Virus record (IMG/VR): IMGVR_UViG_3300043803_001357
Span: 1-64,000 of that record
Reading direction: 5' to 3' (one strand)
Length of the DNA stretch: 64,000 bases
Source: an uncultured virus (IMG/VR IMGVR_UViG_3300043803_001357)
Lineage: Duplodnaviria > Heunggongvirae > Uroviricota > Caudoviricetes
The notes beneath the pieces were generated by a model that was not told the DNA's origin, ran no database searches, and saw nothing but the letters and a program-made list of their open reading frames with translations. Within the stretch, counting starts at the first letter, position 1, and each line of letters begins with the position of its first letter. The position numbers and the translations under genes are program-made. Positions 1 to 64,000 of the stretch are shown here, piece after piece.

Positions 1-530
1 GAAGTTGTGAAGGTGTTTATTTTGATGATATATATTTAGCGATGACTCAATTTGAAGAAGCTTCCCAGATAGATTTTTCAGTGGGTAAATATGTAAATTC
101 CAGTTCTGTTTTCTATCCATCTTCAAGTGCTAAATGGAATCCTGTTGTCAATCCTGTAAATGTTAATGGTACGTATAAAGGTCAGGTTTATAATACCGTA
201 GATAAGATGTATTATAACGACTATAATAACAGTTATAATATCTTTGGATTTGATGATTACGACAATCAAAGAACTAAACTAGATTTGACAAATGATTTTT
301 CTTTATATAAATTGTCTGTTTCTCAGACAGGCGATGGCATAAAAAGAAATTCTGTGGTAATATACAATCAATCCGGCGATATAGTTTCAAATATAGAAGA
401 TGACGGAAATCACAACTTAATACTAGGCGGTACTTATTACATTAATAGTTATGAATTTACGACTGGGAGTAAAGATACTGTAGAAAACCGTGGTACTTAT
501 GGTTTGGGTTATTATTTATTGAATACATAG
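1..530 (+). CDS. 5'-truncated hypothetical protein, probably virion structural
   Basis: The frame of the 42..530 ORF is open back to position 3, so the gene probably starts upstream of the window; N/S/Y-rich and abuts a structural gene. Confidence 0.55.
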   Translation, partial: SCEGVYFDDIYLAMTQFEEASQIDFSVGKYVNSSSVFYPSSSAKWNPVVNPVNVNGTYKGQVYNTVDKMYYNDYNNSYNIFGFDDYDNQRTKLDLTNDFSLYKLSVSQTGDGIKRNSVVIYNQSGDIVSNIEDDGNHNLILGGTYYINSYEFTTGSKDTVENRGTYGLGYYLLNT

Positions 531-531
531 T

Positions 532-3108
532 ATGAGTTTAATTAACATATATAACGAAAGATATGGTACCTCTGTTGCTACGAATGGTAACATAATAGCA
601 ATAGGAAATCCACCAACTAAAAATTGGCAATATGCGGAAGGATTTTCTCGTAGAGGACAAATATTTTTGATTCGTAAAAATCAGTTTCAATCAAATTATG
701 AAGTAATAAAAACTTTGTTTAATGAAAATGAAAATTTACTAACACCATATTACACCGAACAAAGTAGCAGTACAGTTAATACAAGTTCTTTAATTGCTAA
801 TAGTGGTAGTTTGCCAAATACAGATGCATCTTGTAGTTATTTAACAATTGAAAACTCCACAAAGTTTGTTTATCAAAGCAAATACGGCGAAGCACTTGAT
901 GTATGTGATTATTTTCTAGCAGCAAGCGATGTTTCTTTTACACAGAGTATAGACAACAGAAACTTTTTTACTCAAAACCAAGTAAACATATACGAAATAG
1001 ATCCCAACTATGTATATGAAAGTGGAAGCATCCAGTCAAAATCCACAGAATATACAAAAGAATCTACAAGTACATACGAAATAAGTTCAACGCCTATCGC
1101 TTATTTAACATCGTCAAGCAATATACAGTTTGGTAAATCAGTCAGTATATCAAATAATTATTTAGCGGTTGGTGCTCCAGGTTATAATAACGGCCGAGGA
1201 TGTGTTTATGTTTTTAAGAATGTAAACAACAGTTATAATTTGGTACAAAAACTAAGCAGCAGTGTTGTATCTGATCCATATCAATCTTCATTTGGATTTA
1301 GTGTTTGTATAGACAAATATGCTGAAGATAAATTGGTGGTCGGATGTAATCAAGTGTCAGCTAGTAAAGTGTTTTTATTCACATCTGGATCAGGTGGATG
1401 GAGAATTTCACAAAGGTTTCAAAACATAACAGGATCTGAATACTTAAAGTTGGAAGGATTTGAATTTGATTTATATCCTTCAGGAAGTTTATCTGCTGCA
1501 CAGAAAAATAACAGATTCGGATATTCTGTATCTTTACATAAAAACGTATTAGCAATAGGATCACCAAATGATCTTTTATACTACGAATATTCAGGATCTA
1601 ATGTTTTAAGACAAAGAGGTGCAACTTATATTTACGAAAATGGTTTGTGTCCAACAGGATCAAATCAATATTTGTTTATTAAAAAGATTTATGGTGATGA
1701 AATAACCTTCAAAGATAATATGATGGGTTATTCAGTTTCTACACACAATAATAAAGTATTGATTGGATCTCCCAAACCATATTTTCCATTCAGTTCTCTT
1801 TATATATCTAGCTCAATCAAATACTATGATAAGTTTTATGATGTAAATGATTACGGTGAATCAAGTTATTGTGGACAATGTTTGTATTATAATGTAAGTA
1901 ATTCAATCGTAACTCAAATTACTACAGATCCAATTGCTAAAAGAAAAGAGTACAATAAACCATTTAGTGCTTTTGGATACTCCGTTGCTTTATCAGATCC
2001 TAATTTAGTGGTGGGGTCTCCTATTCCACTAAATGAAGATTTGTATTTAAGTGTTCCTTTAATAACTGAGTCTGGAAGTTATGATGATCCTAGTTATGTA
2101 AATACATCTTCATTCAGCCCAGAAAATTGCACTGAAACATCCGATGTTGTATATTTTCAAATAGAGGATACAGTATATGGAAGTGGCAGTGTCGTTACAA
2201 AAATTGCACTACAAATGGAATCTGATTCATATTCAGACATCGTTGGTAAAGCTTATATTTATGACAGCTTAGATTTGAAAACAAATTATCCTGTAGGCAA
2301 TATATTTTATAACAATAATAGTTTGGTAATTAACAATACAGGTAGCGTTTTGAATTTGTTGACAAGAGATCCTATAGATCCAGATTATTCATCGTTGTAT
2401 ATGGATTATAAGACACTCATAACCACTTACGAAAAACAATATGTGTGTACTATATTGCCAGGAGAGTTTAATATATCAACGAATCCAACTGCTACAACTT
2501 CATCGCTTATAAATTATTGTGTAATTAATAAGAGCAATTTTAACTTTGAAAATTTGGATATAATTTTAAGATATATAAACTACAAAAATGTGTCACCAGG
2601 TTCTGAAAAATGGTATTTAAATATGATTTCAAATGACGTTGAACAAAATATTTTTGGATTTTATACATCATCATATTTAAACTATAATACCAATTTGTTA
2701 ACTCCTGAATTGAAAAACATATTGGCTGAGAAAAATCTAGACGTTGATAACGATGGAAAAGTAGACATTTACGATGGTAAAATGATGTGGAAATATTTCA
2801 TCAATAAGTTGAATTTCACAAACTACAAGTCTTTTTTGAATACACTAAGCAATCGTAATAATTACGACGACATTATTAGATTTTTAGATAATCAAACAGG
2901 CAAGTCAATTAAAAATTACGTAAAACAAGACTTTTTCAAGTATCAATATAGTTCTTCTATAGATCCAACTGGATCTTATTTGGCACCGTACATAACAACT
3001 GTGGGATTGTATAGTGGATGTGATTTGGTTGCGGTTGCTAAATTGGCACAACCAATTAAAAATACTGGGGAAATTCCAATAAATATTTCTGTTAAATGGG
3101 ACACTTAA
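532..3108 (+). CDS. Virion/baseplate-associated protein with FG-GAP-like beta-propeller repeats
   Basis: Repeated FGxSVSI..YLAVGAP / FGYSVAL..LVVGSP motifs; EF-hand/dockerin-like DVDNDGKVDIYD; C-terminal PYITTVGLY..DLVAVAKLAQPI typical of phage baseplate/fibre attachment domains. Confidence 0.65.
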   Translation: MSLINIYNERYGTSVATNGNIIAIGNPPTKNWQYAEGFSRRGQIFLIRKNQFQSNYEVIKTLFNENENLLTPYYTEQSSSTVNTSSLIANSGSLPNTDASCSYLTIENSTKFVYQSKYGEALDVCDYFLAASDVSFTQSIDNRNFFTQNQVNIYEIDPNYVYESGSIQSKSTEYTKESTSTYEISSTPIAYLTSSSNIQFGKSVSISNNYLAVGAPGYNNGRGCVYVFKNVNNSYNLVQKLSSSVVSDPYQSSFGFSVCIDKYAEDKLVVGCNQVSASKVFLFTSGSGGWRISQRFQNITGSEYLKLEGFEFDLYPSGSLSAAQKNNRFGYSVSLHKNVLAIGSPNDLLYYEYSGSNVLRQRGATYIYENGLCPTGSNQYLFIKKIYGDEITFKDNMMGYSVSTHNNKVLIGSPKPYFPFSSLYISSSIKYYDKFYDVNDYGESSYCGQCLYYNVSNSIVTQITTDPIAKRKEYNKPFSAFGYSVALSDPNLVVGSPIPLNEDLYLSVPLITESGSYDDPSYVNTSSFSPENCTETSDVVYFQIEDTVYGSGSVVTKIALQMESDSYSDIVGKAYIYDSLDLKTNYPVGNIFYNNNSLVINNTGSVLNLLTRDPIDPDYSSLYMDYKTLITTYEKQYVCTILPGEFNISTNPTATTSSLINYCVINKSNFNFENLDIILRYINYKNVSPGSEKWYLNMISNDVEQNIFGFYTSSYLNYNTNLLTPELKNILAEKNLDVDNDGKVDIYDGKMMWKYFINKLNFTNYKSFLNTLSNRNNYDDIIRFLDNQTGKSIKNYVKQDFFKYQYSSSIDPTGSYLAPYITTVGLYSGCDLVAVAKLAQPIKNTGEIPINISVKWDT

Positions 3109-3137
3109 TTATATTTATTATAAAATAGAACAAACAT

Positions 3138-3446
3138 ATGGCAACATCACCAGACGCAAAAGTAATAGACCGTGAATCATTAAAGACAAGCTTAGAAGCT
3201 AGATTTCTAGCCAAACAAAAAGCTGGCGGTGCGTTTAATGCATATAAAGCTACAAGATTTATACCTGGAGGTACTATGTTAGATGGACTACAAGGAGAAA
3301 TGGGTTATTCACAAAAATCTCGCAAATATACAGTTAATCCAGGATTTCTTACATCAATCGACAATCAAGAAGCAAATTTTAATACAGAAGCGTTGAATTA
3401 CTCCGACACTTTGCCAGGATTTAATACGAAACGATATTTTCGTTGA
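3138..3446 (+). CDS. Hypothetical protein
   Basis: 102-aa ORF filling the gap, preceded by TATTTAT at 3112-3118. Confidence 0.6.
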   Translation: MATSPDAKVIDRESLKTSLEARFLAKQKAGGAFNAYKATRFIPGGTMLDGLQGEMGYSQKSRKYTVNPGFLTSIDNQEANFNTEALNYSDTLPGFNTKRYFR

Positions 3447-3458
3447 TATGTATTTTAA

Positions 3459-3971
3459 ATGGTTATATTAGGTTTAGATTCATCCACATCAGTTACAGGT
3501 TGGGCGTTTAGTAGAGACGGAAAAGTCTTGGACGCTGGTTATATTGACACAAAAAAACTCGAAACTACTAAAGAAAAAACCTTTTTTGTTATATCAGAAT
3601 TGGAAAAAAATCCTTTAATCAAAGATGTCGCTACTATTAACTTAGAAGCCGCTTTAAGCGGATTTGCGGGTGGATTTACCAGTCAACAAGTCATCATTAC
3701 ATTAGCCAGACATAATGCTGTCTTTGCATATATTATTGAAGAACACTTCAAGGTCAAGGTAGAGTTATTATCAGTTAACACTATGCGCAAACAGTTGTTT
3801 GGCAAATGTAGAATTAAAGGTGTAAAATCCAAAGATTTTGTAAAATCAGAATTAGAATCACTTTGTCCAGATGTAGTTAAGTTTGCGGTTCTTAATAAAA
3901 AAGGTAATTGGGACGAAAGAAACGGTGATATGTACGATGGTATAGTCTGCTCATTATATAAAAAGTTGTGA
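3459..3971 (+). CDS. RuvC-like Holliday junction resolvase
   Basis: N-terminal ILGLDSSTSVTGWA (RNase H fold Asp), INLE, C-terminal DMYDG acidic residues. Confidence 0.8.
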   Translation: MVILGLDSSTSVTGWAFSRDGKVLDAGYIDTKKLETTKEKTFFVISELEKNPLIKDVATINLEAALSGFAGGFTSQQVIITLARHNAVFAYIIEEHFKVKVELLSVNTMRKQLFGKCRIKGVKSKDFVKSELESLCPDVVKFAVLNKKGNWDERNGDMYDGIVCSLYKKL

Positions 3972-3993
3972 TTTCAAATTTAGGTGTTATACT
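3966..3993 (+). promoter_or_regulatory. Sigma70-type promoter for primase operon
   Basis: TTGTGA-16 nt-TATACT with TGn extended -10; ATG 7 nt after the -10. Confidence 0.55.
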
Positions 3994-4000
3994 AATCTAA

Positions 4001-4912
4001 ATGACTGTAGTTGACACATTATCAAGATTATTTAAGCAAAAAATTCACATCCAAAAAGGCGGTGAAGAAATTCTTGTTTTTTGTCCCAGTTGCAGTCATC
4101 ACAAACGTAAGTTAAACATCAATACAAAAACTGGATTTTACCAATGTTGGGTATGTGGGTTTAGTGGCAAAAGTTTTCATAGTCTATTAAAAAAGATAAA
4201 GGCTCCTAAAGAATATTATGACATTCTGTGTAAAGATGGACCCAAACGAACCAATGTTGTAGTAAAAGAAGAAAAAAAGATATTAAGTTTGCCTGAAGAG
4301 TTTAAACCTTTGTGTAAACCAAATAATGATATTGAGTATAAACACGCATTGAGTTACTGTTTAAACCGTAATATATCTACTTTAGATATAGTTAGATATA
4401 ACATTGGGTATTGTACCAGTGGAAATTTTATCAATAGAATCATTGTGCCGTCATATGATTGTCAAGGAAAGCTCAACTTTTACTGTGGTAGATCGTTTTA
4501 CGACGGATATCTTAAATATAGATTGTGTGATGGTAGCAAAGATATTATAGGATTTGAACTATATACAGATTTTAATCAACCAGTAACTTTGGTAGAAGGT
4601 GTGTTTGATGCTATGTCTGTAAAGTATAATGTTATTCCTTTGTTTGGCAAAACTTTATCTAAATCACTCAAACTAAAATTGGTAGAAAACAAACCACCCA
4701 GAGTAAATGTTTTGTTGGACAACGATGCATTGGCATCAAGTTTGAAAATTTGTGAATTTTTAATTGCAAATGATATAACTACATATTTGGTAAGACTTGA
4801 CGGCAAAGATCCAAATGAATTGGGTCATAAAAAAACTTGGCAAACCATAGATAGTTGTGTTAGAATGGATGAAAGCTTGTTGTATAAGTTAAAATTAACA
4901 GTTAAATTATGA
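4001..4912 (+). CDS. DNA primase (Zn finger + TOPRIM)
   Basis: CPSC...CWVC zinc finger, RIIVPSY, VEGVFDA and LDNDA TOPRIM motifs, KDPNE. Confidence 0.88.
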   Translation: MTVVDTLSRLFKQKIHIQKGGEEILVFCPSCSHHKRKLNINTKTGFYQCWVCGFSGKSFHSLLKKIKAPKEYYDILCKDGPKRTNVVVKEEKKILSLPEEFKPLCKPNNDIEYKHALSYCLNRNISTLDIVRYNIGYCTSGNFINRIIVPSYDCQGKLNFYCGRSFYDGYLKYRLCDGSKDIIGFELYTDFNQPVTLVEGVFDAMSVKYNVIPLFGKTLSKSLKLKLVENKPPRVNVLLDNDALASSLKICEFLIANDITTYLVRLDGKDPNELGHKKTWQTIDSCVRMDESLLYKLKLTVKL

Positions 4913-7900
4913 TTGTATTAAAAAATACAGATAAAAAAATTAATTCGGTGGTGCATATTGCGGATATTCATATTCGTTTAACAAAACGTCATGACGAATA
5001 TACTTTGGTTTTTGAAAAGCTTTATAAAGCCCTTGATAAAGCAAAAACACTGGATGCTATCTTGGTTATAGCCGGTGATTTGTTTCATAATAAATCCGAT
5101 TTAAGTCCTGAATGTGTTAAAATTGGAAGTGATTTTCTAAAAAATTGCGCAGATAGAGTTCCTGTTATTTTAACGGCTGGCAATCACGATGCTACATTGG
5201 CTAATAAATCTAGATTAGATTGTATTACACCAATTGTGGATGCTTTGAATCACCCTAATCTATTTTATCTCAGAAATACAGATGTTTATAGATATGAAAA
5301 TATTTTGTTTAATAACTTTAGTGTTTTTGATTGGGATGTCCCTGAAAAATACATTAAGTACGAAAATATCCCATCGAAATATCGTGATGAAACAGACCAT
5401 CACATTGCTTTGTTTCACGGACCAGTATATAATGCTGTTACTGATGTTGGGTACACTGTTAGTAGCCGATCTGTAACCAATGAAACTTTTGATGGACATC
5501 ACATTGCTATGCTTGGTGATATTCACAAACATCAAATTCTACAAGAATATGATGACAATGAATCTTTGCCAGTTGTTGTATATGCGGGATCGATGATTCA
5601 ACAAAACCACGGTGAGGAGCTTAAAGGCCACGGTTTCATTATGTGGGACTTGAAACGTAAATTATTCAAACACTACGAACTAGTAAATGAATATGGGTAT
5701 TATACGGTGGAAGTTGACAAGGGTCAGTTGATTACGGATATTTCTAACATCCCAAAGAAATCCACACTACGTGTTATCTGTCGTGAGTCCATTCCTTCAC
5801 AAGTAAAGGAGATTTTAAATGACATCAAAACCAAATCTACGTTAATCGAAACCACCTATGTTCGTGCCGACGATGTATCAAAAGATACAATTTTGAACTC
5901 TGGAAAAGTGTTTGATGTACATAACATTTTTGATGTTGACTACCAAAACAAATTGGTAGAAGACACATTGTTATCAAAAAATGTAGATAAGAATCTAATA
6001 GAAATGGTCAAGGATCTAAATAAGACCATTAATAAAGAAATACCAAAAGATAAAGCTCCAAAGAATATTCGTTGGAAACCAAAGAAATTTGAATTCGACA
6101 ATATGTTTAGTTATGGCGAAGGCAATATAATAGATTTTGCTAAACTAAACGGCACTATCGGACTTTTTGCACCAAATGCTAGTGGTAAATCAAGCATTAT
6201 GGATGCGCTTGCATTCTGTGTTTTTGATAAGTTCAGTAAGGGTTACAAAGCATCACACGTGCTTAATACTCAAAAAATGAGCTTTCGTTGTAAGTTTAAT
6301 TTTGAGGTAAATGGAGTTGATTATTTTATTGAGCGTGAAGGTAAAGCAGACAAGAAAGGCAATGTCAAAGTTGAAGTCAAATTCTACAAAAAAGAAAATG
6401 ACAAAGAAGTTCCATTGAACGGAGAAGCTCGTAGAAGCACAAACGATATTATTCGCGACTACGTTGGTACATATGAAGATTTTATTCTTACTGTTTTAAG
6501 TGTACAAAACAGTAAAGCTGGGTCTTTTATTGATCTTGGACAGACTGAGAGAAAAGATTTATTGTGTCAGTTTATGGGATTGGATGTATTTGATCAATTA
6601 TATACTATCGCAAATGATAAGTTTAAAGAAACAAATACTTTATTAAAGAATATAAGTAAAGATCAACTTATTCAAGAGTTGGAAACTGTATCTGGCAGTA
6701 TAGACTATACTAATTCCAAGATTCAAGAGTTTAACGAAGAAGTAAAAAATCAAGAATTGTTAAAGGATTCTTATAACAATCTCTTATTAGAATTATCCAA
6801 TAAAATTACTAAGACTGTAAGTTTTGATTTTGATATTGTTAAATTGGAAAGTAACAAAATTGAACTTGAAGGTCAGATTAATGAAACCAATCTTAATATT
6901 AAACTTCAAAAAGATAAACTAATTGATGTAGAAACAAATATTACCAATCTGTCTTCATCCATATCAGACTGCGAAAATATTGATCGTGATTATGATCTTT
7001 ATAAAGTTGCCAAACAAAATTTTGATAACAAGACCAATGAATTAAATAATCTTAAGCTTGTTGTGAAAAATAAAATGGACAAATTGAAAAAGTTGGAAGA
7101 TCACAAATATGATCCTAACTGTTCATATTGCGTAAACAATGTATTCGTAAAAGATGCAATAAAAGTCAAAGCTGAATTGGAGAATGATAAAATCAAAAGC
7201 AAGGTTATTGTAGATGAGTATAATACAATAAAGTCATCTTTGGAGAGTTATGGCGACATTGAAACAAAATTCAAACGTTGTCAAAAAGTAAATAACGATA
7301 AAGTTGCTTTTGAAAAAAGCAAGAGTGTTATTTCAAATACCATTCTTAAGTTGGAAAATGATCTTATTAAGATTCAAACCAAACTTAAGACTGTAACAGA
7401 TAACATTTCAACTTTTTATACAAATAAAGATATTATTGAGAATAATAACAAGTTGATGTCTGACATCAACACTCAGAAAGATTTGATTAAATCTATCGAC
7501 GTTAATATTAAATCTATTAATTCCAAGCTTTTTTCCTCATTAACTGAAAAAGGAAAGTTAGAAGTTCAGTATAAAACTGTTACTGAACAATTGCAAAAGG
7601 TAAAAGAATTAGAGTCGAGTTATGAAGCTTACAAACATTATACAAATGTAGTTAGCCGTGATGGAATTCCATATGAAATTATAACCAAGACTCTTCCTGA
7701 GATTGAAAAGGAAGTTAATAATATTCTTCAACAGTTAGTAGATTTTACAGTTACTCTTCAAACTGATGGAAAAAACATTATGACCAATATCGTTTACGAA
7801 GACAAACGTTGGCCACTTGAAATGGCAAGTGGAATGGAAAAATTCGTAAGTGGACTTGCTATCAGAGTTTCGTTGATTAATATTAGTAATCTACCAAGAC

Positions 7901-8100
7901 CAAATATTATTTGTATTGATGAAGGATTTGGTTGTGCTGATAGTGATCATTTGGGTCAAATGGGAGCTTTGTTTAATTATTTGAAACATCAATTTGATTT
8001 TATCTGGGTGATCAGTCATTTGGATCAAATGCGTGATATGGTTGATAACCAAGTGGAAATAAAAAAAGAGAATGGCTTTAGTAAGGTAGTATATATTTAA
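4909..8100 (+). CDS. Fused Mre11/SbcD nuclease - Rad50/SbcC ATPase (T4 gp47+gp46-like)
   Basis: HIADIH, AGDLFH, AGNHD, FHG, GDIHK phosphoesterase motifs; Walker A APNASGKSS, coiled coil with CSYC hook, ASGME signature, IDEGFG Walker B, ISH. Confidence 0.92.
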   Translation: MIVLKNTDKKINSVVHIADIHIRLTKRHDEYTLVFEKLYKALDKAKTLDAILVIAGDLFHNKSDLSPECVKIGSDFLKNCADRVPVILTAGNHDATLANKSRLDCITPIVDALNHPNLFYLRNTDVYRYENILFNNFSVFDWDVPEKYIKYENIPSKYRDETDHHIALFHGPVYNAVTDVGYTVSSRSVTNETFDGHHIAMLGDIHKHQILQEYDDNESLPVVVYAGSMIQQNHGEELKGHGFIMWDLKRKLFKHYELVNEYGYYTVEVDKGQLITDISNIPKKSTLRVICRESIPSQVKEILNDIKTKSTLIETTYVRADDVSKDTILNSGKVFDVHNIFDVDYQNKLVEDTLLSKNVDKNLIEMVKDLNKTINKEIPKDKAPKNIRWKPKKFEFDNMFSYGEGNIIDFAKLNGTIGLFAPNASGKSSIMDALAFCVFDKFSKGYKASHVLNTQKMSFRCKFNFEVNGVDYFIEREGKADKKGNVKVEVKFYKKENDKEVPLNGEARRSTNDIIRDYVGTYEDFILTVLSVQNSKAGSFIDLGQTERKDLLCQFMGLDVFDQLYTIANDKFKETNTLLKNISKDQLIQELETVSGSIDYTNSKIQEFNEEVKNQELLKDSYNNLLLELSNKITKTVSFDFDIVKLESNKIELEGQINETNLNIKLQKDKLIDVETNITNLSSSISDCENIDRDYDLYKVAKQNFDNKTNELNNLKLVVKNKMDKLKKLEDHKYDPNCSYCVNNVFVKDAIKVKAELENDKIKSKVIVDEYNTIKSSLESYGDIETKFKRCQKVNNDKVAFEKSKSVISNTILKLENDLIKIQTKLKTVTDNISTFYTNKDIIENNNKLMSDINTQKDLIKSIDVNIKSINSKLFSSLTEKGKLEVQYKTVTEQLQKVKELESSYEAYKHYTNVVSRDGIPYEIITKTLPEIEKEVNNILQQLVDFTVTLQTDGKNIMTNIVYEDKRWPLEMASGMEKFVSGLAIRVSLINISNLPRPNIICIDEGFGCADSDHLGQMGALFNYLKHQFDFIWVISHLDQMRDMVDNQVEIKKENGFSKVVYI

Positions 8101-8101
8101 T

Positions 8102-9061
8102 ATGCCTATTATCGACGATATCTATTTGGAAAAGTTTGGAAAATTAACAATTATTATTACGGATGAAGGTGTGTTTAAAACCATCAATGATTCATCGGTT
8201 AATTATGAGTTTATAATAACAATACGAAGTTTAGATTCCAATCTTATTTCACATATTATGTATCACCACTGTACAGTGGGGCATGATATGTGGACCTATA
8301 ATTATAACATTTTTTATATAAAAGAAATTTTAAATAAAAATCATCCTGGCATTTGCATAGAAATACACGATGTAGACAATACATTATTATTCAGTAAAAA
8401 TTATCACGGTACTAAAAAATTTAGATGTTTGGATTTAAAATCTAAACAAGGTGATACAACCTATCCATCTTACCATACATTTTTCTACGATGATTATTTT
8501 ACATCAAATTTTAATATCAAAGATGGAGATGTTGTTTATGATCTGGGAGCTAATATTGGTGCGTTTTCTATTGCGTGTTCTAATTTTGATATCAAACAAA
8601 TATATGCATTTGAACCACATCCAGAACTCTCACAGTATCTTAACGATAATTTGAACAGATATGGTAAAAACACAAAAGTGTTTAATAATGCGATTTCAAG
8701 TGAATTTAAAAAAGTAAGATTTGGTACCACAGAATCTACAGTTGCTTCCAGAATTAGAAACGAAGGTGAATTTGAAGTTGATGCTATTAATTTAGAAAAG
8801 TTTGTAATAGATAATAATTTGGAATTGCCAACTTATTTAAAAATTGATATAGAAGGAGCTGAATATGAGTTTTTTGAAAATACAAGTGACAATTTCTTCA
8901 AAAATGTTAGAAGTATATTCTTTGAATTTCATTGCAATGACGGCGTAAATCTACTTAAAATAATTGATAGATTTAAGAATTTAGGATACAAGTTAAGTCA
9001 CAAAGATAATGCCTTGGATCATAATCTATCACATATGAACACCGTATACTTAAATAAGTAA
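8102..9061 (+). CDS. FkbM-family SAM-dependent methyltransferase
   Basis: VYDLGANIGAFS, YAFEP, LKIDIEGAEY, FEFH. Confidence 0.88.
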   Translation: MPIIDDIYLEKFGKLTIIITDEGVFKTINDSSVNYEFIITIRSLDSNLISHIMYHHCTVGHDMWTYNYNIFYIKEILNKNHPGICIEIHDVDNTLLFSKNYHGTKKFRCLDLKSKQGDTTYPSYHTFFYDDYFTSNFNIKDGDVVYDLGANIGAFSIACSNFDIKQIYAFEPHPELSQYLNDNLNRYGKNTKVFNNAISSEFKKVRFGTTESTVASRIRNEGEFEVDAINLEKFVIDNNLELPTYLKIDIEGAEYEFFENTSDNFFKNVRSIFFEFHCNDGVNLLKIIDRFKNLGYKLSHKDNALDHNLSHMNTVYLNK

Positions 9062-9064
9062 ATT

Positions 9065-11077
9065 ATGAAAAAAATATTGTTTATAGCTCCACATCTTTCT
9101 ACTGGAGGACTACCTCAATTTTTATTGAAAAAAATACAATCGTTAATTAATGATTATGAAATATATTGTGTAGAATATGATGATATTACTGGTGGAGTTT
9201 TAGTTGTTCAAAGAAAGCAGCTTCAGAAAATTTGCGGTAAGAGGTTTTACACATTATCATCAAATAAATTTGAGTTACTAAAGTTAGTTGACAATATAAA
9301 ACCTGACATTATTCATTTGGAGGAAATGCCAGAATACTTTATGGATGTTAACTTGGCTACTAAACTCTATAATAAAGACCGAGAATATCTAATTGTGGAA
9401 ACTTCGCACGATAGTAGTTTTGATCCAAGAAGAAAGCGTGTTTTTCCAGATAAATTTACATTCGTAAGTAATTATCAGAAACAAAACGTCGAATCTTTAG
9501 GCATAAATACTACAGTTATTGAATATCCAATTTCTGTGAAGTGTAGAAAAGATAGATCTGAAGGATTGAAATTTTTGGGATTGGATGAAAGTAAAAAACA
9601 CGTATTACACGTTGGATTGTTTACTCCTAGAAAAAACCAAAAAGAATTTATAGAATATGCTCGTGCAATGGAAAAAGAACATATTCAATTTCATTGTCTG
9701 GGTAATATGGCTGATAACTTCAAAAATTATTGGCAACCTCTGTTGGATAATTTACCGAGTAATGTAAAAGTTTGGGGTGAACGCAAAGATGTAGAAAACT
9801 TCTACAGTTGTATGGATTTGTTTTTGTTCACTAGCAGAGGTCACGCAACTGATAAAGAGACAGCACCTATTGTAATTAAAGAGGCTATATCTTATAATAT
9901 ACCATCTCTATTGTACAATTTGCCTGTTTACCTTGATAGATACAAGGTATTTGAAAATATCAAGTATCTAGACGAAACCAATTTTAATCGTAATGTTAAA
10001 CTCATAAAGAATCAATTGGGGATGATTTCAGATTCTGAAATAGAGATTGTTAATATAAAGAAAACTGCAAATAAAAACACGGTGGTTATCATATCAACAC
10101 ATCCCAATTTTAAAGCTGTAGAAGACACAACTTTGGAATCAATTAATCAAGCTAAAAAAGCTGGTTATAAAGTGTTGTTGTCATCTCATTATCCTGCTAG
10201 TGTTGATTTGCAAAAAGCGGCTGATCATTATGTATATGACTCAAACAATCCAATTTTAAAACATAATTTCTATAATAGATGGACATACAACACAGATAAT
10301 ACCAAGATCAATTTATTTTTTCCACCTTCCGATTGTGATAATTATCACGGTCTTGCTGTATTATTAAACTATTACAATGGCATATCATTGGCAAATAAAA
10401 TCGGATACAAAAATGCAATTTGCTTCAATTATGATATGGTCATTTCAGAATCAGATTTTTCAAAGTTATACGATGTAGATGAAATTCTAATTAATAAGAA
10501 AGCATTTTTCTTTTATGATAAGGCCTTAGAAGGTGACACATTCAAAACAGTATTTCACGGAATTAATACTCAATTTTTCTTGGATAATTTTGATTACTAT
10601 ACGCCAGAAGAATATATGGAATTTGTTACCAAGAAAAATATATCAAATGGATTGGAACAATTCTATTATAATAAACTAATATCTAATAAGAGCGATCTTC
10701 ATATAGATTATACAAACAACGAAGAATCTTATTTAAGCAATAGTAAAAATAATTTATTCTCAATGGTAGAATATCTATCGGTTCTGAGGATGAAGAATAT
10801 AAATAAGTTTGGAGTATTAACATACATCAATAATAAATTAGATGGTCGTATAAATGAGATAATAATAAAAAAGAACGGAGAGGTAGTTAACAATTATTCT
10901 TACACGGTATCAGAAAAGGTTTGTTTTTATTTAGCAAACGAGTTTGAAAACAATAATTTCTATGAAATTGAAAATAATCTATATGATCAAAATAAAATTT
11001 TATTGAGAAGTTATAAAAAGTCATTTAGAAGATTGGAAGACATAGATATTAACGGTTCTATTGATATTACACAATGA
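9065..11077 (+). CDS. GT-B (GT4-like) glycosyltransferase with an additional C-terminal domain
   Basis: PHLSTGGLPQ N-terminus, VGLFTPRKNQ, DLFLFTS..ETAPIVIKEA. Confidence 0.8.
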   Translation: MKKILFIAPHLSTGGLPQFLLKKIQSLINDYEIYCVEYDDITGGVLVVQRKQLQKICGKRFYTLSSNKFELLKLVDNIKPDIIHLEEMPEYFMDVNLATKLYNKDREYLIVETSHDSSFDPRRKRVFPDKFTFVSNYQKQNVESLGINTTVIEYPISVKCRKDRSEGLKFLGLDESKKHVLHVGLFTPRKNQKEFIEYARAMEKEHIQFHCLGNMADNFKNYWQPLLDNLPSNVKVWGERKDVENFYSCMDLFLFTSRGHATDKETAPIVIKEAISYNIPSLLYNLPVYLDRYKVFENIKYLDETNFNRNVKLIKNQLGMISDSEIEIVNIKKTANKNTVVIISTHPNFKAVEDTTLESINQAKKAGYKVLLSSHYPASVDLQKAADHYVYDSNNPILKHNFYNRWTYNTDNTKINLFFPPSDCDNYHGLAVLLNYYNGISLANKIGYKNAICFNYDMVISESDFSKLYDVDEILINKKAFFFYDKALEGDTFKTVFHGINTQFFLDNFDYYTPEEYMEFVTKKNISNGLEQFYYNKLISNKSDLHIDYTNNEESYLSNSKNNLFSMVEYLSVLRMKNINKFGVLTYINNKLDGRINEIIIKKNGEVVNNYSYTVSEKVCFYLANEFENNNFYEIENNLYDQNKILLRSYKKSFRRLEDIDINGSIDITQ

Positions 11078-13218
11078 AAATTATACAAGTTAATTTAGGG
11101 TTATTGCCTATTCCGCCTAATGGATGGGGTGCAGTTGAAAAAATCATTTGGGATTATCATCAACTGTTAAACAAAAAGGGATTAGAATGTCAGATAAAGT
11201 ATTTGAATGAAATTAAATATTCAGACGATATAATCGTACATATACACGTAGCAAATCTGGCAAATGAATGTCATAAAAGAGGCATACCTTATATCTTTAG
11301 TTTACACGATCATCACGCTTATTTGTATGGCAAAGATTCATCTGTATATAAAGAGAATTTACAAGCAATTGAAAATAGTGTAATATCCACTTGTCCTGCC
11401 AAATATTTGGTTGATTATTTCGGAAGTAAAAAATTACGTTATTTTTCCCACGCGGTAAATACCGATGTGTTTAAACATAAAAATAACAAAATTCCAGTAA
11501 ATAAACTGTTGTGTGTTGCAAATAATGGTTATGCCAATAATCAATCATATGATAGAAAAGGATTCACATATGCGATTAAAGTGGCTAAAGAATTAGGATA
11601 TCCAATTACTATTGCTGGACCATCTAATAATAAAAAGTTCTTTGATATATTAGATGAAGAATTAAATCAGTATGATAAATTGACAAAAGTATTTGATTTA
11701 AATGAAGAATCGTTGATCGATTTATATAATGACCATTCTATATTCATACACCCATCTGAATTGGAAGCAGGACATCCAAATCTAACGCTTTTAGAAGCAA
11801 TGAGTTGTGGTTTACCTGTGGTAGGTACGTTTGAGGAAAAATCATATAAAGGTATGGTTGTTGTTGAACGAAATGTAGAACAAATAAAATCCGCAATACA
11901 ACAAATCACATCTGATTATAGTCGATATCAAACCAAAGCTTTGGAGTGTGCTAAGGAAAATTCCTATTCCAACCGAGTAGACCAGTTAATCGATTTATAT
12001 GATCAATATACTGAACGATTGTTTGCTATTAAACACATCGATGTTTATGAAAATCTTAAAAAGAATGAAAAGAGTATTAAAACAAATGCGGTATTTAAAT
12101 ATTCATTCAATGATAATGCCAAGATTGAAGTGGATAACCCAGTAGACGTAGATCAAAGTTTCCACATAACATTCTATAATGGTGACGATAATAGTATTAA
12201 ATATGAAACTGATTTAAAACATAATTGGTGGGGAAGTTGTAATTTTACATATTACATTCCCTATGAAATTCACATTAAAGATAATAAGACTAATGAATTG
12301 GTCGAAACATATAAGTTAAATTTAAAGAATAAGAAAGTAGTAATTGAATATGAAAGTTACTCTTTAGGCGATCAATTGGCTTGGATGCCTATAATTGAAC
12401 AGTTTAGAAAAAAACACGAATGTGATCTTTATGTCAAGTTACCTTTGAAAAATATTTTTGAAAACAAATACCCTTCAATTAAGTTTGTTCACAATAACAA
12501 ACCTATTTCAGATGCATTTGCAACTTATAAACTGGGATATTATGTAGACGAAAATGGATCTAACAATGATAGATGCAAAACAGATCCCAGAAAACAACCT
12601 CTACAAAAAATAGCAAGTGACTATTTAGGGTTACCATATGAACCAGAATTACCATTGCTTGACTTTGAAATCAAAGAAAGACCTCTAAAAAAGAGATACG
12701 TCACAATTGCAACACAAAGTACGTGTCAAGCCAAATATTGGAACAATAAAGGCGGATGGGAACGTGTTGTTGAATATATAAAATCAAAGGGATTTGAAGT
12801 AATATGCATAGATAAACACAAAACATTCGGAAATGGATCGGATTATATGAATAGTATGCCATCCAATGCTTTAGATTTTACAGGAGATAAACCACTGGTT
12901 GATCGTATGAATCAAATATATCACAGTGAGTTTTTTATAGGTTTACCATCAGGATTGTCTTGGTTAGCTTGGGCAGTTAAAAAACCAGTAGTATTAATTA
13001 GCGGGTTCTCATATCCATATACTGAATTTGATACTCCTTATAGAGTACAAAACCACTCGGTGTGTACAGGATGTTGGAATGATTCGCTATTTGACAAGGG
13101 AAATTGGAAGTGGTGTCCAAAATCTGATAAGAGAGAAGAGTTTGAATGTACCAAACAAATAACTCCAAAAATGGTTATGGATACCATAGATCAACTATTA
13201 ATAGAACAAAAAATTTAA
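11074..13218 (+). CDS. GT4 glycosyltransferase fused to Aah/TibC-type (autotransporter) O-heptosyltransferase domain
   Basis: N-half PPNGWGAVEK..HPSELEAGHPNLTLLEAMSCGLPV; C-half SLGDQLAW, QSTCQAKYWNN..GW, FIGLPSGLSWLAW, LISGFS and Cys cluster CTGC..WCP..FEC. Confidence 0.82.
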   Translation: MKIIQVNLGLLPIPPNGWGAVEKIIWDYHQLLNKKGLECQIKYLNEIKYSDDIIVHIHVANLANECHKRGIPYIFSLHDHHAYLYGKDSSVYKENLQAIENSVISTCPAKYLVDYFGSKKLRYFSHAVNTDVFKHKNNKIPVNKLLCVANNGYANNQSYDRKGFTYAIKVAKELGYPITIAGPSNNKKFFDILDEELNQYDKLTKVFDLNEESLIDLYNDHSIFIHPSELEAGHPNLTLLEAMSCGLPVVGTFEEKSYKGMVVVERNVEQIKSAIQQITSDYSRYQTKALECAKENSYSNRVDQLIDLYDQYTERLFAIKHIDVYENLKKNEKSIKTNAVFKYSFNDNAKIEVDNPVDVDQSFHITFYNGDDNSIKYETDLKHNWWGSCNFTYYIPYEIHIKDNKTNELVETYKLNLKNKKVVIEYESYSLGDQLAWMPIIEQFRKKHECDLYVKLPLKNIFENKYPSIKFVHNNKPISDAFATYKLGYYVDENGSNNDRCKTDPRKQPLQKIASDYLGLPYEPELPLLDFEIKERPLKKRYVTIATQSTCQAKYWNNKGGWERVVEYIKSKGFEVICIDKHKTFGNGSDYMNSMPSNALDFTGDKPLVDRMNQIYHSEFFIGLPSGLSWLAWAVKKPVVLISGFSYPYTEFDTPYRVQNHSVCTGCWNDSLFDKGNWKWCPKSDKREEFECTKQITPKMVMDTIDQLLIEQKI

Positions 13219-13297
13219 AGTTATAATAAATAGTTAGTTCTTCGATTTTTCGGTTATATTTATATTTTAAATATAACTTCGAAAGGATATTAATATT

Positions 13298-16200
13298 ATG
13301 CCAATACAAGAAGGCGGTAGATTCGCCCCAACACAAAATATAGTAAGCCCAGGTGTATTCACACGTGAAAACGACCTCTCCGGTCTGGCTCAAGGAGTAG
13401 CAAACATTGGAGGAGCAATAGTAGCTCCATTCGCTGATGGACCAGCGTTTTTTCCAAATACAATAACCGACGTAGCCGACTTGGAAACAAGATTTGGTGT
13501 CGCTGACGGTGTGTATTATGGACCATACACCGCCAAAGAATATCTACTACAACAAGGCATCGTTACCGTAGTTCGTGTAGGTGGTCTTACTGGTTACTGG
13601 CAGAAGAATCCATTGATTGTATATGCTCAACCAGGTATCTGGAACAGAAATGCTGATAAAGGTGCTATCACAACAGCTTCATTTATGTACATTGATACTA
13701 CTAACTATGTATCAAACGTTAAGTATCAACAAAGCAGTTCCGCAATCAACATTACAGGATCAGCTGAAATCAAGGGTTCAACTGGAAGTACAATAACCGG
13801 TTCAGCTACATTTTCTAGAGTAACTACATCAGAAATTGCTTCTTTCTTAGCAAGTTTGGGTAGTTTGACAGGTGTAAATGCACTATCTGCTTCTTTGTCA
13901 ACTTCATCCAGTTTGGGTAAAGTATTCAAAGTAACTTCTACTAGACACTATGAACTATTTAGTAGCTCAGTTGTAGCTAGAAACGGTAAAGTTGCAAAAG
14001 CAGGATCTTCAGTAGATCACGCTTTAGCCGCATTTGATTTTGAAAAATCACGTATAAGCGGTAGCGTTACTGTCGGTGGCGGTGGTTCAAGTAAGTACAA
14101 ACTAACATTTGATAGTTCAAATAATAGTTACTTAACCGCCTCATTTACCGCACCAAATACATTTGGTTTGGTTTTTGCCAATTATGACGCAAATTCATCC
14201 TTCTCATTTGCAACTGCAAGTTTGAGTGGTGCTGGATTAAGTTCTTCGATTCAATTGGTACAACGCATTGATATCTCCAGAATGATTATTAGTGGATCAT
14301 TAAACGTTAAGTTTGGATCTGCTGCAGCAACTAGTACTGTTACCGCAACAGACGTTGATGGAGTTGGATCATTGAGTGGTAGCATCTTGTATGCTGGTAA
14401 AGTAGTAGACATTGGTACAGTTTCATCAGGAATATTAGTACGTAAGTTTACAACCAGTACATTGGCAAACGGCAATGCAAAACCAGTTGGAACTTCATTC
14501 TTCTTGTTAACATCAAGTTTACAAGGTACAAATATTGATAATGAAACCGCTGTAGCTACCGCATTCGACGAAAGTACAACAACCGTTGATCTAGTAAGTT
14601 CATCTTATTTCAATAGTACTATCGCTTATAACCTAACCAACTTCAATGTTCAAGCAGGCACACCATTGACACTTGAAAGTGGTAGTTTCCATTCACTACG
14701 TGGTGTTGGAACTTGTGTAGCTGGTCTACAAGTAAGAGGTGTGGTAAGTGGTTCCTTTGGTAAATATAATGGCGGATTCACAAATCAAGATAATCCAAGC
14801 GCAGATCAATGTAATCCAGTATTAACAGGTCGTCAAAAGATGATCTTGTCAGTATTGGCAAACACCCAAAATGCTTCATCACAATTCACCAGTGATTATC
14901 AAGTATTTGGTTTCAATACCTCAACATTGACTCAACTAACAAGTAGCACATTCCCATACAAGGGTGTAATTAATCCTAATGAAAATGTTTACAACTTGGC
15001 ATTGAAGTATAGTTACACAAATCCAGCCGGTGGTACAAGTGCTGGTACATACGGTTACTACGACTTCAGTTTGAATGAAAACGACAATAATTACATCAAA
15101 GATGTATTTGGCGTAGACCCAACTGTTGGTAATCCTAACAAACAAATTGCTGGTCAAAAAGTTGAAGCTGCTTACAACTACGTACTATTCGAAGATAGCA
15201 TCAAGAAGTTCGTAGCTGAAAAGACCAGCGCTTATGGTTGGAGACTACAAGTTGGTACAAGTAACCTATCAGGAAGTTCAATTGTTGGCGAACCTCTAAA
15301 GTTTGTTGATCAATATAGCACTGATTTGAATAACGGTGATAGTCAATTCAGTATCACCAATGCTTCTACTCCTTGGATCTACAGTCAAAAGATTGCTCCA
15401 TTTAAAGGTAGCGCCGATGTAGCTGCTTTTCCAACCAAGTTCCAGTTGTTCAAGGTTCACACTTTGAGTGACGGTACATTGAGCAACACTAAGTTCAAGA
15501 TTGAAATTAGTAATGTTAAGTTGGCAGGAACAGTTCCAGGTAGTGAATGGGGTAGTTTCACACTAGCAGTACGTGCTTATAGCGATACTGATAAGAAGCC
15601 AAAGTATTTGGAAATCTTCCAAAACTTGAATTTGGATCCAGAATCCGCAAATTATGTTGCTCGTAGAATTGGTAACAGATACGCATATATCACTTATGCT
15701 GGTAAGTTAATTCAATTTGGCGATTTCAATAATTTGAGTAAGTATATCAGAATCGAAGCCAGTGACGTTTCTTACCCAGTAAGTTGCGTACCATACGGAT
15801 TTGAATCATATAGTACTCCAATTGATAGTACCGCAAGCAACTATGTACCTGCTGTACAATACAGTAAAGCAAGTATCTATGGTCTCGGACCTGGTAAGTA
15901 TCCATCTGGTACAGTATTCGGTAGTGTTCCAGGAACTGATACTGAAATCCAAGCACTATATCCAACATCTTCATTTGGTGTTGGTGTAGAAAATAACACT
16001 AAACAATACTTCAAGCCACTACCATATTATGGTGCTTCAGATAGCAATGGTACAAACATTGACTTCGATCTAGAAGATAAAGTTTGGGGTACTACAAACA
16101 GTAAATTCTATGCTCAAGGTACATATGTAAGTACTGGTTCACTACTATCACCAACATTGAGTGGTAGTATCCCAAGTACATATGATGCTGTAAATGAATC

Positions 16201-17212
16201 TACATACGTTAAACTACGTAAGTTTATCGTAGGTTTCCAAGGTGGATTTGAAGGTCAATGGCCAGCAATTCCAATCAATGTAGGCAGTGACATTACCGCT
16301 GGTAATACACAAGGTCTAGATTGTACAAATATCAATAGTCCAGGTAGTATCGCTTATAAGCAAGCAATTGCTGCAATCGGTAATCCAGATGAATTTGATA
16401 TCAACTTGATCGTAACTCCAGGTATCTTCCGTGAACAACACAGTTACGTAACTGAACTAGTAATCGATATGTGCGAAACTCGTCAAGACTGTTTCTACAT
16501 TATGGATAACGTAGTGTTCCCAGCAAGTAACCAAACTGTAGGATTGATTGATGCCGCAATTAACACTGTAGCTACAATTGATAGTAACTATGTAGGTACT
16601 TATTATCCTTGGGTTAAGATCCTAGATACTAATACCAACAAGATTATTAGTGTTCCACCTTCAGTAGTGTTACCAGCAGTTTATGCTGCTAACGATAATG
16701 CTGCTGCTGAATGGTATGCTCCAGCCGGTCTAAACCGTGGTGGTATTCCAACCGCTGTACAAGTACTCGACAGAGTAACTCACAGTGAACGTGATGAACT
16801 ATATGAAGGTCGTGTAAATCCAATCGCAGCATTCCCAGGCCAAGGCATTTGTGTATGGGGTCAAAAGACTCTACAAATTGCTCCAAGCGCTTTGGATCGC
16901 ATCAATGTTCGCCGCTTGTTGATCAACTTGAAGAAGTTTATCGCAAGTTCAAGCAACTACTTGGTGTTTGAACAAAATGTTGCTTCTACACGTAACCGAT
17001 TCTTGAGTATCGTAACACCATACTTGGAATCAGTACAACAACGTAACGGTATCTACGCATTCCAAGTCAAGATGGATGCTGAAAACAATACTCCTGACTT
17101 GATTGATCGTAACATCCTCTACGGACAAATCTATATCCAACCAACTAGAACCGCTGAGTTTATTATACTCGATTTTAATATACTCCCAACGGGCGCTCAA
17201 TTTTCTGCCTAA
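13298..17212 (+). CDS. Contractile tail sheath protein (T4 gp18-like) with large insertions
   Basis: N-terminal SPGVFTRENDLS; C-terminal WYAPAGLNRG, LYEGRVNPI, WGQKTLQ, DRINVRRL, IQPTRTAEFI. Confidence 0.95.
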   Translation: MPIQEGGRFAPTQNIVSPGVFTRENDLSGLAQGVANIGGAIVAPFADGPAFFPNTITDVADLETRFGVADGVYYGPYTAKEYLLQQGIVTVVRVGGLTGYWQKNPLIVYAQPGIWNRNADKGAITTASFMYIDTTNYVSNVKYQQSSSAINITGSAEIKGSTGSTITGSATFSRVTTSEIASFLASLGSLTGVNALSASLSTSSSLGKVFKVTSTRHYELFSSSVVARNGKVAKAGSSVDHALAAFDFEKSRISGSVTVGGGGSSKYKLTFDSSNNSYLTASFTAPNTFGLVFANYDANSSFSFATASLSGAGLSSSIQLVQRIDISRMIISGSLNVKFGSAAATSTVTATDVDGVGSLSGSILYAGKVVDIGTVSSGILVRKFTTSTLANGNAKPVGTSFFLLTSSLQGTNIDNETAVATAFDESTTTVDLVSSSYFNSTIAYNLTNFNVQAGTPLTLESGSFHSLRGVGTCVAGLQVRGVVSGSFGKYNGGFTNQDNPSADQCNPVLTGRQKMILSVLANTQNASSQFTSDYQVFGFNTSTLTQLTSSTFPYKGVINPNENVYNLALKYSYTNPAGGTSAGTYGYYDFSLNENDNNYIKDVFGVDPTVGNPNKQIAGQKVEAAYNYVLFEDSIKKFVAEKTSAYGWRLQVGTSNLSGSSIVGEPLKFVDQYSTDLNNGDSQFSITNASTPWIYSQKIAPFKGSADVAAFPTKFQLFKVHTLSDGTLSNTKFKIEISNVKLAGTVPGSEWGSFTLAVRAYSDTDKKPKYLEIFQNLNLDPESANYVARRIGNRYAYITYAGKLIQFGDFNNLSKYIRIEASDVSYPVSCVPYGFESYSTPIDSTASNYVPAVQYSKASIYGLGPGKYPSGTVFGSVPGTDTEIQALYPTSSFGVGVENNTKQYFKPLPYYGASDSNGTNIDFDLEDKVWGTTNSKFYAQGTYVSTGSLLSPTLSGSIPSTYDAVNESTYVKLRKFIVGFQGGFEGQWPAIPINVGSDITAGNTQGLDCTNINSPGSIAYKQAIAAIGNPDEFDINLIVTPGIFREQHSYVTELVIDMCETRQDCFYIMDNVVFPASNQTVGLIDAAINTVATIDSNYVGTYYPWVKILDTNTNKIISVPPSVVLPAVYAANDNAAAEWYAPAGLNRGGIPTAVQVLDRVTHSERDELYEGRVNPIAAFPGQGICVWGQKTLQIAPSALDRINVRRLLINLKKFIASSSNYLVFEQNVASTRNRFLSIVTPYLESVQQRNGIYAFQVKMDAENNTPDLIDRNILYGQIYIQPTRTAEFIILDFNILPTGAQFSA

Positions 17213-17230
17213 TCTAGGATAAAGAAAATT

Positions 17231-17270
17231 AAACAGAACCCCGCTTAGAAATAAGCGGGGTTTTTTGTTT
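17231..17270 (+). terminator. Rho-independent terminator after sheath gene
   Basis: AACCCCGCTTA-GAAA-TAAGCGGGGTT followed by a T tract. Confidence 0.9.
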
Positions 17271-17289
17271 GATCTGTATATTTATATTT

Positions 17290-17580
17290 ATGATACTATT
17301 AACACGAATCGTTGAGGATTTAACTAACCCACAAGTTAAAAACGCCGTAGATCCATCTCTTTTAAAGTTAATTGACAAGGTAATCGATGACACAAATGTT
17401 TTGGTAGTTAATAACTTAAAAATGGTAAAGGATATTTTATCAAAAGAACCAATTGATAAGGCTAGATTAGACGTTGCACTAAGCAATTATAAACGTTATT
17501 TTAATAGAGACAATGGCGGCACACCTGAAGTCATTCGTGGTATGACAATGCAAAATAAACTAGACGAGTTAGCAAAATGA
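17290..17580 (+). CDS. Hypothetical protein (start reassigned to 17290)
   Basis: In-frame ATG 4 nt after TATTTAT; N-terminus MILLTRIVED. Confidence 0.6.
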   Translation: MILLTRIVEDLTNPQVKNAVDPSLLKLIDKVIDDTNVLVVNNLKMVKDILSKEPIDKARLDVALSNYKRYFNRDNGGTPEVIRGMTMQNKLDELAK

Positions 17581-18098
17581 TTAGTTTAACTGACATTTTA
17601 AATGAAGTTTTATCTGAGTCTGATCCAAAAGTTGGAACTGGTAAAAAGCCAAAAGGATCTGATAGACGATTATATACCGATGAAAATCCGAAGGATACGG
17701 TTAGAGTAAAATTTAAAACATCCCAAGACATTAAAGATACACTAGCTAGTAGTGGTTTTAAATCAAAAAGTCACAAAAGACAATCTCAAATTATAAATCT
17801 TATACATCAGAGAGTTAGAGCAGCTTATCAAAATGCTAAAGATCCAAATGTTAAAAGCAGATTGAAAAGTGCTTTAGACTATGCTATACAACGTAAAGAG
17901 GCCTCAAAAGCAAAAACAATAAAATTAAATAAAGAAACATCCAATCCAGAATCTGGTAAATCATCTCCATATGGTTCTGGATATGGAGTGGTTGAAAATA
18001 ATATAGAAGAGAAATGTTGGAAGGGATATACGCAAAAAGGTATGAAAACATTGTTTGGTAAAAAATATCCCAACTGCGTTAAAAAAACAAACAAATAA
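17577..18098 (+). CDS. Basic hypothetical protein made of short phage modules
   Basis: MISLTDILNE N-terminus; GTGKKPKGSDRRLYTDENP, GKSSPYGSGY and CWKGY..PNCVK motifs. Confidence 0.65.
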   Translation: MISLTDILNEVLSESDPKVGTGKKPKGSDRRLYTDENPKDTVRVKFKTSQDIKDTLASSGFKSKSHKRQSQIINLIHQRVRAAYQNAKDPNVKSRLKSALDYAIQRKEASKAKTIKLNKETSNPESGKSSPYGSGYGVVENNIEEKCWKGYTQKGMKTLFGKKYPNCVKKTNK

Positions 18099-18117
18099 TT
18101 TTATACCAATTATCAAA

Positions 18118-18891
18118 ATGATTAGTTTAAACGATTTATTATTAGAAGCCAAACTTCCTCAAAGCGAGCAAGATATGGATCTTTATGCTCGTAAATACAA
18201 GAAGACTATAGATTATTTACGTACCAAGAACAAAGTACTATTGTTAACTACCAGTAATAGATGGAGTGGTCACAAAGACGATATTGCTAAGAGTACACAA
18301 TTAGCAATTAAAATGCAAGAATTATTAGGTAAAGAAAAAGTATCATTGATAGATACTACCAAATTAAATATAGTTCCGTGTGAGGGCAATGTATCGTCAA
18401 AATGGGGAAATCATTGTGGTACAAAAGATTCATCTTTAAAAGATAAAGAAAAAAACCCAACAGGAGAACATCGTTGTTGGGCTAGTATTAATAATAAGAA
18501 CGATGAATTATGGAAAGTAAGTAAAGAGCTATTTGAAAGTGATACCGTTTTATTTTTTGCTAGTGTGAGATGGGGTCAAGCCAATGGTTTTTATCAAAAA
18601 TTGATCGAAAGATTGACTTGGATTGAAAACAGACATTCTACGTTGGGAGAAAGTAATATTGTTAAAAATATTGATTCAGGATTCATTGCAACTGGACAAA
18701 ATTGGAATGGCAAAGATGTTACACAAACACAAAAAGAAGTACTTCAGTTTTTTGGATTCAAAACACCAGACCAATTATTTTGGAATTGGCAATTTACTAA
18801 TAATAGTTTAGACGAAACTAAGAGTTCTTACAAAAAAGCAATTACTGTATTTGATAAAACATTTTTAAAACCATATGATAAGACTAAATAA
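18118..18891 (+). CDS. Flavodoxin-fold NAD(P)H-dependent FMN reductase-like protein (start reassigned to 18118)
   Basis: LLLTTSNR..KSTQLA, LNIVPCEG, SDTVLFFASVRWG, QKLIERL; MISLNDLLLE N-terminus. Confidence 0.7.
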   Translation: MISLNDLLLEAKLPQSEQDMDLYARKYKKTIDYLRTKNKVLLLTTSNRWSGHKDDIAKSTQLAIKMQELLGKEKVSLIDTTKLNIVPCEGNVSSKWGNHCGTKDSSLKDKEKNPTGEHRCWASINNKNDELWKVSKELFESDTVLFFASVRWGQANGFYQKLIERLTWIENRHSTLGESNIVKNIDSGFIATGQNWNGKDVTQTQKEVLQFFGFKTPDQLFWNWQFTNNSLDETKSSYKKAITVFDKTFLKPYDKTK

Positions 18892-19909
18892 CATTTTAAG
18901 TGAGGTAATACAAGAAGGCGGCGCAGGTGGACATATGGCACATCCATTTGATTTTGTAAATACTGGCGCTAAATTGGTAGGTGTATTTGCGAAAGCAGTA
19001 AAGTCTCTGAAGCAAGGCGCCGGTAGTGTAAAGATTGACGGTGTTAATGCAAGTATCCGTATGATAAACAGCCAATTTGTAATGGATCGTGGATCAGCAA
19101 AACCACTTGATATTAAGGGCATGAGACCCGAAGATTTGCCAAATAGATTTGAACCAGGTCATGGATTTATTAATATTGGAACTAAAGTAATCAATATTTT
19201 CGATGAAGCGATTCCAAGTACCAAATCCGAATTAAAAAAGTTGGGCTTGTTGAACAATCCAAATATATTGTTTAATATTGAATATGTAGAAGGTACAACA
19301 AACGTAGTTGGTTATGGTGATATTGGAAACTTTTTAGCAATTCATGGCTTAAAAGAGATCAAACCAAAGACATTTGGTAAGGATGGTAGTGTAAAATCCC
19401 GTGTTGCTGTTGAAATACCGTATGATAAAGCGGCAATGCAGTCCTACATCAATAAATTAAATAAGGTTGCAATGAAGTATGGATTCAAAGTACTAGGCAG
19501 CGTTGGTACATCATTTAAATCGGATCCAAATTTGGCCAAAGTATTGAGAGAACCAGTAACATTATATCCTACAGAAGTTGCTGAAACCAAGTCATTAAAA
19601 GACTGGTTAAAAAATGTAAAAATCGATCTTCCACTTATCACCCGTGAACAATTTATTAATGCTTCAAACAGCAAAAATATTACGCAAGATTTTGCCGGTC
19701 AAGACGTTCAAAAGATTATAAATGATACCATTGTTTATTTAACCACTATCAAATTAGGAGATGAAGTATTAAAGAATGCTACTAGTGAGATTGGTGACTT
19801 AGATAAACATGAAGGAATCGTGGTTAGAGATCCAAATATTTATAACAATCCTTTCAAAATTACAGGAAGTTTTATTATAAAAGGTTTGGAAAGTAAGTTT
19901 AAGAAATAA
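18875..19909 (+). CDS. Ligase-like covalent nucleotidyltransferase-fold protein
   Basis: KIDG (motif I KxDG), FNIEYV, HEGIVVR (motif IV), FKIT (motif V); N-terminal EGGAGGHMAHPFD. Confidence 0.55.
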   Translation: MIRLNNILSEVIQEGGAGGHMAHPFDFVNTGAKLVGVFAKAVKSLKQGAGSVKIDGVNASIRMINSQFVMDRGSAKPLDIKGMRPEDLPNRFEPGHGFINIGTKVINIFDEAIPSTKSELKKLGLLNNPNILFNIEYVEGTTNVVGYGDIGNFLAIHGLKEIKPKTFGKDGSVKSRVAVEIPYDKAAMQSYINKLNKVAMKYGFKVLGSVGTSFKSDPNLAKVLREPVTLYPTEVAETKSLKDWLKNVKIDLPLITREQFINASNSKNITQDFAGQDVQKIINDTIVYLTTIKLGDEVLKNATSEIGDLDKHEGIVVRDPNIYNNPFKITGSFIIKGLESKFKK

Positions 19910-19927
19910 AATAAATACATATTTGTT

Positions 19928-20575
19928 ATGAAAAGAGCATTAGGTAAAAGCAATCTTGATATTGTTAAAGATTATGTTGATGGCGTTCGTCCATTCGTCC
20001 AAGTAGGATATGATTCTAATTTGGAAAATTCAACCCGTAAAGAAGGTGAAGAGTGGGAGGATGGTCAAGGACGTAAATGGGTTTGGAAAAATGGTAGTAA
20101 ACGTAGAGTTCAAAAACGCGCTACGATTATCAATGAACAACGTTGTAAATGTTGTAAGATGGATGTTCGTTGGGGCAATTATTTAGATGATCGTGTTTGG
20201 CCCAAAACAGGATATTGCTACGATTGTTTTATTGATTTCCAAACAAATCTTAAATTAATCGGAATGTTCGACGTATATAACGAACTTCAGGATTTAAAAA
20301 ATGAACGTAGTATTTTGGAAGATTATAAGAAAAAGTTTGAAGAAAGTAAAAAGTTCTGCGAAGAAAATCAAGGAAAACCAGTTGAATTCTTAGAAGAAGA
20401 TGGTTCATTTGAAAGATGGGAAGGCATTCAAGATTATAATAAAATACTAGAGGATCTAAATAAAGATTTAGAACTACTCTATAAACGTTTAGAAGAACTA
20501 AACGCTAAGATAAAAGATTACGAAGAAAAGTATGAGTCAGCCAAATCTAAGAGAAATAATAAAGCAAGAGTATAA
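19928..20575 (+). CDS. Hypothetical Zn-binding/coiled-coil protein upstream of terminase
   Basis: CKCC..CYDC, C-terminal coiled coil, overlaps the terL start. Confidence 0.6.
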   Translation: MKRALGKSNLDIVKDYVDGVRPFVQVGYDSNLENSTRKEGEEWEDGQGRKWVWKNGSKRRVQKRATIINEQRCKCCKMDVRWGNYLDDRVWPKTGYCYDCFIDFQTNLKLIGMFDVYNELQDLKNERSILEDYKKKFEESKKFCEENQGKPVEFLEEDGSFERWEGIQDYNKILEDLNKDLELLYKRLEELNAKIKDYEEKYESAKSKRNNKARV

Positions 20576-22121
20576 GAAGTGTATTGAGGATCCAATATAC
20601 TTTATGAAAAAGTATGTTAAGATCCAACATCCTATTCGTGGTACTTGTAACTTTGAATTGTTTCCTTTTCAAGAGACAACTCTATCAGACTTCGTAGATA
20701 ATAGTCTTAATATTGTATTAAAAAGTCGTCAGATGGGTATTAGTACTCTTACAGCAGCTTATAGTTTGTGGTTAATGACATTCCATAACGATAAGAATAT
20801 TCTTTGTATTAGTATTACTCAAGAAACCGCAAAAGAAATCGTTACCAAAGTTAGATTTGCTAATGATAACTTGCCGTCTTGGTTAAAAGTTCCCTGTGTA
20901 GAAGACAATCGTCTTTCATTACGTCTAAAAAATGGATCGCAAATCAAAGCAGTATCATCTGCTGGTACCGCTGGTCGATCATCCGCACTATCTTTACTAA
21001 TCATTGACGAAGCTGCATTTATTGACGGTATTGAAGAAATTTGGTTGTCATCACAATATACACTGTCTACTGGTGGTAGAGCTATTATATTAAGTACGCC
21101 AAATGGTGTTGGTAATTTCTTTCATAAAACGTGGGTAGAAGCTGAAGAAGGTAAGAACAACTTTAAAACAATACGATTACCATGGCATCTACATCCAGAA
21201 AGAGATCAAGCTTGGAGAGATAAACAAACAGAATTGTCAGGTGTAAAAGGTGCAGCGCAAGAATGTGATTGTGATTTTAGTACATCTGGTAATCAAGTTG
21301 TGAGTATTGATATTTTAGAGTTTTATAAACAAACTTATATTAAAGATCCAATTGAAAAACGTGGTAATAATCAAGATTTTTGGATATGGGATTATCCAAA
21401 TTATAGTAAAAATTACATATTAACGGCCGACTGTGCGAGAGGAGATGGAGCAGATTATAGCGCATTTCATATCTTTGACATAGAAACATTGGAACAAGTT
21501 GCGGAATATAAAGGACAATTAACTACCAAGGATTATGGAAACTTGTTGGTAAGTGTTGCAACTGAATATAATAATGCGTTATTAGTCGTGGAAAACAATA
21601 ACGTGGGTTGGGCTACACTTCAACAAATTATAGATAGAGATTATCAAAATACATTTTATAGTGCAGCTGATTTAACTGTTATAGATGTGGAAAAAACATA
21701 TACTAATAAATTAAATTCGGCGGACAAAAAATTAGTGGCCGGATTTACAACCACTAGTAAAAATAGACCATTAATCATTAGTAAACTAGAAAACTTTTTT
21801 AGAGAAAAAGGTGTTATAATCAAGTCTAAAAGACTTTATGAGGAATTGAATGTGTTTATATGGAATGGAGCTAAAGCTGAGGCTATGAAGGGATATAATG
21901 ATGATTTAGTTATGTCACTAGGCATTGGATTGTGGATTCGTGAAACAGCTTTAAAACTTAGAAACGAACAAATAGCTTATAATAAAGCAATGGTTTCTAA
22001 AATATCAAAAGTAACAAGTCAAATAACTGTGCCAAAACAAGTAAGCACTGTACCTGATCATCAAAAGACGATGGAATTTACTGTAAATGACAAAAAAGAA
22101 AGTTTAACTTGGTTGTTGTAA
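20532..22121 (+). CDS. terL: Terminase large subunit (T4 gp17-like)
   Basis: KSRQMGIST Walker A, LIIDEAAF Walker B, LSTPNG, ADCARGDGADYS, GYNDDLVM nuclease motifs. Confidence 0.96.
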   Translation: MSQPNLREIIKQEYKKCIEDPIYFMKKYVKIQHPIRGTCNFELFPFQETTLSDFVDNSLNIVLKSRQMGISTLTAAYSLWLMTFHNDKNILCISITQETAKEIVTKVRFANDNLPSWLKVPCVEDNRLSLRLKNGSQIKAVSSAGTAGRSSALSLLIIDEAAFIDGIEEIWLSSQYTLSTGGRAIILSTPNGVGNFFHKTWVEAEEGKNNFKTIRLPWHLHPERDQAWRDKQTELSGVKGAAQECDCDFSTSGNQVVSIDILEFYKQTYIKDPIEKRGNNQDFWIWDYPNYSKNYILTADCARGDGADYSAFHIFDIETLEQVAEYKGQLTTKDYGNLLVSVATEYNNALLVVENNNVGWATLQQIIDRDYQNTFYSAADLTVIDVEKTYTNKLNSADKKLVAGFTTTSKNRPLIISKLENFFREKGVIIKSKRLYEELNVFIWNGAKAEAMKGYNDDLVMSLGIGLWIRETALKLRNEQIAYNKAMVSKISKVTSQITVPKQVSTVPDHQKTMEFTVNDKKESLTWLL

Positions 22122-22142
22122 ATACTTATATACTAGAATAAT

Positions 22143-24044
22143 ATGGCAGATAAATCTTTTCAAGAATTACGCAATCGTTCATTATTTGCACGTTTGAAAC
22201 GTTTGTTTTCAAATGATGTAATTGTTCGTAATATCGGTGGTAAAAAATTAAAAGTAATTGATACTGACGAAATTCAGTATGCTACAGATCGTAATAGTTT
22301 AAGAGATCGTTTTAATAGATTACGCACCACTTCATATAATCAATACACAAGAGATTTCAATTTATCATATCAAAGTAGTCGTGTAGAACTATTTCGTGAT
22401 TATGATACAATGGATATGGATCCAATTCTAGCATCTGCATTGGATATCTATGCAGATGAATGTACAACTAGAAATGAAATGGGTGAAGTAATTCATATCA
22501 AATCATCCAACGATGAAATCAAGCAAATTCTACACAATTTGTTTTATGACATTTTAAACATCGAATTCAATCTTTGGAGTTGGACTCGTTGTATGGTCAA
22601 ATACGGAGATTTTTATCTACGTTTACATATTAGCCCTGAATATGGTGTTTATTTGGTAGAACCATTGAGCACTTATTATGTAACCCGTGTAGAAAACGCA
22701 CATTTATCAAATAAGAATTTTGTTAAGTTCCAAGTCAACCTTCCATATGGTAATAAACTAGAAGATCTGGAAAATTATCAAATTGCACATTTTCGTTTGT
22801 TGAGTGATAGTAACTTTTTGCCATACGGAAAAAGTTCTTTAGAAGGTGCTCGTCGCGTATGGAAACAATTGAGTTTGATGGAAGACGCAATGTTAATTCA
22901 TCGTATTATGCGTGCTCCTGAAAAACGTATTTTCAAGGTTGACATCGGTAATATTCCTCCAAATGAAGTTGATAACCATATGCAACGCATTATGGATCAA
23001 ATGAAAAAAGTACCATATTTGGATCAACAAACAGGCGACTACAATTTAAGATTCAATTTGCAGAACATGGTAGAAGACTTTTTCTTGCCAGTTCGTGGTA
23101 GTGATAGTGGTACAAGTATCGAAAACTTGTCTGGTCTAGAATGGACAGGTACTGATGATATTGAATATCTGCGTAACAAAATGATGGCAGCGCTTAAGAT
23201 TCCCAAAGCATTTTTAGGTTATGATGAAAGTCTAAGCGGTAAAGCTACATTGGCAGCTGAAGATATACGTTTTGCTAGAACTGTTCAACGTATTCAACGT
23301 ATTATTGTAAGTGAGTTAAATAAGATTGCGGTTATTCATTTATATTCACAAGGATATAGAGATGAATCGTTGGTCGATTTTACATTGGAATTGACCAATC
23401 CATCTACTATCTTTGAAAAAGAAAAGATCGACGTATATAAAAGCAAAGTCGAACTCTCCAAAGATATGCAAGAACAAAAAGTATTTTCTAAGAAGTGGAT
23501 CTATGAAAATATTTTTGGTTTATCAGATCAAGATATGATTGAGTTGCAAAAACAACTTATCGATGATGCTAAAGGTACATATAGATTTAAACAAATCGAA
23601 GAAGAAGGCAATGATCCAGCATTATCATTCTTAAACAAGGACGATAAAGAAGGAGCCGGTGGATCCGGTGGTGGGCCAGGTGGTGAACCAGGCGGCGCCG
23701 AGCCAGCTGGCGGTGAGCCAGGCGGAGAACCGCCAGGTGGAGGCGAACCAAAAGGTGGTGAAACTGGTGGGGAAAAATCAACACCCCCAAAATTAGCAGA
23801 ACGTGATCAAACTGGTAGAAAAGATGCACGTGATTATCGATTTGGCGAAGATCCATTGGGTACATTAGAAAACAATAGACGTAGTGATTTGTCTGTGACG
23901 CACAAGTATAAAAACAAGTCTCCGCTATCACTAGAATCTATTAAAGGATTGACCGATGTACTAAAAACTTTAGACCAAGAAAAAGAAATATTACGAGAGG
24001 GAAGTAAAAAATCTTTTATGGATGAACAAAATATAAAAGAATAG
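22143..24044 (+). CDS. Portal protein (T4 gp20-like)
   Basis: LMEDAMLIHRIMRAPEKRIFKVDIGN, EDFFLPVRG, ALKIPKAFL. Confidence 0.95.
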   Translation: MADKSFQELRNRSLFARLKRLFSNDVIVRNIGGKKLKVIDTDEIQYATDRNSLRDRFNRLRTTSYNQYTRDFNLSYQSSRVELFRDYDTMDMDPILASALDIYADECTTRNEMGEVIHIKSSNDEIKQILHNLFYDILNIEFNLWSWTRCMVKYGDFYLRLHISPEYGVYLVEPLSTYYVTRVENAHLSNKNFVKFQVNLPYGNKLEDLENYQIAHFRLLSDSNFLPYGKSSLEGARRVWKQLSLMEDAMLIHRIMRAPEKRIFKVDIGNIPPNEVDNHMQRIMDQMKKVPYLDQQTGDYNLRFNLQNMVEDFFLPVRGSDSGTSIENLSGLEWTGTDDIEYLRNKMMAALKIPKAFLGYDESLSGKATLAAEDIRFARTVQRIQRIIVSELNKIAVIHLYSQGYRDESLVDFTLELTNPSTIFEKEKIDVYKSKVELSKDMQEQKVFSKKWIYENIFGLSDQDMIELQKQLIDDAKGTYRFKQIEEEGNDPALSFLNKDDKEGAGGSGGGPGGEPGGAEPAGGEPGGEPPGGGEPKGGETGGEKSTPPKLAERDQTGRKDARDYRFGEDPLGTLENNRRSDLSVTHKYKNKSPLSLESIKGLTDVLKTLDQEKEILREGSKKSFMDEQNIKE

Positions 24045-24100
24045 TATAATTCCTACATATTTAACCACATTGATTATATTTATAAATAATAATAAATAAT

Positions 24101-24979
24101 ATGCACAAGAAAGCAAAACATTCGAAATTCAAGAATGCTGGAATATTGTTTGAACTACTCACTAGACAAATAACAGCCGACATTCTAGCGGGGAGAGATG
24201 AATCATTTACCAAAAATCTGATGTTCAAGTATTTTCACGAAAGCAAAGAACTAGGAAAAGAAGTGCAACTTTACAATTTCATCCTACAACAAAAAAGCAA
24301 AGATGCTTCTTCCGCTGAACGTCTTTTGAATGTTGTTTTGCAAACACGTTCCAAACTAGATGAACGCGAATTGAACAAGCAAAAGTACAACATAATTAAA
24401 GAAATAAAAGAGAAGTATAATATAGACGAATTTTTGAAAAATAAAATTCCAAATTATAAGTTATACGCCTCTATATACAAATTATTTGAAGATCAAGATA
24501 AAAGTGAAGTCAAGTTTGATGTATCTGAATTGTTAGAATCAAGAGAATATATTGTTGAGAGCTTAACAAAAGAAAAGAAGTCAGAACAAGAAATGATGGA
24601 TGTTTATGGAAATCAAAGTGCTGAAGTTAGATTGTTGGCCTATAAATTCTTGATTGAAAACTTCAATACCAAATACAACAATCTTTTGCCAGATCAAAAG
24701 AAACTTCTAAAAGAATATATTACTAATGTTTCCAACTCCAGTAAATTTACAAAATACGTCAACGAAGAGTACAAGAGAATAAGTGGAGTATTAAAAGATC
24801 AAGTGAAGAATGTTACCTCTGAAGTGGTTAAAATTAAAATAAATGAAGTTATTAGTCAGTTTTCAACAAAATCTTGTGTTGGCGTAATTAAAGAAAATCA
24901 ATTGACTTCATTGTTAAATGTATACGAATTGATAGAAGAAATTAAAAAGATTGATGTCAAAAATGAAGCAAAATCTTAA
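24101..24979 (+). CDS. Hypothetical head-cluster protein
   Basis: 292-aa helical ORF between portal and protease; KHSKFKNAGILFELL N-terminus. Confidence 0.65.
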   Translation: MHKKAKHSKFKNAGILFELLTRQITADILAGRDESFTKNLMFKYFHESKELGKEVQLYNFILQQKSKDASSAERLLNVVLQTRSKLDERELNKQKYNIIKEIKEKYNIDEFLKNKIPNYKLYASIYKLFEDQDKSEVKFDVSELLESREYIVESLTKEKKSEQEMMDVYGNQSAEVRLLAYKFLIENFNTKYNNLLPDQKKLLKEYITNVSNSSKFTKYVNEEYKRISGVLKDQVKNVTSEVVKIKINEVISQFSTKSCVGVIKENQLTSLLNVYELIEEIKKIDVKNEAKS

Positions 24980-25955
24980 ACAAAAGATTAAAAAGATTTT
25001 AACCAACCTAAAGGTTAAAAATGAAGCTAGTACAACAGGTACCGCACCTGTTGCTTCTGGTCCAGTTGCTGTTGGTGGTGACGCTGCAAGAACTCCATTT
25101 GCTTTTTCCAAAAGAGGAGCAAGACCAGATACATACACACAATTGGGATATAAATTAGCTAAGCCAATTAAAAGAAGTCCTAATTATAAGTTGGAAAATC
25201 AAATGTATAGTGAACCAGCATATAGTACTCCTGCTCAATCAATTGAATTGGGAGATACATATACAGATAAAAATGGATTGGTTCAACATAATGATCCAAA
25301 TTTAGATCCAAATTTGATTGGTTATAAACAAGGAAGTTTACCATTTACTGAAGGTTTTAATGGTTTAAAATATGAACAAGAAGGTCAGAAAGCTTCTGTT
25401 CCACAACCGTCACCTGCTCAACCTCCAACTCAACAACCAAAGCAAGCCGAACCTTCACCATCTGTAGATTTAAAAACATATGATGTATTGCCTGATTTTA
25501 CAGCATTTGATACCAAGTTAAAAGGTTCAACCGAGGCATTAAAGAACAATCTACAAAAAACAATCCAAGACAAAATTTTAGGTAAGAAAATCGTAGTTAG
25601 AGCCAGTAAAGGATATAAACAACCTGAGACAGATTATACTATAAATGTAACTGGTGTTGCTATTGATTATTACTACGACAGATACGTTATTATAATAATT
25701 GGTCGTGAAGAAAATAAACAAAAAGTAGCTAAATTTTTCATCAAGCCAGGATTTAAACTTAAAATTTTAGGTAATGCTGATAATTTGAAACCAAAAGATC
25801 AATATCAAGTTGCTAAATCAAAAGCATTGGTTGACCCTCAAAGTCAACAAAATGTTGTTCCACAAAACACAATAACCGCAGATAAGCAAGACGCAACTGT
25901 TGCAAATCAACCAGATCAATCAAAACAACCAGGAACAACACAACCTAAAGCTTAA
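24963..25955 (+). CDS. Hypothetical protein with P/Q-rich linkers
   Basis: ORF 24951..25955, likely start 24963; EASTTG..TPFAF motif. Confidence 0.6.
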   Translation: MKQNLKQKIKKILTNLKVKNEASTTGTAPVASGPVAVGGDAARTPFAFSKRGARPDTYTQLGYKLAKPIKRSPNYKLENQMYSEPAYSTPAQSIELGDTYTDKNGLVQHNDPNLDPNLIGYKQGSLPFTEGFNGLKYEQEGQKASVPQPSPAQPPTQQPKQAEPSPSVDLKTYDVLPDFTAFDTKLKGSTEALKNNLQKTIQDKILGKKIVVRASKGYKQPETDYTINVTGVAIDYYYDRYVIIIIGREENKQKVAKFFIKPGFKLKILGNADNLKPKDQYQVAKSKALVDPQSQQNVVPQNTITADKQDATVANQPDQSKQPGTTQPKA

Positions 25956-25962
25956 CACATAT

Positions 25963-26565
25963 ATGAAACAAGTATTGATAGACATATTACCATTTGAATT
26001 TAAAAAGACATCTTTAAATGAATCTCTTAAAGATGGAAAACTATACGTAACCGGCGTATTACAACGTGCGGATGCAAAGAATCAAAATGGAAGAGTGTAC
26101 CCAGAAGATGTACTAAAGCGTGAAGCTGAAAAGTATATGCAAAACTTCGTAAAACAACGTCGTGCTATGGGTGAGTTGGATCATCCAGAAAGCAGCGTGG
26201 TTAACTTAAAGAACGTTAGTCACAACATTGTTGATATGGGTTGGGAAGACAAAGATTTGGTTGGAACAGTTGAAATACTGCCCACACCAAGTGGTAATAT
26301 TCTTAGAGATTTATTGCAATCTGGAATTTTATTAGGTATTAGCAGCAGAGGATTAGGCAGTGTTAAAAAAGATATGAGAGAAGGTGCCGACATTGTACAA
26401 GACGATTTTGATTTGATCGCATTTGACTTTGTAAGCAATCCTAGTACACAAGGTGCCTTTATGTATCCTCAAGGCAAAATCAATGAAAGTGTAGAACAAA
26501 GAACAATTGTCAACCCATACGGTAATGTAGAAAGAATTATTCACAACATTCTATCAGAATTATAA
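25963..26565 (+). CDS. Prohead core protease (T4 gp21-like)
   Basis: QRADAKNQNGRVYP, GELDHP, VSH, GISSRGLGS, DFVSNPS; start reassigned to 25963. Confidence 0.93.
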   Translation: MKQVLIDILPFEFKKTSLNESLKDGKLYVTGVLQRADAKNQNGRVYPEDVLKREAEKYMQNFVKQRRAMGELDHPESSVVNLKNVSHNIVDMGWEDKDLVGTVEILPTPSGNILRDLLQSGILLGISSRGLGSVKKDMREGADIVQDDFDLIAFDFVSNPSTQGAFMYPQGKINESVEQRTIVNPYGNVERIIHNILSEL

Positions 26566-26577
26566 TATTTATAAAGT

Positions 26578-27009
26578 ATGAAATTAAAACATTTACTAGA
26601 AAATTCCACTGAAGTAGCTTATAGTCCACTTACCAAAGAAGAAAAGTCAAAAATGGTTGGTGCTATTAGATCCTATAATGAATATCGCAAGGGATTAAAA
26701 GCCGATTGTGTATATGAAACTGCACAAAAAATTATGGAGGCTGTTAATCTAGCAGAACGCTACGCAATTAAAGAATGTGGCGACTGGATGCAAGCCAAAA
26801 TGGTTGAACGTGATATGAAAGAAATCAAAAGAGACGCTGCCAAAATGTATGAAGAAGCCAACAAAATGAAAGAAATTGAAAAACAACTTGAAATGTTGTA
26901 TGAACAAGTTGGTATGAGATTGGAACGTTATTTTGAAATTGCCGACCAAGTACACACTGATCCAAAACCACAAGAAGGCACTATTAACTCATCGGTATCG
27001 AATCAATAA
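26578..27009 (+). CDS. Hypothetical coiled-coil protein
   Basis: MKLKHLLEN N-terminus; LYEQVGMRLERYFEI; TATTTAT 5 nt upstream. Confidence 0.65.
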   Translation: MKLKHLLENSTEVAYSPLTKEEKSKMVGAIRSYNEYRKGLKADCVYETAQKIMEAVNLAERYAIKECGDWMQAKMVERDMKEIKRDAAKMYEEANKMKEIEKQLEMLYEQVGMRLERYFEIADQVHTDPKPQEGTINSSVSNQ

Positions 27010-27442
27010 ATTCCAACATTTTATCGAACGATTCAAAAACGTATCTTCTATTTGCTTCTATCACATAACCTTCGTCTGTTTTATAGACGAAGGTTTTTCT
27101 TTTCTCGTTGACCATATCTAAAGATGGAACTTCTATTTCAGAAAACATTCTGTATTCATCATCTATACGAAAATTCATTTCACCCAATATATCAATTTCC
27201 GTAAAATCCCATCCGTTTGGATTATCTATATCTTCTAACTTAAACATTTTTTCTTCTTCAAAATTATCATTGTTTATAAAGTTAATTAATTTTGGAGACT
27301 TATAATTGTTGTAGCTATTATTCATAGAACGCACATCTGGGTTGGAATATGGAGTTTCGTCCCCAGTTCTTTTTATAAACTTATAATTGTCTTTTGTGGA
27401 ATTCATATGTTTAGCTAGATTTGGATTGAAATTATAGGCCAT
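26984..27442 (-). CDS. Hypothetical protein
   Basis: 152-aa ORF overlapping the stop of the upstream minus-strand gene. Confidence 0.6.
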   Translation of the reverse strand: MAYNFNPNLAKHMNSTKDNYKFIKRTGDETPYSNPDVRSMNNSYNNYKSPKLINFINNDNFEEEKMFKLEDIDNPNGWDFTEIDILGEMNFRIDDEYRMFSEIEVPSLDMVNEKRKTFVYKTDEGYVIEANRRYVFESFDKMLEFIDSIPMS

Positions 27443-28025
27443 AAGAGTTAATTCTATCTATAAAGTCAGATAGGGTTTTTGTTTGTTCAGAATCTTTATT
27501 CTTATCCAAAGCAGTACTTAACATACTGAATATTTCTTTGTCTGGTTTATCAGGATAAGATCTTTGAATAAAACAAGCATATACAATTAAATTTTCATTT
27601 TTTTGATCTATGAGCTTTTTAAACACATATTTCTTGGTACTACCATTACTAAATATTTCAGTTTCTATTTTTGTATTTTCTGGTGGGTTAGGAATAAAAT
27701 TTGTTTTTCCAAATCCACTAAATCCCGCTTGTTTACTTTGAAAAGTTAACATTTCTTTTTTAGTAAACGCAATACCTTCATTTTCTTTTAGCACTTGGTT
27801 AAATGATTTGCCTTTAATGATATCAAAATCACTTAATGAATATTCTGCTTCATTAAGACTTTTCAATATTTCTTTCAATTTAACAAAGTGTTTTACACTA
27901 CTTGGTTTGATGGTACGTGCCATCTTACGAACTTGTGGTGAAACTTCTTTTGATTTGATTCCACCTTTTTGTAGTGCTCTTACCAATCTAAATAGTCTGG
28001 CTTGTTTTTCGCTTTTTGCAGGCAT
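27432..28025 (-). CDS. Hypothetical protein with DUF3008-like N-terminus
   Basis: MPAKSEKQARLF..KG..SPQVRKMA; TATTTAT on minus strand 6 nt upstream. Confidence 0.6.
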   Translation of the reverse strand: MPAKSEKQARLFRLVRALQKGGIKSKEVSPQVRKMARTIKPSSVKHFVKLKEILKSLNEAEYSLSDFDIIKGKSFNQVLKENEGIAFTKKEMLTFQSKQAGFSGFGKTNFIPNPPENTKIETEIFSNGSTKKYVFKKLIDQKNENLIVYACFIQRSYPDKPDKEIFSMLSTALDKNKDSEQTKTLSDFIDRINSYGL

Positions 28026-28180
28026 ATATCAATAAATATAAAATATTTTCATTTGTTTCAATTTTAAATTATATTTATTATTCAAATACATCATTCTTTG
28101 ATGTCACATACATTTATCTTCTTTGGAGTTCTTCAATAGCTTCACCAACAAATAACAATAAGAAAGGCAGAAATATAATT

Positions 28181-29257
28181 ATGAGCGATCTATTAAAAGA
28201 AAGCATTGCGGATGCAAAGGCTGTACGTGAAACAGCATTGGCAAATGCAAAGACCTTCCTCGAAGAAAGTTTTGCAAACAGTATGAAAGAAATGTTTGCA
28301 GATAAACTCAAGGAAGAAATGGCAGAAGAAACCGAAGCACCAGAAGGTGAAGAAGGCAAGATTGAAGAAAAACTTGCATCTTCTAACATTGGTAAGGATG
28401 ACAGCAATGTTGCTACAAAACAACACCCAACCAAACCATCACCAGCTTCAAATAAAAACACAACTCCAGCAGGTAAGCAAGAATTCGACGTAAAGCTTGA
28501 AGAAGAAGCTGCCGTTGAAGAAGGTGCTGAAGTAACTAGTGAAGAACTAGACGAAATTCTAGCAGAACTAGAAGGTGAAGTAGTATCCGAAGGAGATTCC
28601 GACGATGCCGGTGAATCTGATGATTCAATGGAAGAAGAAATTAATCTAGACGAACTTCTAGCAGAACTAGAAGGCGAAGATCCAGCAGCTGCACCAGCAC
28701 CTGCTCCAGCTCCAGAAGCTCCTGTTGCTCCAGCCGCTCCAGCTGCTGAAGTACCAGCTCCAGCCCCAGCTCAAGTTCCATCTCCTTCAGAAGGTGAATA
28801 CTCAGAAGAAGTATCCGCTGAAGAAATGGCAGAAGCTCTAGTAGCTATCAACGAAGAAAACGAACAACTAAAGTCTCAATTGAGCGAACACATCAAGACT
28901 GTAAAGTATTTGAAGAGTGTTCTATCTGAAACAAATCTATTGAATGCTAAGTTGCTCTACACCAACAAATTGTTCAAAGGTAAAGCTCTTACCGAAGATC
29001 AAAAGTTGAAGATCATCAACACTTTCGACTTGACCAAGAATATTCGTGAAGTCAAGTTGGCATATACAGTTTTAGCCGAATCACTTAATTCCGGTGCATC
29101 AGTTGTCAAGAAAAAGACCAATACAACTGCTCAAACTATCACCGAAGGTTTGGCAAGCAAACCAGTATCCAGTACAAAGCCTGATTCTACCATTGTAGAA
29201 CCTCAAGCTGAAGTAATGGCTTCAAGATTCCAAAAACTCGCAGGAATCAAGAAGTAA
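28181..29257 (+). CDS. Prohead scaffold/core protein
   Basis: Acidic, AP-rich; MSDLLKESIADAKAVRETA, NLLNAKLLY, RFQKLAGI; directly before the capsid gene; start reassigned to 28181 after GAAAGG. Confidence 0.8.
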   Translation: MSDLLKESIADAKAVRETALANAKTFLEESFANSMKEMFADKLKEEMAEETEAPEGEEGKIEEKLASSNIGKDDSNVATKQHPTKPSPASNKNTTPAGKQEFDVKLEEEAAVEEGAEVTSEELDEILAELEGEVVSEGDSDDAGESDDSMEEEINLDELLAELEGEDPAAAPAPAPAPEAPVAPAAPAAEVPAPAPAQVPSPSEGEYSEEVSAEEMAEALVAINEENEQLKSQLSEHIKTVKYLKSVLSETNLLNAKLLYTNKLFKGKALTEDQKLKIINTFDLTKNIREVKLAYTVLAESLNSGASVVKKKTNTTAQTITEGLASKPVSSTKPDSTIVEPQAEVMASRFQKLAGIKK

Positions 29258-29309
29258 TTAGTTTGCGAGTAAAAACCTAACAGTAATTAATATAGAAAGA
29301 AACAAAAAT

Positions 29310-31136
29310 ATGAGTATGGATGTAAAAAGTCTATTGACAGGAAATATGAATCCACAAGCCAAATTGATGGCTGAAACACGTGGACTACAATCCAAGTGGG
29401 AAAAGACAGGCCTCCTAGAAGGTTGCCAAGGTGTTGAAAAAGCACATATGTCAATCCTATTGGAAAACCAAGCAAAACAATTGCTTGACGAAGCAACCAC
29501 CACCGGTACCTCTACCAGTTCAGAACAATGGGCTGGTGTAGCTCTACCATTGGTACGTCGTGTATTCGCTGAAATCGCCGCTAAGGAATTCGTCAGCGTA
29601 CAACCAATGAATCTACCATCTGGTCTAATTTTCTATCTAGACTTCAAGTATGGTACAACCGCTCCTGGTAGTGATTTGCGTAACTTGAACAACGGTAGTT
29701 CCGTAACTACCCGTGCAGGTAAGCAATTGAACGACAGTTTGTTTGGTGGTACAGGTAAGAAGTTGGGTTCAACTGATGACGCAGTACGTGGTCTATACGG
29801 TCAAGGTGCTTTTGCTTATTCAGTTCGTCCAGTAAGTAGCTCTGCTATTACCCTAGCTAAGAGTGCAACTGCAACCGCAACTGGTAACACCATCCAAACC
29901 GCTTCTTGGAACGACGTTCAATTTGCTGCTGAATTAAGCGCATCTGTCGTAGCTAAGAAGTTGTTCAAGGTTATCTTGAACCACGACGACAACACCACTG
30001 GTGTTGCTGGTCAAGGATATATGTACAACGTTGACTTGAACGCAGTACGTTCATTCAACTTGATTTCAGGTTCAGTTGCACCAACTTCTCTAAGAAGCAA
30101 TGGTTTGGTATTGAACACCTATTCAAAAGCAATTAACACTGGTAGTTTGAGCAATCCATTCTATCAATCCGTATATATCGTATCCGCTTCTAATAGCGCA
30201 TTCGGTGGTGCAGCAAGCAACGTTAAGTTGATCTATAGTCTACAACCTACCGATAACCTACGTGGTGACTTCGAAGCTGGTAAGACCCCAGGTGAAGGTT
30301 CCGGTACCGCTGGTAACGTTCCTACACAAAGCATCGATACTGATATCAGTATCCCAGAAGTAAACTTGGTACTAAACAGCGAACCAATCGTTGCTAAGAC
30401 CCGTAAGTTGAAAGCAGTCTGGACCCCAGAATTGGCTCAAGACTTGAACGCATATCACTCCATCGACGCAGAAGCAGAACTTACTGCTCTATTGAGTGAA
30501 TATGTATCTATGGAAATCGATCTTGAAATCCTAGACATGTTGAACGAAGCCGTTCAAGGCATAACAACCGAAGCTTGGTCCGCCCAAATCGGTGTTGAAT
30601 TCAGCAAGGGATTGAATGCAACTACTGGTGAAGCAATCTTCACACGTAATGCAAACAGTTCACCAAACCGTACTGCTTACGTAAAGAGCACTTGGTTCCA
30701 AACTCTTGGAAACAAGATCCAAAAGGTATCTAACACAATCCAAAAATTGACCCTACGTGGTGGTGCAAACTTCTTGGTCGTAAGTCCAGACGTTGCAACT
30801 ATCCTAGAATCAATCCCAGGATATGTAGTAAACACTGATGGTGATCAAGCTAAGTTCGCAATGGGCGTAAGCCGCGTTGGTAGCTTTGCTTCTCGCTTCC
30901 AAGTTTACAAGAACCCATACATGACCGATAACGTAGTATTGGTTGGTTTCCGTGGAAACAACTTCCTAGAAACCGGTGCTGTATATGCTCCATATATCCC
31001 ACTAATCCAAACTCCATTGGTCTATGATCCAGTGAACTTCACTCCACGTAGAGGCGTAATGACCCGCTACGCTAAGAAGGTAGTGCGCCCAGAGTTCTAT
31101 GGAAAAGTTATTATCGGCGATCTCGATACCGTATAA
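29310..31136 (+). CDS. Major capsid protein (T4 gp23-like)
   Basis: KWEKTGLLEG, LLENQ, VSVQPMNLPSGLIF, AKTRKLKAVWTPELAQDLNAYHSIDAEAEL, YAPYIPL, TRYA. Confidence 0.97.
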   Translation: MSMDVKSLLTGNMNPQAKLMAETRGLQSKWEKTGLLEGCQGVEKAHMSILLENQAKQLLDEATTTGTSTSSEQWAGVALPLVRRVFAEIAAKEFVSVQPMNLPSGLIFYLDFKYGTTAPGSDLRNLNNGSSVTTRAGKQLNDSLFGGTGKKLGSTDDAVRGLYGQGAFAYSVRPVSSSAITLAKSATATATGNTIQTASWNDVQFAAELSASVVAKKLFKVILNHDDNTTGVAGQGYMYNVDLNAVRSFNLISGSVAPTSLRSNGLVLNTYSKAINTGSLSNPFYQSVYIVSASNSAFGGAASNVKLIYSLQPTDNLRGDFEAGKTPGEGSGTAGNVPTQSIDTDISIPEVNLVLNSEPIVAKTRKLKAVWTPELAQDLNAYHSIDAEAELTALLSEYVSMEIDLEILDMLNEAVQGITTEAWSAQIGVEFSKGLNATTGEAIFTRNANSSPNRTAYVKSTWFQTLGNKIQKVSNTIQKLTLRGGANFLVVSPDVATILESIPGYVVNTDGDQAKFAMGVSRVGSFASRFQVYKNPYMTDNVVLVGFRGNNFLETGAVYAPYIPLIQTPLVYDPVNFTPRRGVMTRYAKKVVRPEFYGKVIIGDLDTV

Positions 31137-31160
31137 TACTTAGTAGAAATAAAATAACTC

Positions 31161-31189
31161 AAAAACCCCAACGAAAGTTGGGGTTTTTT
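31161..31189. terminator. Rho-independent terminator after capsid gene, possibly bidirectional
   Basis: AAAAACCCCAAC-GAAA-GTTGGGGTTTTTT. Confidence 0.9.
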
Positions 31190-31209
31190 CTTGCACTAAT
31201 AAAAAATAA

Positions 31210-31238
31210 TTGACATTACCATAGAACTTGTATATACT
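31210..31238 (+). promoter_or_regulatory. Sigma70-type promoter for the endonuclease
   Basis: TTGACA-17 nt-TATACT, ATG 8 nt downstream. Confidence 0.8.
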
Positions 31239-31246
31239 TATATTAT

Positions 31247-31990
31247 ATGAAAAGTGGTATATACAAAATTACAAATGTTAAGAATGGCAAGTTTTATATT
31301 GGTTCTGCTAAAGATATTGATCGTCGTTGGTGGGAACATAAAAATGATTTAAAAAAGAATAAACATAAGAATCCTAAATTACAACACGCTTGGGATTTTT
31401 ACGGGGAAAACAGTTTTGAATTTATTATATTAGAAAATGTAATAGAATGTGAATTGTTTAAACGAGAACAATTTTATTTAGATATGTTTAAACCCTATAT
31501 GCGTGATATAGGTTATAATATTACCCCAACCGCAAGTGGAGGCGATAATTTTACACATAATCCTGATAAAGAAGAAACTCGTCAGTTACTATCTGATATT
31601 AATCTAGGAGCTAAAAATCCTATGCACGGTAAAAAGCATAGTGATGAGGCTAAAGAAAGGCAACGTGATCGTGCTGTAGGACGTTATACTTTGGAGTGGT
31701 TTGTTGACAAGTATGGTATTGACAGTGGTACACTTAAGTACAAGGAGAGAAATGACAAATTGGCTAATCGTAATATTAATTACAGTTATGATAATGGATT
31801 AAAAGGCAAAAAGCGTGGTGCTATGAGTGATGAAATGAAACGTAAGATTAGTGAACAAAAGAGAAATTTTGCGCTTAGAAAGAATGAATTTGTTGATGAT
31901 TTAAAGAGTGGTAGTTTTACTAACAATGCATTAAGTGAGAAGTATGGAGTATCATTAACCACGATCAAATTACATAAAAGAAAATATTAG
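31247..31990 (+). CDS. Free-standing GIY-YIG homing endonuclease with NUMOD3-like repeats (Seg-like)
   Basis: SGIYKITN..FYIGSA, RWWEH, REQFYLD, GYNI; NPMHGKKHSDEAK and MSDEMKRKISE. Confidence 0.9.
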   Translation: MKSGIYKITNVKNGKFYIGSAKDIDRRWWEHKNDLKKNKHKNPKLQHAWDFYGENSFEFIILENVIECELFKREQFYLDMFKPYMRDIGYNITPTASGGDNFTHNPDKEETRQLLSDINLGAKNPMHGKKHSDEAKERQRDRAVGRYTLEWFVDKYGIDSGTLKYKERNDKLANRNINYSYDNGLKGKKRGAMSDEMKRKISEQKRNFALRKNEFVDDLKSGSFTNNALSEKYGVSLTTIKLHKRKY

Positions 31991-31992
31991 TT

Positions 31993-32241
31993 TTATTTTA
32001 TTTCCCAAGGAAAATGTCCACTTAAAATACAAACAATCCAAAATTTACATCTACATATAAAACTTACAAAGTATAATCTTATAAGTCCAATTATTACTTT
32101 GATCCACATATATTCCCAATGTCTAAATTGTTTATTTTGCGTAAATAAATTAATAATAAACAGTTTCGGGTTTGTTTTTACGAATAATAAATCTTCTTTG
32201 TATCTGGATTTTACATCCTTTAATGTAATATAGTCTTTCAT
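31993..32241 (-). CDS. Small hypothetical, possibly membrane protein
   Basis: 82-aa ORF 4 nt after the Mom-like gene; hydrophobic C-half. Confidence 0.45.
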   Translation of the reverse strand: MKDYITLKDVKSRYKEDLLFVKTNPKLFIINLFTQNKQFRHWEYMWIKVIIGLIRLYFVSFICRCKFWIVCILSGHFPWEIK

Positions 32242-32245
32242 ATTT

Positions 32246-33019
32246 TTATTCGAAAAATTCGTTGGTAGATGTTACAACGATTTCTTGTACTTCTTCTTTG
32301 AACGAAGTATCTTTGGGGTAAGGTAGAACTTTATGTTTAAGAGATTTAGTCAACTTTTTATTTTCTATTTTGTTACTGATAAACTTGATATAACGATGTT
32401 TACCACTTTCTCGTTTGCGCCAGAATGTTCTACCAATACGTTCTTTTAGTTTATCTACGCTGTGTGTTTTCCATCTTGAATATACACTTCTGCTGTGTAT
32501 CCAATCATAGTTAGGAGGACCAACTAAACTAACACTATAGTTAGGCATTATAGCGATATCTACATAGTTATCGCCTTGATATAGAAAGCCAGTTGCTTGA
32601 TAGATTGTGCCTGCGTGTCCAGCTTCACTATCCGCATAACTGAGAATACATTTGATGTGGGGATATTCAGTATTTAATAATCTAAAGCTTTCAGCTATAC
32701 AATAACTTTCTATATTTTTACCATAACCATCTGCAATCCACAGTCGTGTTAATTCTAACACATTGTTATTAGTAAGTAGTGAAGAGATACTGGTACTAGC
32801 ATTTCTACCCACGGCGTTTCCATATACTAATACACCTATTAATCGTTCGTTAAAACCACCAAAGAATGTACTCTCTACATATTCTTTATAGTATACTCCA
32901 TAAGCTACAGTACAAAGAGACCACTTGTGTGTATAATGATTCTTTTCAATAAGAGTTTTTGCAACATTCTTATTGATGCTTTTGATGTAAATTAATGTGG
33001 GGTCAAAATACTCCGACAT
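32246..33019 (-). CDS. Mom-like (GNAT-fold) DNA adenine modification protein
   Basis: IEKNHYTH, LIGVLVYG, LELTRLW, NIESY, ILSYADSEAGHAGTIYQATGFLY. Confidence 0.75.
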   Translation of the reverse strand: MSEYFDPTLIYIKSINKNVAKTLIEKNHYTHKWSLCTVAYGVYYKEYVESTFFGGFNERLIGVLVYGNAVGRNASTSISSLLTNNNVLELTRLWIADGYGKNIESYCIAESFRLLNTEYPHIKCILSYADSEAGHAGTIYQATGFLYQGDNYVDIAIMPNYSVSLVGPPNYDWIHSRSVYSRWKTHSVDKLKERIGRTFWRKRESGKHRYIKFISNKIENKKLTKSLKHKVLPYPKDTSFKEEVQEIVVTSTNEFFE

Positions 33020-33025
33020 TATTTC

Positions 33026-33053
33026 AGTATAACCATATAACTCTAACTGTCAA
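33026..33053 (-). promoter_or_regulatory. Sigma70-type promoter for Mom-like gene
   Basis: Minus strand TTGACA-16 nt-TATACT, ATG 6 nt downstream. Confidence 0.7.
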
Positions 33054-33056
33054 GAT

Positions 33057-33269
33057 TTATATTATATAAAAAAGACCTTTGGAATTATATACTACAGTTC
33101 TAATTTTGGTAGCATTAATCTTATTGATACCAAGTCTATCTATTACTTGAAATGGATCAGGGTGATTATTTATAGGAGCTGCCATAACTCTATCCTTTAT
33201 TTTGTATACATCCAAGTCTGTATTAACAATACTTGGATGATATTGTCTTACTAAAGGCATTGTTCTCAT
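33057..33269 (-). CDS. Hypothetical protein coupled to the cyclase gene
   Basis: ATGA overlap with the cyclase stop at 33266-33269. Confidence 0.55.
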   Translation of the reverse strand: MRTMPLVRQYHPSIVNTDLDVYKIKDRVMAAPINNHPDPFQVIDRLGINKINATKIRTVVYNSKGLFYII

Positions 33270-35041
33270 ACTGGTTTATTTGTTGTTGGTTCTGCTTTCT
33301 TTACTCTACTAGATGGAAATGATTTGTTACCAAAATCACTACCGTGTAAACTATACAAATGCATAACTACACCGTGTTTTACAACCACATCCCCCAAGTC
33401 ATTTACTAATACATATGGTGGTCTATCATATTTTAACATTACTGCTGAACTAACCAACAAATGATTGCTTTCACCTGCATCCATTACTCTTTGAGCATAG
33501 TTGATACCATCACCACTGATATTGAGATTGCCATTAATATCTTCCATTGGTATTACAGGTCCACAATGTACACCCATTCTCATTTGTAAATCCGGTCTAT
33601 CCTTTACTGCTTTAGCTATAGTAACTGCACAATTCATTGCATCTTCCAAATAAGTAAAGAATCCCAATACCATACCGTCACCAGTAGGTAATATAATTAA
33701 CTTTTCAAGCGCATTAGCTGTTTTGTATTGCATTGTAGACTTAACCAATGCACCCAAATCTTTACAAGCCTTCTTTTGTTCATCTGTTGTTTTCTTACTA
33801 TAAGCAACAATATCCATAAAGAATATATAACCTTCTTGTTCTACGTCCAATTGCAATCTACCAGATTTGACTTCTACATCAACTTGTTCAACTTTCTTGA
33901 CAACTTGTTTGACGGGTTTAACAACTTCTACCTTCTTTTCTTCTTTCTTTTCTACCACTGGAATATCTTTAAGTTTCAAGAAATCTTTCCAGTTAATTTT
34001 CTTAGCTGGTGCATCTTTTTTCTTTGGTTCTTTTGATGCTTGTTCTTCTTCGTGTTTCTTTATTGCAGCTTCTTCACGATTACGTTTTTCAACAAACAAT
34101 GCAATTTGCTTTTTAACTTCATCTGTGATGTATATGTTTACATCTTTTCCACCACCACCAATATCGTGTTTCTTTTTTCTTTGAGCACCTTTGGATTGCA
34201 GATATGTTTGCATTTCTACATTACCCGTCTTAAATGCCAAATCCAACGGAGCAATTTCACCTTTGAAATCTGCACCGTTAACATTCGCACCCAAATGTAC
34301 CAAAAATTCCACCATATCAACATCGTTAGCGTTAACGGCATAATGTAGTGGCATCCATCCATTCTTTTCATCTCTGCCATTGATTTTACCATCTTTATCA
34401 AAGAACGATTGTACACCTTCAAAATCTCCTGTTTCTGCGCAGAAATGAATACTAACACCTCCTGCGGATTTAGCACCGTACTTATTCAATAACTTAACAA
34501 TGTCACCTCTATTGGTATTGGATAGTACGTCAATAGGATTATTTTTACCCAAGAAATCTTTCTTGTTAACATCAGCTCCTCTTACAATTAGATATTCAAC
34601 CAAGTGTTTTTGTCCGTAATTTACTGCATAATGTAGTGCGGTCCAACCTTTGCCAGCGTCAACTTCATTGATATCAAATCCCTTGTCTAACATTTCTTCA
34701 ATAGAAACGATATCACCATTTTTTGCGGCTAAATGGAAACTACTACCGCTACTGTATTTTGCACCTCTTTGTTGTAGTATTTCTGCGATATTTTTAAAAC
34801 CTTTTTGTTCAGCTACATCCAGTGCTGTATTTTTACTGGTCCAATCTTTACAGTTGGGATCTGCACCGTGATTTAACAGTAGTTTTACGATTTCCACTTG
34901 ATTTTCTTCTACAGCAACAACCAATGGTGGATTGCCTGTATCATCGTCTCTTTGATTGACATCTACTTTTTCTTTTTCGATACAGTTGTAGACGTTATCG
35001 TATAACCCACGTTTGATGTGGGTAAAAATGTTAATAGCCAT
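33266..35041 (-). CDS. Ankyrin-repeat protein fused to class III nucleotidyl cyclase domain
   Basis: About nine ankyrin repeats (GWTALHYAV, GADVN); Lys-rich linker; FMDIVAYS, PTGDGM, RMGVHCGPV, GINYAQRVMD, VKHG. Confidence 0.88.
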   Translation of the reverse strand: MAINIFTHIKRGLYDNVYNCIEKEKVDVNQRDDDTGNPPLVVAVEENQVEIVKLLLNHGADPNCKDWTSKNTALDVAEQKGFKNIAEILQQRGAKYSSGSSFHLAAKNGDIVSIEEMLDKGFDINEVDAGKGWTALHYAVNYGQKHLVEYLIVRGADVNKKDFLGKNNPIDVLSNTNRGDIVKLLNKYGAKSAGGVSIHFCAETGDFEGVQSFFDKDGKINGRDEKNGWMPLHYAVNANDVDMVEFLVHLGANVNGADFKGEIAPLDLAFKTGNVEMQTYLQSKGAQRKKKHDIGGGGKDVNIYITDEVKKQIALFVEKRNREEAAIKKHEEEQASKEPKKKDAPAKKINWKDFLKLKDIPVVEKKEEKKVEVVKPVKQVVKKVEQVDVEVKSGRLQLDVEQEGYIFFMDIVAYSKKTTDEQKKACKDLGALVKSTMQYKTANALEKLIILPTGDGMVLGFFTYLEDAMNCAVTIAKAVKDRPDLQMRMGVHCGPVIPMEDINGNLNISGDGINYAQRVMDAGESNHLLVSSAVMLKYDRPPYVLVNDLGDVVVKHGVVMHLYSLHGSDFGNKSFPSSRVKKAEPTTNKPV

Positions 35042-35056
35042 AGTTTAATTAGTAAA

Positions 35057-35434
35057 TTAGTCTTTTTTGAAACGGCTTAAATCCAATTGAGGTAGTGGTT
35101 TTTCTATGTTTAGACCAGCTAGTCTTTCATTTTGGATAACTAATTTACTTCCGCCTACAACCTTACCATCTACTACGTCATATATGAAAAATACAGTTTT
35201 TGTAAGTCCCACACGAACAATTCTGCCGGGTTTGCCATCAATATATACAACATCATCTTCTTTGTAATCGGACCCAATAAACATAAACAGTGCCGCGGCA
35301 AGTTTTTCAATGCTTGATTTAAACATTAGAATTACTAATCCCGCTACGAACATCCAGACATATTTGCCTGTCATATCTTGTGCGGTTGATTCTAGTACCT
35401 GTTGAGATATTACGTGTGCTGTATTTGTATCCAT
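35057..35434 (-). CDS. Small membrane protein with MscS-like TM + beta domain
   Basis: TM VWMFVAGLVILMF, amphipathic IEKLAAALFMF, then YKEDDVVYIDGKPGRIVRVGLTKT resembling the MscS middle domain; likely start 35434. Confidence 0.55.
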   Translation of the reverse strand: MDTNTAHVISQQVLESTAQDMTGKYVWMFVAGLVILMFKSSIEKLAAALFMFIGSDYKEDDVVYIDGKPGRIVRVGLTKTVFFIYDVVDGKVVGGSKLVIQNERLAGLNIEKPLPQLDLSRFKKD

Positions 35435-35509
35435 AATCGTCTTTAGTTTATTAACACATAACATTTGTTAACAATCCAAAACAATTATATAATAAATATA
35501 AATATTAAT

Positions 35510-36475
35510 TTATTTAATCCACTTTTGTTCTTTTAGAATATCATCAATCAATTCTTTTTCGGAACTATCCATTTCTTTATCAAATCTTTTCAATACTTCA
35601 GTCAATGGATATACTCTATCAGGAGATTCTTTTTGTTTTTCTTTTAGTTCTTGAATTACATCAACTATTTTAACAAGTGGAGACTTGAATTCATCAACTT
35701 TGTCTTTTGAAGCGAAGTTAGCCAATTCAAATGCATGTGGAGTTAATGCTTTTACCAAACTTAGTAATCCAGAACCAATCATATTAAATATACTAAATGC
35801 TGCACCAGCTGCTGGATGTACTGTTGCTAATATTCTTAATATAACAAATACCACAACAAATATGATAATTGCGGTCATTGCACTAACAAAGAACTTTTTT
35901 AAACCCCAAAATACAGCATTAAGACCAAACATACCACTCATAGCATCCAAAGTAGCCTTGCTTTGATCAGCTTCTTTTGCAATTTCTTTTGCTTTATCAG
36001 TCATTTGCCATAATTCATCGTCATACTTTTCTTTCAAAGCAGACTTTTCTTTTTGCAATTTGTTTATGATTTCGTCACGTTGTGATAGTAATTGATCACC
36101 CTTTTTTCTTTCCTCAGCAACTTGACTGTTTAATAAATCAACGGTAGCTTTTATACGTTTAATTTCATCTATGTGTGGTGATCCAACTATAGAAATTACA
36201 CGTTCATTGAGTGATTTAGCAGTATCTACTTGTACTGACGGGTTTGTTACTTGACTTAAAGAGTGTTGAATACCTATAGACAAAGACGATGCTTGTACAC
36301 GTTTGCCTTTTTCTACTTTTTCCAACTCTACCATCGTATTATCTACTTTGGCTTCTTGTTTAGCAACAGCGTCTTGTGCAGTTGTAACTTGCTTCGCCGG
36401 TCTAACTTCAGACGAAATACAACCGGTTAGTATTAAAATTACGATGGTGTAAAACAGTTGTTTTTTAAAGTTCAT
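35510..36475 (-). CDS. Lipoprotein with coiled coil and C-terminal TM segments (spanin-like architecture)
   Basis: MNFKK + hydrophobic stretch + LTGC lipobox; long heptad region; TM AMTAIIIFVVVFVILRIL. Confidence 0.6.
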   Translation of the reverse strand: MNFKKQLFYTIVILILTGCISSEVRPAKQVTTAQDAVAKQEAKVDNTMVELEKVEKGKRVQASSLSIGIQHSLSQVTNPSVQVDTAKSLNERVISIVGSPHIDEIKRIKATVDLLNSQVAEERKKGDQLLSQRDEIINKLQKEKSALKEKYDDELWQMTDKAKEIAKEADQSKATLDAMSGMFGLNAVFWGLKKFFVSAMTAIIIFVVVFVILRILATVHPAAGAAFSIFNMIGSGLLSLVKALTPHAFELANFASKDKVDEFKSPLVKIVDVIQELKEKQKESPDRVYPLTEVLKRFDKEMDSSEKELIDDILKEQKWIK

Positions 36476-36520
36476 ATAATATAAATATTATTTTTTATAA
36501 TAAAACTAATATTTATCAAT

Positions 36521-37129
36521 ATGATCAAACTTAATGACTTAATAGAGAACGATTCGTTGTGTCCGATGGCACATCCTAAGAACATAGAACCAGTGATGAG
36601 TTCTTATTTACGTTATCATATTGACAATAAAATTCCACTTAGCGAAAACATTTTTAGAACCTATAGTGAGTCTTATTTTGATTTAATCGAAGAAGTTCGT
36701 ACTTTGTATTTTCAAAATTTAATAGAATTGTGTGACGCTGACGCTGAATTGGTTGAAAGTGATTTGGGTAAAAAGGCTATATTTGAAGGTAGAGAAGTGT
36801 ATTTGGATGCGCCTATCGAAGACGAAGAAGATTTATTGATGGAACTTAAGCATAGAGGACGCACTGTTAATTTAAGTAGACCATTTAGAACACCCGGCGG
36901 TCCTAAAAAATATGCTGTATATGTTAAATCTAAGAATGGCAAAGTTAAAAAAGTAACATTTGGAGATCCAAATATGAGAAGCAGAGCTAGTAGCAAGGCT
37001 CGTCGTAAGAGTTTTGCAGCTAGACACAGATGTAGTCAAAAGAAAGATAGAACAACGGCTGGATATTGGAGTTGCAGAAGTCATAGAATGAAATCGTTGG
37101 GTAATAAAGGTAAAGGTAAATACTGGTAA
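36521..37129 (+). CDS. Conserved phage hypothetical protein with basic C-terminal domain
   Basis: MIKLNDLIEN N-terminus; KKYAVYV..VTFGDPNM..RKSFAARHRC..AGYWSC. Confidence 0.7.
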   Translation: MIKLNDLIENDSLCPMAHPKNIEPVMSSYLRYHIDNKIPLSENIFRTYSESYFDLIEEVRTLYFQNLIELCDADAELVESDLGKKAIFEGREVYLDAPIEDEEDLLMELKHRGRTVNLSRPFRTPGGPKKYAVYVKSKNGKVKKVTFGDPNMRSRASSKARRKSFAARHRCSQKKDRTTAGYWSCRSHRMKSLGNKGKGKYW

Positions 37130-37395
37130 TGAGTCTACCGTTTATAGAAAACCCACTGGGTAACAGTCAGTATATAAGAGAATTTAGTTCCGATGTAGCT
37201 ACTCACGAACTGGAATGGCATATAGATCGTGAAGACAGAACCGTTGAAGTTATAGAAAATAACAATTGGCACTTTCAATTAGATAATAATTTACCACAAT
37301 TACTTAAAGAAACAATATTTATACCTAAAGAAACATACCACCGTGTAATAAAAGGCACAGGTAATCTAAAAGTAAGAATAACAAAACACATATGA
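37129..37395 (+). CDS. Small cupin-fold protein
   Basis: LEWHIDREDR..IFIPKETYHRVIKG. Confidence 0.6.
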   Translation: MSLPFIENPLGNSQYIREFSSDVATHELEWHIDREDRTVEVIENNNWHFQLDNNLPQLLKETIFIPKETYHRVIKGTGNLKVRITKHI

Positions 37396-38711
37396 AATTT
37401 ATTGATTTATTAACAGAAGTTAAAATGTACGAAACACTTGGGTTACCTGATGACAGTATTATCCCACTAGATACGTTTGTATGTGAATGTAAAAATTGCG
37501 TAAATCAATCTCTATATGAAGCTATAAATGATACCGATAACAATTTAAAGATATGTTTGACTGAAGCGAACAAAAAGGAGCCTATTAGTTTTGAGTTGGC
37601 CGAATTAATGAAGAATATTGCCCGAGACACTCAAGGAAGATTAAAACTGTTGAGTGTATTAAACGATCCAAAAACACTGAAGTCTTTCTTAGATGACAAA
37701 GGATATTTGACTGCAATTTTATATTTGGCTCCCTCTGATTCATCAGGTCACGAAGTGTGTCCAAAGAAAAGTCCGGAATGTAACGCTGGTTGTTTGAATT
37801 TTGCTGGTAACCCTGCATATCTAAAAGCAAAATTAGCAGCAAGAGCTAGAAAAACTCGTTGGTTGTTTGGTGACAAATTGACATCTGATGAGATGAAAAA
37901 TATTCCTACAGATCCAAAAATTATAGATAGATTTTATGGCAAAGGTAGACCCGGACCCGAAGGTAAACGTGGTAGAATATTGAATCCAATGCGTCCTGAA
38001 GACTTCATTGAAAGATTGCAAATTGAAATGGAGTTTTTGAAAAAAGTGGCTGCTAAATACAATTTAAAGTTATCGGTTAGATTAAACGGTACGAGCGATC
38101 TTGATTTTCATAAAAAATTGGAAAGTTGGAAATCTGCAAATCCAGATGTTAAATTTTATGACTATACAGCCGTGTTTAAATGGGCAATGCAAAGTCTTGA
38201 AGATCCTTCAAAACCACATATGACTTTTTCAAGAAAAGAAACTTTACAAAACAATATAGAATGTGAAAAATATTTGAAGGCTGGTGGTAATATTTCCGCA
38301 ATATTTGATGAATTACCAGAATATTATCGTGGTTATAAAGTAATTGATGCAGATAGAACCGATTTGAGATTTTTAGACGATAGTGATCGACCAATTGATC
38401 CTGATACAGGTAAACCCGTGGGTGTAATCGCCGGATTAAAGATGAAGGGATTTAGATTAAAAGACGCATTTGCCTTGGGTATAATACAAAATAAGGGACC
38501 AGAAGATACATTCGTAATAAGAACCAAGGAATTGAGGAAAAGATTTGGAGATAAGTATTTTACACAAAAAATTCATTGGGGTGATCGCGCACCAACAGAG
38601 CCAAACAATATTACTGCTAAACAGATCTATAAAGATAAAATCAAGAATTATTTAAATAAAATATCAAGTAAATTGAAAGGTACAGCTGATAAAACGGATG
38701 AAAAAATATGA
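37392..38711 (+). CDS. Gp88-like protein with Cys triad (possible Fe-S/radical-SAM-like)
   Basis: ILYLAP..VCPKKSPECNAGCL, VRLNGTSDL, FYDYT, DADRTDLRFLD, GLKMKG. Confidence 0.65.
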   Translation: MKFIDLLTEVKMYETLGLPDDSIIPLDTFVCECKNCVNQSLYEAINDTDNNLKICLTEANKKEPISFELAELMKNIARDTQGRLKLLSVLNDPKTLKSFLDDKGYLTAILYLAPSDSSGHEVCPKKSPECNAGCLNFAGNPAYLKAKLAARARKTRWLFGDKLTSDEMKNIPTDPKIIDRFYGKGRPGPEGKRGRILNPMRPEDFIERLQIEMEFLKKVAAKYNLKLSVRLNGTSDLDFHKKLESWKSANPDVKFYDYTAVFKWAMQSLEDPSKPHMTFSRKETLQNNIECEKYLKAGGNISAIFDELPEYYRGYKVIDADRTDLRFLDDSDRPIDPDTGKPVGVIAGLKMKGFRLKDAFALGIIQNKGPEDTFVIRTKELRKRFGDKYFTQKIHWGDRAPTEPNNITAKQIYKDKIKNYLNKISSKLKGTADKTDEKI

Positions 38712-38768
38712 TATGTGAATTAACAAATTATAAACTGTATATTTTTGTTGTTTAGATATTTATAATTA

Positions 38769-39998
38769 ATGAGTGCTAATTTAGATCAAGATAGGGTAAG
38801 ATGGCCTGGGAGTGGTAGTAGTGTTACTCAAAACACTGTGCCATTTGGTTATTACTTAAGCGAAAGTTGTAACACAGGATCTGGCGAAACTACTTTTGAA
38901 AATGATTGTAGTAGTAGTGCTATGTGGGCAGCAAAACGTTTGGGTTATCCTATTGTCGATATTGAAATGATCGATGTTAATTTTTATGCCTGTTTTGAAG
39001 AATCTGTATTGGAATATAACCGTGTAGTTAACGAATTCAACATCGTTAATAATATGGTAAATTTACAAGGATTACCACAAAACCAATACAAAAATTTAAC
39101 AGGTCTAGGAGTAAAAAGTACAGGATTGCCTTTTATAATTCAATTGAGCAAACAATATGGTGCAGAAGCACTTGTTGGTGGCGAATATGAAGTTAAACGC
39201 AATTATATTACTGTCAGTGGCAGTGTTAATCCAAGCAGCACACAACAAGTTTATGACTTAAATCAATTGATTGGTAAAGATATTGAACACTTGACAGGCT
39301 CTCGTATCGAAGTTAAACGTGTATTTCACCAAAGACCGCCAGCAATTGCTCGTATTTATGATCCGTTTAGTATGACTGGTATGAGTTATAGTAACGTACT
39401 AACAGAAATGGGATTTAGCGCATACAGTCCTGCTACACAATTCTTAATGACTCCGATCTTTGAAGACTTGGAACGTGTACAAGCTATTGAGTTTAATGAT
39501 ATGGTTCGTAAAAGCGCATATAGTTTTGAAATTCTAGGTAATAATAAGTTGAGAATATTTCCAATTCCAACCGACAATTTCAAAGTTTATATAGATTATA
39601 TAGTTGAAAGTGAACGTGATATTACCAACTTTTATAGTGGATCTCGTTATGAATACATTAGCGATCCAAGTGATATACCATACGAATACTGTACATATTG
39701 TAAGATAAATCAACCAGGCAAACAGTGGATCAAGAAATATTTCTTGGCTTTGTGCAAAGAAACATTGGGACGTATATTACAAAAATATAGTACAGTACCA
39801 ATTCCAGGTGGCGAAGTAACTCTTGACGGTGCGGAGTTACGTTCTGAAGCCAAGGAGGAAAAAGACACATTGCTTGATAAATTGAGAGATATGTTGGAAA
39901 AAACCTTGCGAGTCAATCAATTGGAAAATAAAGGTAAGGAAAGCGAAGAAATGAATAAGATGCTTTCCAGAGTACCACTACACATTTATATAGGATAA
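38769..39998 (+). CDS. Neck/head-completion protein (T4 gp13-like)
   Basis: RLGYPIVDIE, WIKKYFLALCKETLG..KYSTVPIPGGEVTLDG. Confidence 0.78.
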   Translation: MSANLDQDRVRWPGSGSSVTQNTVPFGYYLSESCNTGSGETTFENDCSSSAMWAAKRLGYPIVDIEMIDVNFYACFEESVLEYNRVVNEFNIVNNMVNLQGLPQNQYKNLTGLGVKSTGLPFIIQLSKQYGAEALVGGEYEVKRNYITVSGSVNPSSTQQVYDLNQLIGKDIEHLTGSRIEVKRVFHQRPPAIARIYDPFSMTGMSYSNVLTEMGFSAYSPATQFLMTPIFEDLERVQAIEFNDMVRKSAYSFEILGNNKLRIFPIPTDNFKVYIDYIVESERDITNFYSGSRYEYISDPSDIPYEYCTYCKINQPGKQWIKKYFLALCKETLGRILQKYSTVPIPGGEVTLDGAELRSEAKEEKDTLLDKLRDMLEKTLRVNQLENKGKESEEMNKMLSRVPLHIYIG

Positions 39999-40001
39999 TT
40001 T

Positions 40002-40571
40002 ATGGCAGCACCTGTATCACCACAATACCCTAAACAAAATCCAGCTTTTAAGCAATACTGGACATCTACACGTAAAGATGTGGGTATTTATAACAATAAT
40101 TATTCTCCCGGTAGATACTTTTCTCCAAGAGATATAAATTTTTTGGGAAGTGTTAATTCTGAATTAATCGGTGATATAATCGAATGCGTTGTACAAGTAT
40201 TTAAAATTGCAGCTTATGAAACCAATACCAATATCTACGGTGAAAGCAGTAGTGACAAGGGTAAGGTTTTTTACTCTGGTATAGACTTGAGTTGTTTGGT
40301 GCAACGTGAAGACATTAACACAGAAAATCAAGGATATGGACCTGATAGAAAACAAGATATTGTTTACAGATTTAGAGAACGTGATTGTATTACCACGAAC
40401 TATTTCCCAGAAATTGGCGATTTGGTGCTTTACAATGAACGTTATTATGAAATTGATAACGTAGTTCAAGAACAATTCTTGGGTGGTCATCCTGATAAGT
40501 CTTGGAGTTTGATTGTTAATACTCATTACACAAGACTAAGCAAAATTAACCTAGTAGAAAGACAAACATAA
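40002..40571 (+). CDS. Neck/head closure protein (T4 gp14-like)
   Basis: TNIYGES, PEIGDLV..YYEIDNV; position after the gp13-like gene. Confidence 0.65.
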   Translation: MAAPVSPQYPKQNPAFKQYWTSTRKDVGIYNNNYSPGRYFSPRDINFLGSVNSELIGDIIECVVQVFKIAAYETNTNIYGESSSDKGKVFYSGIDLSCLVQREDINTENQGYGPDRKQDIVYRFRERDCITTNYFPEIGDLVLYNERYYEIDNVVQEQFLGGHPDKSWSLIVNTHYTRLSKINLVERQT

Positions 40572-40574
40572 TTT

Positions 40575-41963
40575 ATGTCTTGGGGTCCAAATACTAATAC
40601 AAATCCGCCACCAAATCCTATTGAAAACGCATCTGCGCAATCAGATGTTAAAAAGTTCTATAATAGAGCCAACGCAACTCGTCGTGATACAGATAAACAA
40701 AAGAATTTTACTGTAACGTTATTGGACGTTGATACAGCTATTATCAACACATTAGATAGTACTTTAAGACTACAAGTAAACGATAATGGTGAAGTTGTCA
40801 AGGTGCCAATTATATATGGCAATCCAGAAAGATGGTTTGCTATGAAAAAGTTTGGTCATATCAGAGACAATCAAGGCAAAATATTGTTGCCAGCTGTTAT
40901 GATTCGTAGAAAAAGTGTAGAAAATAACAAAGATCTTGCAACATTTAATCGTTATTTGAGTTATGAAACCATAATGAATTATAGCGAGAAAAACAAATAT
41001 GACAGATTTGATTTGATGAACAAAGGTGCGTTTGCAAGCAAGCCAACCAAACAAATTTACAGTGTAAGTTTACCAGTTCAAGTAAATATTACATACGAAT
41101 GTATCATTTGGACTGATTATGTAGATCAAAACAATAAGCTGTTGGAACAAATCAATTATGCAGCTAAAGATTACTGGGGAGACGCAGAAAGATTTAAGTT
41201 CAGAGCCAGAATAGACAGTTATAGCATCGAACAAGAAATCAATGAAGGTGAAGATCGTAATATCAAAACATCATTTGATATAAATGTCAATGCATATTTG
41301 TTAAATGAAAATTACATAACAAATTTAGACGGGGTAAAAAATACCACTCAAAAGCTATTTACAGTAAGAAAAGTAATGTTGCAAGAAAATGCAATTGCTA
41401 GTGCAGGTGAAATGGAAAACATTTCAAACAATATTATTAAGAATAGCAACAATTTAAAAGATAGTCCATTGGATTACACAGATGTAACAGGTCAAGGTAC
41501 AATGGCACTAAACGTAAATAAAGTAACAAATTTAGACGGATATAATAAAATACAACCCAGTTTTGAAGGTGTTACCAAAACACCATTTCATCCAGCTCCA
41601 AAATCTATCACCGATTATGGAGAAAATGGTTGGTTAGCATATGATTCTAAATATATCTATGTTTATCAATATCCAGCGGGGTGGTTAAAAAGAGAAATTG
41701 CTACATTTGATTATGACTATAATAGTCAAACCTATATCAGTGGATACGATTGCAATGGCAATCCTATTTACACAACTGCAAATAAAAGACCAATAAATAC
41801 CGCTTTTAGAGTATTTCAAAGATTTCCTGACAAATTCTATCATCAAGTACCATATCAATCATCAGATTATGGTGAAGATGGTTGGGTAAGCTACGACGGT
41901 AATTATTTTTATATATACAGCGCAGGACAGTGGAGAAGAATACCAATTTCTCTATTTAATTAA
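40575..41963 (+). CDS. Tail terminator/sheath stabiliser (T4 gp15-like) with C-terminal extension
   Basis: VPIIYGNPERW, LPAVMIRR, PVQVNITY..IWT..NKLLEQI; duplicated DYGExGWxxYD module at the C-terminus. Confidence 0.7.
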   Translation: MSWGPNTNTNPPPNPIENASAQSDVKKFYNRANATRRDTDKQKNFTVTLLDVDTAIINTLDSTLRLQVNDNGEVVKVPIIYGNPERWFAMKKFGHIRDNQGKILLPAVMIRRKSVENNKDLATFNRYLSYETIMNYSEKNKYDRFDLMNKGAFASKPTKQIYSVSLPVQVNITYECIIWTDYVDQNNKLLEQINYAAKDYWGDAERFKFRARIDSYSIEQEINEGEDRNIKTSFDINVNAYLLNENYITNLDGVKNTTQKLFTVRKVMLQENAIASAGEMENISNNIIKNSNNLKDSPLDYTDVTGQGTMALNVNKVTNLDGYNKIQPSFEGVTKTPFHPAPKSITDYGENGWLAYDSKYIYVYQYPAGWLKREIATFDYDYNSQTYISGYDCNGNPIYTTANKRPINTAFRVFQRFPDKFYHQVPYQSSDYGEDGWVSYDGNYFYIYSAGQWRRIPISLFN

Positions 41964-42020
41964 ATATAATTAATATTTATGTTTTTAACACTTACACGGT
42001 GTTACTTAACCGTATCGTTA

Positions 42021-42027
42021 TATTTAT
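42021..42027 (+). promoter_or_regulatory. Representative TATTTAT putative late promoter element
   Basis: Same 7-mer lies 4-7 nt before the ATG of at least ten genes on both strands (see findings). Confidence 0.65.
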
Positions 42028-42032
42028 AAGAA

Positions 42033-45000
42033 ATGTCAACATTAAAGAAAGATCCATGCGAGGTTTCTCCAATAAAATTGGATAATGCTCTGTATGATTA
42101 TAAAAAATTAACAGCGACTTTTAAAGATCCTACCACAGAGCTGTTTCTTAAAATAATCGACGAATTACGTAAAATTATTTATTGTCGAACCAGTTCTCAG
42201 TTTTTCAACAATGTTGCTACTAAACAAATACCATGCGATCAAAAATCAAAAACTTGGGTATTTGATCATAATTTAAACTCAGATCTAGTATTAATTCAAA
42301 CATACGACGAGAATTTCAATCAATTAATACCAGAAACAATAGTACTCAATAATGATAATACCGCAACCATAACTTTTTCGTTTGATGCATGCGGATACAT
42401 CATAGGTGTAAGCGGTAATATCAGCACCAGTGGTACTTCAGGCACAGGCACCAGTGGTAGTAGTGGTAGTAGCGGAGAAAAAGGATCAGCTGGATCAAGC
42501 GGAACAAGCAATACAAGCGGCACAAGCGGTACAAGCACATCTTCAGGTACCAGTGGTAGTCAAGGCACAAGCGGTACAAATGGTGAGGGTGGTAGTAGCG
42601 GTCAAAGTGGCGATATAGGAACCAGTGGAACTAGTGGAGAAAATGGAAGCAGTGGTACAAGCGGTAGTAGTGGTTTATTAGATGGATCAAGCGGATCAAG
42701 TGGTACAAGTACTACAAGCGGTACAACCGGCACAAGTGGCACAAGAGGATCAAGCGGTAGATCAGGCACCAGTGGAAGCAGCGGAACAAGTGGTAGTAGC
42801 GGAACAAGTGGTACTAGTGGTACAAGTGGTACCAGTGGTACAAGTGGCACAAACGGTACTAGTGGTAGCAGTGGCACCAGTGGTACAAGCGGATCTAGTG
42901 GCACAAGTGGTACAAATGGATCAAGTGGTACAAGTGGTAGCAGCGGATCAAGTGGTACAAGTGGATCAAGTGGTACAAGTGGTACAAGCGGATCTAGTGG
43001 CACCAGTGGTACTAGTGGTACGAGTGGTACCAGTGGGTCAAGTGGATCGAGCGGATCTAGTGGCACAAGTGGCACATCTGGTATAAGTGGAAGCAGTGGT
43101 TCAAACGGCACAAGCGGCACAAATGGCACCAGTGGCACAAGTGGTACTAGTGGAACAAGTGGTACAAGTGGTACAAGCGGTACAAGTGGATCATCTGGTA
43201 ATAGTGGATCATCCGGTAGTAATGGGACAAATGGCACCAGTGGTACAAGCGGCACAAGTGGTACAAGCGGTACTAGTGGTACAAGCGGAACAAGTGGTAC
43301 AAGTGGTACAAGCGGTACAAGCGGTACTAGTGGATCAAGTGGATCAAGTGGGTCAAGTGGATCAAATGGTACAAACGGCACTAATGGTACAAATGGCACT
43401 AGTGGTACAAGCGGCACTAGCGGTACAAGTGGTACCAGTGGTACAAGTGGATCAAGTGGGTCAAGTGGGTCAAGTGGGTCAAGTGGATCAAGTGGATCTA
43501 ATGGAACAAATGGTACCAGTGGTACAAATGGTACCAGTGGTACTAGCGGAACAAGTGGTACAAGCGGTACTAGCGGATCAAGTGGTTCAAGTGGTTCAAG
43601 TGGGTTAAGTGGTTCAAGTGGTTCATCTGGTACTAGCGGATCGTCTGGCAGTAGCGGAACAAGTGGATCTAATGGCACAAACGGCACAAGTGGTACTAGC
43701 GGCACAAGTGGTACTAGCGGCACAAGTGGTACTAGCGGCACAAGTGGATCAAGTGGATCAAGTGGTACTAGTGGATCAAATGGTACAAGCGGATCTAACG
43801 GCACAAATGGCACAAGTGGATCAAATGGTACAAGTGGAACGAGTGGTACAAGCGGTACAAGTGGTAGTAGTGGAACAAGTGGTACAAGTGGTAGTAGTGG
43901 AACAAGTGGATCAAATGGCACAAGTGGTACTAGCGGATCAAACGGCACAAGTGGATCTAATGGCACAAGTGGTACTAGTGGTACAAGCGGTACTAGTGGT
44001 ACAAGCGGTACTAGTGGATCGAGTGGATCAAGTGGATCAAGTGGATTAAGCGGTTCAAGTGGATCATCTGGTACTAGCGGATCAAGTGGATCATCTGGTA
44101 CCAGCGGATCCAATGGAACGAATGGAACAAGTGGATCGTCCGGTACTAGCGGATCAAGTGGATCGTCTGGTACTAGCGGATCAAGTGGATCATCCGGTAC
44201 AAGTGGATCTAATGGAACAAGTGGTACTAGCGGATCTAACGGTACCAGTGGTAGCAGTGGCACAAGTGGTACAAGCGGATCAAGTGGTACTAGCGGTACA
44301 AGTGGATCAAGTGGATCAAGTGGTTCAAGTGGTTCAAGCGGATCAAGTGGCAGTAGTGGTACTAGTGGATCAAACGGTACTAGTGGTACAAGCGGTACAA
44401 ACGGTACTAGTGGTTCAAGTGGTTCAAGTGGATTAAGTGGATCAAGTGGATCATCTGGTACAAGCGGATCAAGCGGTAGTAGTGGATCATCTGGTACAAG
44501 CGGATCTAATGGTACAAGCGGTAGTAGTGGATCAAATGGTACCAGTGGCACAAGTGGCACAAGTGGTACAAGTGGATCTAATGGTACAAGCGGTAGTAGT
44601 GGCACAAGCGGTAGTAGTGGATCATCTGGAACAAGTGGATCTAATGGCACAAGCGGTACAAGTGGTAGCAGTGGATCTTCTGGTATAAGTGGTAGTAGTG
44701 GAACGAGTGGCACAAGCGGTAGTAGTGGAACAAGTGGTAGTAGTGGATCAAATGGCACAAGCGGATCAAATGGTACTAATGGTACTAACGGTACTAACGG
44801 TACAAGTGGTACATCTGGTAGTAGTGGAACAAGTGGTACTAGTGGAACAAGTGGATCATCTGGAACAAGCGGATCTAATGGTACAAGTGGAACAAGTGGG
44901 TCAAACGGTACAAGCGGTAGTAGTGGAACAAGCGGTACTAGTGGTACTAGTGGCACAAGTGGTACTAGTGGCACAAGTGGTACTAGTGGATCATCTGGTA

Positions 45001-48000
45001 TAAGTGGAACAAGCGGATCAAACGGCACAAGTGGTACAAGCGGATCAAACGGCACAAGTGGTACAAGCGGTACTAGTGGCACAAGTGGTACAAGCGGTAC
45101 TAGTGGCACAAGCGGTACAAGTGGTAGTAGTGGATCAAGTGGTACTAGTGGATCAAATGGCACAAGCGGCACAAGCGGCACTAGTGGTACTAGTGGTACG
45201 AGCGGATCTAATGGCACAAGCGGTACTAGTGGAACAAGTGGATCTAATGGCACAAGTGGTACAAGCGGCACAAGTGGTACAAGTGGGTCAAGTGGATCAA
45301 ATGGTACAAGTGGGTCAAGTGGATCAAGCGGTACAAGTGGGTCAAATGGATCAAGCGGTACAAGTGGATCTAATGGCACAAGTGGCACAAGTGGTAGTAG
45401 TGGATCTTCTGGTATAAGTGGCAGCAGTGGTACAAATGGAACAAGCGGCACCAGTGGCGTAAGTGAATCAAGTGGATCAAGTGGAAGCAGTGGTACTAGT
45501 GGCACAAGTGGATCCAACGGTACAAGTGGCAGTAGTGGTACAAGTGGTACAAGTGGTAGTAGTGGTACAAGTGGATCAAATGGAAGCAGTGGCACAAGTG
45601 GAAGCAGTGGTACTAGTGGCACAAGTGGATCTAACGGTACAAGTGGTACTAGTGGTACTAGTGGTACTAGTGGTACAAGCGGTACTAGTGGTAGTAGCGG
45701 ATCGTCTGGTATAAGTGGGTCAAGTGGATCAAGTGGCACAAGTGGTACAAGCGGATCGAACGGCACCAGTGGGTCAAGTGGATCAAGTGGATCAAGTGGC
45801 ACAAGCGGATCAAGTGGATCAAGTGGTACAAGCGGATCTAACGGTACAAGCGGATCTAACGGTACAAGTGGCACAAGTGGATCCAACGGTACAAGTGGTA
45901 GTAGCGGATCGTCTGGTATAAGTGGTAGCAGTGGAACAAACGGCACCAGTGGTACAAGTGGCACAAGTGGTATAAGCGGATCAAACGGTACAAGTGGTAG
46001 TAGCGGATCGTCTGGTACTAGCGGATCAAGTGGATCTAACGGTACAAGTGGTACAAATGGTACTAGTGGCACAAGCGGTACAAGTGGATCTAATGGTACC
46101 AGTGGTAGCAGTGGCACAAGTGGTACAAGCGGATCAAGTGGTACTAGTGGCACAAGCGGAACAAGTGGAACAAGCGGCAGTAATGGATCAAGTGGCACAA
46201 GTGGTATAAGTGGGTCAAATGGTACTAGTGGCACAAGCGGTACTAGTGGTAGTAGCGGATCGTCTGGTGTAAGTGGATCAAGTGGATCAAGTGGGTCAAG
46301 TGGGTCAAGTGGATCAAGTGGGTCAAGTGGATCAAGTGGTACAAGTGGATCAAGTGGGTCAAATGGTACTAGTGGCACAAGCGGAACAAGTGGATCAAGT
46401 GGGAGCAGTGGTACCAGTGGCACTAGTGGTACGAGTGGATCAAATGGTACCAGTGGAACGAGTGGAACAAGTGGTATAAGTGGGTCAAATGGTACAAATG
46501 GTACTAGTGGCACAAGTGGAACAAGTGGATCAAGTGGTAGCAGTGGTACTAATGGTACTAGTGGTACAAGTGGTATAAGCGGATCAAATGGCACCAGTGG
46601 AACAAGCGGAACAAGTGGTACCAGTGGTACTAGTGGTAGCAGTGGTACAAGCGGATTTAGTCGTGATAGTGGTAGCAGTGGTAATAGTGCCACAAGTGGT
46701 AGTAGTGGTACAAGTGGTAGTAGCGGTACAAGTGGAACAAGTGGTAGCAGTGGTCAAAACGGAACAAGCGGAACAAATGGAACGAGTGGCACTAGCGGAA
46801 CAAGTGGAACTAGTGGTAGCAGTGGTAGCAGTGGTATTAGTGGTAGCAGTGGTAGAAATGGAACCAGTGGTACAAGTGGCACAAGCGGAACAAGCGGAAC
46901 AAGTGGTACTAGTGGTAGCAGTGGTACAAGCGGATTTAGTCGTGATAGTGGTAGCAGCGGTAATAGTGCCACAAGTGGTAGTAGTGGTACAAGTGGTAGT
47001 AGCGGTACAAGTGGAACAAGTGGTAGCAGCGGTCAAAACGGAACAAGCGGTACTAGTGGCACAAGCGGAACCAGTGGTAGTAGTGGTAGTAGTGGTAGCA
47101 GTGGTACAAGTGGTACAAGTGGTACGAGTGGTCGAAATGGAACCAGTGGTACAAGTGGTACAAGCGGAACCAGTGGTACAAGTGGAAGTAGTGGTACAAG
47201 CGGATTTAGTCGTGATAGTGGTAGCAGCGGTAATAGTGCCACAAGTGGTAGTAGTGGTACAAGTGGTAGTAGTGGAACGAGCGGCACAAGTGGTAGTAGC
47301 GGTCAAAACGGAACAAGTGGAACAAACGGAACAAGTGGCACAAGTGGAACGAGCGGAACAAGTGGTAGCAGTGGCACAAGTGGTCGAAATGGAACCAGTG
47401 GAACAAGTGGTAGCAGTGGTACGAGTGGCACAAGCGGAACGAGTGGTAGTAGTGGTACTGTTGGTACAAGTGGAACAAGTGGTGTAAGTGCTGGTGGAGG
47501 TGCTAGTGCTAGTAGTGGAAGTAGTGGTATAAGTGGAACTAGTGGTAGCAGTGGTACGAGTGGCACTAGTGGTATTAGTGCTCCTAGTGGTACCAGTGGA
47601 ATTAGTGGTGGTAGTTTTACTGATCAGCCTAATTATTTGGTAAAAACTACTGGTCTTACTACGTTACAGAGTGTTAATTTTTTAAGTGTGGATGGTACTA
47701 CATTAACAGTTGTTGGAACTGTTAGTGCTACTACATTGATAGAAACGTCTAGTGAAAATACTAAAACGGATATTATGCCTTTATTGCCGCCGCAATTGGA
47801 CAAGATTGTGTTATTGAATCCGGTGACATTTAGGTATAAGAACAACAATGAATTTAGTATTGGTTTGATAGCTGAAGAGGTTGTGAAGATATATCCTGAA
47901 TTTGTTAGTTATGATGAGTTGGGTAATATATCTGGTATAAATTATAGTAAATTGACAGCTGTATTGATACAGGGTGTTAAAGAATTGAAGCAGATAGTTG

Positions 48001-48041
48001 ATGAACAACAAATAACAATAAATCGATTGATAAATAAATAA
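42033..48041 (+). CDS. Giant Gly-X-Y (G-T/S-S/N) repeat fibre protein with C-terminal intramolecular chaperone (peptidase S74-like)
   Basis: N-terminal TWVFDHNLN..YDENFNQLIP domain; ~1,730 aa of Gly-X-Y; C-terminal SSENTK..LNPVTFRYK..IGLIAEEV..INYSKLTAVLIQGVKEL. Confidence 0.85.
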   Translation: MSTLKKDPCEVSPIKLDNALYDYKKLTATFKDPTTELFLKIIDELRKIIYCRTSSQFFNNVATKQIPCDQKSKTWVFDHNLNSDLVLIQTYDENFNQLIPETIVLNNDNTATITFSFDACGYIIGVSGNISTSGTSGTGTSGSSGSSGEKGSAGSSGTSNTSGTSGTSTSSGTSGSQGTSGTNGEGGSSGQSGDIGTSGTSGENGSSGTSGSSGLLDGSSGSSGTSTTSGTTGTSGTRGSSGRSGTSGSSGTSGSSGTSGTSGTSGTSGTSGTNGTSGSSGTSGTSGSSGTSGTNGSSGTSGSSGSSGTSGSSGTSGTSGSSGTSGTSGTSGTSGSSGSSGSSGTSGTSGISGSSGSNGTSGTNGTSGTSGTSGTSGTSGTSGTSGSSGNSGSSGSNGTNGTSGTSGTSGTSGTSGTSGTSGTSGTSGTSGTSGSSGSSGSSGSNGTNGTNGTNGTSGTSGTSGTSGTSGTSGSSGSSGSSGSSGSSGSNGTNGTSGTNGTSGTSGTSGTSGTSGSSGSSGSSGLSGSSGSSGTSGSSGSSGTSGSNGTNGTSGTSGTSGTSGTSGTSGTSGSSGSSGTSGSNGTSGSNGTNGTSGSNGTSGTSGTSGTSGSSGTSGTSGSSGTSGSNGTSGTSGSNGTSGSNGTSGTSGTSGTSGTSGTSGSSGSSGSSGLSGSSGSSGTSGSSGSSGTSGSNGTNGTSGSSGTSGSSGSSGTSGSSGSSGTSGSNGTSGTSGSNGTSGSSGTSGTSGSSGTSGTSGSSGSSGSSGSSGSSGSSGTSGSNGTSGTSGTNGTSGSSGSSGLSGSSGSSGTSGSSGSSGSSGTSGSNGTSGSSGSNGTSGTSGTSGTSGSNGTSGSSGTSGSSGSSGTSGSNGTSGTSGSSGSSGISGSSGTSGTSGSSGTSGSSGSNGTSGSNGTNGTNGTNGTSGTSGSSGTSGTSGTSGSSGTSGSNGTSGTSGSNGTSGSSGTSGTSGTSGTSGTSGTSGTSGSSGISGTSGSNGTSGTSGSNGTSGTSGTSGTSGTSGTSGTSGTSGSSGSSGTSGSNGTSGTSGTSGTSGTSGSNGTSGTSGTSGSNGTSGTSGTSGTSGSSGSNGTSGSSGSSGTSGSNGSSGTSGSNGTSGTSGSSGSSGISGSSGTNGTSGTSGVSESSGSSGSSGTSGTSGSNGTSGSSGTSGTSGSSGTSGSNGSSGTSGSSGTSGTSGSNGTSGTSGTSGTSGTSGTSGSSGSSGISGSSGSSGTSGTSGSNGTSGSSGSSGSSGTSGSSGSSGTSGSNGTSGSNGTSGTSGSNGTSGSSGSSGISGSSGTNGTSGTSGTSGISGSNGTSGSSGSSGTSGSSGSNGTSGTNGTSGTSGTSGSNGTSGSSGTSGTSGSSGTSGTSGTSGTSGSNGSSGTSGISGSNGTSGTSGTSGSSGSSGVSGSSGSSGSSGSSGSSGSSGSSGTSGSSGSNGTSGTSGTSGSSGSSGTSGTSGTSGSNGTSGTSGTSGISGSNGTNGTSGTSGTSGSSGSSGTNGTSGTSGISGSNGTSGTSGTSGTSGTSGSSGTSGFSRDSGSSGNSATSGSSGTSGSSGTSGTSGSSGQNGTSGTNGTSGTSGTSGTSGSSGSSGISGSSGRNGTSGTSGTSGTSGTSGTSGSSGTSGFSRDSGSSGNSATSGSSGTSGSSGTSGTSGSSGQNGTSGTSGTSGTSGSSGSSGSSGTSGTSGTSGRNGTSGTSGTSGTSGTSGSSGTSGFSRDSGSSGNSATSGSSGTSGSSGTSGTSGSSGQNGTSGTNGTSGTSGTSGTSGSSGTSGRNGTSGTSGSSGTSGTSGTSGSSGTVGTSGTSGVSAGGGASASSGSSGISGTSGSSGTSGTSGISAPSGTSGISGGSFTDQPNYLVKTTGLTTLQSVNFLSVDGTTLTVVGTVSATTLIETSSENTKTDIMPLLPPQLDKIVLLNPVTFRYKNNNEFSIGLIAEEVVKIYPEFVSYDELGNISGINYSKLTAVLIQGVKELKQIVDEQQITINRLINK
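42423..47615 (+). repeat. Degenerate 9-bp tandem coding repeat (GGN-ACN/TCN/AGY-AGY/AAY)
   Basis: About 5.2 kb of ggtacaagt/ggatcaagt/ggtactagt-type units. Confidence 0.97.
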
Positions 48042-48050
48042 TTATATTAT

Positions 48051-51000
48051 ATGGCAATATTACAAGGTGCTCGAATTACAGGATCAATTATAGCTACAAC
48101 TTTTATTAAAGCTAGTGGTTTCAGTGGCAGTTTAACTGCTTCTAGATTGTATGTACAAGGATCGGTTGGTATAGGCACAACAAGTCCTGTTTATAAATTG
48201 GATGTAGTTGGTTCTGTGTATAGTTCTAATTATTTTTCAGTATTAACCGCAGCAACATATGGTCCAAGTGATAATAGTGCGGCAATGCAAGTGTTTGGAT
48301 CAACTGGTTCAGGTGGATTAACAAATACTATAAAGTTTGTTACAGTTGGTAGTGAAAGAGTTCGTATTGACAACAATGGTAATGTTGGTATAGGTACAAC
48401 AAGTCCTACGGGAACTTATGGAAAGTTAAGTGTAGCAGGCGGTATTCGTATATTAGATGATAATAATGCAAAATTAGAAATTGGTAGATATTCAAGTGGT
48501 GCATCCAATTCTTATATTAAACTGGGTTCAAATTCTAATAGTTTAAGAATTACTAATAATACTGATGCGGCTGATATCTTTACTATAGAAAATGGTGGTA
48601 ATGTTGGTATAGGTACAACAAGTCCTAATTATTTAACGGATATACAATCAACAACAAGTCCACAAACTTTAAATTTAAAATTAAATAAAACATCTACAAC
48701 AAATGACTACGCAGAAATTGCATTTCAATTATGGAGTGGCGCCGGTTCAGGAGCAAATACATTTGGCGGATCAGGAACTTCTAGACCAAGCGTGGTTTTA
48801 AGAGCATTAAATGAAAATGGAGGTACCGCTGCAGGTGCTTTTATAGTGGGAACATTTACAGGCGGATCAGATAATTCAACACTGACAGAAAAATTTAGAA
48901 TTACATCAGTCGGTAACGTAGGTATAGGTACAACAAGTCCAAGTCAATTATTAGAAGTAGCTGGGTCTAGCCCAATAATTAGAGTATTGGCCACATCAGG
49001 TAATTCTACATTAAGATTAACTGATAATGGTGTAAGAAATTGGGATCTAAAAGTTGTAGATACTTCAGATTATTTTGAAGTAGGTGGTACATCCGCAACT
49101 TCATTGGTTGTAACAGGAGCAGGTAATGTTGGTATAGGTACAACAAGTCCTGTATTTTCATTGGATGTGACAGGTGGTGTTGGATTAAATACATCTGGAA
49201 CTGGAGTATCCGTAACAATTGGTGCAAATAATACATCTGATAGATATTTACGCATTAGAAATTCAAATGGTAATTTTGAAATTGGAAGTGCTGGAAATCA
49301 ACATTATTTATATGGTGTTGGTGCTAGTAATTTCTTTACTATCTACACAAATTCATCCGAACGATTCAGAATTGCAGCCGATGGTAATGTTGGTATAGGT
49401 ACAACAAGTCCATCACAAAAATTAACTATAAATAATGGTTCTTCAACAGGAGCCGGTGCAGTATATCCAATTAGATTATCTGGAGGAACAATGACTAGTG
49501 TTGGTGACTCTACTGGTTTATTGTTTATACAAAGAGATGCAAATGATGATTACGGTGCTTATATAAGACTATATACTACTCAAGCCAATCCTCAATATTT
49601 AAATCCAAGACTTGAATTTGGTGTACAAACTACAGATACAAATGTACTTGGTAGTGTTGTTACTAGAATGGTAATAACAGGAGATGGCGATGTGGGTATT
49701 GGTACAACATCACCAACTGCACAATCAAACTATAGATTTTTACAAGTTAACGGCACCAATTCGGCGGTTATTGAAACGATGGTTGGTGGTTCAAGAATTG
49801 GTGGATTTGATTCAAGTGCATCAGCTTTGTATGTAGGTTCAATTGGTAGTTATCCTGTTGTATTCAGAACGGCAGTTGATGAAAAAATGCGTATAGCTAC
49901 AGATGGTAATGTGGGTATAGGCACAAGTACTCCTGCTTATAAATTGGATGTGGTTGGTTCTATAAATACAAGCAACTTCATGTTTGTTTCATATCCATAT
50001 GGCAACGCATTTCCATTACAATTAACCGCCAATAACTTTCTAAAAGCTGATAACTATTATTATGGAATGTCAATTAATACAGGAGATGTAAATTATATTT
50101 CTGGTAAGTTCCTAATTAATGGTGGTACATATAAGAGAGTAGAACTATATGGATACGAAAATAGTGTTGGATATATACCAACCATAATTCCAGGTGGATG
50201 TGTTGGTATTGGTACGATAATTACAAATTCAGGTTTACAAATACAAACAGAAGGAACAAATACTACGTCTGGTTCATTCTTGTTTGTAAGATCTACAAAT
50301 TCAAGTTTTGGTGGTGGGGCAATTGGTGTTGGATATGATTATGCAGCTGCAGTTGGAGCTAATTTCTATCCATTTAGAATTAGAGCTGGTAGTACCAACA
50401 CTATATTATTGATAAATAGTGCGGGTGTAGTTTATGCGGGTGATACTACAGGAGCAGTTGCTTATGGTAATCATGACCCATATTATGCTTTTAATCAAGA
50501 TACCAATACTGGTATGGATTGGGCAGCCGCTGATACACTAACATTTAAAACAGGTGGTAGTGAAAGAATGCGTATTGCTTCTAATGGCAGTGTTGGCATA
50601 GGTACAACAAGTCCTAATTATACACTTCAAGTTAACGGAACTTTTTACGTAAACAGCACAACATATATGAATGGATCTTTGACAGTTGAAGATTCATTCA
50701 TAATAGATGGTAGGTTGGCAGGTAGTTTTGGTACGGGTTCTATACTAATGAAGAGTGGAAATTCTTCTGGTACTTGGAATCAATTTAATATATTTTACTA
50801 TAAAAACTCAAGTATCGATAGACTCGGTTTTGTTGATGGTGGTTCTGTAGAAATATTAACTCTAAAAAATGGTGGTAATGTTGGTATAGGCACAACGAGT
50901 CCTGTTAATAAATTGCATATAAGTGGATCTTCTACAAATTTACCACTTAAATTGGAAGGATTGACAAGTAACGCAACTGGATATTTTCTAACAGTTGATA

Positions 51001-51539
51001 ATACAACCGGCGTTGTATACAAATCTACCGGTGGTGCTAATGGAACAAGTGGCACCAGTGGCGCAAATGGCAGTCCAGGTGGTGCGGGTAGCAGTGGTAC
51101 CAATGGAACGAGTGGCACCAGTGGCGCAAATGGTAATCCAGGTACCAGTGGCACTAGTGGCGCAAATGGTAATGCTGGGTCTAGTGGTATTACTGGTACC
51201 AGTGGTACTAGCGGTGTCACAAATATAAAAGCATGGATTCACTTTAATGGAACAGGCACACCATCATCTAACGCGTCTAATAACGTATCATCCATAACTG
51301 ATAATGGTACCGGCGATTATACAATTAACTTTACCACTGCATTTTCTAATGCAAATTATGTGGTAGCTGGTACAGCAACTTATCAATATGAAAATCCCGG
51401 TCAATCTATAAATAATATGTTTATTGCAGTACCAAGAAGACCTACAGCACAATTAGCTGGTAGTTGTAGAATTTCTACGCCTGGTTCTGATAACGTATTA
51501 TACGATTGCGATTATGTTAGAGTATTATTTTCAAATTAA
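48051..51539 (+). CDS. Modular tail fibre protein with GNVGIGTTSP repeats
   Basis: About 11 GxVGIGT motifs separating variable modules; short Gly-X-Y run; C-terminal KAWIHFNG..VSSITDNGTGDYTINF domain. Confidence 0.82.
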   Translation: MAILQGARITGSIIATTFIKASGFSGSLTASRLYVQGSVGIGTTSPVYKLDVVGSVYSSNYFSVLTAATYGPSDNSAAMQVFGSTGSGGLTNTIKFVTVGSERVRIDNNGNVGIGTTSPTGTYGKLSVAGGIRILDDNNAKLEIGRYSSGASNSYIKLGSNSNSLRITNNTDAADIFTIENGGNVGIGTTSPNYLTDIQSTTSPQTLNLKLNKTSTTNDYAEIAFQLWSGAGSGANTFGGSGTSRPSVVLRALNENGGTAAGAFIVGTFTGGSDNSTLTEKFRITSVGNVGIGTTSPSQLLEVAGSSPIIRVLATSGNSTLRLTDNGVRNWDLKVVDTSDYFEVGGTSATSLVVTGAGNVGIGTTSPVFSLDVTGGVGLNTSGTGVSVTIGANNTSDRYLRIRNSNGNFEIGSAGNQHYLYGVGASNFFTIYTNSSERFRIAADGNVGIGTTSPSQKLTINNGSSTGAGAVYPIRLSGGTMTSVGDSTGLLFIQRDANDDYGAYIRLYTTQANPQYLNPRLEFGVQTTDTNVLGSVVTRMVITGDGDVGIGTTSPTAQSNYRFLQVNGTNSAVIETMVGGSRIGGFDSSASALYVGSIGSYPVVFRTAVDEKMRIATDGNVGIGTSTPAYKLDVVGSINTSNFMFVSYPYGNAFPLQLTANNFLKADNYYYGMSINTGDVNYISGKFLINGGTYKRVELYGYENSVGYIPTIIPGGCVGIGTIITNSGLQIQTEGTNTTSGSFLFVRSTNSSFGGGAIGVGYDYAAAVGANFYPFRIRAGSTNTILLINSAGVVYAGDTTGAVAYGNHDPYYAFNQDTNTGMDWAAADTLTFKTGGSERMRIASNGSVGIGTTSPNYTLQVNGTFYVNSTTYMNGSLTVEDSFIIDGRLAGSFGTGSILMKSGNSSGTWNQFNIFYYKNSSIDRLGFVDGGSVEILTLKNGGNVGIGTTSPVNKLHISGSSTNLPLKLEGLTSNATGYFLTVDNTTGVVYKSTGGANGTSGTSGANGSPGGAGSSGTNGTSGTSGANGNPGTSGTSGANGNAGSSGITGTSGTSGVTNIKAWIHFNGTGTPSSNASNNVSSITDNGTGDYTINFTTAFSNANYVVAGTATYQYENPGQSINNMFIAVPRRPTAQLAGSCRISTPGSDNVLYDCDYVRVLFSN
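48378..49411 (+). repeat. Dispersed 29-bp exact direct repeat GGTAATGTTGGTATAGGTACAACAAGTCC
   Basis: Exact copies start at 48378, 48597, 49122, 49383; degenerate copies elsewhere in the gene. Confidence 0.9.
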
Positions 51540-51553
51540 ATTTAATATAACAC

Positions 51554-51584
51554 TTGACTTTTGCTTTTATATAAAGTATAAGCT
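51554..51584 (+). promoter_or_regulatory. Possible sigma70-type promoter in intergenic region
   Basis: TTGACT-17 nt-TATAAG (or TAAGCT at 19 nt); -10 imperfect. Confidence 0.4.
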
Positions 51585-51694
51585 AAAGCTAGCGCTTAGT
51601 TAACTAAATGGTTAAGTTAATTATTAAATAATAATACTAAAATATTGATAGTTAAATTAACTGTAAGCGCATAATATGCTACTATTTATTATAA

Positions 51695-52858
51695 ATGATT
51701 ACTAATAAACATAAAATATATTTGGATATGGATGGTGTGATAAGTGATTGGGAATTGCAATTCAAGCGATATAGTGGTGGTGTACCTGTTGAAACTTATG
51801 ATGCTGAACACGGTAAAAAGAATAGATTTAAGTTTGTAGATAAGAATTGTCCTGAATACTATTCTAGTATGCCTTGGATGAAAGATGGCAGATTGCTTTA
51901 TAATTTTGTATCAAATTTGCCTGTAGAGATATTGAGTCATGCGCCTACCAATTTGGCATATGTTGGTAAAAAGCAGTGGTTAGCCAATAACAATATTGAT
52001 ATTAAAGCTAATTTGGTACCGCATAGAAATTTAAAAGCAAAGTTTGCAACTCCTGATAGTATTTTGATAGATGACCGTGAAGATAATGTAAATGATTTTA
52101 TCAAAGCTGGTGGTAAAGCAATATTGCATAAAAGCGCAATAGATACAATTAATAAACTAAAAGAAATGTTGGGTATCAAAGAATCTCATAGAATTTATAA
52201 TAGCATTTTAAATCCTGAGATATGGGCTACTGAAAATGCTATTAAACCTGATGTATTAAACAAGTTATTAACTATTGCAAATACTTTTTACAAAGATACT
52301 GATTTGAATGTACCTCTTGAAAATATATACTTTCTTGGTAGTACTGCCGGATATAATTGGACACCAACAAGTGATATTGACTTACATTTGGTTGTAGATT
52401 TTTCCAAAATTGATCCAAATGAAGAACTGGTTAAGAATTATGTGGATGGCTTAAAAAGCAAATGGAATGAAAACCACAACATTAGAATTGGCAATCATCC
52501 AGTGGAAGTTTACATTCAAGATATTAAAGAGGTCAATAGAAGTCAAGCTGTATATAGTTTGATGAAAAATGAATGGGTAAAAAAGCCAAAAATAGAAGAC
52601 ATTCAGATTGATAAAGATGCTATTACAAAGAAATACAAACAATATGTTTCGTTTATTTCCACAGCTATAAAAGAACAAAATTTAGATAAATTAAAGCGTT
52701 TAGTTAAACGTTTGTATGAAATGAGAGAAGCTGGATTAAGTAAGAGCGGCGAGTATAGTACAGAAAATTTGGTGTTTAAACTTTTAAGATCCACAGGTTA
52801 CGTCAATCAACTAAAAAATGCTATCACAAATATTACAGATAAAAATTTGAGTAAATGA
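51695..52858 (+). CDS. HAD 5'(3')-nucleotidase-like domain fused to Pol-beta-superfamily nucleotidyltransferase
   Basis: IYLDMDGV..ILS..K..ILIDD (HAD motifs); LGSTAGYNWTPTSDIDLHL..VEVYIQD (GS..DxD..E/D). Confidence 0.75.
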   Translation: MITNKHKIYLDMDGVISDWELQFKRYSGGVPVETYDAEHGKKNRFKFVDKNCPEYYSSMPWMKDGRLLYNFVSNLPVEILSHAPTNLAYVGKKQWLANNNIDIKANLVPHRNLKAKFATPDSILIDDREDNVNDFIKAGGKAILHKSAIDTINKLKEMLGIKESHRIYNSILNPEIWATENAIKPDVLNKLLTIANTFYKDTDLNVPLENIYFLGSTAGYNWTPTSDIDLHLVVDFSKIDPNEELVKNYVDGLKSKWNENHNIRIGNHPVEVYIQDIKEVNRSQAVYSLMKNEWVKKPKIEDIQIDKDAITKKYKQYVSFISTAIKEQNLDKLKRLVKRLYEMREAGLSKSGEYSTENLVFKLLRSTGYVNQLKNAITNITDKNLSK

Positions 52859-52921
52859 TAAAAAACTTTATATAAAACTAAATCGTTTAATATTTATATT
52901 CAAGAACAATAAGGTAAAAAT

Positions 52922-53413
52922 ATGGCAGAACTACTAAATCCAAGTGAAATATTCGCTACGGCATTCGAACCAAAAGTAAAGAATCGTTTTATTCTTTATG
53001 TTGATGGTATTCCATCATTCATCATCAAAAAGGTCAATCGTCCTAAACTAACACAAGCCAAGAAGGAACTTGACCATATTAACGTAAAAACCTACTACAA
53101 GGGTAAAAGTGTATGGGATGAAATCAGTATGGAACTTTATGATCCAATTGTACCATCCGGTGCTCAAGCAGTAATGGAATGGGTACGTTTGCACCACGAA
53201 TCAGTTACTGGTCGTGATGGTTACCAAGACTTCTATAAGAAGGATCTAACAATTAACGTCTTGGGTCCAGTAGGTGACAAAGTAGAAGAATGGAAGTTGG
53301 TAGGTTCATTTATCGTAAGCGCTGATTTCCAAGAAATGGATTGGAGCGATGACGGTGCTGCTCAGATGATCAGTTTATCTGTAGCATACGATTACGCAAT
53401 TCTCCAATATTAA
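52922..53413 (+). CDS. Tail tube protein (T4 gp19-like)
   Basis: FEPKVKNRF, LYDPIVPSGAQAVMEW, YKKDL, VEEWKLVGSF, AYDYA; followed by a terminator. Confidence 0.9.
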   Translation: MAELLNPSEIFATAFEPKVKNRFILYVDGIPSFIIKKVNRPKLTQAKKELDHINVKTYYKGKSVWDEISMELYDPIVPSGAQAVMEWVRLHHESVTGRDGYQDFYKKDLTINVLGPVGDKVEEWKLVGSFIVSADFQEMDWSDDGAAQMISLSVAYDYAILQY

Positions 53414-53427
53414 TATTTATTGTATCA

Positions 53428-53460
53428 AAAAGAACCCCACATTTATTTGTGGGGTTTTCT
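53428..53460 (+). terminator. Rho-independent terminator after tail tube gene
   Basis: AACCCCACA-TTTATT-TGTGGGGTT followed by TTCT. Confidence 0.8.
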
Positions 53461-53472
53461 ATTTATTACTAT

Positions 53473-54381
53473 ATGCAAATGGGCAAGAAAATATTCGTAA
53501 TTTATCCTGGTAGATTTCATCCCTTTCACAAAGGTCACAAAAGTGTATACAACTACCTAACCACTAAATTTGGTGGTAATGATGTATACATAACAACCAC
53601 AGGTGTTACAAAATTGCCAAAATCACCATTTACTTTCAATGAAAAAATGCAAATGATGATTACCACAGGTATACCGGCAAACAAAATACTAAACGTCAAA
53701 AACAACTACAACTTGAAAAGTGTAGCTAATCAAATACCAATCAATATAGAACGTGATATTATTATTTTTGCAGTTAGTGAAAAGGATATGATTGAAGATC
53801 CAAGATTCAAAAACTTTGTAAAAAAAGATGGATCTCCTTCTTATTTACAGCCATTGCCAAAAAATCAATCCAAATTAGACCCAGCCATAAAACACGGATA
53901 CTTGATAACAGTACCAACTGTAGATTTTACAGTACTAGGGTTACCGGCTAGAAGTGCAAGTCAATTAAGATCTCAATATGCTACATTAACCCCAGAACAA
54001 CAAAAGGCTTTTATTATCGATTTGTTTGGTAATTACAATACAAATGTTCATAATATATTAAACAATAAATTGGGTAAAATTACTGGTAAATTAACCGAAA
54101 AACAAAAGAAGTTATTAAAGAAATTGATTGTGGGTATAATGAAAGAAGACGAAGCTAAAATAAATTCTGCAAGAAAAAAGTATAATCAAGCTGGATTGGT
54201 TCTTCGTACCGTTGAACTTGATGCGGCACAACAAGAACTTACAAAAGCAAATGACGATTTAAAAGCTGCAACTACCCCCGAAGAAAAAGCTGCGGCTGAA
54301 CTACGTGTAAAAAACAAAAAAGATGCAGTAGACAGTAAAACAGCCGCTCGTGATGCTGCTCAACATCAATTAAATACCTAA
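53473..54381 (+). CDS. HIGH-motif (cytidylyl/adenylyl-transferase-like) protein with helical C-terminal tail
   Basis: IYPGRFHPFHKGH, SPFTFNEK, SASQLR; start reassigned to 53473 (or 53479). Confidence 0.7.
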   Translation: MQMGKKIFVIYPGRFHPFHKGHKSVYNYLTTKFGGNDVYITTTGVTKLPKSPFTFNEKMQMMITTGIPANKILNVKNNYNLKSVANQIPINIERDIIIFAVSEKDMIEDPRFKNFVKKDGSPSYLQPLPKNQSKLDPAIKHGYLITVPTVDFTVLGLPARSASQLRSQYATLTPEQQKAFIIDLFGNYNTNVHNILNNKLGKITGKLTEKQKKLLKKLIVGIMKEDEAKINSARKKYNQAGLVLRTVELDAAQQELTKANDDLKAATTPEEKAAAELRVKNKKDAVDSKTAARDAAQHQLNT

Positions 54382-54430
54382 ATATAATAACATAAAAGTT
54401 ATATAAAGTTCTATATATTGTTATAAAGTT

Positions 54431-55255
54431 ATGAGTGACGAAATTATAATTCAAAAATTAAAGCAACAACATTCAACTGCATCAACAACAGCTGCACCTA
54501 CAAGTTATCCTGCGGAAACAATAGAATTGCCATCTAAAGGATATTTCTATGATGAGTCTAGTCCACTAAGCAAAGGTAGTGTGGAATTAAAGATGATGAC
54601 TGCTAGAGAAGAAGACATTTTAACCAATGAAAACTTCATCAAAAACGGTACTGTATTGGATAAATTGCTTGAATCTTTAATTGTTACGCCCGGCGTAAGA
54701 ACACAAGATTTGTTGATGGTAGACAAAAATGCACTGTTTGTTGCTGCTAGACGTTTGGCATATGGTGACAAATACGGGCCTGTAAAAATTGAGTGCAAAA
54801 AATGTAATACCGAAAACAAAACATATATTGATTTAAGTACATTAAATGAAAAAGAAGTGGACTTCAATAAGTTTCAGAAGGGTAGTAATGAATTTGAATT
54901 TGAGTTTCCATATTGTAAACGTAGAATAACATTTAAACTTGTTACATCTGGTGATCAAGAAAGCATTGATCGTGATATTAAAGCGATGACCAAGATCAAA
55001 AAACAAGCCAGTACAGAAGTAACTACCAGACTTAAAAAGCTGATTGTAAGTATAGATGGAAAACCAGATATTGCATCTATCAATAAATTTGTTGACAATG
55101 AGTTGTTGTCAAAAGACAGTATGGCACTAAGAGCTTATATTAAAACAATTGCGCCTGAATTGGATATGGGTTTTGACTTTGTATGTGAACACTGTGGTGA
55201 GGTGGAAAGGATGGATGTACCGATGACGGTACAGTTTTTTTGGCCTGAGTCCTGA
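54431..55255 (+). CDS. Tail/baseplate-hub assembly chaperone (gp26-like; G-type product)
   Basis: IELPSKGYFY, MTAREEDIL, ARRLAYG..Y, CxxC twice, ends QFFWPES; sits between tube and tape measure. Confidence 0.75.
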   Translation: MSDEIIIQKLKQQHSTASTTAAPTSYPAETIELPSKGYFYDESSPLSKGSVELKMMTAREEDILTNENFIKNGTVLDKLLESLIVTPGVRTQDLLMVDKNALFVAARRLAYGDKYGPVKIECKKCNTENKTYIDLSTLNEKEVDFNKFQKGSNEFEFEFPYCKRRITFKLVTSGDQESIDRDIKAMTKIKKQASTEVTTRLKKLIVSIDGKPDIASINKFVDNELLSKDSMALRAYIKTIAPELDMGFDFVCEHCGEVERMDVPMTVQFFWPES

Positions 55256-55454
55256 ATATAAGTTACAAGTTCACGGTCAAATATTTGAATTGAGTTATTT
55301 CTCGCAAGGAGCGGTAAATGTACAAATTGCGTATAATTTACCTGTATTTTTACGTAATTTTTACTATGCTCAATTAGCAAATATAAAGAATAAAGAAAGT
55401 GATAGTTACAAAGAACCTGCTAAAAAGTCAGGTAAAGTAGATAAGCCTTTTTAG
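55236..55454 (+). CDS. Startless +1-frame ORF, putative frameshift extension of the chaperone (GT-type)
   Basis: 72 sense codons FFGLSPEYKLQVHGQIFELSYFSQGAVNVQIAYNLPVFLRNFYYAQL..KPF*, no ATG, entered through the T7 run at 55235-55241. Confidence 0.7.
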   Translation, partial: FFGLSPEYKLQVHGQIFELSYFSQGAVNVQIAYNLPVFLRNFYYAQLANIKNKESDSYKEPAKKSGKVDKPF

Positions 55455-55489
55455 TGTAAAATAATATAGTTGTCATATTTATATATTAT

Positions 55490-58400
55490 ATGGCAGCACA
55501 ACCATTTGATAAAGCAACAGCGGATAAACTAGTAGAGGCGTTTAATAATTTAAACGCTGAAATCAAAGATACTCTGTCTAATCTAGACAAGATAGTTGAT
55601 ACCGAGAAAAGAATGGTTGATATAGCCAAACAGTTAGGACAGGCATATAAAACACAAAAAGATAAGCTTGATGAACAGTTAAAAGGAAAAAGTTTACAAG
55701 AAAAATTATCATCAAAATTTGTAAATTCTGAAAAAAAGTTAAATGAATTTGCACAGGCACGTATCAACAGTTACATAAAAATAGAGAGTTTACAAAATGA
55801 ATTATTGACAAACGCAGCTGAACTTCTAGTAGAGCAAAGTAAAGATCCTACCAGCGATACTGTTATAGCTTTACAAGATTTAATTAATAAAAAATCAACC
55901 GAGTTGAATTTGGAAGAACATTTATTGAAAAACAGTGCTTCCAAGTTAGAATCGTTAAAACTACATAATTTTTTACTAAAAGCAGCAAACGAGTTAATAG
56001 ATTTATATAACAAAGCATTGGAGATGGGTGTAAAGTTGTTAAACAAGATGGGTGATTTGGCTTCGGGTTTAGCAACTAAACTAAATATACCCACCACATT
56101 AGCTGGTACTTTTGAAAGAATATTAGACGTTTTTAATCAAATTGACACCGCTGCTACAAATGTTAGACAAAAATTTGGACTATTACCAAGTCAGGGTGCA
56201 ATTTTTGAAAAAAACATACGAGAAGCTTCTATTGAGTTAGCTGAGTTTGGTATAAACGCTGAACAACTTGGCGGAACAATGAAACAAATAGGTTCAACTT
56301 TTACAAGTTTGCAATCTATGGAAAAAGGATTGGTTAAAGATGTTTCAATAATGTCTGCTCAATTTGGAGTAGCTTCTGAAACAAGTGTTAAGTTTCTACA
56401 AACGTTAGGTGGCGTATCTGGAAAAAGTGCAATAGCCAAACAAAATATGTTGGGATTGGCAAAATTTGCTGCAAATGCTTATGGAGTTGGGTTGGACGAT
56501 GTAATGAACGATGTCGCAAATGCATCTGAAGAAGCTAGAATGTTTGCTGGTAAAAATGCAGATGAAATGGTTAGAGCTGCAGCTCAAGCTAGACAAATGG
56601 GTACTACTCTTGACAATATGGCAAAAACTGCAAAGGGTTTGCTTGACTTTGAAAGTAGTATTCAATCAGAATTAAAAGCTAGTGCATTGATTGGTAAAAA
56701 TATTAATTTTAATGAAGCTCGCAGATTGGCATTTCAAGGCGATATTATTGGGGCAAATAAATTAATATTGGATCAAGCTAAGAAAATTAAGTTCAATCAG
56801 TTAAATCCAATTGCACAAGACGCGTTTGCAAAAGCTGCTGGTAAGACTGTAAAAGAATTGCAAGAAATGTTAAATGCTGAAGAAAATCTGAAAGAAGCAT
56901 TAAAATCAAAAGATCCATTGGTAAGAGCCGAAGCAGAGAAGAAAAAGCAAATGGCGGAAATGATGAAGAACGATCCTATTGCTGCTAAAAAAGCTGCTCA
57001 AGCCGAATATGAAAAAGGGTTGATTCAAGAAAAAAATCAAACCAGAATGAAACAGTTGCAAAATGAAATTAATGCAATTTTTATGGAATTTATTGGGCCT
57101 ATATTGGAAGAAATTGGACCAATATTTACACAGTTATTAAAATATATAAAAGATAACCGAGAAGAAATCAAAAAATTTGCACAAGAAGTGGGTAAACTAT
57201 ATATGATGTTTAAAAGTTTATCTATAGTATCAAATATATTGGGTGGGATAGGAAAAATGACAAGTGGATTTGGAAAATTAATTACTTATTCTTCACAATT
57301 TTTATCATCGGCGCTAAAAATATCAAGTATTTTTATTGGGTGGTCAACGAGTACATCGGGTATCATAAACACGATAGTAAATATTTCGTTAAAAATAGAA
57401 AAGATCGCAAGTGGACTAAAATCAGCATCAGATACATTAAAAGGATTTGGTACGGGATTTCAATCCATATCTAATTTTATCGGAAAAGGATCTACACAAT
57501 TAACAAAACTTTCAAATAGCGTTTTTAATATCGGAATGAATATTGAAAAAGTATTTACAAAATTTCCAGCAATTTCAAAAATTGGAAATATTATCTCAAA
57601 CGTATTTAGTGGACTAGGTAGTTCGGTAAAAGGAATTGGAAGTTTTGTGGGTGGAATATTTGGCAAACTTGGTACTGGCATTGGGTTTTTTTCAAAACTC
57701 GCTCCGATTTTTGGAGCAGTAGCTAAATTTTTAGGACCAATAGGACTAGTTGTATCTGTGATTCAAGGTGGCATAGCGTTTTTTAAAGCATTTAATGAAA
57801 CGACAGGTACCGTGAGTCAAAAAGCAGTAGCTGGATTAAAAGCTGTAGTTAATGCTTTGGTTGTAGAACCATTAAAAATGGTTTGGGATTTTCTTAAAAA
57901 GATACCGTCGTTTTTAGCCGATATAGATTTTGCGGGAATATTTAAAGACGTAACCAACTTTTTATTAGACGCACTAACGAGTTTGCCTGATAAAATAGAA
58001 GAGTTATTTAGTGGTGGCGGTGGGGGAATTGAATGGGGTAAAATTTTTGCAAATATTGGAAGATTAGCAATTGAAATTATTGTATTTCACTTTGTTAAAT
58101 TGCCTATAGCTATAGCTAAAACAGTGGGAAAATTAGGATTGTTAATTTTGAAAGCTTTTGGACTGAACGCAATCGCTGACGGTATTGCATCTGTAGCAGA
58201 CACTTTATATACTATACTTAAATGGCCATTTGAATTGGTATATAATTGGGTAATGGATAAATTGGGTGGTAAATCTCCATCCGAAATCGGTTTAGCGATT
58301 GTTGATGGTATTAAATCTGTAGTAGATATGTTATTTGATGTACTTACATATCCATTTAAAAAAGCCGCTCAAATTATACCAGAGATTATAAATATTTTAA

Positions 58401-58897
58401 AAACAACATTTGTTGATGCTTTCAAATCCGTAATGGATGTGATGTTTGATTTGATTACATATCCATTTAAAAAAGGATTTGAACTAATAAAGTCTGCTGT
58501 ATCTGAAGTTGGTACTTTTCTCAAAGACACATTCAGTGGAGCTTTTACTTTTATTATTGGTGCTCTTGAAAAAGTATGGGAAAAAATGAAAGGTATTGGT
58601 TCATTTATATCTGATACAATAGGAAAAACTTTTAGTTTTGTTGGTAGAATAGTCGGAACATCAGAAGAAACTCCATCAAAAACTGCGACTGAATCAAAAA
58701 CAAGTGTAAAAACTGATGATTTATTGATCAATACAATTGTAAATTCCAATAGAGTTTTAGCAGAAAAACTTGATAAATTGACTTCTATGATGGCATCTGG
58801 TCAAATTGCTGTGTATATTGATGGTCAACGTGCAAATCAATTATTAGCAACAAGTAACTCAAAATTTGGTTCATTTGGTCAAGCAACAACCAATTAA
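55490..58897 (+). CDS. Tape measure protein
   Basis: 1135 aa, helical A/K/L-rich N-half, G/I/F amphipathic repeats, C-terminal IAVYIDG; follows the chaperone. Confidence 0.88.
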   Translation: MAAQPFDKATADKLVEAFNNLNAEIKDTLSNLDKIVDTEKRMVDIAKQLGQAYKTQKDKLDEQLKGKSLQEKLSSKFVNSEKKLNEFAQARINSYIKIESLQNELLTNAAELLVEQSKDPTSDTVIALQDLINKKSTELNLEEHLLKNSASKLESLKLHNFLLKAANELIDLYNKALEMGVKLLNKMGDLASGLATKLNIPTTLAGTFERILDVFNQIDTAATNVRQKFGLLPSQGAIFEKNIREASIELAEFGINAEQLGGTMKQIGSTFTSLQSMEKGLVKDVSIMSAQFGVASETSVKFLQTLGGVSGKSAIAKQNMLGLAKFAANAYGVGLDDVMNDVANASEEARMFAGKNADEMVRAAAQARQMGTTLDNMAKTAKGLLDFESSIQSELKASALIGKNINFNEARRLAFQGDIIGANKLILDQAKKIKFNQLNPIAQDAFAKAAGKTVKELQEMLNAEENLKEALKSKDPLVRAEAEKKKQMAEMMKNDPIAAKKAAQAEYEKGLIQEKNQTRMKQLQNEINAIFMEFIGPILEEIGPIFTQLLKYIKDNREEIKKFAQEVGKLYMMFKSLSIVSNILGGIGKMTSGFGKLITYSSQFLSSALKISSIFIGWSTSTSGIINTIVNISLKIEKIASGLKSASDTLKGFGTGFQSISNFIGKGSTQLTKLSNSVFNIGMNIEKVFTKFPAISKIGNIISNVFSGLGSSVKGIGSFVGGIFGKLGTGIGFFSKLAPIFGAVAKFLGPIGLVVSVIQGGIAFFKAFNETTGTVSQKAVAGLKAVVNALVVEPLKMVWDFLKKIPSFLADIDFAGIFKDVTNFLLDALTSLPDKIEELFSGGGGGIEWGKIFANIGRLAIEIIVFHFVKLPIAIAKTVGKLGLLILKAFGLNAIADGIASVADTLYTILKWPFELVYNWVMDKLGGKSPSEIGLAIVDGIKSVVDMLFDVLTYPFKKAAQIIPEIINILKTTFVDAFKSVMDVMFDLITYPFKKGFELIKSAVSEVGTFLKDTFSGAFTFIIGALEKVWEKMKGIGSFISDTIGKTFSFVGRIVGTSEETPSKTATESKTSVKTDDLLINTIVNSNRVLAEKLDKLTSMMASGQIAVYIDGQRANQLLATSNSKFGSFGQATTN

Positions 58898-58914
58898 TCT
58901 GATATTTATAATTA

Positions 58915-61527
58915 ATGGCAAATAGTAATACATATTCTAGCGCAATAGGTAATGATGGTGCGCAAGTTACCACACTTTCTAATATACAAGGTGCGGGTTT
59001 ATCTTTGCCGCCAAATGCCGAACAATATATAAATCTAAGAGCGCCTGGTAAATTAGAAACATTATTCAATACTAATAATAACAACGAAGTATTATATAGC
59101 AAGAATAAACCAACTGATTTATACGCAAGAGGATTAATTAGCAGCGAATTAGCACCTCCATTTTACGCAAATCCAAATCAAGGTCAACGTCAGAAGATAA
59201 ATGTTAGCAGATCGTTTCCTATACAATCCGCATTGAGAGACGGTACCAGAATCAGAAGATTTCTAGGATCTGGTAAAGGTGGTACTTTTTTAACAAAACA
59301 AATACTATTACAAGGATTTGCTCCATTTGACGAAACCAAGATTTATAATCCAGCAAGCCCTCTTTTGGCTGCGGTTAGATTATCAACATTTGGTGCTATA
59401 GAAAGACCCACCAGATTTATAGATAGTAGCAATATCGTCGGTGGTTTAATGGGTGCTGCCGGTATAGGTGGTATTACAAAAGCTATTGGTGGATTGTTTG
59501 GTGCAACTGAAGGCAATCCATCTCCGCCACGTAGTAGTGTGGCTAGTGCAGCTAGTGAGCCAAAGAGTGGATTGGGTGGATTTTTCAATTTTACAGGATT
59601 ACTTGGTGGTGGCGATAAAGCAGATCAAGTAATGCCTATTACAGGTCGAGATGGTGTTAAAGGATTACTAAGAGGTAATACAGCTACTGCTGGTTACAAC
59701 AACAAACGATATAAGAGTTTGATGAGTAATTCTACAGGCAAAGGCGGATTCTTTAGTAATCTACTAAAATCAGCTGGGTCATTTTTAAAGAATAATACGA
59801 TTCTAGGTGGATTGTTGCCACCTACTCAACCAATAGCAGGATTAAATTACAGAGCTGACGAAGATACATATGATCTGATGTTGAATACCAATAGATGGAG
59901 TAATTCTATTACACACGACAGAACAAGTGGTAAGAAGAGTGCTAATCTAAATGTTAATTTAAATCAGGGTAACAATTTGTTATATACAGGCACACAACCA
60001 AAATCAAAAGGTGGTTTTATTGGTGGGTTGTTAAAAGCAGTTGGATTACAACAAATAACAGGAGGCAACAGCAGTGGTACAAGTGGAATGAGATTTTTTG
60101 CCACTCCTCTGACAAACATAGTTTCTAAACGATTGAGACTATATGTTCAAAGCAATAAAAATTTAAGAAACAACAGCTTTTTATCTGTTACATATTCAAC
60201 TACACCTGGCGTTGGTAAATTAACAGATTCGTATACAATTAGTAATGTTGAAATTAGTTCTGTAGACGGCGCTAATACAAATAGATACGGTGATTTAGTT
60301 AAAATAGATGGTGATGTAGAATATAGTGATCAATTGTTAAATTATAAACAATATACCGATCCTAAATTATCTGTAAACTATCAACGTACACTTTCAGATA
60401 AAACAGATAAAACTGTAGAATATATTCAAGATTTAAGCAGAATTTTAAAAACCAAAATTGCTGGAAACGACAATTTAAAGTATGGTGTAGATCCTATATT
60501 TGGAAAAACACAACAGTATGCCACAGATGATGTTGGTTTTAATTATTTAGCGAAAGTAAAATCAGACAGAACCAATACTGACGGATCTGATAGTGCAAAT
60601 CAATACACCTATACTGGTCGAATCAGATATGAAAGAAAAGAAAAGTTTCCAACTCTATTGGGTAAAAAAGAAGGTAGAGACAGATTTATAAGACCCACCA
60701 ACAATGTTGACTATGTTAACAGCTTGGGTGTATTAAATGCTGATGAATTTGCTGAAAAATATAATGATCAATTTAACGGATTGGGTCCTGACTTGGTTAA
60801 GTTTTACTTCTATGATATAGTTAACAACAGATTTATACCGTTTAATGCTACTGTAAAAGGGTTACAAGAAAACAATACATCTACTTGGGAACCAATTGAA
60901 TACTTGGGTAGACCTGACAAGTTATACTATTACAAAGGATTTACCAGAGACGTTAGTTTCAATTTTAAAGTGGTTGCACATTCTGTTAAAGAATTATTAC
61001 CTATGTGGCAACGTGTAAACTATTTGGTGGGTTTAACCAGACCTTCTAATTATACTTCCACTGTAAATGGTGGATTTATGATACCACCGATGGTGCAATT
61101 TACACTTGGAGATTTTTACAAAAATCACTTTGTGGTTTTAAATTCGTGCAATGTTAGCATACCTGAAGATGCATCTTGGGAATTAATTAACGAGAGTACT
61201 GTACAACAACAAGACTGGAGTTATAATTTAGGAAATATATTTACATTTGACAAAACCAGTATGAAAGGTAAAGTTGCGCAATTTCCAAGAGAAGCGGAAA
61301 TTACTATCAATATGTCATTGATGGAAAAAGACAGACCAAAAACAGGAAGAGCTTTGTGGGGAAATGCTCCTGTTGCAACTATGACTCAGGCGGATGCTGG
61401 AGAAACTGCTACTGTATCTACATTTGGTACAACCGATCTTTATGGCGATAAAGATTATAATGATGTAGCTAATAATGATTTCTCTATGAATATGCGATAT
61501 GATGTTGACAGACAAGGAAATAAATGA
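58915..61527 (+). CDS. Baseplate/tail-tube initiator-like protein
   Basis: C-terminal IPFNATVKGLQENNTSTWEPIEYLGRPDKLYYYKGFTRDVSFNFKV..PPMVQFTLGD; Gly-rich N-half. Confidence 0.65.
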   Translation: MANSNTYSSAIGNDGAQVTTLSNIQGAGLSLPPNAEQYINLRAPGKLETLFNTNNNNEVLYSKNKPTDLYARGLISSELAPPFYANPNQGQRQKINVSRSFPIQSALRDGTRIRRFLGSGKGGTFLTKQILLQGFAPFDETKIYNPASPLLAAVRLSTFGAIERPTRFIDSSNIVGGLMGAAGIGGITKAIGGLFGATEGNPSPPRSSVASAASEPKSGLGGFFNFTGLLGGGDKADQVMPITGRDGVKGLLRGNTATAGYNNKRYKSLMSNSTGKGGFFSNLLKSAGSFLKNNTILGGLLPPTQPIAGLNYRADEDTYDLMLNTNRWSNSITHDRTSGKKSANLNVNLNQGNNLLYTGTQPKSKGGFIGGLLKAVGLQQITGGNSSGTSGMRFFATPLTNIVSKRLRLYVQSNKNLRNNSFLSVTYSTTPGVGKLTDSYTISNVEISSVDGANTNRYGDLVKIDGDVEYSDQLLNYKQYTDPKLSVNYQRTLSDKTDKTVEYIQDLSRILKTKIAGNDNLKYGVDPIFGKTQQYATDDVGFNYLAKVKSDRTNTDGSDSANQYTYTGRIRYERKEKFPTLLGKKEGRDRFIRPTNNVDYVNSLGVLNADEFAEKYNDQFNGLGPDLVKFYFYDIVNNRFIPFNATVKGLQENNTSTWEPIEYLGRPDKLYYYKGFTRDVSFNFKVVAHSVKELLPMWQRVNYLVGLTRPSNYTSTVNGGFMIPPMVQFTLGDFYKNHFVVLNSCNVSIPEDASWELINESTVQQQDWSYNLGNIFTFDKTSMKGKVAQFPREAEITINMSLMEKDRPKTGRALWGNAPVATMTQADAGETATVSTFGTTDLYGDKDYNDVANNDFSMNMRYDVDRQGNK

Positions 61528-61817
61528 GATATCAATTTACGCCAACTGAAAAAAGATATGATGGGAAATTGGTATTTAAGACCACGTATTATCCCAATAT
61601 ACCGGAAACCGAGGACGATATATACATTACCGCATCCAATGAAGATTATTTGGATGCTTTAGCCAAAAAGTATTATGGTGATGAAATGTACTGGTGGATA
61701 ATTGCTTTGGCTAACAACATATCTGATGGCAAATTGTCCGTTAATGCAAATAAACAATTAAGAATTCCAGGCAATTTACCAAATATATTACAGAATCTCA
61801 AACAGATTAATAGTTAA
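61524..61817 (+). CDS. LysM-like baseplate wedge protein (gp53/tail X-like)
   Basis: DYLDALAKKYYGDEMYWWIIALANN..QLRIP. Confidence 0.8.
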   Translation: MRYQFTPTEKRYDGKLVFKTTYYPNIPETEDDIYITASNEDYLDALAKKYYGDEMYWWIIALANNISDGKLSVNANKQLRIPGNLPNILQNLKQINS

Positions 61818-61822
61818 GTTAT

Positions 61823-64000
61823 ATGGCATACGAGGATGAAATTGCAGAAGAACCTAGATGGTGGGAAGTACAAAACATTCCTGTTGCATTAATTCGTGAA
61901 TTAAGACGCAGAAAAAACTCAAATAACGTTGGTTTTAACTATCCAACCCCAGGTGACCCAAGTGGTGTTGTATATGATTTCTACAATAAACATGGTCAGT
62001 ACAAAGGACCAATGACTCCGTGGGTACGAGTTTTTTCAAATGGCACTGGTATAGCTGGAAATGGATTGGTACCTCGTAGTACGATACTAAATAAAAACGG
62101 AGAAGAAAAGAGTTATGATGGATTCTTGTTTATGCCTGGCAGTGGATTTTATGAAATGTATGGTTTTAAACAAGATGGCAATGTATTAAAACAAGACAAG
62201 TCTGTTATTGGATATGAAGCTAATGGAAATCCACATTATATAGATTCTAGATATAGAAATCAATTTTCTTACAAGTGGCCAAGTACATTTAACAAAAACG
62301 GCAAGATTATAGAAAGCGTACAGAAATCTGAAGTGTCTTCTGTGTTACCACCACCTAATTTAGATAGCATAGAAATAAAAACTAGCAAAGATATGTTGTC
62401 GTTTGCTACCATAAAATTCAAATGTTATGGATTGGCTCAGTTGGAATATCTAGCACCATTCTTTTTGACACCCAGAATAAATGTGTTTGTTGAAATAGGA
62501 TGGAATTTGTTTAATATCAATTCACTGATTGATTTATCCAGCAAAAATGAATGTTGGTCAATAATACAATCTCCACAAAAAATAATGGATAAATGGTACC
62601 AATCGTATGGTAATTATGGTGGTATTACTGGAATTGTAACCAAGTATAATTTTTCAACACAAGACGGTACTATATATGATTGCAATGTGGAACTAACTTC
62701 TCGACAAGCATTATTTGCTGGTATGCCTGCGGAAAACAATGTAAGTACCACAACAAATTCAAAGACCGATTCCAATGGCAAAAAAATACCAACAGAAACA
62801 AAAGAATATACAGGATTAAAAACGTTTTTGAAAACCGCTTTACCCAAGTTAAAGCAAGTTGTTATTGATCGTAAAAATTTTATGGAATATATTGCTACAA
62901 ACGGTATATCCAATTCGGAAGATTATGACAATTCTAAAACACAAGAGTTTTTAAAACAACAAACTTTTTATGATGGAAAAATTGAAAACAGAATTTTTAT
63001 AGGAAGAACAGATGCGCCTAATGTATATAAAAAACCAGCTGTACCAGTTGGAGAAGAAAATATATCATATAAATCAACTAATATTGGTGGAGTAAATTAC
63101 AAAGCTGTATCATATAAAGATGATCGTTGTGATTTTGATACCAAAGGCGACGATGAAGTGTGGATGCAATTGGATTTTCTTTTTGAAGTTGCTAACAAAT
63201 TCTGTTCCGTCGTATCAAATAAAACATTTACTATTAATGTAGATAAGATAATAAATGCACATCCAAATTTAATAAGTTGTGACCCACACGTATTAATACC
63301 AAATGGAATTGCTCCTAAATTTAATATTGGCAAAAAACTTCCAGATGAAAGTTACTTAAATACTATAAAAAATAATAAATTGGATCCAACTGCACAAAGT
63401 CGAGTTGAAAATGAAATCAAGTCTGGTGGATATTTGAAAAATGGTGATCCAAATCAAAATGCGTTTTTAAAATCAAAATATGATGTCGAGGTAACTAATG
63501 TAAACGACGAACTTTATAGAGCTGCTAAAAAAGTCGAAACTGTATTTAAAACAGCGGGTGCTTATAGAGATAATTTAGATACTGTTATCAATAGATTGTA
63601 CTATGATATTGGTGGTATAAGTGAAAATAGTCCAAGTGACAATATATCATTTCCGTTTATTTATGACAAAGAAGTTGTATTGACAGGTGAAGAACTTGTA
63701 TTATCCGATCCTCAAAAAACAAGATCGCAGTCAATTAAAAGAACATACAAGAAGTTTAGATATGGTAATTTAAAAAACATATACATAAGCAAAACCAAAG
63801 TCTTGGAAATTGTAGAAAATAAAGAAGTCCAAACTTGGCAACAGTTTGCAAACGCAATATTGAATGTTATTAATGAAGCTTCTAATGGATTTTGGAAATT
63901 CCAAATATCACAAGATGATTTGGGCGGATTATCTATATTGGATAACAATTATATTGATTTAGGTGACAAATCGCCTAGTCTAAAAAAAGTATATGTCTTT
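61823..64000 (+). CDS. 3'-truncated large baseplate hub-like protein (missing from the ORF track)
   Basis: ATG at 61823 (MAYEDEIAEEPRWW..); frame appears open to the window end; PPPNLDSIEIK..ATIKFKCYGLAQLEYL..VFVEIGW. Confidence 0.65.
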   Translation, partial: MAYEDEIAEEPRWWEVQNIPVALIRELRRRKNSNNVGFNYPTPGDPSGVVYDFYNKHGQYKGPMTPWVRVFSNGTGIAGNGLVPRSTILNKNGEEKSYDGFLFMPGSGFYEMYGFKQDGNVLKQDKSVIGYEANGNPHYIDSRYRNQFSYKWPSTFNKNGKIIESVQKSEVSSVLPPPNLDSIEIKTSKDMLSFATIKFKCYGLAQLEYLAPFFLTPRINVFVEIGWNLFNINSLIDLSSKNECWSIIQSPQKIMDKWYQSYGNYGGITGIVTKYNFSTQDGTIYDCNVELTSRQALFAGMPAENNVSTTTNSKTDSNGKKIPTETKEYTGLKTFLKTALPKLKQVVIDRKNFMEYIATNGISNSEDYDNSKTQEFLKQQTFYDGKIENRIFIGRTDAPNVYKKPAVPVGEENISYKSTNIGGVNYKAVSYKDDRCDFDTKGDDEVWMQLDFLFEVANKFCSVVSNKTFTINVDKIINAHPNLISCDPHVLIPNGIAPKFNIGKKLPDESYLNTIKNNKLDPTAQSRVENEIKSGGYLKNGDPNQNAFLKSKYDVEVTNVNDELYRAAKKVETVFKTAGAYRDNLDTVINRLYYDIGGISENSPSDNISFPFIYDKEVVLTGEELVLSDPQKTRSQSIKRTYKKFRYGNLKNIYISKTKVLEIVENKEVQTWQQFANAILNVINEASNGFWKFQISQDDLGGLSILDNNYIDLGDKSPSLKKVYVF

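Follow-up and report, generated by a model that had tools for sequence, protein, structure and literature searches.

The synthases of CBASS are CD-NTases and not class III cyclases. In Pycsar, as outlined in PMC11224242, PycC is paired with PycTM or PycTIR. Among the mechanosensitive channels of the MscS family, TcMscS of Trypanosoma cruzi (165 aa; PDB 9bgq) is described in PMC12334622 as a working, mechanosensitive heptameric channel. Unimolecular spanins (u-spanins), represented by gp11 of phage T1, are characterised in the definition given by PMC6139136 by an N-terminal lipoylation signal and a C-terminal membrane helix. Soluble class III cyclases with known structure are found, for instance, in Ruegeria pomeroyi (3mr7) and in M. 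tuberculosis (Rv1900c/LipJ; 1ybt). In the following, a cassette of an uncultured T4-like water phage (contig of 75.6 kb) is compared with these systems. The window, i.e. the whole stretch of DNA analysed, comprises 64,000 nucleotides.

Gene order and promoter motifs

The four genes o321, o135, AnkCyc and o70 are co-oriented on the minus strand at 33057-36475 within the plus-strand structural module of the phage (Table 1). This arrangement had been recognised in a sequence-only reading of the same DNA, whose domain labels (lipoprotein, MscS-like, ankyrin and cyclase) were correct as well; the minus-strand block is larger than the four genes named there and includes a Mom-like gene and an ORF of 82 aa, six genes in total. 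Within the window the GC skew is negative at 32-36 kb only. The start codon (ATG) of o70 and the stop codon (TGA) of AnkCyc share 4 nt, which corresponds to stop/start coupling, and o135 and AnkCyc are separated by 15 nt without a promoter motif.

Table 1 Features of the minus-strand block and its flanks (positions in the window)
Feature	Position	Strand	Basis or remark
Structural genes	from 36521	+	flank of the minus-strand block
Promoter-like motif ATATTTATA	36480-36488	-	4-12 nt upstream of the o321 ATG
o321	35510-36475	-	ORF, 321 aa
Promoter-like motif, two overlapping TATTTAT copies	35492-35505	-	28-41 nt upstream of the o135 ATG at 35464
o135	35057-35464	-	ORF, 135 aa
AnkCyc	33266-35041	-	ORF, 591 aa
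AnkCyc residues 1-290, ankyrin-repeat domain	34172-35041	-	Pfam Ank_2 E 2.6e-38, Ank E 4.7e-37
AnkCyc residues 291-394, Lys/Glu-rich variable linker	33860-34171	-	alignment; no family match
AnkCyc residues 395-575, class III nucleotide cyclase domain	33317-33859	-	Pfam Guanylate_cyc
o70	33057-33269	-	ORF, 70 aa
Sigma-70-like promoter TTGACA-16-TATACT	33026-33053	-	in front of the Mom-like gene
Mom-like gene	32246-33019	-	Pfam Mom E 1.2e-44
82-aa hydrophobic ORF	31993-32241	-	same-strand neighbour after the Mom-like gene
Gp23-type major capsid gene	29310-31136	+	flank of the minus-strand block
GIY-YIG gene		+	flank of the minus-strand block

The TATTTAT motifs which had been pointed out on the minus strand are real, one copy at 36481-36487 and two at 35492-35504, and they belong to the structural-gene (late-like) promoter motif of the phage. 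There are 14 copies of ATATTTATA in the window; ten of them are sense-oriented and at most 60 nt upstream of a gene start, where 0.3 would be expected, and one is antisense. The motif precedes sheath, tube, fibre, adaptor and tape-measure-like genes and is missing upstream of all six replication genes checked (primase, SbcCD, ssb, UvsX, exonuclease and helicase). Transcription of the cassette is predicted to start from two copies of this motif, the first unit of the operon being o321 and the second consisting of o135, AnkCyc and o70, which succeed one another without an intervening motif or gap. The 64 kb window has just two strict matches to a sigma-70-like promoter, and the one preceding the Mom-like gene would mark the end of the cassette unit and the start of a separate Mom-like unit. 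Both the Mom-like gene and the 82-aa ORF are missing at the locus in relatives with 74% identity and in the distant clade; they are neighbours outside the module. Near-identical pieces of o70/AnkCyc and of o321 are present in metatranscriptome contigs from two libraries of two studies, a weak hint at expression, as origin from an RNA library is no proof of transcription.

Purifying selection acts on all four genes (dN 0.11-0.19). The dN/dS ratio is 0.08-0.12 where dS is computable, namely for o70 and for o321 against one relative, dS being saturated elsewhere. Together, o321, o135, AnkCyc and o70 form an accessory operon that is conserved in an uncultured lineage of T4-like phages.

Proteins encoded by the cassette

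The o321 protein starts with the signal and lipobox MNFKKQLFYTIVILILTGC (lipobox LTGC), the N-terminal outer-membrane lipoprotein signal of a u-spanin, and its Cys19 is invariant in 15/15 homologues, among which conservation spans the whole length. About 170 aa are predicted to be helical and coiled; hydropathy indicates a strong hydrophobic helix at residues 195-217 and a weaker one at about 223-243, and the protein ends in a conserved 80-aa tail. It has 1142 homologues, no Pfam family match and Atlas clusters that are 98-100% viral; the AF2 model is all-helical with low confidence (pLDDT 58, pTM 0.20). Since it is a lipoprotein and combines a long helical region with at least one membrane helix, o321 may be able to tie the envelope layers together. 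The N-terminal lipobox and the later membrane helix resemble gp11 of T1 as far as the topology of the latter is set out in PMC6139136. However, o321 is 321 aa long, its periplasmic part is predicted to be helical and not beta, about 100 residues including the weaker hydrophobic helix lie beyond the strong one, and the window has no endolysin or holin gene beside it. A PHROGs scan gave no sequence similarity to gp11.

The o135 protein has an acidic helix at its N-terminus. A TM3a-like hydrophobic helix of 14 residues (35-48) and an amphipathic, TM3b-like one come next, followed by a beta-domain; about 20 residues past this domain the protein ends. In most homologues the first residue corresponds to the second Met of o135 (MDTNT, base 35434). 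Its own score with Pfam MS_channel_2nd (PF00924) is below the cut-off (E 0.013, 16 bits against 20.2), and 30/66 family members reach E<=0.01, the best 1.7e-6. The family profile aligns with TM3 and the beta-domain of MscS channels in the PDB, the signature of the MscS family, and 23/24 of its PDB matches are MscS-family channels (best 4hw9, E 9.5e-4). Furthermore, the top Foldseek matches of the AF2 model (pLDDT 90.2) all belong to this family (4hwa, E 1.8e-4). Nearly invariant residues are R81, T90 and N112, located in the stretch that is profile-aligned to the MscS beta-domain; in a comparison by eye, T90 and N112 presumably correspond to the conserved Thr and to the Asn of the MscS 'PN' motif, and R81 aligns to a Thr in E. 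coli MscS. In comparison to the MscS proteins of E. coli and H. pylori (PDB 2oau, 4hwa, 4hw9), which it matches in profile and fold over TM3 and the beta-domain, o135 lacks the tension-sensing TM1-TM2 paddle, having a single hydrophobic stretch, as well as the alpha/beta domain and the C-terminal barrel (cage). No 19-residue window exceeds 1.6 on the Kyte-Doolittle scale. Judged by profile and model, o135 is a miniature MscS (mini-MscS) that is homologous only to the pore helix (TM3) and the beta-domain core. Its family comprises 240 clusters at 50% identity and is found in viral clusters only.

TcMscS, which is among the Foldseek matches of the o135 model, is reduced in the same way to the TM3a/TM3b pore helix and the cytoplasmic beta-domain, has very short membrane-embedded helices too and is likewise without the alpha/beta domain and barrel of the cage in the architecture presented in PMC12334622. 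However, o135 is smaller still (126-135 aa) and has one hydrophobic helix, in contrast to TM2 plus TM3 in that account of TcMscS; it is phage-encoded, its helix is rich in bulky residues and its channel role is predicted only. A pore is not assured because the hydrophobic helix measures only 14 residues and is bulky, unlike the Gly/Ala packing of MscS TM3a.

As only the oligomerisation core of TM3 and beta-domain is kept, o135 would co-assemble with MscS-family subunits of the host if it were a dominant-negative mimic that locks the osmotic valves shut or open. Such a role would suit the restriction of the homology to the core forming the heptamer interface and of the family to viral clusters, and in two loci of the distant clade (L181, L220) a second shortened host-type channel protein is located beside AnkCyc. 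This is an inner-membrane protein of the MotA/ExbB family (115 and 171 aa; partial MotA_ExbB profile match, E 5.6e-16 and 7.9e-20) directly preceding AnkCyc, and these fragments might act on host proton channels in the same manner. However, over the 86-93 columns that Foldseek aligned, o135 shares only about 22-24% identity with cellular MscS. Moreover, TcMscS as portrayed in PMC12334622 shows that such a core can itself be a channel, and mimicry is regarded as improbable.

The tandem 33-residue ANK repeats of AnkCyc are matched by both Ank_2 and Ank; residues 100-290 are kept in the distant clade and residues 1-100 occur in the close clade only. The cyclase domain reaches 23.2 bits with Guanylate_cyc (PF00211; cut-off 21.9, profile positions 93-182) and 25.1 bits in a six-frame search, and its PDB matches include 3mr7 (E 3.2e-4) and 1ybt (E 0.0035), with which it has the catalytic fold in common. 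By alignment to these two structures the catalytic positions were assigned to D410, D455, N514 and R518, invariant in 15/15 sequences of two clades; the first two we take to be metal-binding and the last two to be transition-state residues. The motifs F-x-D-I-V-x-Y-S, P-T-G-D-G and G-I-N-x-A-Q-R are shared with soluble class III cyclases. Positions 452 and 507 presumably select the base, with Lys/Asp as the canonical pair for ATP and a Glu/Cys-type pair for GTP; AnkCyc has Pro452 and Asn507 instead, both invariant. The product is not predictable because this pair is non-canonical and the same in the cellular subfamily. AnkCyc is thus predicted to be a soluble class III cyclase with intact catalytic and non-canonical base-selecting residues, and it probably makes a cyclic-nucleotide signal.

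The nearest cellular relatives of the cyclase domain are ordinary signal-transduction proteins, with at least 577 stretches in soil Verrucomicrobiota, Acidobacteriota and others. Among 15 relatives scanned, ten are cyclase-TPR fusions and three Ser/Thr-kinase-cyclase fusions. The cyclase-TPR subfamily (37-47% identity) has the Pro/Asn positions in common with AnkCyc and, like it, a fused repeat-type protein-binding domain. However, the repeat of AnkCyc is an N-terminal ankyrin and not a C-terminal TPR domain, and the phage protein is soluble. The soluble 70-aa ORF o70 (dN/dS 0.09-0.12), for which profile searches including Pfam and PHROGs gave no family match, follows AnkCyc in most relatives, even in one (L058) in which AnkCyc is 12 kb away from mini-MscS.

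Linkage of mini-MscS and cyclase genes

The close clade consists of 58 distinct loci, of which the 48 with at least 2.5 kb downstream were counted. A cyclase gene directly follows mini-MscS in 47/48: 46 were scored by script (AnkCyc and/or a membrane sensor cyclase downstream, the latter with Guanylate_cyc E about 1e-27) and the 47th, L129, was added by tblastn and translation. In the 48th locus the place is taken by an HD-motif gene. As the close clade shows at least six gene orders, the cargo is reshuffled yet still cNMP-related. The order mini-MscS-AnkCyc recurs in the distant clade at 39% and 33% protein identity, with a spacing of 8 nt in L175/L228. The gene neighbourhood, which had been suggested beforehand as a check, is therefore conserved, and a phage-borne block joining a repeat-domain cyclase to membrane proteins, as proposed in the sequence-only reading, is borne out.

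The linkage is not general. AnkCyc was found within the fetched flanks of 16/80 marine-type loci seeded with mini-MscS, the other 64 having no cyclase there; a third mini-MscS set had a cyclase in 0/30 loci. Loci seeded with AnkCyc had mini-MscS within the fetched flanks in 8/17 cases and none nearby in 9/17. In addition, AnkCyc is 12.5-14.6 kb away from o321-o135 in three close-clade contigs, accompanied by o70 in two of them and with no o70 detected beside it in the third (L019). Because of these contigs and of the mini-MscS clades without a cyclase, the membrane pair and the cyclase are separable units, kept together by selection in some lineages, and not an obligate sensor-effector pair; as mini-MscS is mostly found without a cyclase, it is not a dedicated cNMP-gated effector. 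On balance, it is slightly more likely than not that the membrane pair and the cyclase are functionally linked.

A takeover of host signalling could do without this link. AnkCyc would raise or reshape host cAMP/cGMP and reprogram cNMP-dependent regulators, the membrane sensor cyclase and the HD-motif protein of relatives would act likewise, and o321 and o135 would be mere neighbours sharing a variable accessory region. Since five related phage records turned up no domain that binds cNMP, the receptor must be that of the host, and the kinship of the cyclase domain to cellular signalling proteins, the three contigs with a remote AnkCyc and the varying intervening genes and orientation in the distant clade are in line with this. 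However, every close-clade gene order has a cNMP-related gene right after mini-MscS, the short gap between o135 and AnkCyc has no promoter motif, and the adjacency persists where the proteins are only 33-39% identical and the genomic context differs. A takeover that leaves the membrane proteins aside is considered unlikely, albeit the strongest of the alternatives.

The earlier comparison with CBASS and Pycsar did not hold up as a family relationship. PADLOC found no PycC, CD-NTase or effector model in the cassette and matched only the ankyrin part of AnkCyc, and neither PADLOC nor Pfam gave a CD-NTase (cGAS/DncV-like) match. Among the PDB matches of the cyclase domain at E<=1, 7r65, which we take to be PycC, is not included. 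The cNMP_binding profile did not match o135, o321 or o70 even at E<=10, in agreement with the earlier caveat that the membrane proteins show no cyclic-nucleotide-binding domain; PF00027 is absent from 5/5 records of related phages, including two with a rating of complete, and matches 11/14 control genomes. An abortive-infection system in which the cyclase signal opens a membrane effector and the cell is killed would share with Pycsar only the broad outline, a class III-type cyclase gene beside a membrane protein gene. However, no partner carries a CNBD, the membrane protein family is mostly cyclase-free, and the genes are phage-encoded in the structural module of a lytic phage under a late-type motif; this explanation is very improbable.

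Possible roles during infection

Several observations hint at lysis. In one relative rated complete, a holin-family gene (phrog_2359, E 1.4e-11) is located between mini-MscS and AnkCyc; such a gene occurs in only 1/5 related records, and the label is soft because phrog_2359 also matches 5/14 control genomes. Further hints are the u-spanin topology of o321 and the setting of mini-MscS in small temperate phages, where it has tail-fibre genes on one side and the integrase on the other, in the company of small ORFs of the membrane and coiled-coil type. None of the 59 ORFs scanned with PHROGs in the 75.6 kb contig matched an endolysin, holin or spanin family, and in the five related records neither Phage_lysozyme nor Amidase_2 exceeded its cut-off. 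Among the four roles suggested for the cassette at the outset, lysis timing and a rewiring of host cNMP signalling fit best because of the late-type promoter motif and the holin-family gene inside the cassette of a relative; the poorest fit is defence against other phages through abortive infection.

The position of mini-MscS in the small temperate phages, directly downstream of tail-fibre genes and next to the integrase, is also usual for exclusion and moron genes, such as those of the lipoproteins Cor and Llp. The lipoprotein and the small inner-membrane protein might block receptor use or DNA entry of later phages, with the cyclase as a modulator. Both o321 and o135 are small envelope proteins without an enzymatic domain, and several marine-type loci have a small lipoprotein gene that overlaps the stop codon of mini-MscS. 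However, exclusion genes of virulent phages, for example imm and sp of T4, are early, whereas the motif in front of the cassette is of the structural-gene type that is missing before replication genes. Moreover, PHROGs and PADLOC gave no similarity to known exclusion proteins, and superinfection exclusion or competition between phages appears quite unlikely.

The anatomy of the cassette is put forward with high confidence. For its function we tentatively prefer, with a probability of about 0.4, a late module that acts on envelope permeability or on the timing of lysis and involves cNMP made by the phage. Late in infection, o135 would assemble in the inner membrane of the host, where it would form a small pore or join MscS-type channels of the host as a subunit. 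AnkCyc would dimerise and produce a cyclic mononucleotide, and its ankyrin domain would place or regulate the cyclase through binding to a protein; a possible partner is the membrane protein of the adjacent gene, with its cytoplasmic ring. As no cNMP-binding domain was found in o135, o321 or o70 or in the related records, the receptors of the signal would be those of the host, or one of the phage that has escaped recognition. The most likely purpose of such a module would be the control of membrane permeability, turgor and lysis timing. Rather than a known defence system, the cassette probably represents a new type of membrane and signalling module in phages.

The minus-strand block and its promoter motifs

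Six ORFs on the minus strand (see table) lie between the capsid gene and the structural genes that follow, and the negative GC skew of the window is confined to them. The virus record comprises 75,570 bases, of which the window covers most, and is rated 32 % complete. A Gp23-type major capsid protein, portal, terminase, sheath, tube, baseplate and a giant fibre are encoded in the window, with replication genes at both ends. The closest capsid proteins of cultured phages, those of Microcystis phage Mel-JY01 and Flavobacterium phage immuto, are 48–50 % identical, and at the DNA level no match of the region to cultured phages extends beyond short stretches. The sequence-only reading had described four of the six ORFs as a cassette of a lipoprotein (o321), an MscS-like membrane protein (o135), an ankyrin-cyclase (AnkCyc, 591 aa) and a coupled small ORF (o70). 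These genes and labels are correct, with the start of o70 overlapping the stop of AnkCyc, and the TATTTAT motifs are found exactly where it had placed them, at 36481–36487 and 35492–35504.

TATTTAT is part of a longer motif, ATATTTATA, present in 14 copies in the window. Ten of them are in sense orientation at most 60 nt upstream of gene starts, where 0.3 are expected, and a single antisense copy is located there. The motif stands before the sheath, tube, fibre, adaptor and tape-measure-like genes and before none of six replication genes (primase, SbcCD, ssb, UvsX, exonuclease, helicase). We infer a structural-gene, late-like promoter element, which we take to be analogous to the late promoter of T4. 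A motif of this type occurs as a single copy before o321 and as a double copy before o135, and is absent in the 15 nt ahead of AnkCyc as well as ahead of o70; therefore, the cassette probably consists of two units, o321 alone and o135-AnkCyc-o70. The adjoining Mom-like DNA-modification gene is a separate transcription unit and has its own sigma-70-like promoter (TTGACA-16-TATACT), which has just one other strict match in the 64-kb window.

All four cassette genes are under purifying selection in comparison to 74 %-identical relatives (dN 0.11–0.19; dN/dS 0.08–0.12, valid only where dS is unsaturated). Two metatranscriptome libraries from two studies contain contigs with near-identical pieces of the cassette; the libraries leave parts of the stretch uncovered, and their depths are unable to rank the genes. 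These contigs, which give neither strand nor ends and may stem from DNA carry-over, are a weak hint of expression.

Several other features of the window were recorded. A GIY-YIG/NUMOD3 homing-endonuclease gene with a strict TTGACA-17-TATACT promoter follows the capsid gene, ahead of the minus-strand block, and behaves as a mobile insertion, because it is present, absent or diverged (74–77 % identity) among otherwise near-identical relatives. The GP88-family gene is a presence/absence polymorphism in the population: it is missing in many close relatives, and one DNA-type contig joins 37433 to 38754, omitting it. The collagen-like tail-fibre gene (2002 aa) has a GC content of 0.46–0.49 versus about 0.32 and a strong GC skew, and a long antisense ORF within it looks like a by-product of its repeat composition. 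Furthermore, the head module contains another short pair of minus-strand genes (152 and 197 aa), the upstream one of which has a ATATTTATA-type motif 13 nt before the start.

Positions of the features in the window, in AnkCyc and in related loci (L-numbers)
Feature	Position	Strand	Remark
Second minus-strand pair	26984–28025	−	
GIY-YIG/NUMOD3 gene	31247–31990	+	
82-aa ORF (hydrophobic)	31993–32241	−	found only in closest relatives
Mom-like DNA-modification gene	32246–33019	−	Pfam Mom, E 1.2e-44
o70	33057–33269	−	
AnkCyc	33266–35041	−	
AnkCyc, ankyrin repeats	residues 1–290		Pfam
AnkCyc, variable Lys/Glu-rich linker	residues 291–394		
AnkCyc, class III cyclase domain	residues 395–575		above Pfam cut-off
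o135	35057–35464	−	
o321	35510–36475	−	
GP88-family gene	37392–38711	+	
Collagen-like tail-fibre gene	42033–48041	+	
Antisense ORF	42602–46693		
Metatranscriptome-contig piece	33100–33250 and 33233–33415		0 and 1 differences
Metatranscriptome-contig piece	34751–35176		6 differences in 426
Metatranscriptome-contig piece	35833–36111		4 differences in 279
2H-phosphoesterase gene	L126:6482–7003, L134:6482–7003		directly upstream of o321
Shortened MotA/TolQ/ExbB-family protein, 115 aa	L181:7122–7469		directly upstream of AnkCyc
Shortened MotA/TolQ/ExbB-family protein, 171 aa	L220:9206–9721	−	directly upstream of AnkCyc
Mini-MscS paralogues	L156:5592–5906 and 5959–6414	− and +	divergent
Prepilin-type genes	L166:6420–8347, L241:132–1145		
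Cyclase with TIR and AAA_35	L284:4941–7040		Armatimonadota MAG

Proteins encoded by the cassette

Alone, o135 matches the MscS beta-domain model below threshold (E 0.013, 16 bits; cut-off 20.2). Homology was tested with 66 diverse members of its family (mini-MscS), of which 30 match this model at E ≤ 0.01 (best 1.7e-6). A profile of the 66 gave 24 matches in the PDB at E ≤ 1; all except one are MscS-family channels (MscS, MscM, MscK, YnaI, MSL1) aligned over TM3 and the beta-domain, with 4hw9 as the best match (E 9.5e-4). The AlphaFold model of o135 is confident (pLDDT 90.2), and in a Foldseek search of the PDB the top matches are MscS-family chains throughout (4hwa, E 1.8e-4), aligned over about 86–93 columns at about 3.6 Å. 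In a viral structure library three unnamed small viral proteins come first, followed by giant-virus MscS homologues. Judged by profile and modelled fold, o135 is a predicted miniature MscS-like protein.

It is composed of an acidic N-terminal helix, a single hydrophobic stretch of 14 residues, an amphipathic helix and the beta-domain, where it ends; sensor paddle and cytoplasmic cage are missing. Its closest precedent is TcMscS of Trypanosoma cruzi, described as a 165-aa protein forming a heptamer of only a short N helix, TM2, TM3 and the beta-domain, which retains mechanosensitive activity despite this reduced architecture (PMC12334622). In comparison to TM3a of MscS the helix of o135 is shorter and bulkier, and the protein is a putative channel only. 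That it acts as a dominant-negative mimic of channels is very doubtful.

The 90 %-clustered collection contains 1462 relatives of o135. The family forms 240 clusters at 50 % identity (41–229 aa among the 150 clusters listed), and the Atlas clusters nearest to o135 are 100 % viral; mini-MscS is apparently a large family, phage-only in the collections searched. In blastn and tblastn searches of the cultured-phage collection, o135, o321 and the cyclase half of AnkCyc all remained without a match; the ankyrin half alone was matched, mainly in Wolbachia WO and Leptospira phages. PHROGs, PADLOC and NCBIfam yielded nothing for o70, o135 and o321 except chance-level coiled-coil matches.

All 15 homologues compared share the lipobox cysteine of o321. 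The protein is predicted to be helical over a long region and has a strong membrane helix (residues 195–217), a weaker one behind it and a highly conserved tail; its structural model is unreliable (pLDDT 58, pTM 0.20), and its 1142 relatives belong to no family. The o70 product is a real, conserved, soluble small protein. Its homology to a 76-aa ORF overlapping the AnkCyc stop in a distant, marine-type clade was rejected, BLASTP giving no alignment.

The cyclase domain of AnkCyc is related to 3mr7 and Rv1900c/LipJ, and its metal-binding Asp pair, Asn and Arg are invariant in 15 sequences from two clades. In textbook class III enzymes the choice between ATP and GTP is set at positions corresponding to 452 and 507 of AnkCyc; because these are filled by Pro452 and Asn507, the identity of the product cannot be predicted. 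A cellular cyclase subfamily (37–47 % identity) shares this motif set and is abundant in soil bacteria, with at least 577 stretches in species-representative genomes, mostly of soil Verrucomicrobiota and Acidobacteriota. Fifteen of these proteins were scanned, and the cyclase is accompanied by TPR repeats in ten, a Ser/Thr kinase in three, TIR plus AAA_35 in one and TolB_N in one; as a rule, this cyclase is thus joined to a repeat-type binding domain, and AnkCyc of the phage is, by its domain content, a probable swap of TPR for ankyrin. An Armatimonadota MAG combines this cyclase with TIR and AAA_35, a defence-like form in contrast to the common cyclase-TPR one.

Gene neighbourhoods of mini-MscS and cyclases

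IMG/VR holds many relatives of the cassette at 73–100 % identity (close clade), and the gene neighbourhood is conserved among them, the check that the sequence-only reading had proposed. Among 58 distinct mini-MscS loci scored, 48 extend at least 2.5 kb downstream, and in 46 of the latter AnkCyc and/or a second, membrane-bound sensor cyclase follows directly; L129 adds AnkCyc by tblastn and translation. In L134, the last of the 48, an HD-motif gene alone follows, and AnkCyc with o70 lies 12.5 kb off. The membrane-bound enzyme is canonical (Guanylate_cyc, E about 1e-27; P. aeruginosa CyaB, E 2.4e-29). Gene orders vary: mini-AnkCyc-o70, mini-AnkCyc-barrel-like-membrane cyclase-HD-motif, mini-barrel-like-membrane cyclase-HD-motif, mini-HD-motif and mini-206 aa-holin-family-AnkCyc-o70. 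Upstream of mini-MscS, o321 is present in all close-clade loci except L043 and L049, and in L132 both genes overlap. In three contigs AnkCyc is 12.5–14.6 kb away from o321-o135; o70 accompanies it in two, and none was detected beside it in L019.

The outer-membrane-barrel-like protein has no family match. The HD-motif protein reaches the Pfam HD model below cut-off (E 0.0075) and has no meaningful PDB match, so that its label as a phosphodiesterase is a guess and was not kept. In L126 and L134, where the cassette lies elsewhere, a 2H-phosphoesterase gene (2_5_RNA_ligase2, E 3.4e-10; anti-CBASS Acb1 weak and sub-threshold, E 0.001) is one more cyclic-nucleotide-related gene at the o321 locus.

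In the marine-type clade, with mini-MscS 39 % and AnkCyc 33 % identical to those of the window, mini-MscS adjoins a PhoH-like gene (a label from reading the sequence). AnkCyc begins 8 nt after mini-MscS in L175 and L228 and is found within the fetched flanks of 16 of 80 mini-seeded loci, at 0–3 kb in either orientation and once at 5.5 kb; conversely, mini-MscS is nearby in 8 of 17 AnkCyc-seeded loci. The gene immediately ahead of AnkCyc in L181 and L220 encodes a shortened MotA/ExbB-family protein. A third set comprises 30 loci of other mini-MscS subfamilies, and neither a cyclase nor an ankyrin gene is found up to 6 kb away in any of them. Several of these are small temperate phages with mini-MscS between tail-fibre genes and integrase, next to small membrane and coiled-coil ORFs.

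Many marine-type phages (L150–L190) carry two divergently oriented mini-MscS paralogues beside the PhoH-like gene, and in L193, L204, L212 and L220 a gene for a 75–91-aa lipoprotein overlaps the mini-MscS stop codon. Genes with a prepilin-type N-terminus (KGFTLIELLVV...) in two marine-type contigs presumably resemble DUF1559 proteins, typical of Planctomycetota and Verrucomicrobiota, and may hint at the host.

A functional link between mini-MscS and cyclase is supported, because two unrelated cyclase architectures and the HD-motif gene fill one slot and because adjacency survives deep divergence and a different genomic context. A strict signal-gated effector pair is ruled out, since mini-MscS occurs without a cyclase and cyclases are kept in some lineages. 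Mini-MscS, a widespread, predicted membrane protein of phages, apparently does not depend on a cyclase; the cyclases are additions that selection retains next to it in some lineages. A takeover of host signalling in which the membrane genes are mere neighbours is possible, if rather unlikely.

Possible roles of the cassette

The analogy to CBASS and Pycsar drawn from the sequence is not supported in the sense of family membership. PADLOC detected no component of either system, and of the PycC cyclase and the TM or TIR effector bearing a cNMP-binding domain (CNBD) that Pycsar requires (PMC11224242), both of which were looked for, the cassette has neither. The CNBD already noted as missing from the membrane proteins is encoded in none of five records of the group, two of them rated complete, with control genomes positive; any receptor would thus have to come from the host or be of a type not yet recognised. 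A Pycsar-like suicide system is highly improbable, and superinfection exclusion is unlikely.

Timing of lysis or permeability is the preferred reading, with a probability of roughly 0.4. It is favoured by the late-type motif, by a holin-family gene (phrog_2359, E 1.4e-11) that lies within the cassette in a relative rated complete, by the place of mini-MscS genes in temperate phages and by the spanin-like topology of o321. Unimolecular spanins are defined by an N-terminal lipoylation signal and a later membrane helix (PMC6139136), both predicted in o321, but the latter is much longer, helical rather than beta, and adjoined by no lysis gene in the window. The lysis reading is weakened in that no recognisable endolysin, holin or spanin is present in this contig, that five related records contain no match above cut-off to Phage_lysozyme or Amidase_2, and that the holin-family gene occurs in only one of five records, its PHROG matching 5 of 14 control genomes too.

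In a more specific, quite unlikely form of lysis timing, the inner membrane of the host would be the site of a second-messenger circuit operated by these phages themselves. The ankyrin-tethered cyclase would dock on stripped-down, phage-made copies of host channels, mini-MscS in the window phage and mini-MotA/ExbB in the distant clade, and might translate the envelope state (tension, proton-motive force, superinfection insult) into a pulse of cyclic nucleotide by which lysis is timed. If true, such a lysis clock or lysis-inhibition signal would have no described counterpart in any phage.

In the literature searched we found neither MscS-like proteins of phages nor ankyrin or class III cyclases of phages described, and a 2018 survey of viral transport proteins names homologues of mechanosensitive channels in large viruses of eukaryotes only. 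If mini-MscS conducts ions or poisons host channels, it would be a new class of phage membrane effector and also the smallest natural MscS core. Phage class III cyclases, fused to ankyrin or to a membrane sensor, would mean that phages make cyclic-nucleotide signals themselves, in addition to degrading or sequestering those of the host.

Follow-up and report, generated by a model that had tools for sequence, protein, structure and literature searches.

We analysed a 64,000-nt window (IMG/VR record IMGVR_UViG_3300043803_001357, positions 1 to 64,000) from an uncultured freshwater T4-like jumbo phage with a genome of approximately 280 kb, whose gene set includes gp23-type capsid, portal, sheath, tube, baseplate hub and neck genes. 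Directly downstream of the neck and tail-terminator genes lies a fibre gene, most of which encodes a collagen-like array (Table 1). PHROG tail-fibre families match the protein, and the neck and tail-terminator genes are syntenic with those of Flavobacterium phage immuto and Microcystis phage Mel-JY01. The second fibre gene that follows contains 21 Gly-X-Y triplets of similar flavour, and its product ends in a globular domain of some 100 aa.

Table 1 Features of the window discussed in the text.
Feature	Position	Strand	Basis
FkbM-family methyltransferase adjoining the glycosyltransferases	8102..9061	+	Pfam Methyltransf_21; NCBIfam TIGR01444, 82.8 bits (cut-off 37.7)
GT4-type glycosyltransferase, 670 aa	9065..11077	+	Pfam Glyco_trans_1_4 and Glycos_transf_1, both over cut-off
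Glycosyltransferase fusion, 714 aa: N-terminal GT4 (group 1), C-terminal TibC/Aah-type protein O-heptosyltransferase (aa 337–708)	11074..13218	+	TIGR04414; 4rap; Pfam
Neck/tail-terminator genes directly upstream of the fibre: adaptor-like (409 aa), 189-aa ORF, T4 gp15-like (462 aa)	38769..41963	+	phrog_211; Pfam T4-gp15_tss, 26.7 bits (cut-off 25); synteny
Fibre gene, 2,002 aa plus stop	42033..48041	+	ORF list, translation; intact in 5/5 other assemblies checked
N-terminal part, aa 1–138	42033..42446	+	Two predicted helices, then Ig-like beta-sandwich module
Collagen-like domain, aa 139–1849, 546 strict Gly-X-Y triplets	42447..47579	+	Triplet count; Pfam Collagen
Three tandem units of 93, 90 and 93 aa (aa 1541–1816)	46653..47480	+	Copy-number-variable part of the array
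Short non-collagen tip, aa 1850–1905	47580..47747	+	Sequence; alignment with 8jov
Peptidase_S74 intramolecular chaperone, aa 1906–2002, Ser1906 and Lys1911	47748..48041	+	Pfam PF13884; 8jov
Second fibre gene, 1,162 aa	48051..51539	+	GNVGIGTTSP-type repeats

In an AlphaFold2 model of the N-terminal part (mean pLDDT 68.8), two helices at aa 13–29 and 35–52, which are a candidate virion anchor, precede an Ig-like module at aa 58–128 (pLDDT 83–94). Modules of this type occur in 2–11 copies each within hundreds of other long proteins. The full N-terminal part matched only P0002, P0003, P0059, P0072 and P0146 in the protein library, and its comparison with solved structures gave no convincing match.

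The array spans 1,711 aa, or 570 triplet slots, and its strict triplets fall into eight unbroken runs of 7, 15, 305, 132, 27, 26, 27 and 7. The initial annotation, which had put the array at approximately 575 triplets over 1,730 aa, was therefore slightly high and essentially right, and its description of X as mostly Thr or Ser, Y as mostly Ser or Asn and proline as nearly absent agrees with our counts. Among the 546 triplets, position X holds Thr 310 times, Ser 200 times and Ile 13 times, and position Y holds Ser 459 times and Asn 78 times; the commonest triplets are GTS (283), GSS (151), GSN (47) and GTN (24). There is no proline from aa 101 to 1850, the whole array has 18 charged residues (one Lys, eight Arg, five Asp and four Glu), and Tyr, Trp, KGE and KGD do not occur in the collagen-like domain. 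The array contains about 690 Ser and 320 Thr. The longest in-register run of Gly, at 305 triplets, compares with 12 or fewer in 200 composition-preserving shuffles. Register is kept across six of the seven interruptions, which are Gly-to-X replacements, and each 90–93-aa tandem unit opens with GFSRDSGSSGNSATS, where two triplets have no Gly. The Pfam Collagen model (PF01391) matched with an E value of 4.2e-217, and the array has the repeat that defines this family. It lacks the family's usual stabilisers, Pro/Hyp in X/Y or KGE/KGD, which are typical of the family and not strictly defining. Thr in X and Ser or Asn in Y rank with the less favourable residues on the host–guest propensity scale. 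The stabilisers given in an excerpt of PMC11923368 are Pro/Hyp and Lys-Gly-Glu/Asp salt-bridge triplets.

A much shorter true array, expanded in assembly, was one of the outcomes that the initial annotation had named as refuting its claim. Exact internal DNA repeats reach 83 nt at most, within the tandem-unit region, and no 101-mer is repeated. The reading frame is intact and in frame, at 1,909–2,002 aa, in all five other assemblies of the phage checked. Contigs built with k = 31 from each of four lake-water runs (dated 2020–2025) tile all 30 bins, with exact-matching pieces of up to 706 nt inside the array at depths close to those of the flanks, and at least 0.90 of sampled words were present in 19 of 24 runs among those listed. 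An expanded or misjoined repeat, or a gene that is decaying or unexpressed, is thus a highly improbable explanation. It would account for the facts that no single k = 31 contig spans the array, that the near-identical library proteins P0002 and P0003 are truncated inside the repeat, and that an otherwise identical allele (L067) lacks one 93-aa unit, a difference that may be polymorphism or mis-assembly. That unit is the only part that varies; for the bulk of the array, repeats, depth and the other assemblies all speak against expansion. The explanation is also opposed by the comparison with a diverged strain, which over 1,909 codons shows 118 synonymous and 36 non-synonymous differences, and by codon usage similar to that of the rest of the phage. 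At Gly codons the same comparison gives 49 synonymous and no non-synonymous differences, and all indels between alleles are multiples of three residues. The gene and its array are therefore not an assembly artefact, and the Gly-X-Y register is under purifying selection.

Consistent with the S74-type chaperone noted earlier, with its S..K pair (SSENTK), the Pfam model Peptidase_S74 (PF13884) matched aa 1906–1958 at 37.7 bits (cut-off 22), matches to phrog_1658 and phrog_33119 cover the fibre C terminus, and a solved tail-fibre chain (PDB 8jov) matched with an E value of 2.5e-4. The Ser and Lys of SSENTK (aa 1906–1911) align with the Ser and Lys of SDERLK in 8jov; we take this pair, five residues apart, to be catalytic, as in the endosialidase literature. 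S74 chaperones are devices for folding trimeric fibres, and the fibre is expected from its sequence to end in a self-cleaving, trimerising S74 domain. Residues 1850–1905 align with the 8jov stretch upstream of the cleavage site and would stay on the mature fibre after cleavage as a short tip. Only these 56 or so residues separate the last triplet from the predicted cleavage site, and there is therefore no large tip domain, which bears out the earlier remark that no obvious receptor-binding tip precedes the chaperone.

From the register, we infer a trimeric, collagen-type triple helix. At 0.286 nm per residue, it would be approximately 490 nm long, close to the 500 nm estimated previously and about three times the tail implied by a 1,135-aa tape-measure candidate; generally used nm-per-residue figures were applied to both lengths. 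Another ordered fold, such as a silk-like beta structure or the polyglycine-II bundle of snow-flea antifreeze protein, which the initial annotation had offered as an option, would draw only on the three-residue period, the small side chains and a lake-water habitat, and any ice or gel binding by it would be speculative. We consider this very unlikely, as tight PPII packing in polyglycine-II bundles requires more than one Gly in most triplets, whereas Gly occupies none of the 546 X and one of the 546 Y positions here (1 of 1,092 overall). This count sets the fibre apart from snow-flea-type antifreeze proteins, and the Collagen-model match together with a C-terminal trimerising chaperone suits a three-chain coaxial fibre.

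A disordered, heavily O-glycosylated, mucin-like tether, joined only at its trimeric ends and acting as an entropic brush, spacer or glycan display, would fit the lack of proline, charge pairs and aromatics, a composition typical of disordered linkers, as well as the protein O-glycosyltransferase cluster described below. Such a tether, however, has no need of Gly at exactly every third position: the runs of 305 and 132 triplets, the lack of non-synonymous change at Gly codons and the in-register interruptions all exceed its demands. The strict register also recurs in relatives with different end domains, in up to 1,149 uninterrupted triplets, and S74 chaperones fold trimeric fibres. We therefore regard the tether as unlikely and retain the triple helix.

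The fibre gene lies beside neck genes, a position that it shares with T4 fibritin (wac) whiskers. Fibritin has a coiled-coil shaft, which binds the neck through its N-terminal part and carries a foldon at the C terminus; the protein here has a Gly-X-Y shaft and an S74 cap, and its Pfam and PHROG matches include no fibritin family. It is not a fibritin, and could still work like a whisker.

The initial annotation had suggested that a fibre without Pro/Hyp may need Thr/Ser glycosylation. The window gives this real support, with a TibC/Aah-family fusion and two more sugar-modifying genes, of which the fibre may be the target. The 714-aa fusion matched the NCBIfam equivalog TIGR04414 over aa 337–707 at 344.4 bits (cut-off 200, E value 7e-103) and, in two comparisons, solved TibC (PDB 4rap) with E values of 8.6e-76 and, over 366 residues, 2.2e-76, with Pfam matches to Glycos_transf_1 and Glyco_transf_9. 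All four Cys of its C-terminal C..C...C...C cluster, presumably an iron-binding motif, are aligned with those of TibC. Neither gmhA nor rfaE domain II, which belong to ADP-heptose synthesis, was found in five records of this phage. Five further TibC-positive records, three with a completeness of at least 93%, likewise all lacked gmhA; the only rfaE domain II match among them, in G021, scored under the cut-off (114.6 bits versus 181.5). Across these ten phage records, neither gene for ADP-heptose synthesis reached its cut-off. [quoted passage not shown] By sequence, the fusion is a candidate for modifying the fibre.

We compared 21 other TibC-positive viral records (at least 50 kb, less than 70% identity). 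Collagen-model matches occurred in 16 of the 21, which include open frames of 2,514–3,852 aa with 554–1,149 triplets and 0–3 prolines; in three of the five records with such giant fibres, the enzyme gene is 2.1–2.6 kb from the fibre. Among 16 capsid-relatives, collagen repeats were present in both TibC-positive and in 2 of 14 TibC-negative records. These counts are suggestive only, as the records are fragments and phylogenetically related. It is possible, though we think it doubtful, that the glycosyltransferase cluster is unrelated to the fibre and that the thread is stable unmodified in cold water through its length and its C-terminal clamp. The cluster could then act on the neighbouring beta-repeat fibre, sheath or capsid, DNA or host surface molecules. 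In this window, 28.8 kb separate enzyme and fibre; the known substrates of the TibC/Aah family are beta-helical autotransporter repeats and not collagen; the strand-loop-strand-like repeats of the adjoining 1,162-aa fibre would serve just as well as a target; and five of the 21 TibC-positive records, including G021 (94% complete), have no collagen match, whereas some TibC-negative relatives have collagen repeats. A link between enzyme and fibre is instead favoured by the 16 of 21 TibC-positive records compared with 2 of 14 TibC-negative relatives, by the closely spaced genes in giant-fibre records, and by the approximately 690 Ser of the fibre, a Ser target that nothing else in the window approaches in size.

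With moderate confidence, we propose that the protein is a virion fibre in which an O-glycosylated, collagen-type triple helix set in register by the S74 domain serves as a long capture line. The C-terminal chaperone would align three chains in register and nucleate the short beta tip, from which the triple helix (about 570 triplets, 0.49 micrometres) would spread toward the N terminus, and would then release itself by a cut before Ser1906. Attachment of the thread to the particle would fall to the N-terminal helices and the Ig-like module. Because the helix lacks proline and Lys-Glu/Asp clamps, it is most likely stabilised, solubilised and protected by Ser/Thr O-glycosylation, for which the TibC/Aah-type O-heptosyltransferase–GT4 fusion, the second GT4 enzyme and the FkbM methyltransferase are the likely agents. 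A long, semi-flexible line may widen the radius of first contact for a phage in dilute water. More tentatively, and with some scepticism, we raise a "glyco-collagen": a triple helix of about 0.5 micrometres, free of Pro, Hyp and salt-bridge clamps, that would fold and remain folded only by virtue of heptose-based glycans placed on its Ser by the phage-encoded TibC-type enzyme, extended by GT4 domains and a methyltransferase. If this is true, glycan decoration would add to the means of stabilising collagen a third one, not studied so far, the phage would represent the first viral protein-glycosylating use of the autotransporter heptosyltransferase family, and aquatic jumbo phages would have gained a sugar-coated fishing line for host capture.

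The fibre is of a kind already known, the phage collagen-like fibres, which are often S74-capped; Smith et al. 1998 ('Bacteriophage collagen') reportedly gave an example of a phage collagen-like protein. The uniqueness implied by the initial annotation does not hold, as metagenomic relatives commonly have a Gly-Thr/Ser-Ser composition free of proline, and longer arrays exist, of up to 1,149 uninterrupted triplets. S74-capped fibres include the K1F endosialidase and the T5 L-shaped fibre. With these and 8jov, the fibre shares the Pfam match and a C-terminal Ser-x4-Lys pair at the cleavage site. Known S74 chaperones fold stalks of the triple beta-helix or beta-prism type that bear an enzymatic or receptor-binding part, whereas the one here caps a near-pure array of collagen type, and just 56 aa or so of other sequence intervene. 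The giant fibres of other TibC-carrying aquatic phages (G022, G023, G024, G014 and G025) also have proline-free Gly-(Ser/Thr)-Ser arrays, of 554–1,149 triplets, and a TibC-like gene in the same record, 2–24 kb away. One of them has an S74 end and most end in globular domains; the fibre here differs in its N- and C-terminal domains, is shorter, is richer in Thr (position X) and Asn (position Y), and carries the three tandem units.

Described phage and prophage collagen-like tail fibres likewise have Gly-X-Y in a fibre gene and are thought to be trimeric stalks, with X and Y often Ser or Thr in aquatic phages. Examples are P-SSM2 orf028, with 49% Gly-X-Y in the excerpt of PMC1079782, and the collagen-like protein EPclA of E. 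coli O157:H7 prophages, as excerpted from PMC3368898. In these described proteins the triplets number from tens to the low hundreds, and Pro and/or a charged-residue content of about 22% (EPclA, excerpt of PMC11923368) is present, in contrast to 546 triplets without Pro and just 18 charged residues over 1,711 aa here. Thr-rich Gly-X-Y without hydroxyproline and a dependence on O-linked sugars are features of BclA of the Bacillus anthracis exosporium and of Riftia cuticle collagen (same excerpt). There, the sugars matter for stability or function; for the phage fibre, such a dependence is only proposed from sequence. In the excerpt of PMC11923368, BclA and Riftia collagen have Thr at Y beside Pro (GPT), whereas the phage fibre has Thr at X, Ser at Y and no Pro, and its candidate transferase belongs to the heptosyltransferase (GT9-like) family. 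That family includes the Aah/TibC O-heptosyltransferases of the AIDA-I/TibA adhesins (TIGR04414; 4rap, 4rb4), which modify many Ser of a long repetitive surface protein; the known substrates are beta-helical autotransporter passenger domains of Enterobacteria, whereas the enzyme here is phage-encoded and fused to GT4.

In confirmation of the initial annotation, which had described a proline-free fibre of about 575 Gly-X-Y triplets capped by an S74 chaperone, we found 546 strict triplets at residues 139–1849 of the fibre, in eight unbroken runs (the longest 305 and 132), and no proline from residue 101 to residue 1850. Pfam gave a Collagen match (E = 4e-217) and a Peptidase_S74 match at residues 1906–1958, in which Ser1906 and Lys1911 align with the serine and lysine of the solved tail-fibre chaperone 8jov. 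The X position holds threonine 310 times and serine 200 times, the Y position serine 459 times and asparagine 78 times; the 1,711-residue collagen-like domain contains 18 charged residues and no KGE, KGD, tyrosine or tryptophan. In shuffled sequences of the same composition, the in-register glycine run never exceeded 12, and six of the seven interruptions of the array are glycine replacements that keep the register. Beyond the array lie about 56 residues of beta-like sequence and then the 97-residue chaperone, the removal of which is predicted to leave a mature chain of about 1,905 residues. A long open reading frame (ORF) on the opposite strand (42602–46693) is a by-product of the repeat.

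The DNA repeat of the array is degenerate, with copies about 70–75% identical; no exact repeat exceeds 83 nt, and every 101-mer is unique. For four runs dating from different years, contigs built at k=31 tiled all 30 bins, in exact pieces of up to 706 nt inside the array and at depths near those of the flanks; none spanned the whole array, so that they show its content and not its order. The ORF was intact in five other assemblies of the phage. Two of these share the window's open frame of 2,003 codons, and the one compared in sequence (L069) is identical to it; a third is identical except for the clean loss of one 93-aa unit; and the remaining two represent a diverged strain with a fibre of 1,912 aa. 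Over 1,909 aligned codons, the window and the diverged strain differ at 118 synonymous and 36 non-synonymous positions, whereas the glycine codons show 49 synonymous and no non-synonymous differences, and every indel is a multiple of three residues. The intact ORF in other assemblies and this substitution pattern together indicate, at the level of sequence, that the fibre gene is real, translated and constrained in register, and the uncertain or polymorphic share of its length is only about 5% (one tandem unit). In two lake-water metagenome runs (X1 and X10), single contigs run out of the array at 45411 and into it at 46520; each carries an unrelated, AT-rich sequence of about 255 nt, and the one at 46520 resembles a ribosome site and start codon. 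These contig ends probably belong to further collagen-repeat genes, in this phage or its relatives, that have words in common with the array.

To place the fibre among its relatives, we considered proteins of 1,101–3,504 aa sharing words with its C-terminal quarter, of which 245 were significant and 120 listed. Among the 120 listed, most have 0–2 prolines in their triplets and the same Thr/Ser–Ser/Asn/Asp flavour, many have an S74 end, and the next highest triplet count is 261, against 546 in the fibre. The possibility that the fibre is the longest of its class was rejected, as viral records with a TibC-like enzyme contain open frames of 2,514–3,852 aa with 554–1,149 triplets and 0–3 prolines, the longest unbroken run being 1,149 triplets. 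Because these larger relatives exist, the fibre is not unique; by sequence comparison, its composition and design recur in aquatic jumbo phages, with the fibre as a mid-sized, well-documented member. A whole-protein search of a phage collection, in which the low-complexity filter masks the repeat, returned one weak C-terminal match only (Synechococcus phage S-8S53). Collagen-like phage fibres are described in earlier reports (PMC1079782, PMC3368898, PMC11923368); our search of a largely open-access literature found no description of proline-free, charge-free giant phage arrays or of phage TibC-like enzymes.

The window belongs to a 75,570-bp viral contig, in which no terminal repeats were found. 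Its G+C content is about 32%, rising to 46–49% only across 42–48 kb. The gene set includes a gp23-type major capsid protein, portal, prohead protease and large terminase, together with the tail sheath, a gp19-type tube, a baseplate hub, a 1,135-aa tape-measure candidate, and neck and gp15-like genes; by gene content, the phage is a T4-like myophage. The isolates nearest to its capsid protein (49–50% identity) are Microcystis phage Mel-JY01, Flavobacterium phage immuto and an uncultured 484-kb phage. As CheckV rates larger contigs of the same phage (83–134 kb) as 31–48% complete, the genome would be about 280 kb. At least 19 lake-water metagenome runs from 2020–2025 contain 0.90 or more of the words sampled from the fibre locus, and material for tests therefore exists.

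Features of the window discussed in the text
Feature	Coordinates	Strand	Description
FG-GAP protein	532–3108	+	858 aa; FG-GAP repeats (E = 5e-22); beside replication genes at window start
SbcD/SbcC-like protein	4909–8100	+	1,063 aa; one ORF with SbcD-like N-terminal and SbcC-like C-terminal nuclease parts
TibC-like enzyme	11074–13218		GT4 + Aah/TibC-type domain fusion; Aah/TibC autotransporter O-heptosyltransferase equivalog, 344 bits (cut-off 200)
Tail sheath	13298–17212	+	1,304 aa; sheath-family match confined to last ~350 aa
Homing endonuclease	31247–31990	+	GIY-YIG/HNH-type; immediately after major capsid gene
Mom-like protein	32246–33019	-	DNA modification protein
Ankyrin protein	33266–35041	-	591 aa; several ankyrin repeats (Ank_2 E = 2.6e-38); C-terminal adenylate/guanylate cyclase catalytic domain, 23.2 bits (cut-off 21.9)
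Collagen-like fibre	42033–48041	+	2,002 aa
Second fibre	48051–51539		1,162 aa; downstream of collagen-like fibre
Deoxyribonucleotidase-like protein	51695–52858	+	5'-3' deoxyribonucleotidase-like; nucleotidyltransferase-like C-terminal half
Nucleotidyltransferase-domain protein	53449–54381	+	310 aa; N-terminal cytidylyl/adenylyltransferase domain; best but weak matches NMN adenylyltransferase

The fibre gene is placed after the neck and gp15 genes. Relatives carry other fibre-like genes at this position, and a giant collagen gene after gp15 is absent in phages immuto and Mel-JY01. The second fibre has GNVGIGTTSP-type repeats, 21 triplets of the collagen fibre's flavour and a globular end. The downstream gene differs by strain, G001 (the diverged strain) having in its place an open frame of 1,782 aa that matches Collagen (C1, at about 104527). 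Elsewhere, the phage has a further collagen-repeat ORF of 618/624 aa and a second S74-capped protein of 503 aa. The last two genes in the table are non-structural and lie between the fibre genes and those for the tail tube and baseplate hub.

SbcD and SbcC parts are usually encoded by two genes (gp47 and gp46 in T4). Since sheath families match only the end of the sheath protein, its other ~950 aa, as additional N-terminal or inserted domains, would decorate the surface of the tail. The combination of ankyrin repeats and cyclase domain is unusual for a phage and might manipulate nucleotide signalling in the host.

An AlphaFold2 model of the N-terminal 138 residues of the fibre consists of two helices and a confident Ig-like beta-sandwich. 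The sandwich module is widespread, with 2–11 copies inside hundreds of long proteins, and has an internal position in 14 of the 120 collagen-bearing relatives listed; thus, the specific anchor is probably the first ~55 residues, which are common only to a few small proteins. One of these, P0059, which shares the fibre's N terminus, is complete at 221 aa, has about six triplets and ends in a different C-terminal domain. No full-length relative with this N terminus was found among proteins of 1,101–3,504 aa, and tblastn of the 75.6-kb contig found no paralogue of either terminal part. Solved structures gave no informative match for a docking site: none matched the 138 residues in sequence (best E = 0.45), Foldseek with the model found nothing at E ≤ 0.001, and a wide VIA structure search reached only Z ≤ 6.3, with generic helical hairpins and Ig-like sandwiches. 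The best Foldseek match, a T5-like neck chain (8hqo_P; E = 0.063), was discarded as not meaningful (rmsd 17.8), and a protein atlas search gave leads only (scores ≤ 0.85).

A weak glycosyltransferase match prompted tests of the ORFs upstream of the sheath gene. One of these, the TibC-like enzyme, matches the crystal structure of TibC (E = 9e-76), retains the four-cysteine cluster and lies beside a second GT4 enzyme and an FkbM methyltransferase. Relatives of its TibC-like domain occur at 63 viral loci. Collagen-model matches were present in 16 of 21 records with such an enzyme (at least 50 kb, less than 70% identity) and absent in five, one of them 94% complete, although these records are fragmentary and related and the counts non-independent. 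In a set of 16 capsid-relatives (at least 40 kb), also related and non-independent, the two with a TibC-like enzyme both have collagen repeats, compared with 2 of the 14 without it. Enzyme and fibre lie 2.1–2.6 kb apart in three of five giant-fibre records, about 24 kb apart in the other two and 28.8 kb apart in the window phage. Of the ADP-heptose pathway genes, none of ten phage records has gmhA or an rfaE domain II over the cut-off. The 94%-complete collagen-less record, G021 (253,137 bp), is the only one of the ten with an rfaE-domain-II-like ORF (114.6 bits, under the cut-off), and is a useful exception for working out the phage enzyme's substrate. The TibC/Aah family has beta-helical repeats as its known substrates, and the neighbouring 1,162-aa fibre is more similar to these than a collagen is. 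These substrates, the five collagen-less records, the kinship and fragmentation of the records and the lack of ADP-heptose genes over the cut-off in the ten records count against a strict enzyme–collagen link.

The most economical mechanism is a three-chain, S74-seeded, glycosylated collagen-type thread. The S74 domain would align three chains in register and seed folding from the C terminus, and would be cleaved off before Ser1906. At the rise of a collagen-type helix, 0.286 nm per residue, the 1,711 residues would form a helix of about 0.49 micrometres. Tail length scales with that of the tape measure, and the 1,135-aa ruler suggests a tail of roughly 170–190 nm, about one-third the length of the thread. 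Phage enzymes would O-glycosylate the thread on serine and threonine, the glycans giving the stability supplied elsewhere by Pro/Hyp or salt bridges. According to PMC11923368, folding of collagens propagates C-to-N, and (Gly-Pro-Thr)10 folds only if galactosylated. As a line, the thread would be best suited to capture or tethering at long range. The main rival is that the fibre is a disordered glycosylated tether, but the strict conservation of the glycine register argues against this. We infer the fold, modification, attachment site and function of the fibre; the case is unusually well supported and directly testable. The earlier interpretation is supported in part, in its S74 cap, collagen-type register and length, and now by a concrete candidate glycosylation enzyme; the polyglycine-II fold and ice binding that it also suggested are unsupported.

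Collagen stability is currently attributed to Pro/Hyp content, and more recently to Lys–Glu/Asp salt bridges, which are said to be shared by all life and by viruses (PMC11923368). Both features are missing from the fibre and its larger relatives, which nevertheless keep a perfect glycine register that is under purifying selection in different strains and phage lineages. Should these proteins fold, they would represent a new stabilisation chemistry, producible recombinantly, with Ser/Thr O-glycosylation as its likely basis, through an enzyme family known from bacterial adhesins only. Threads of 0.5–1 micrometre would alter encounter-radius estimates for abundant freshwater jumbo phages and, if glycosylated, would be the second clear case of virion glycosylation, after that of mycobacteriophages mentioned in PMC12619734.
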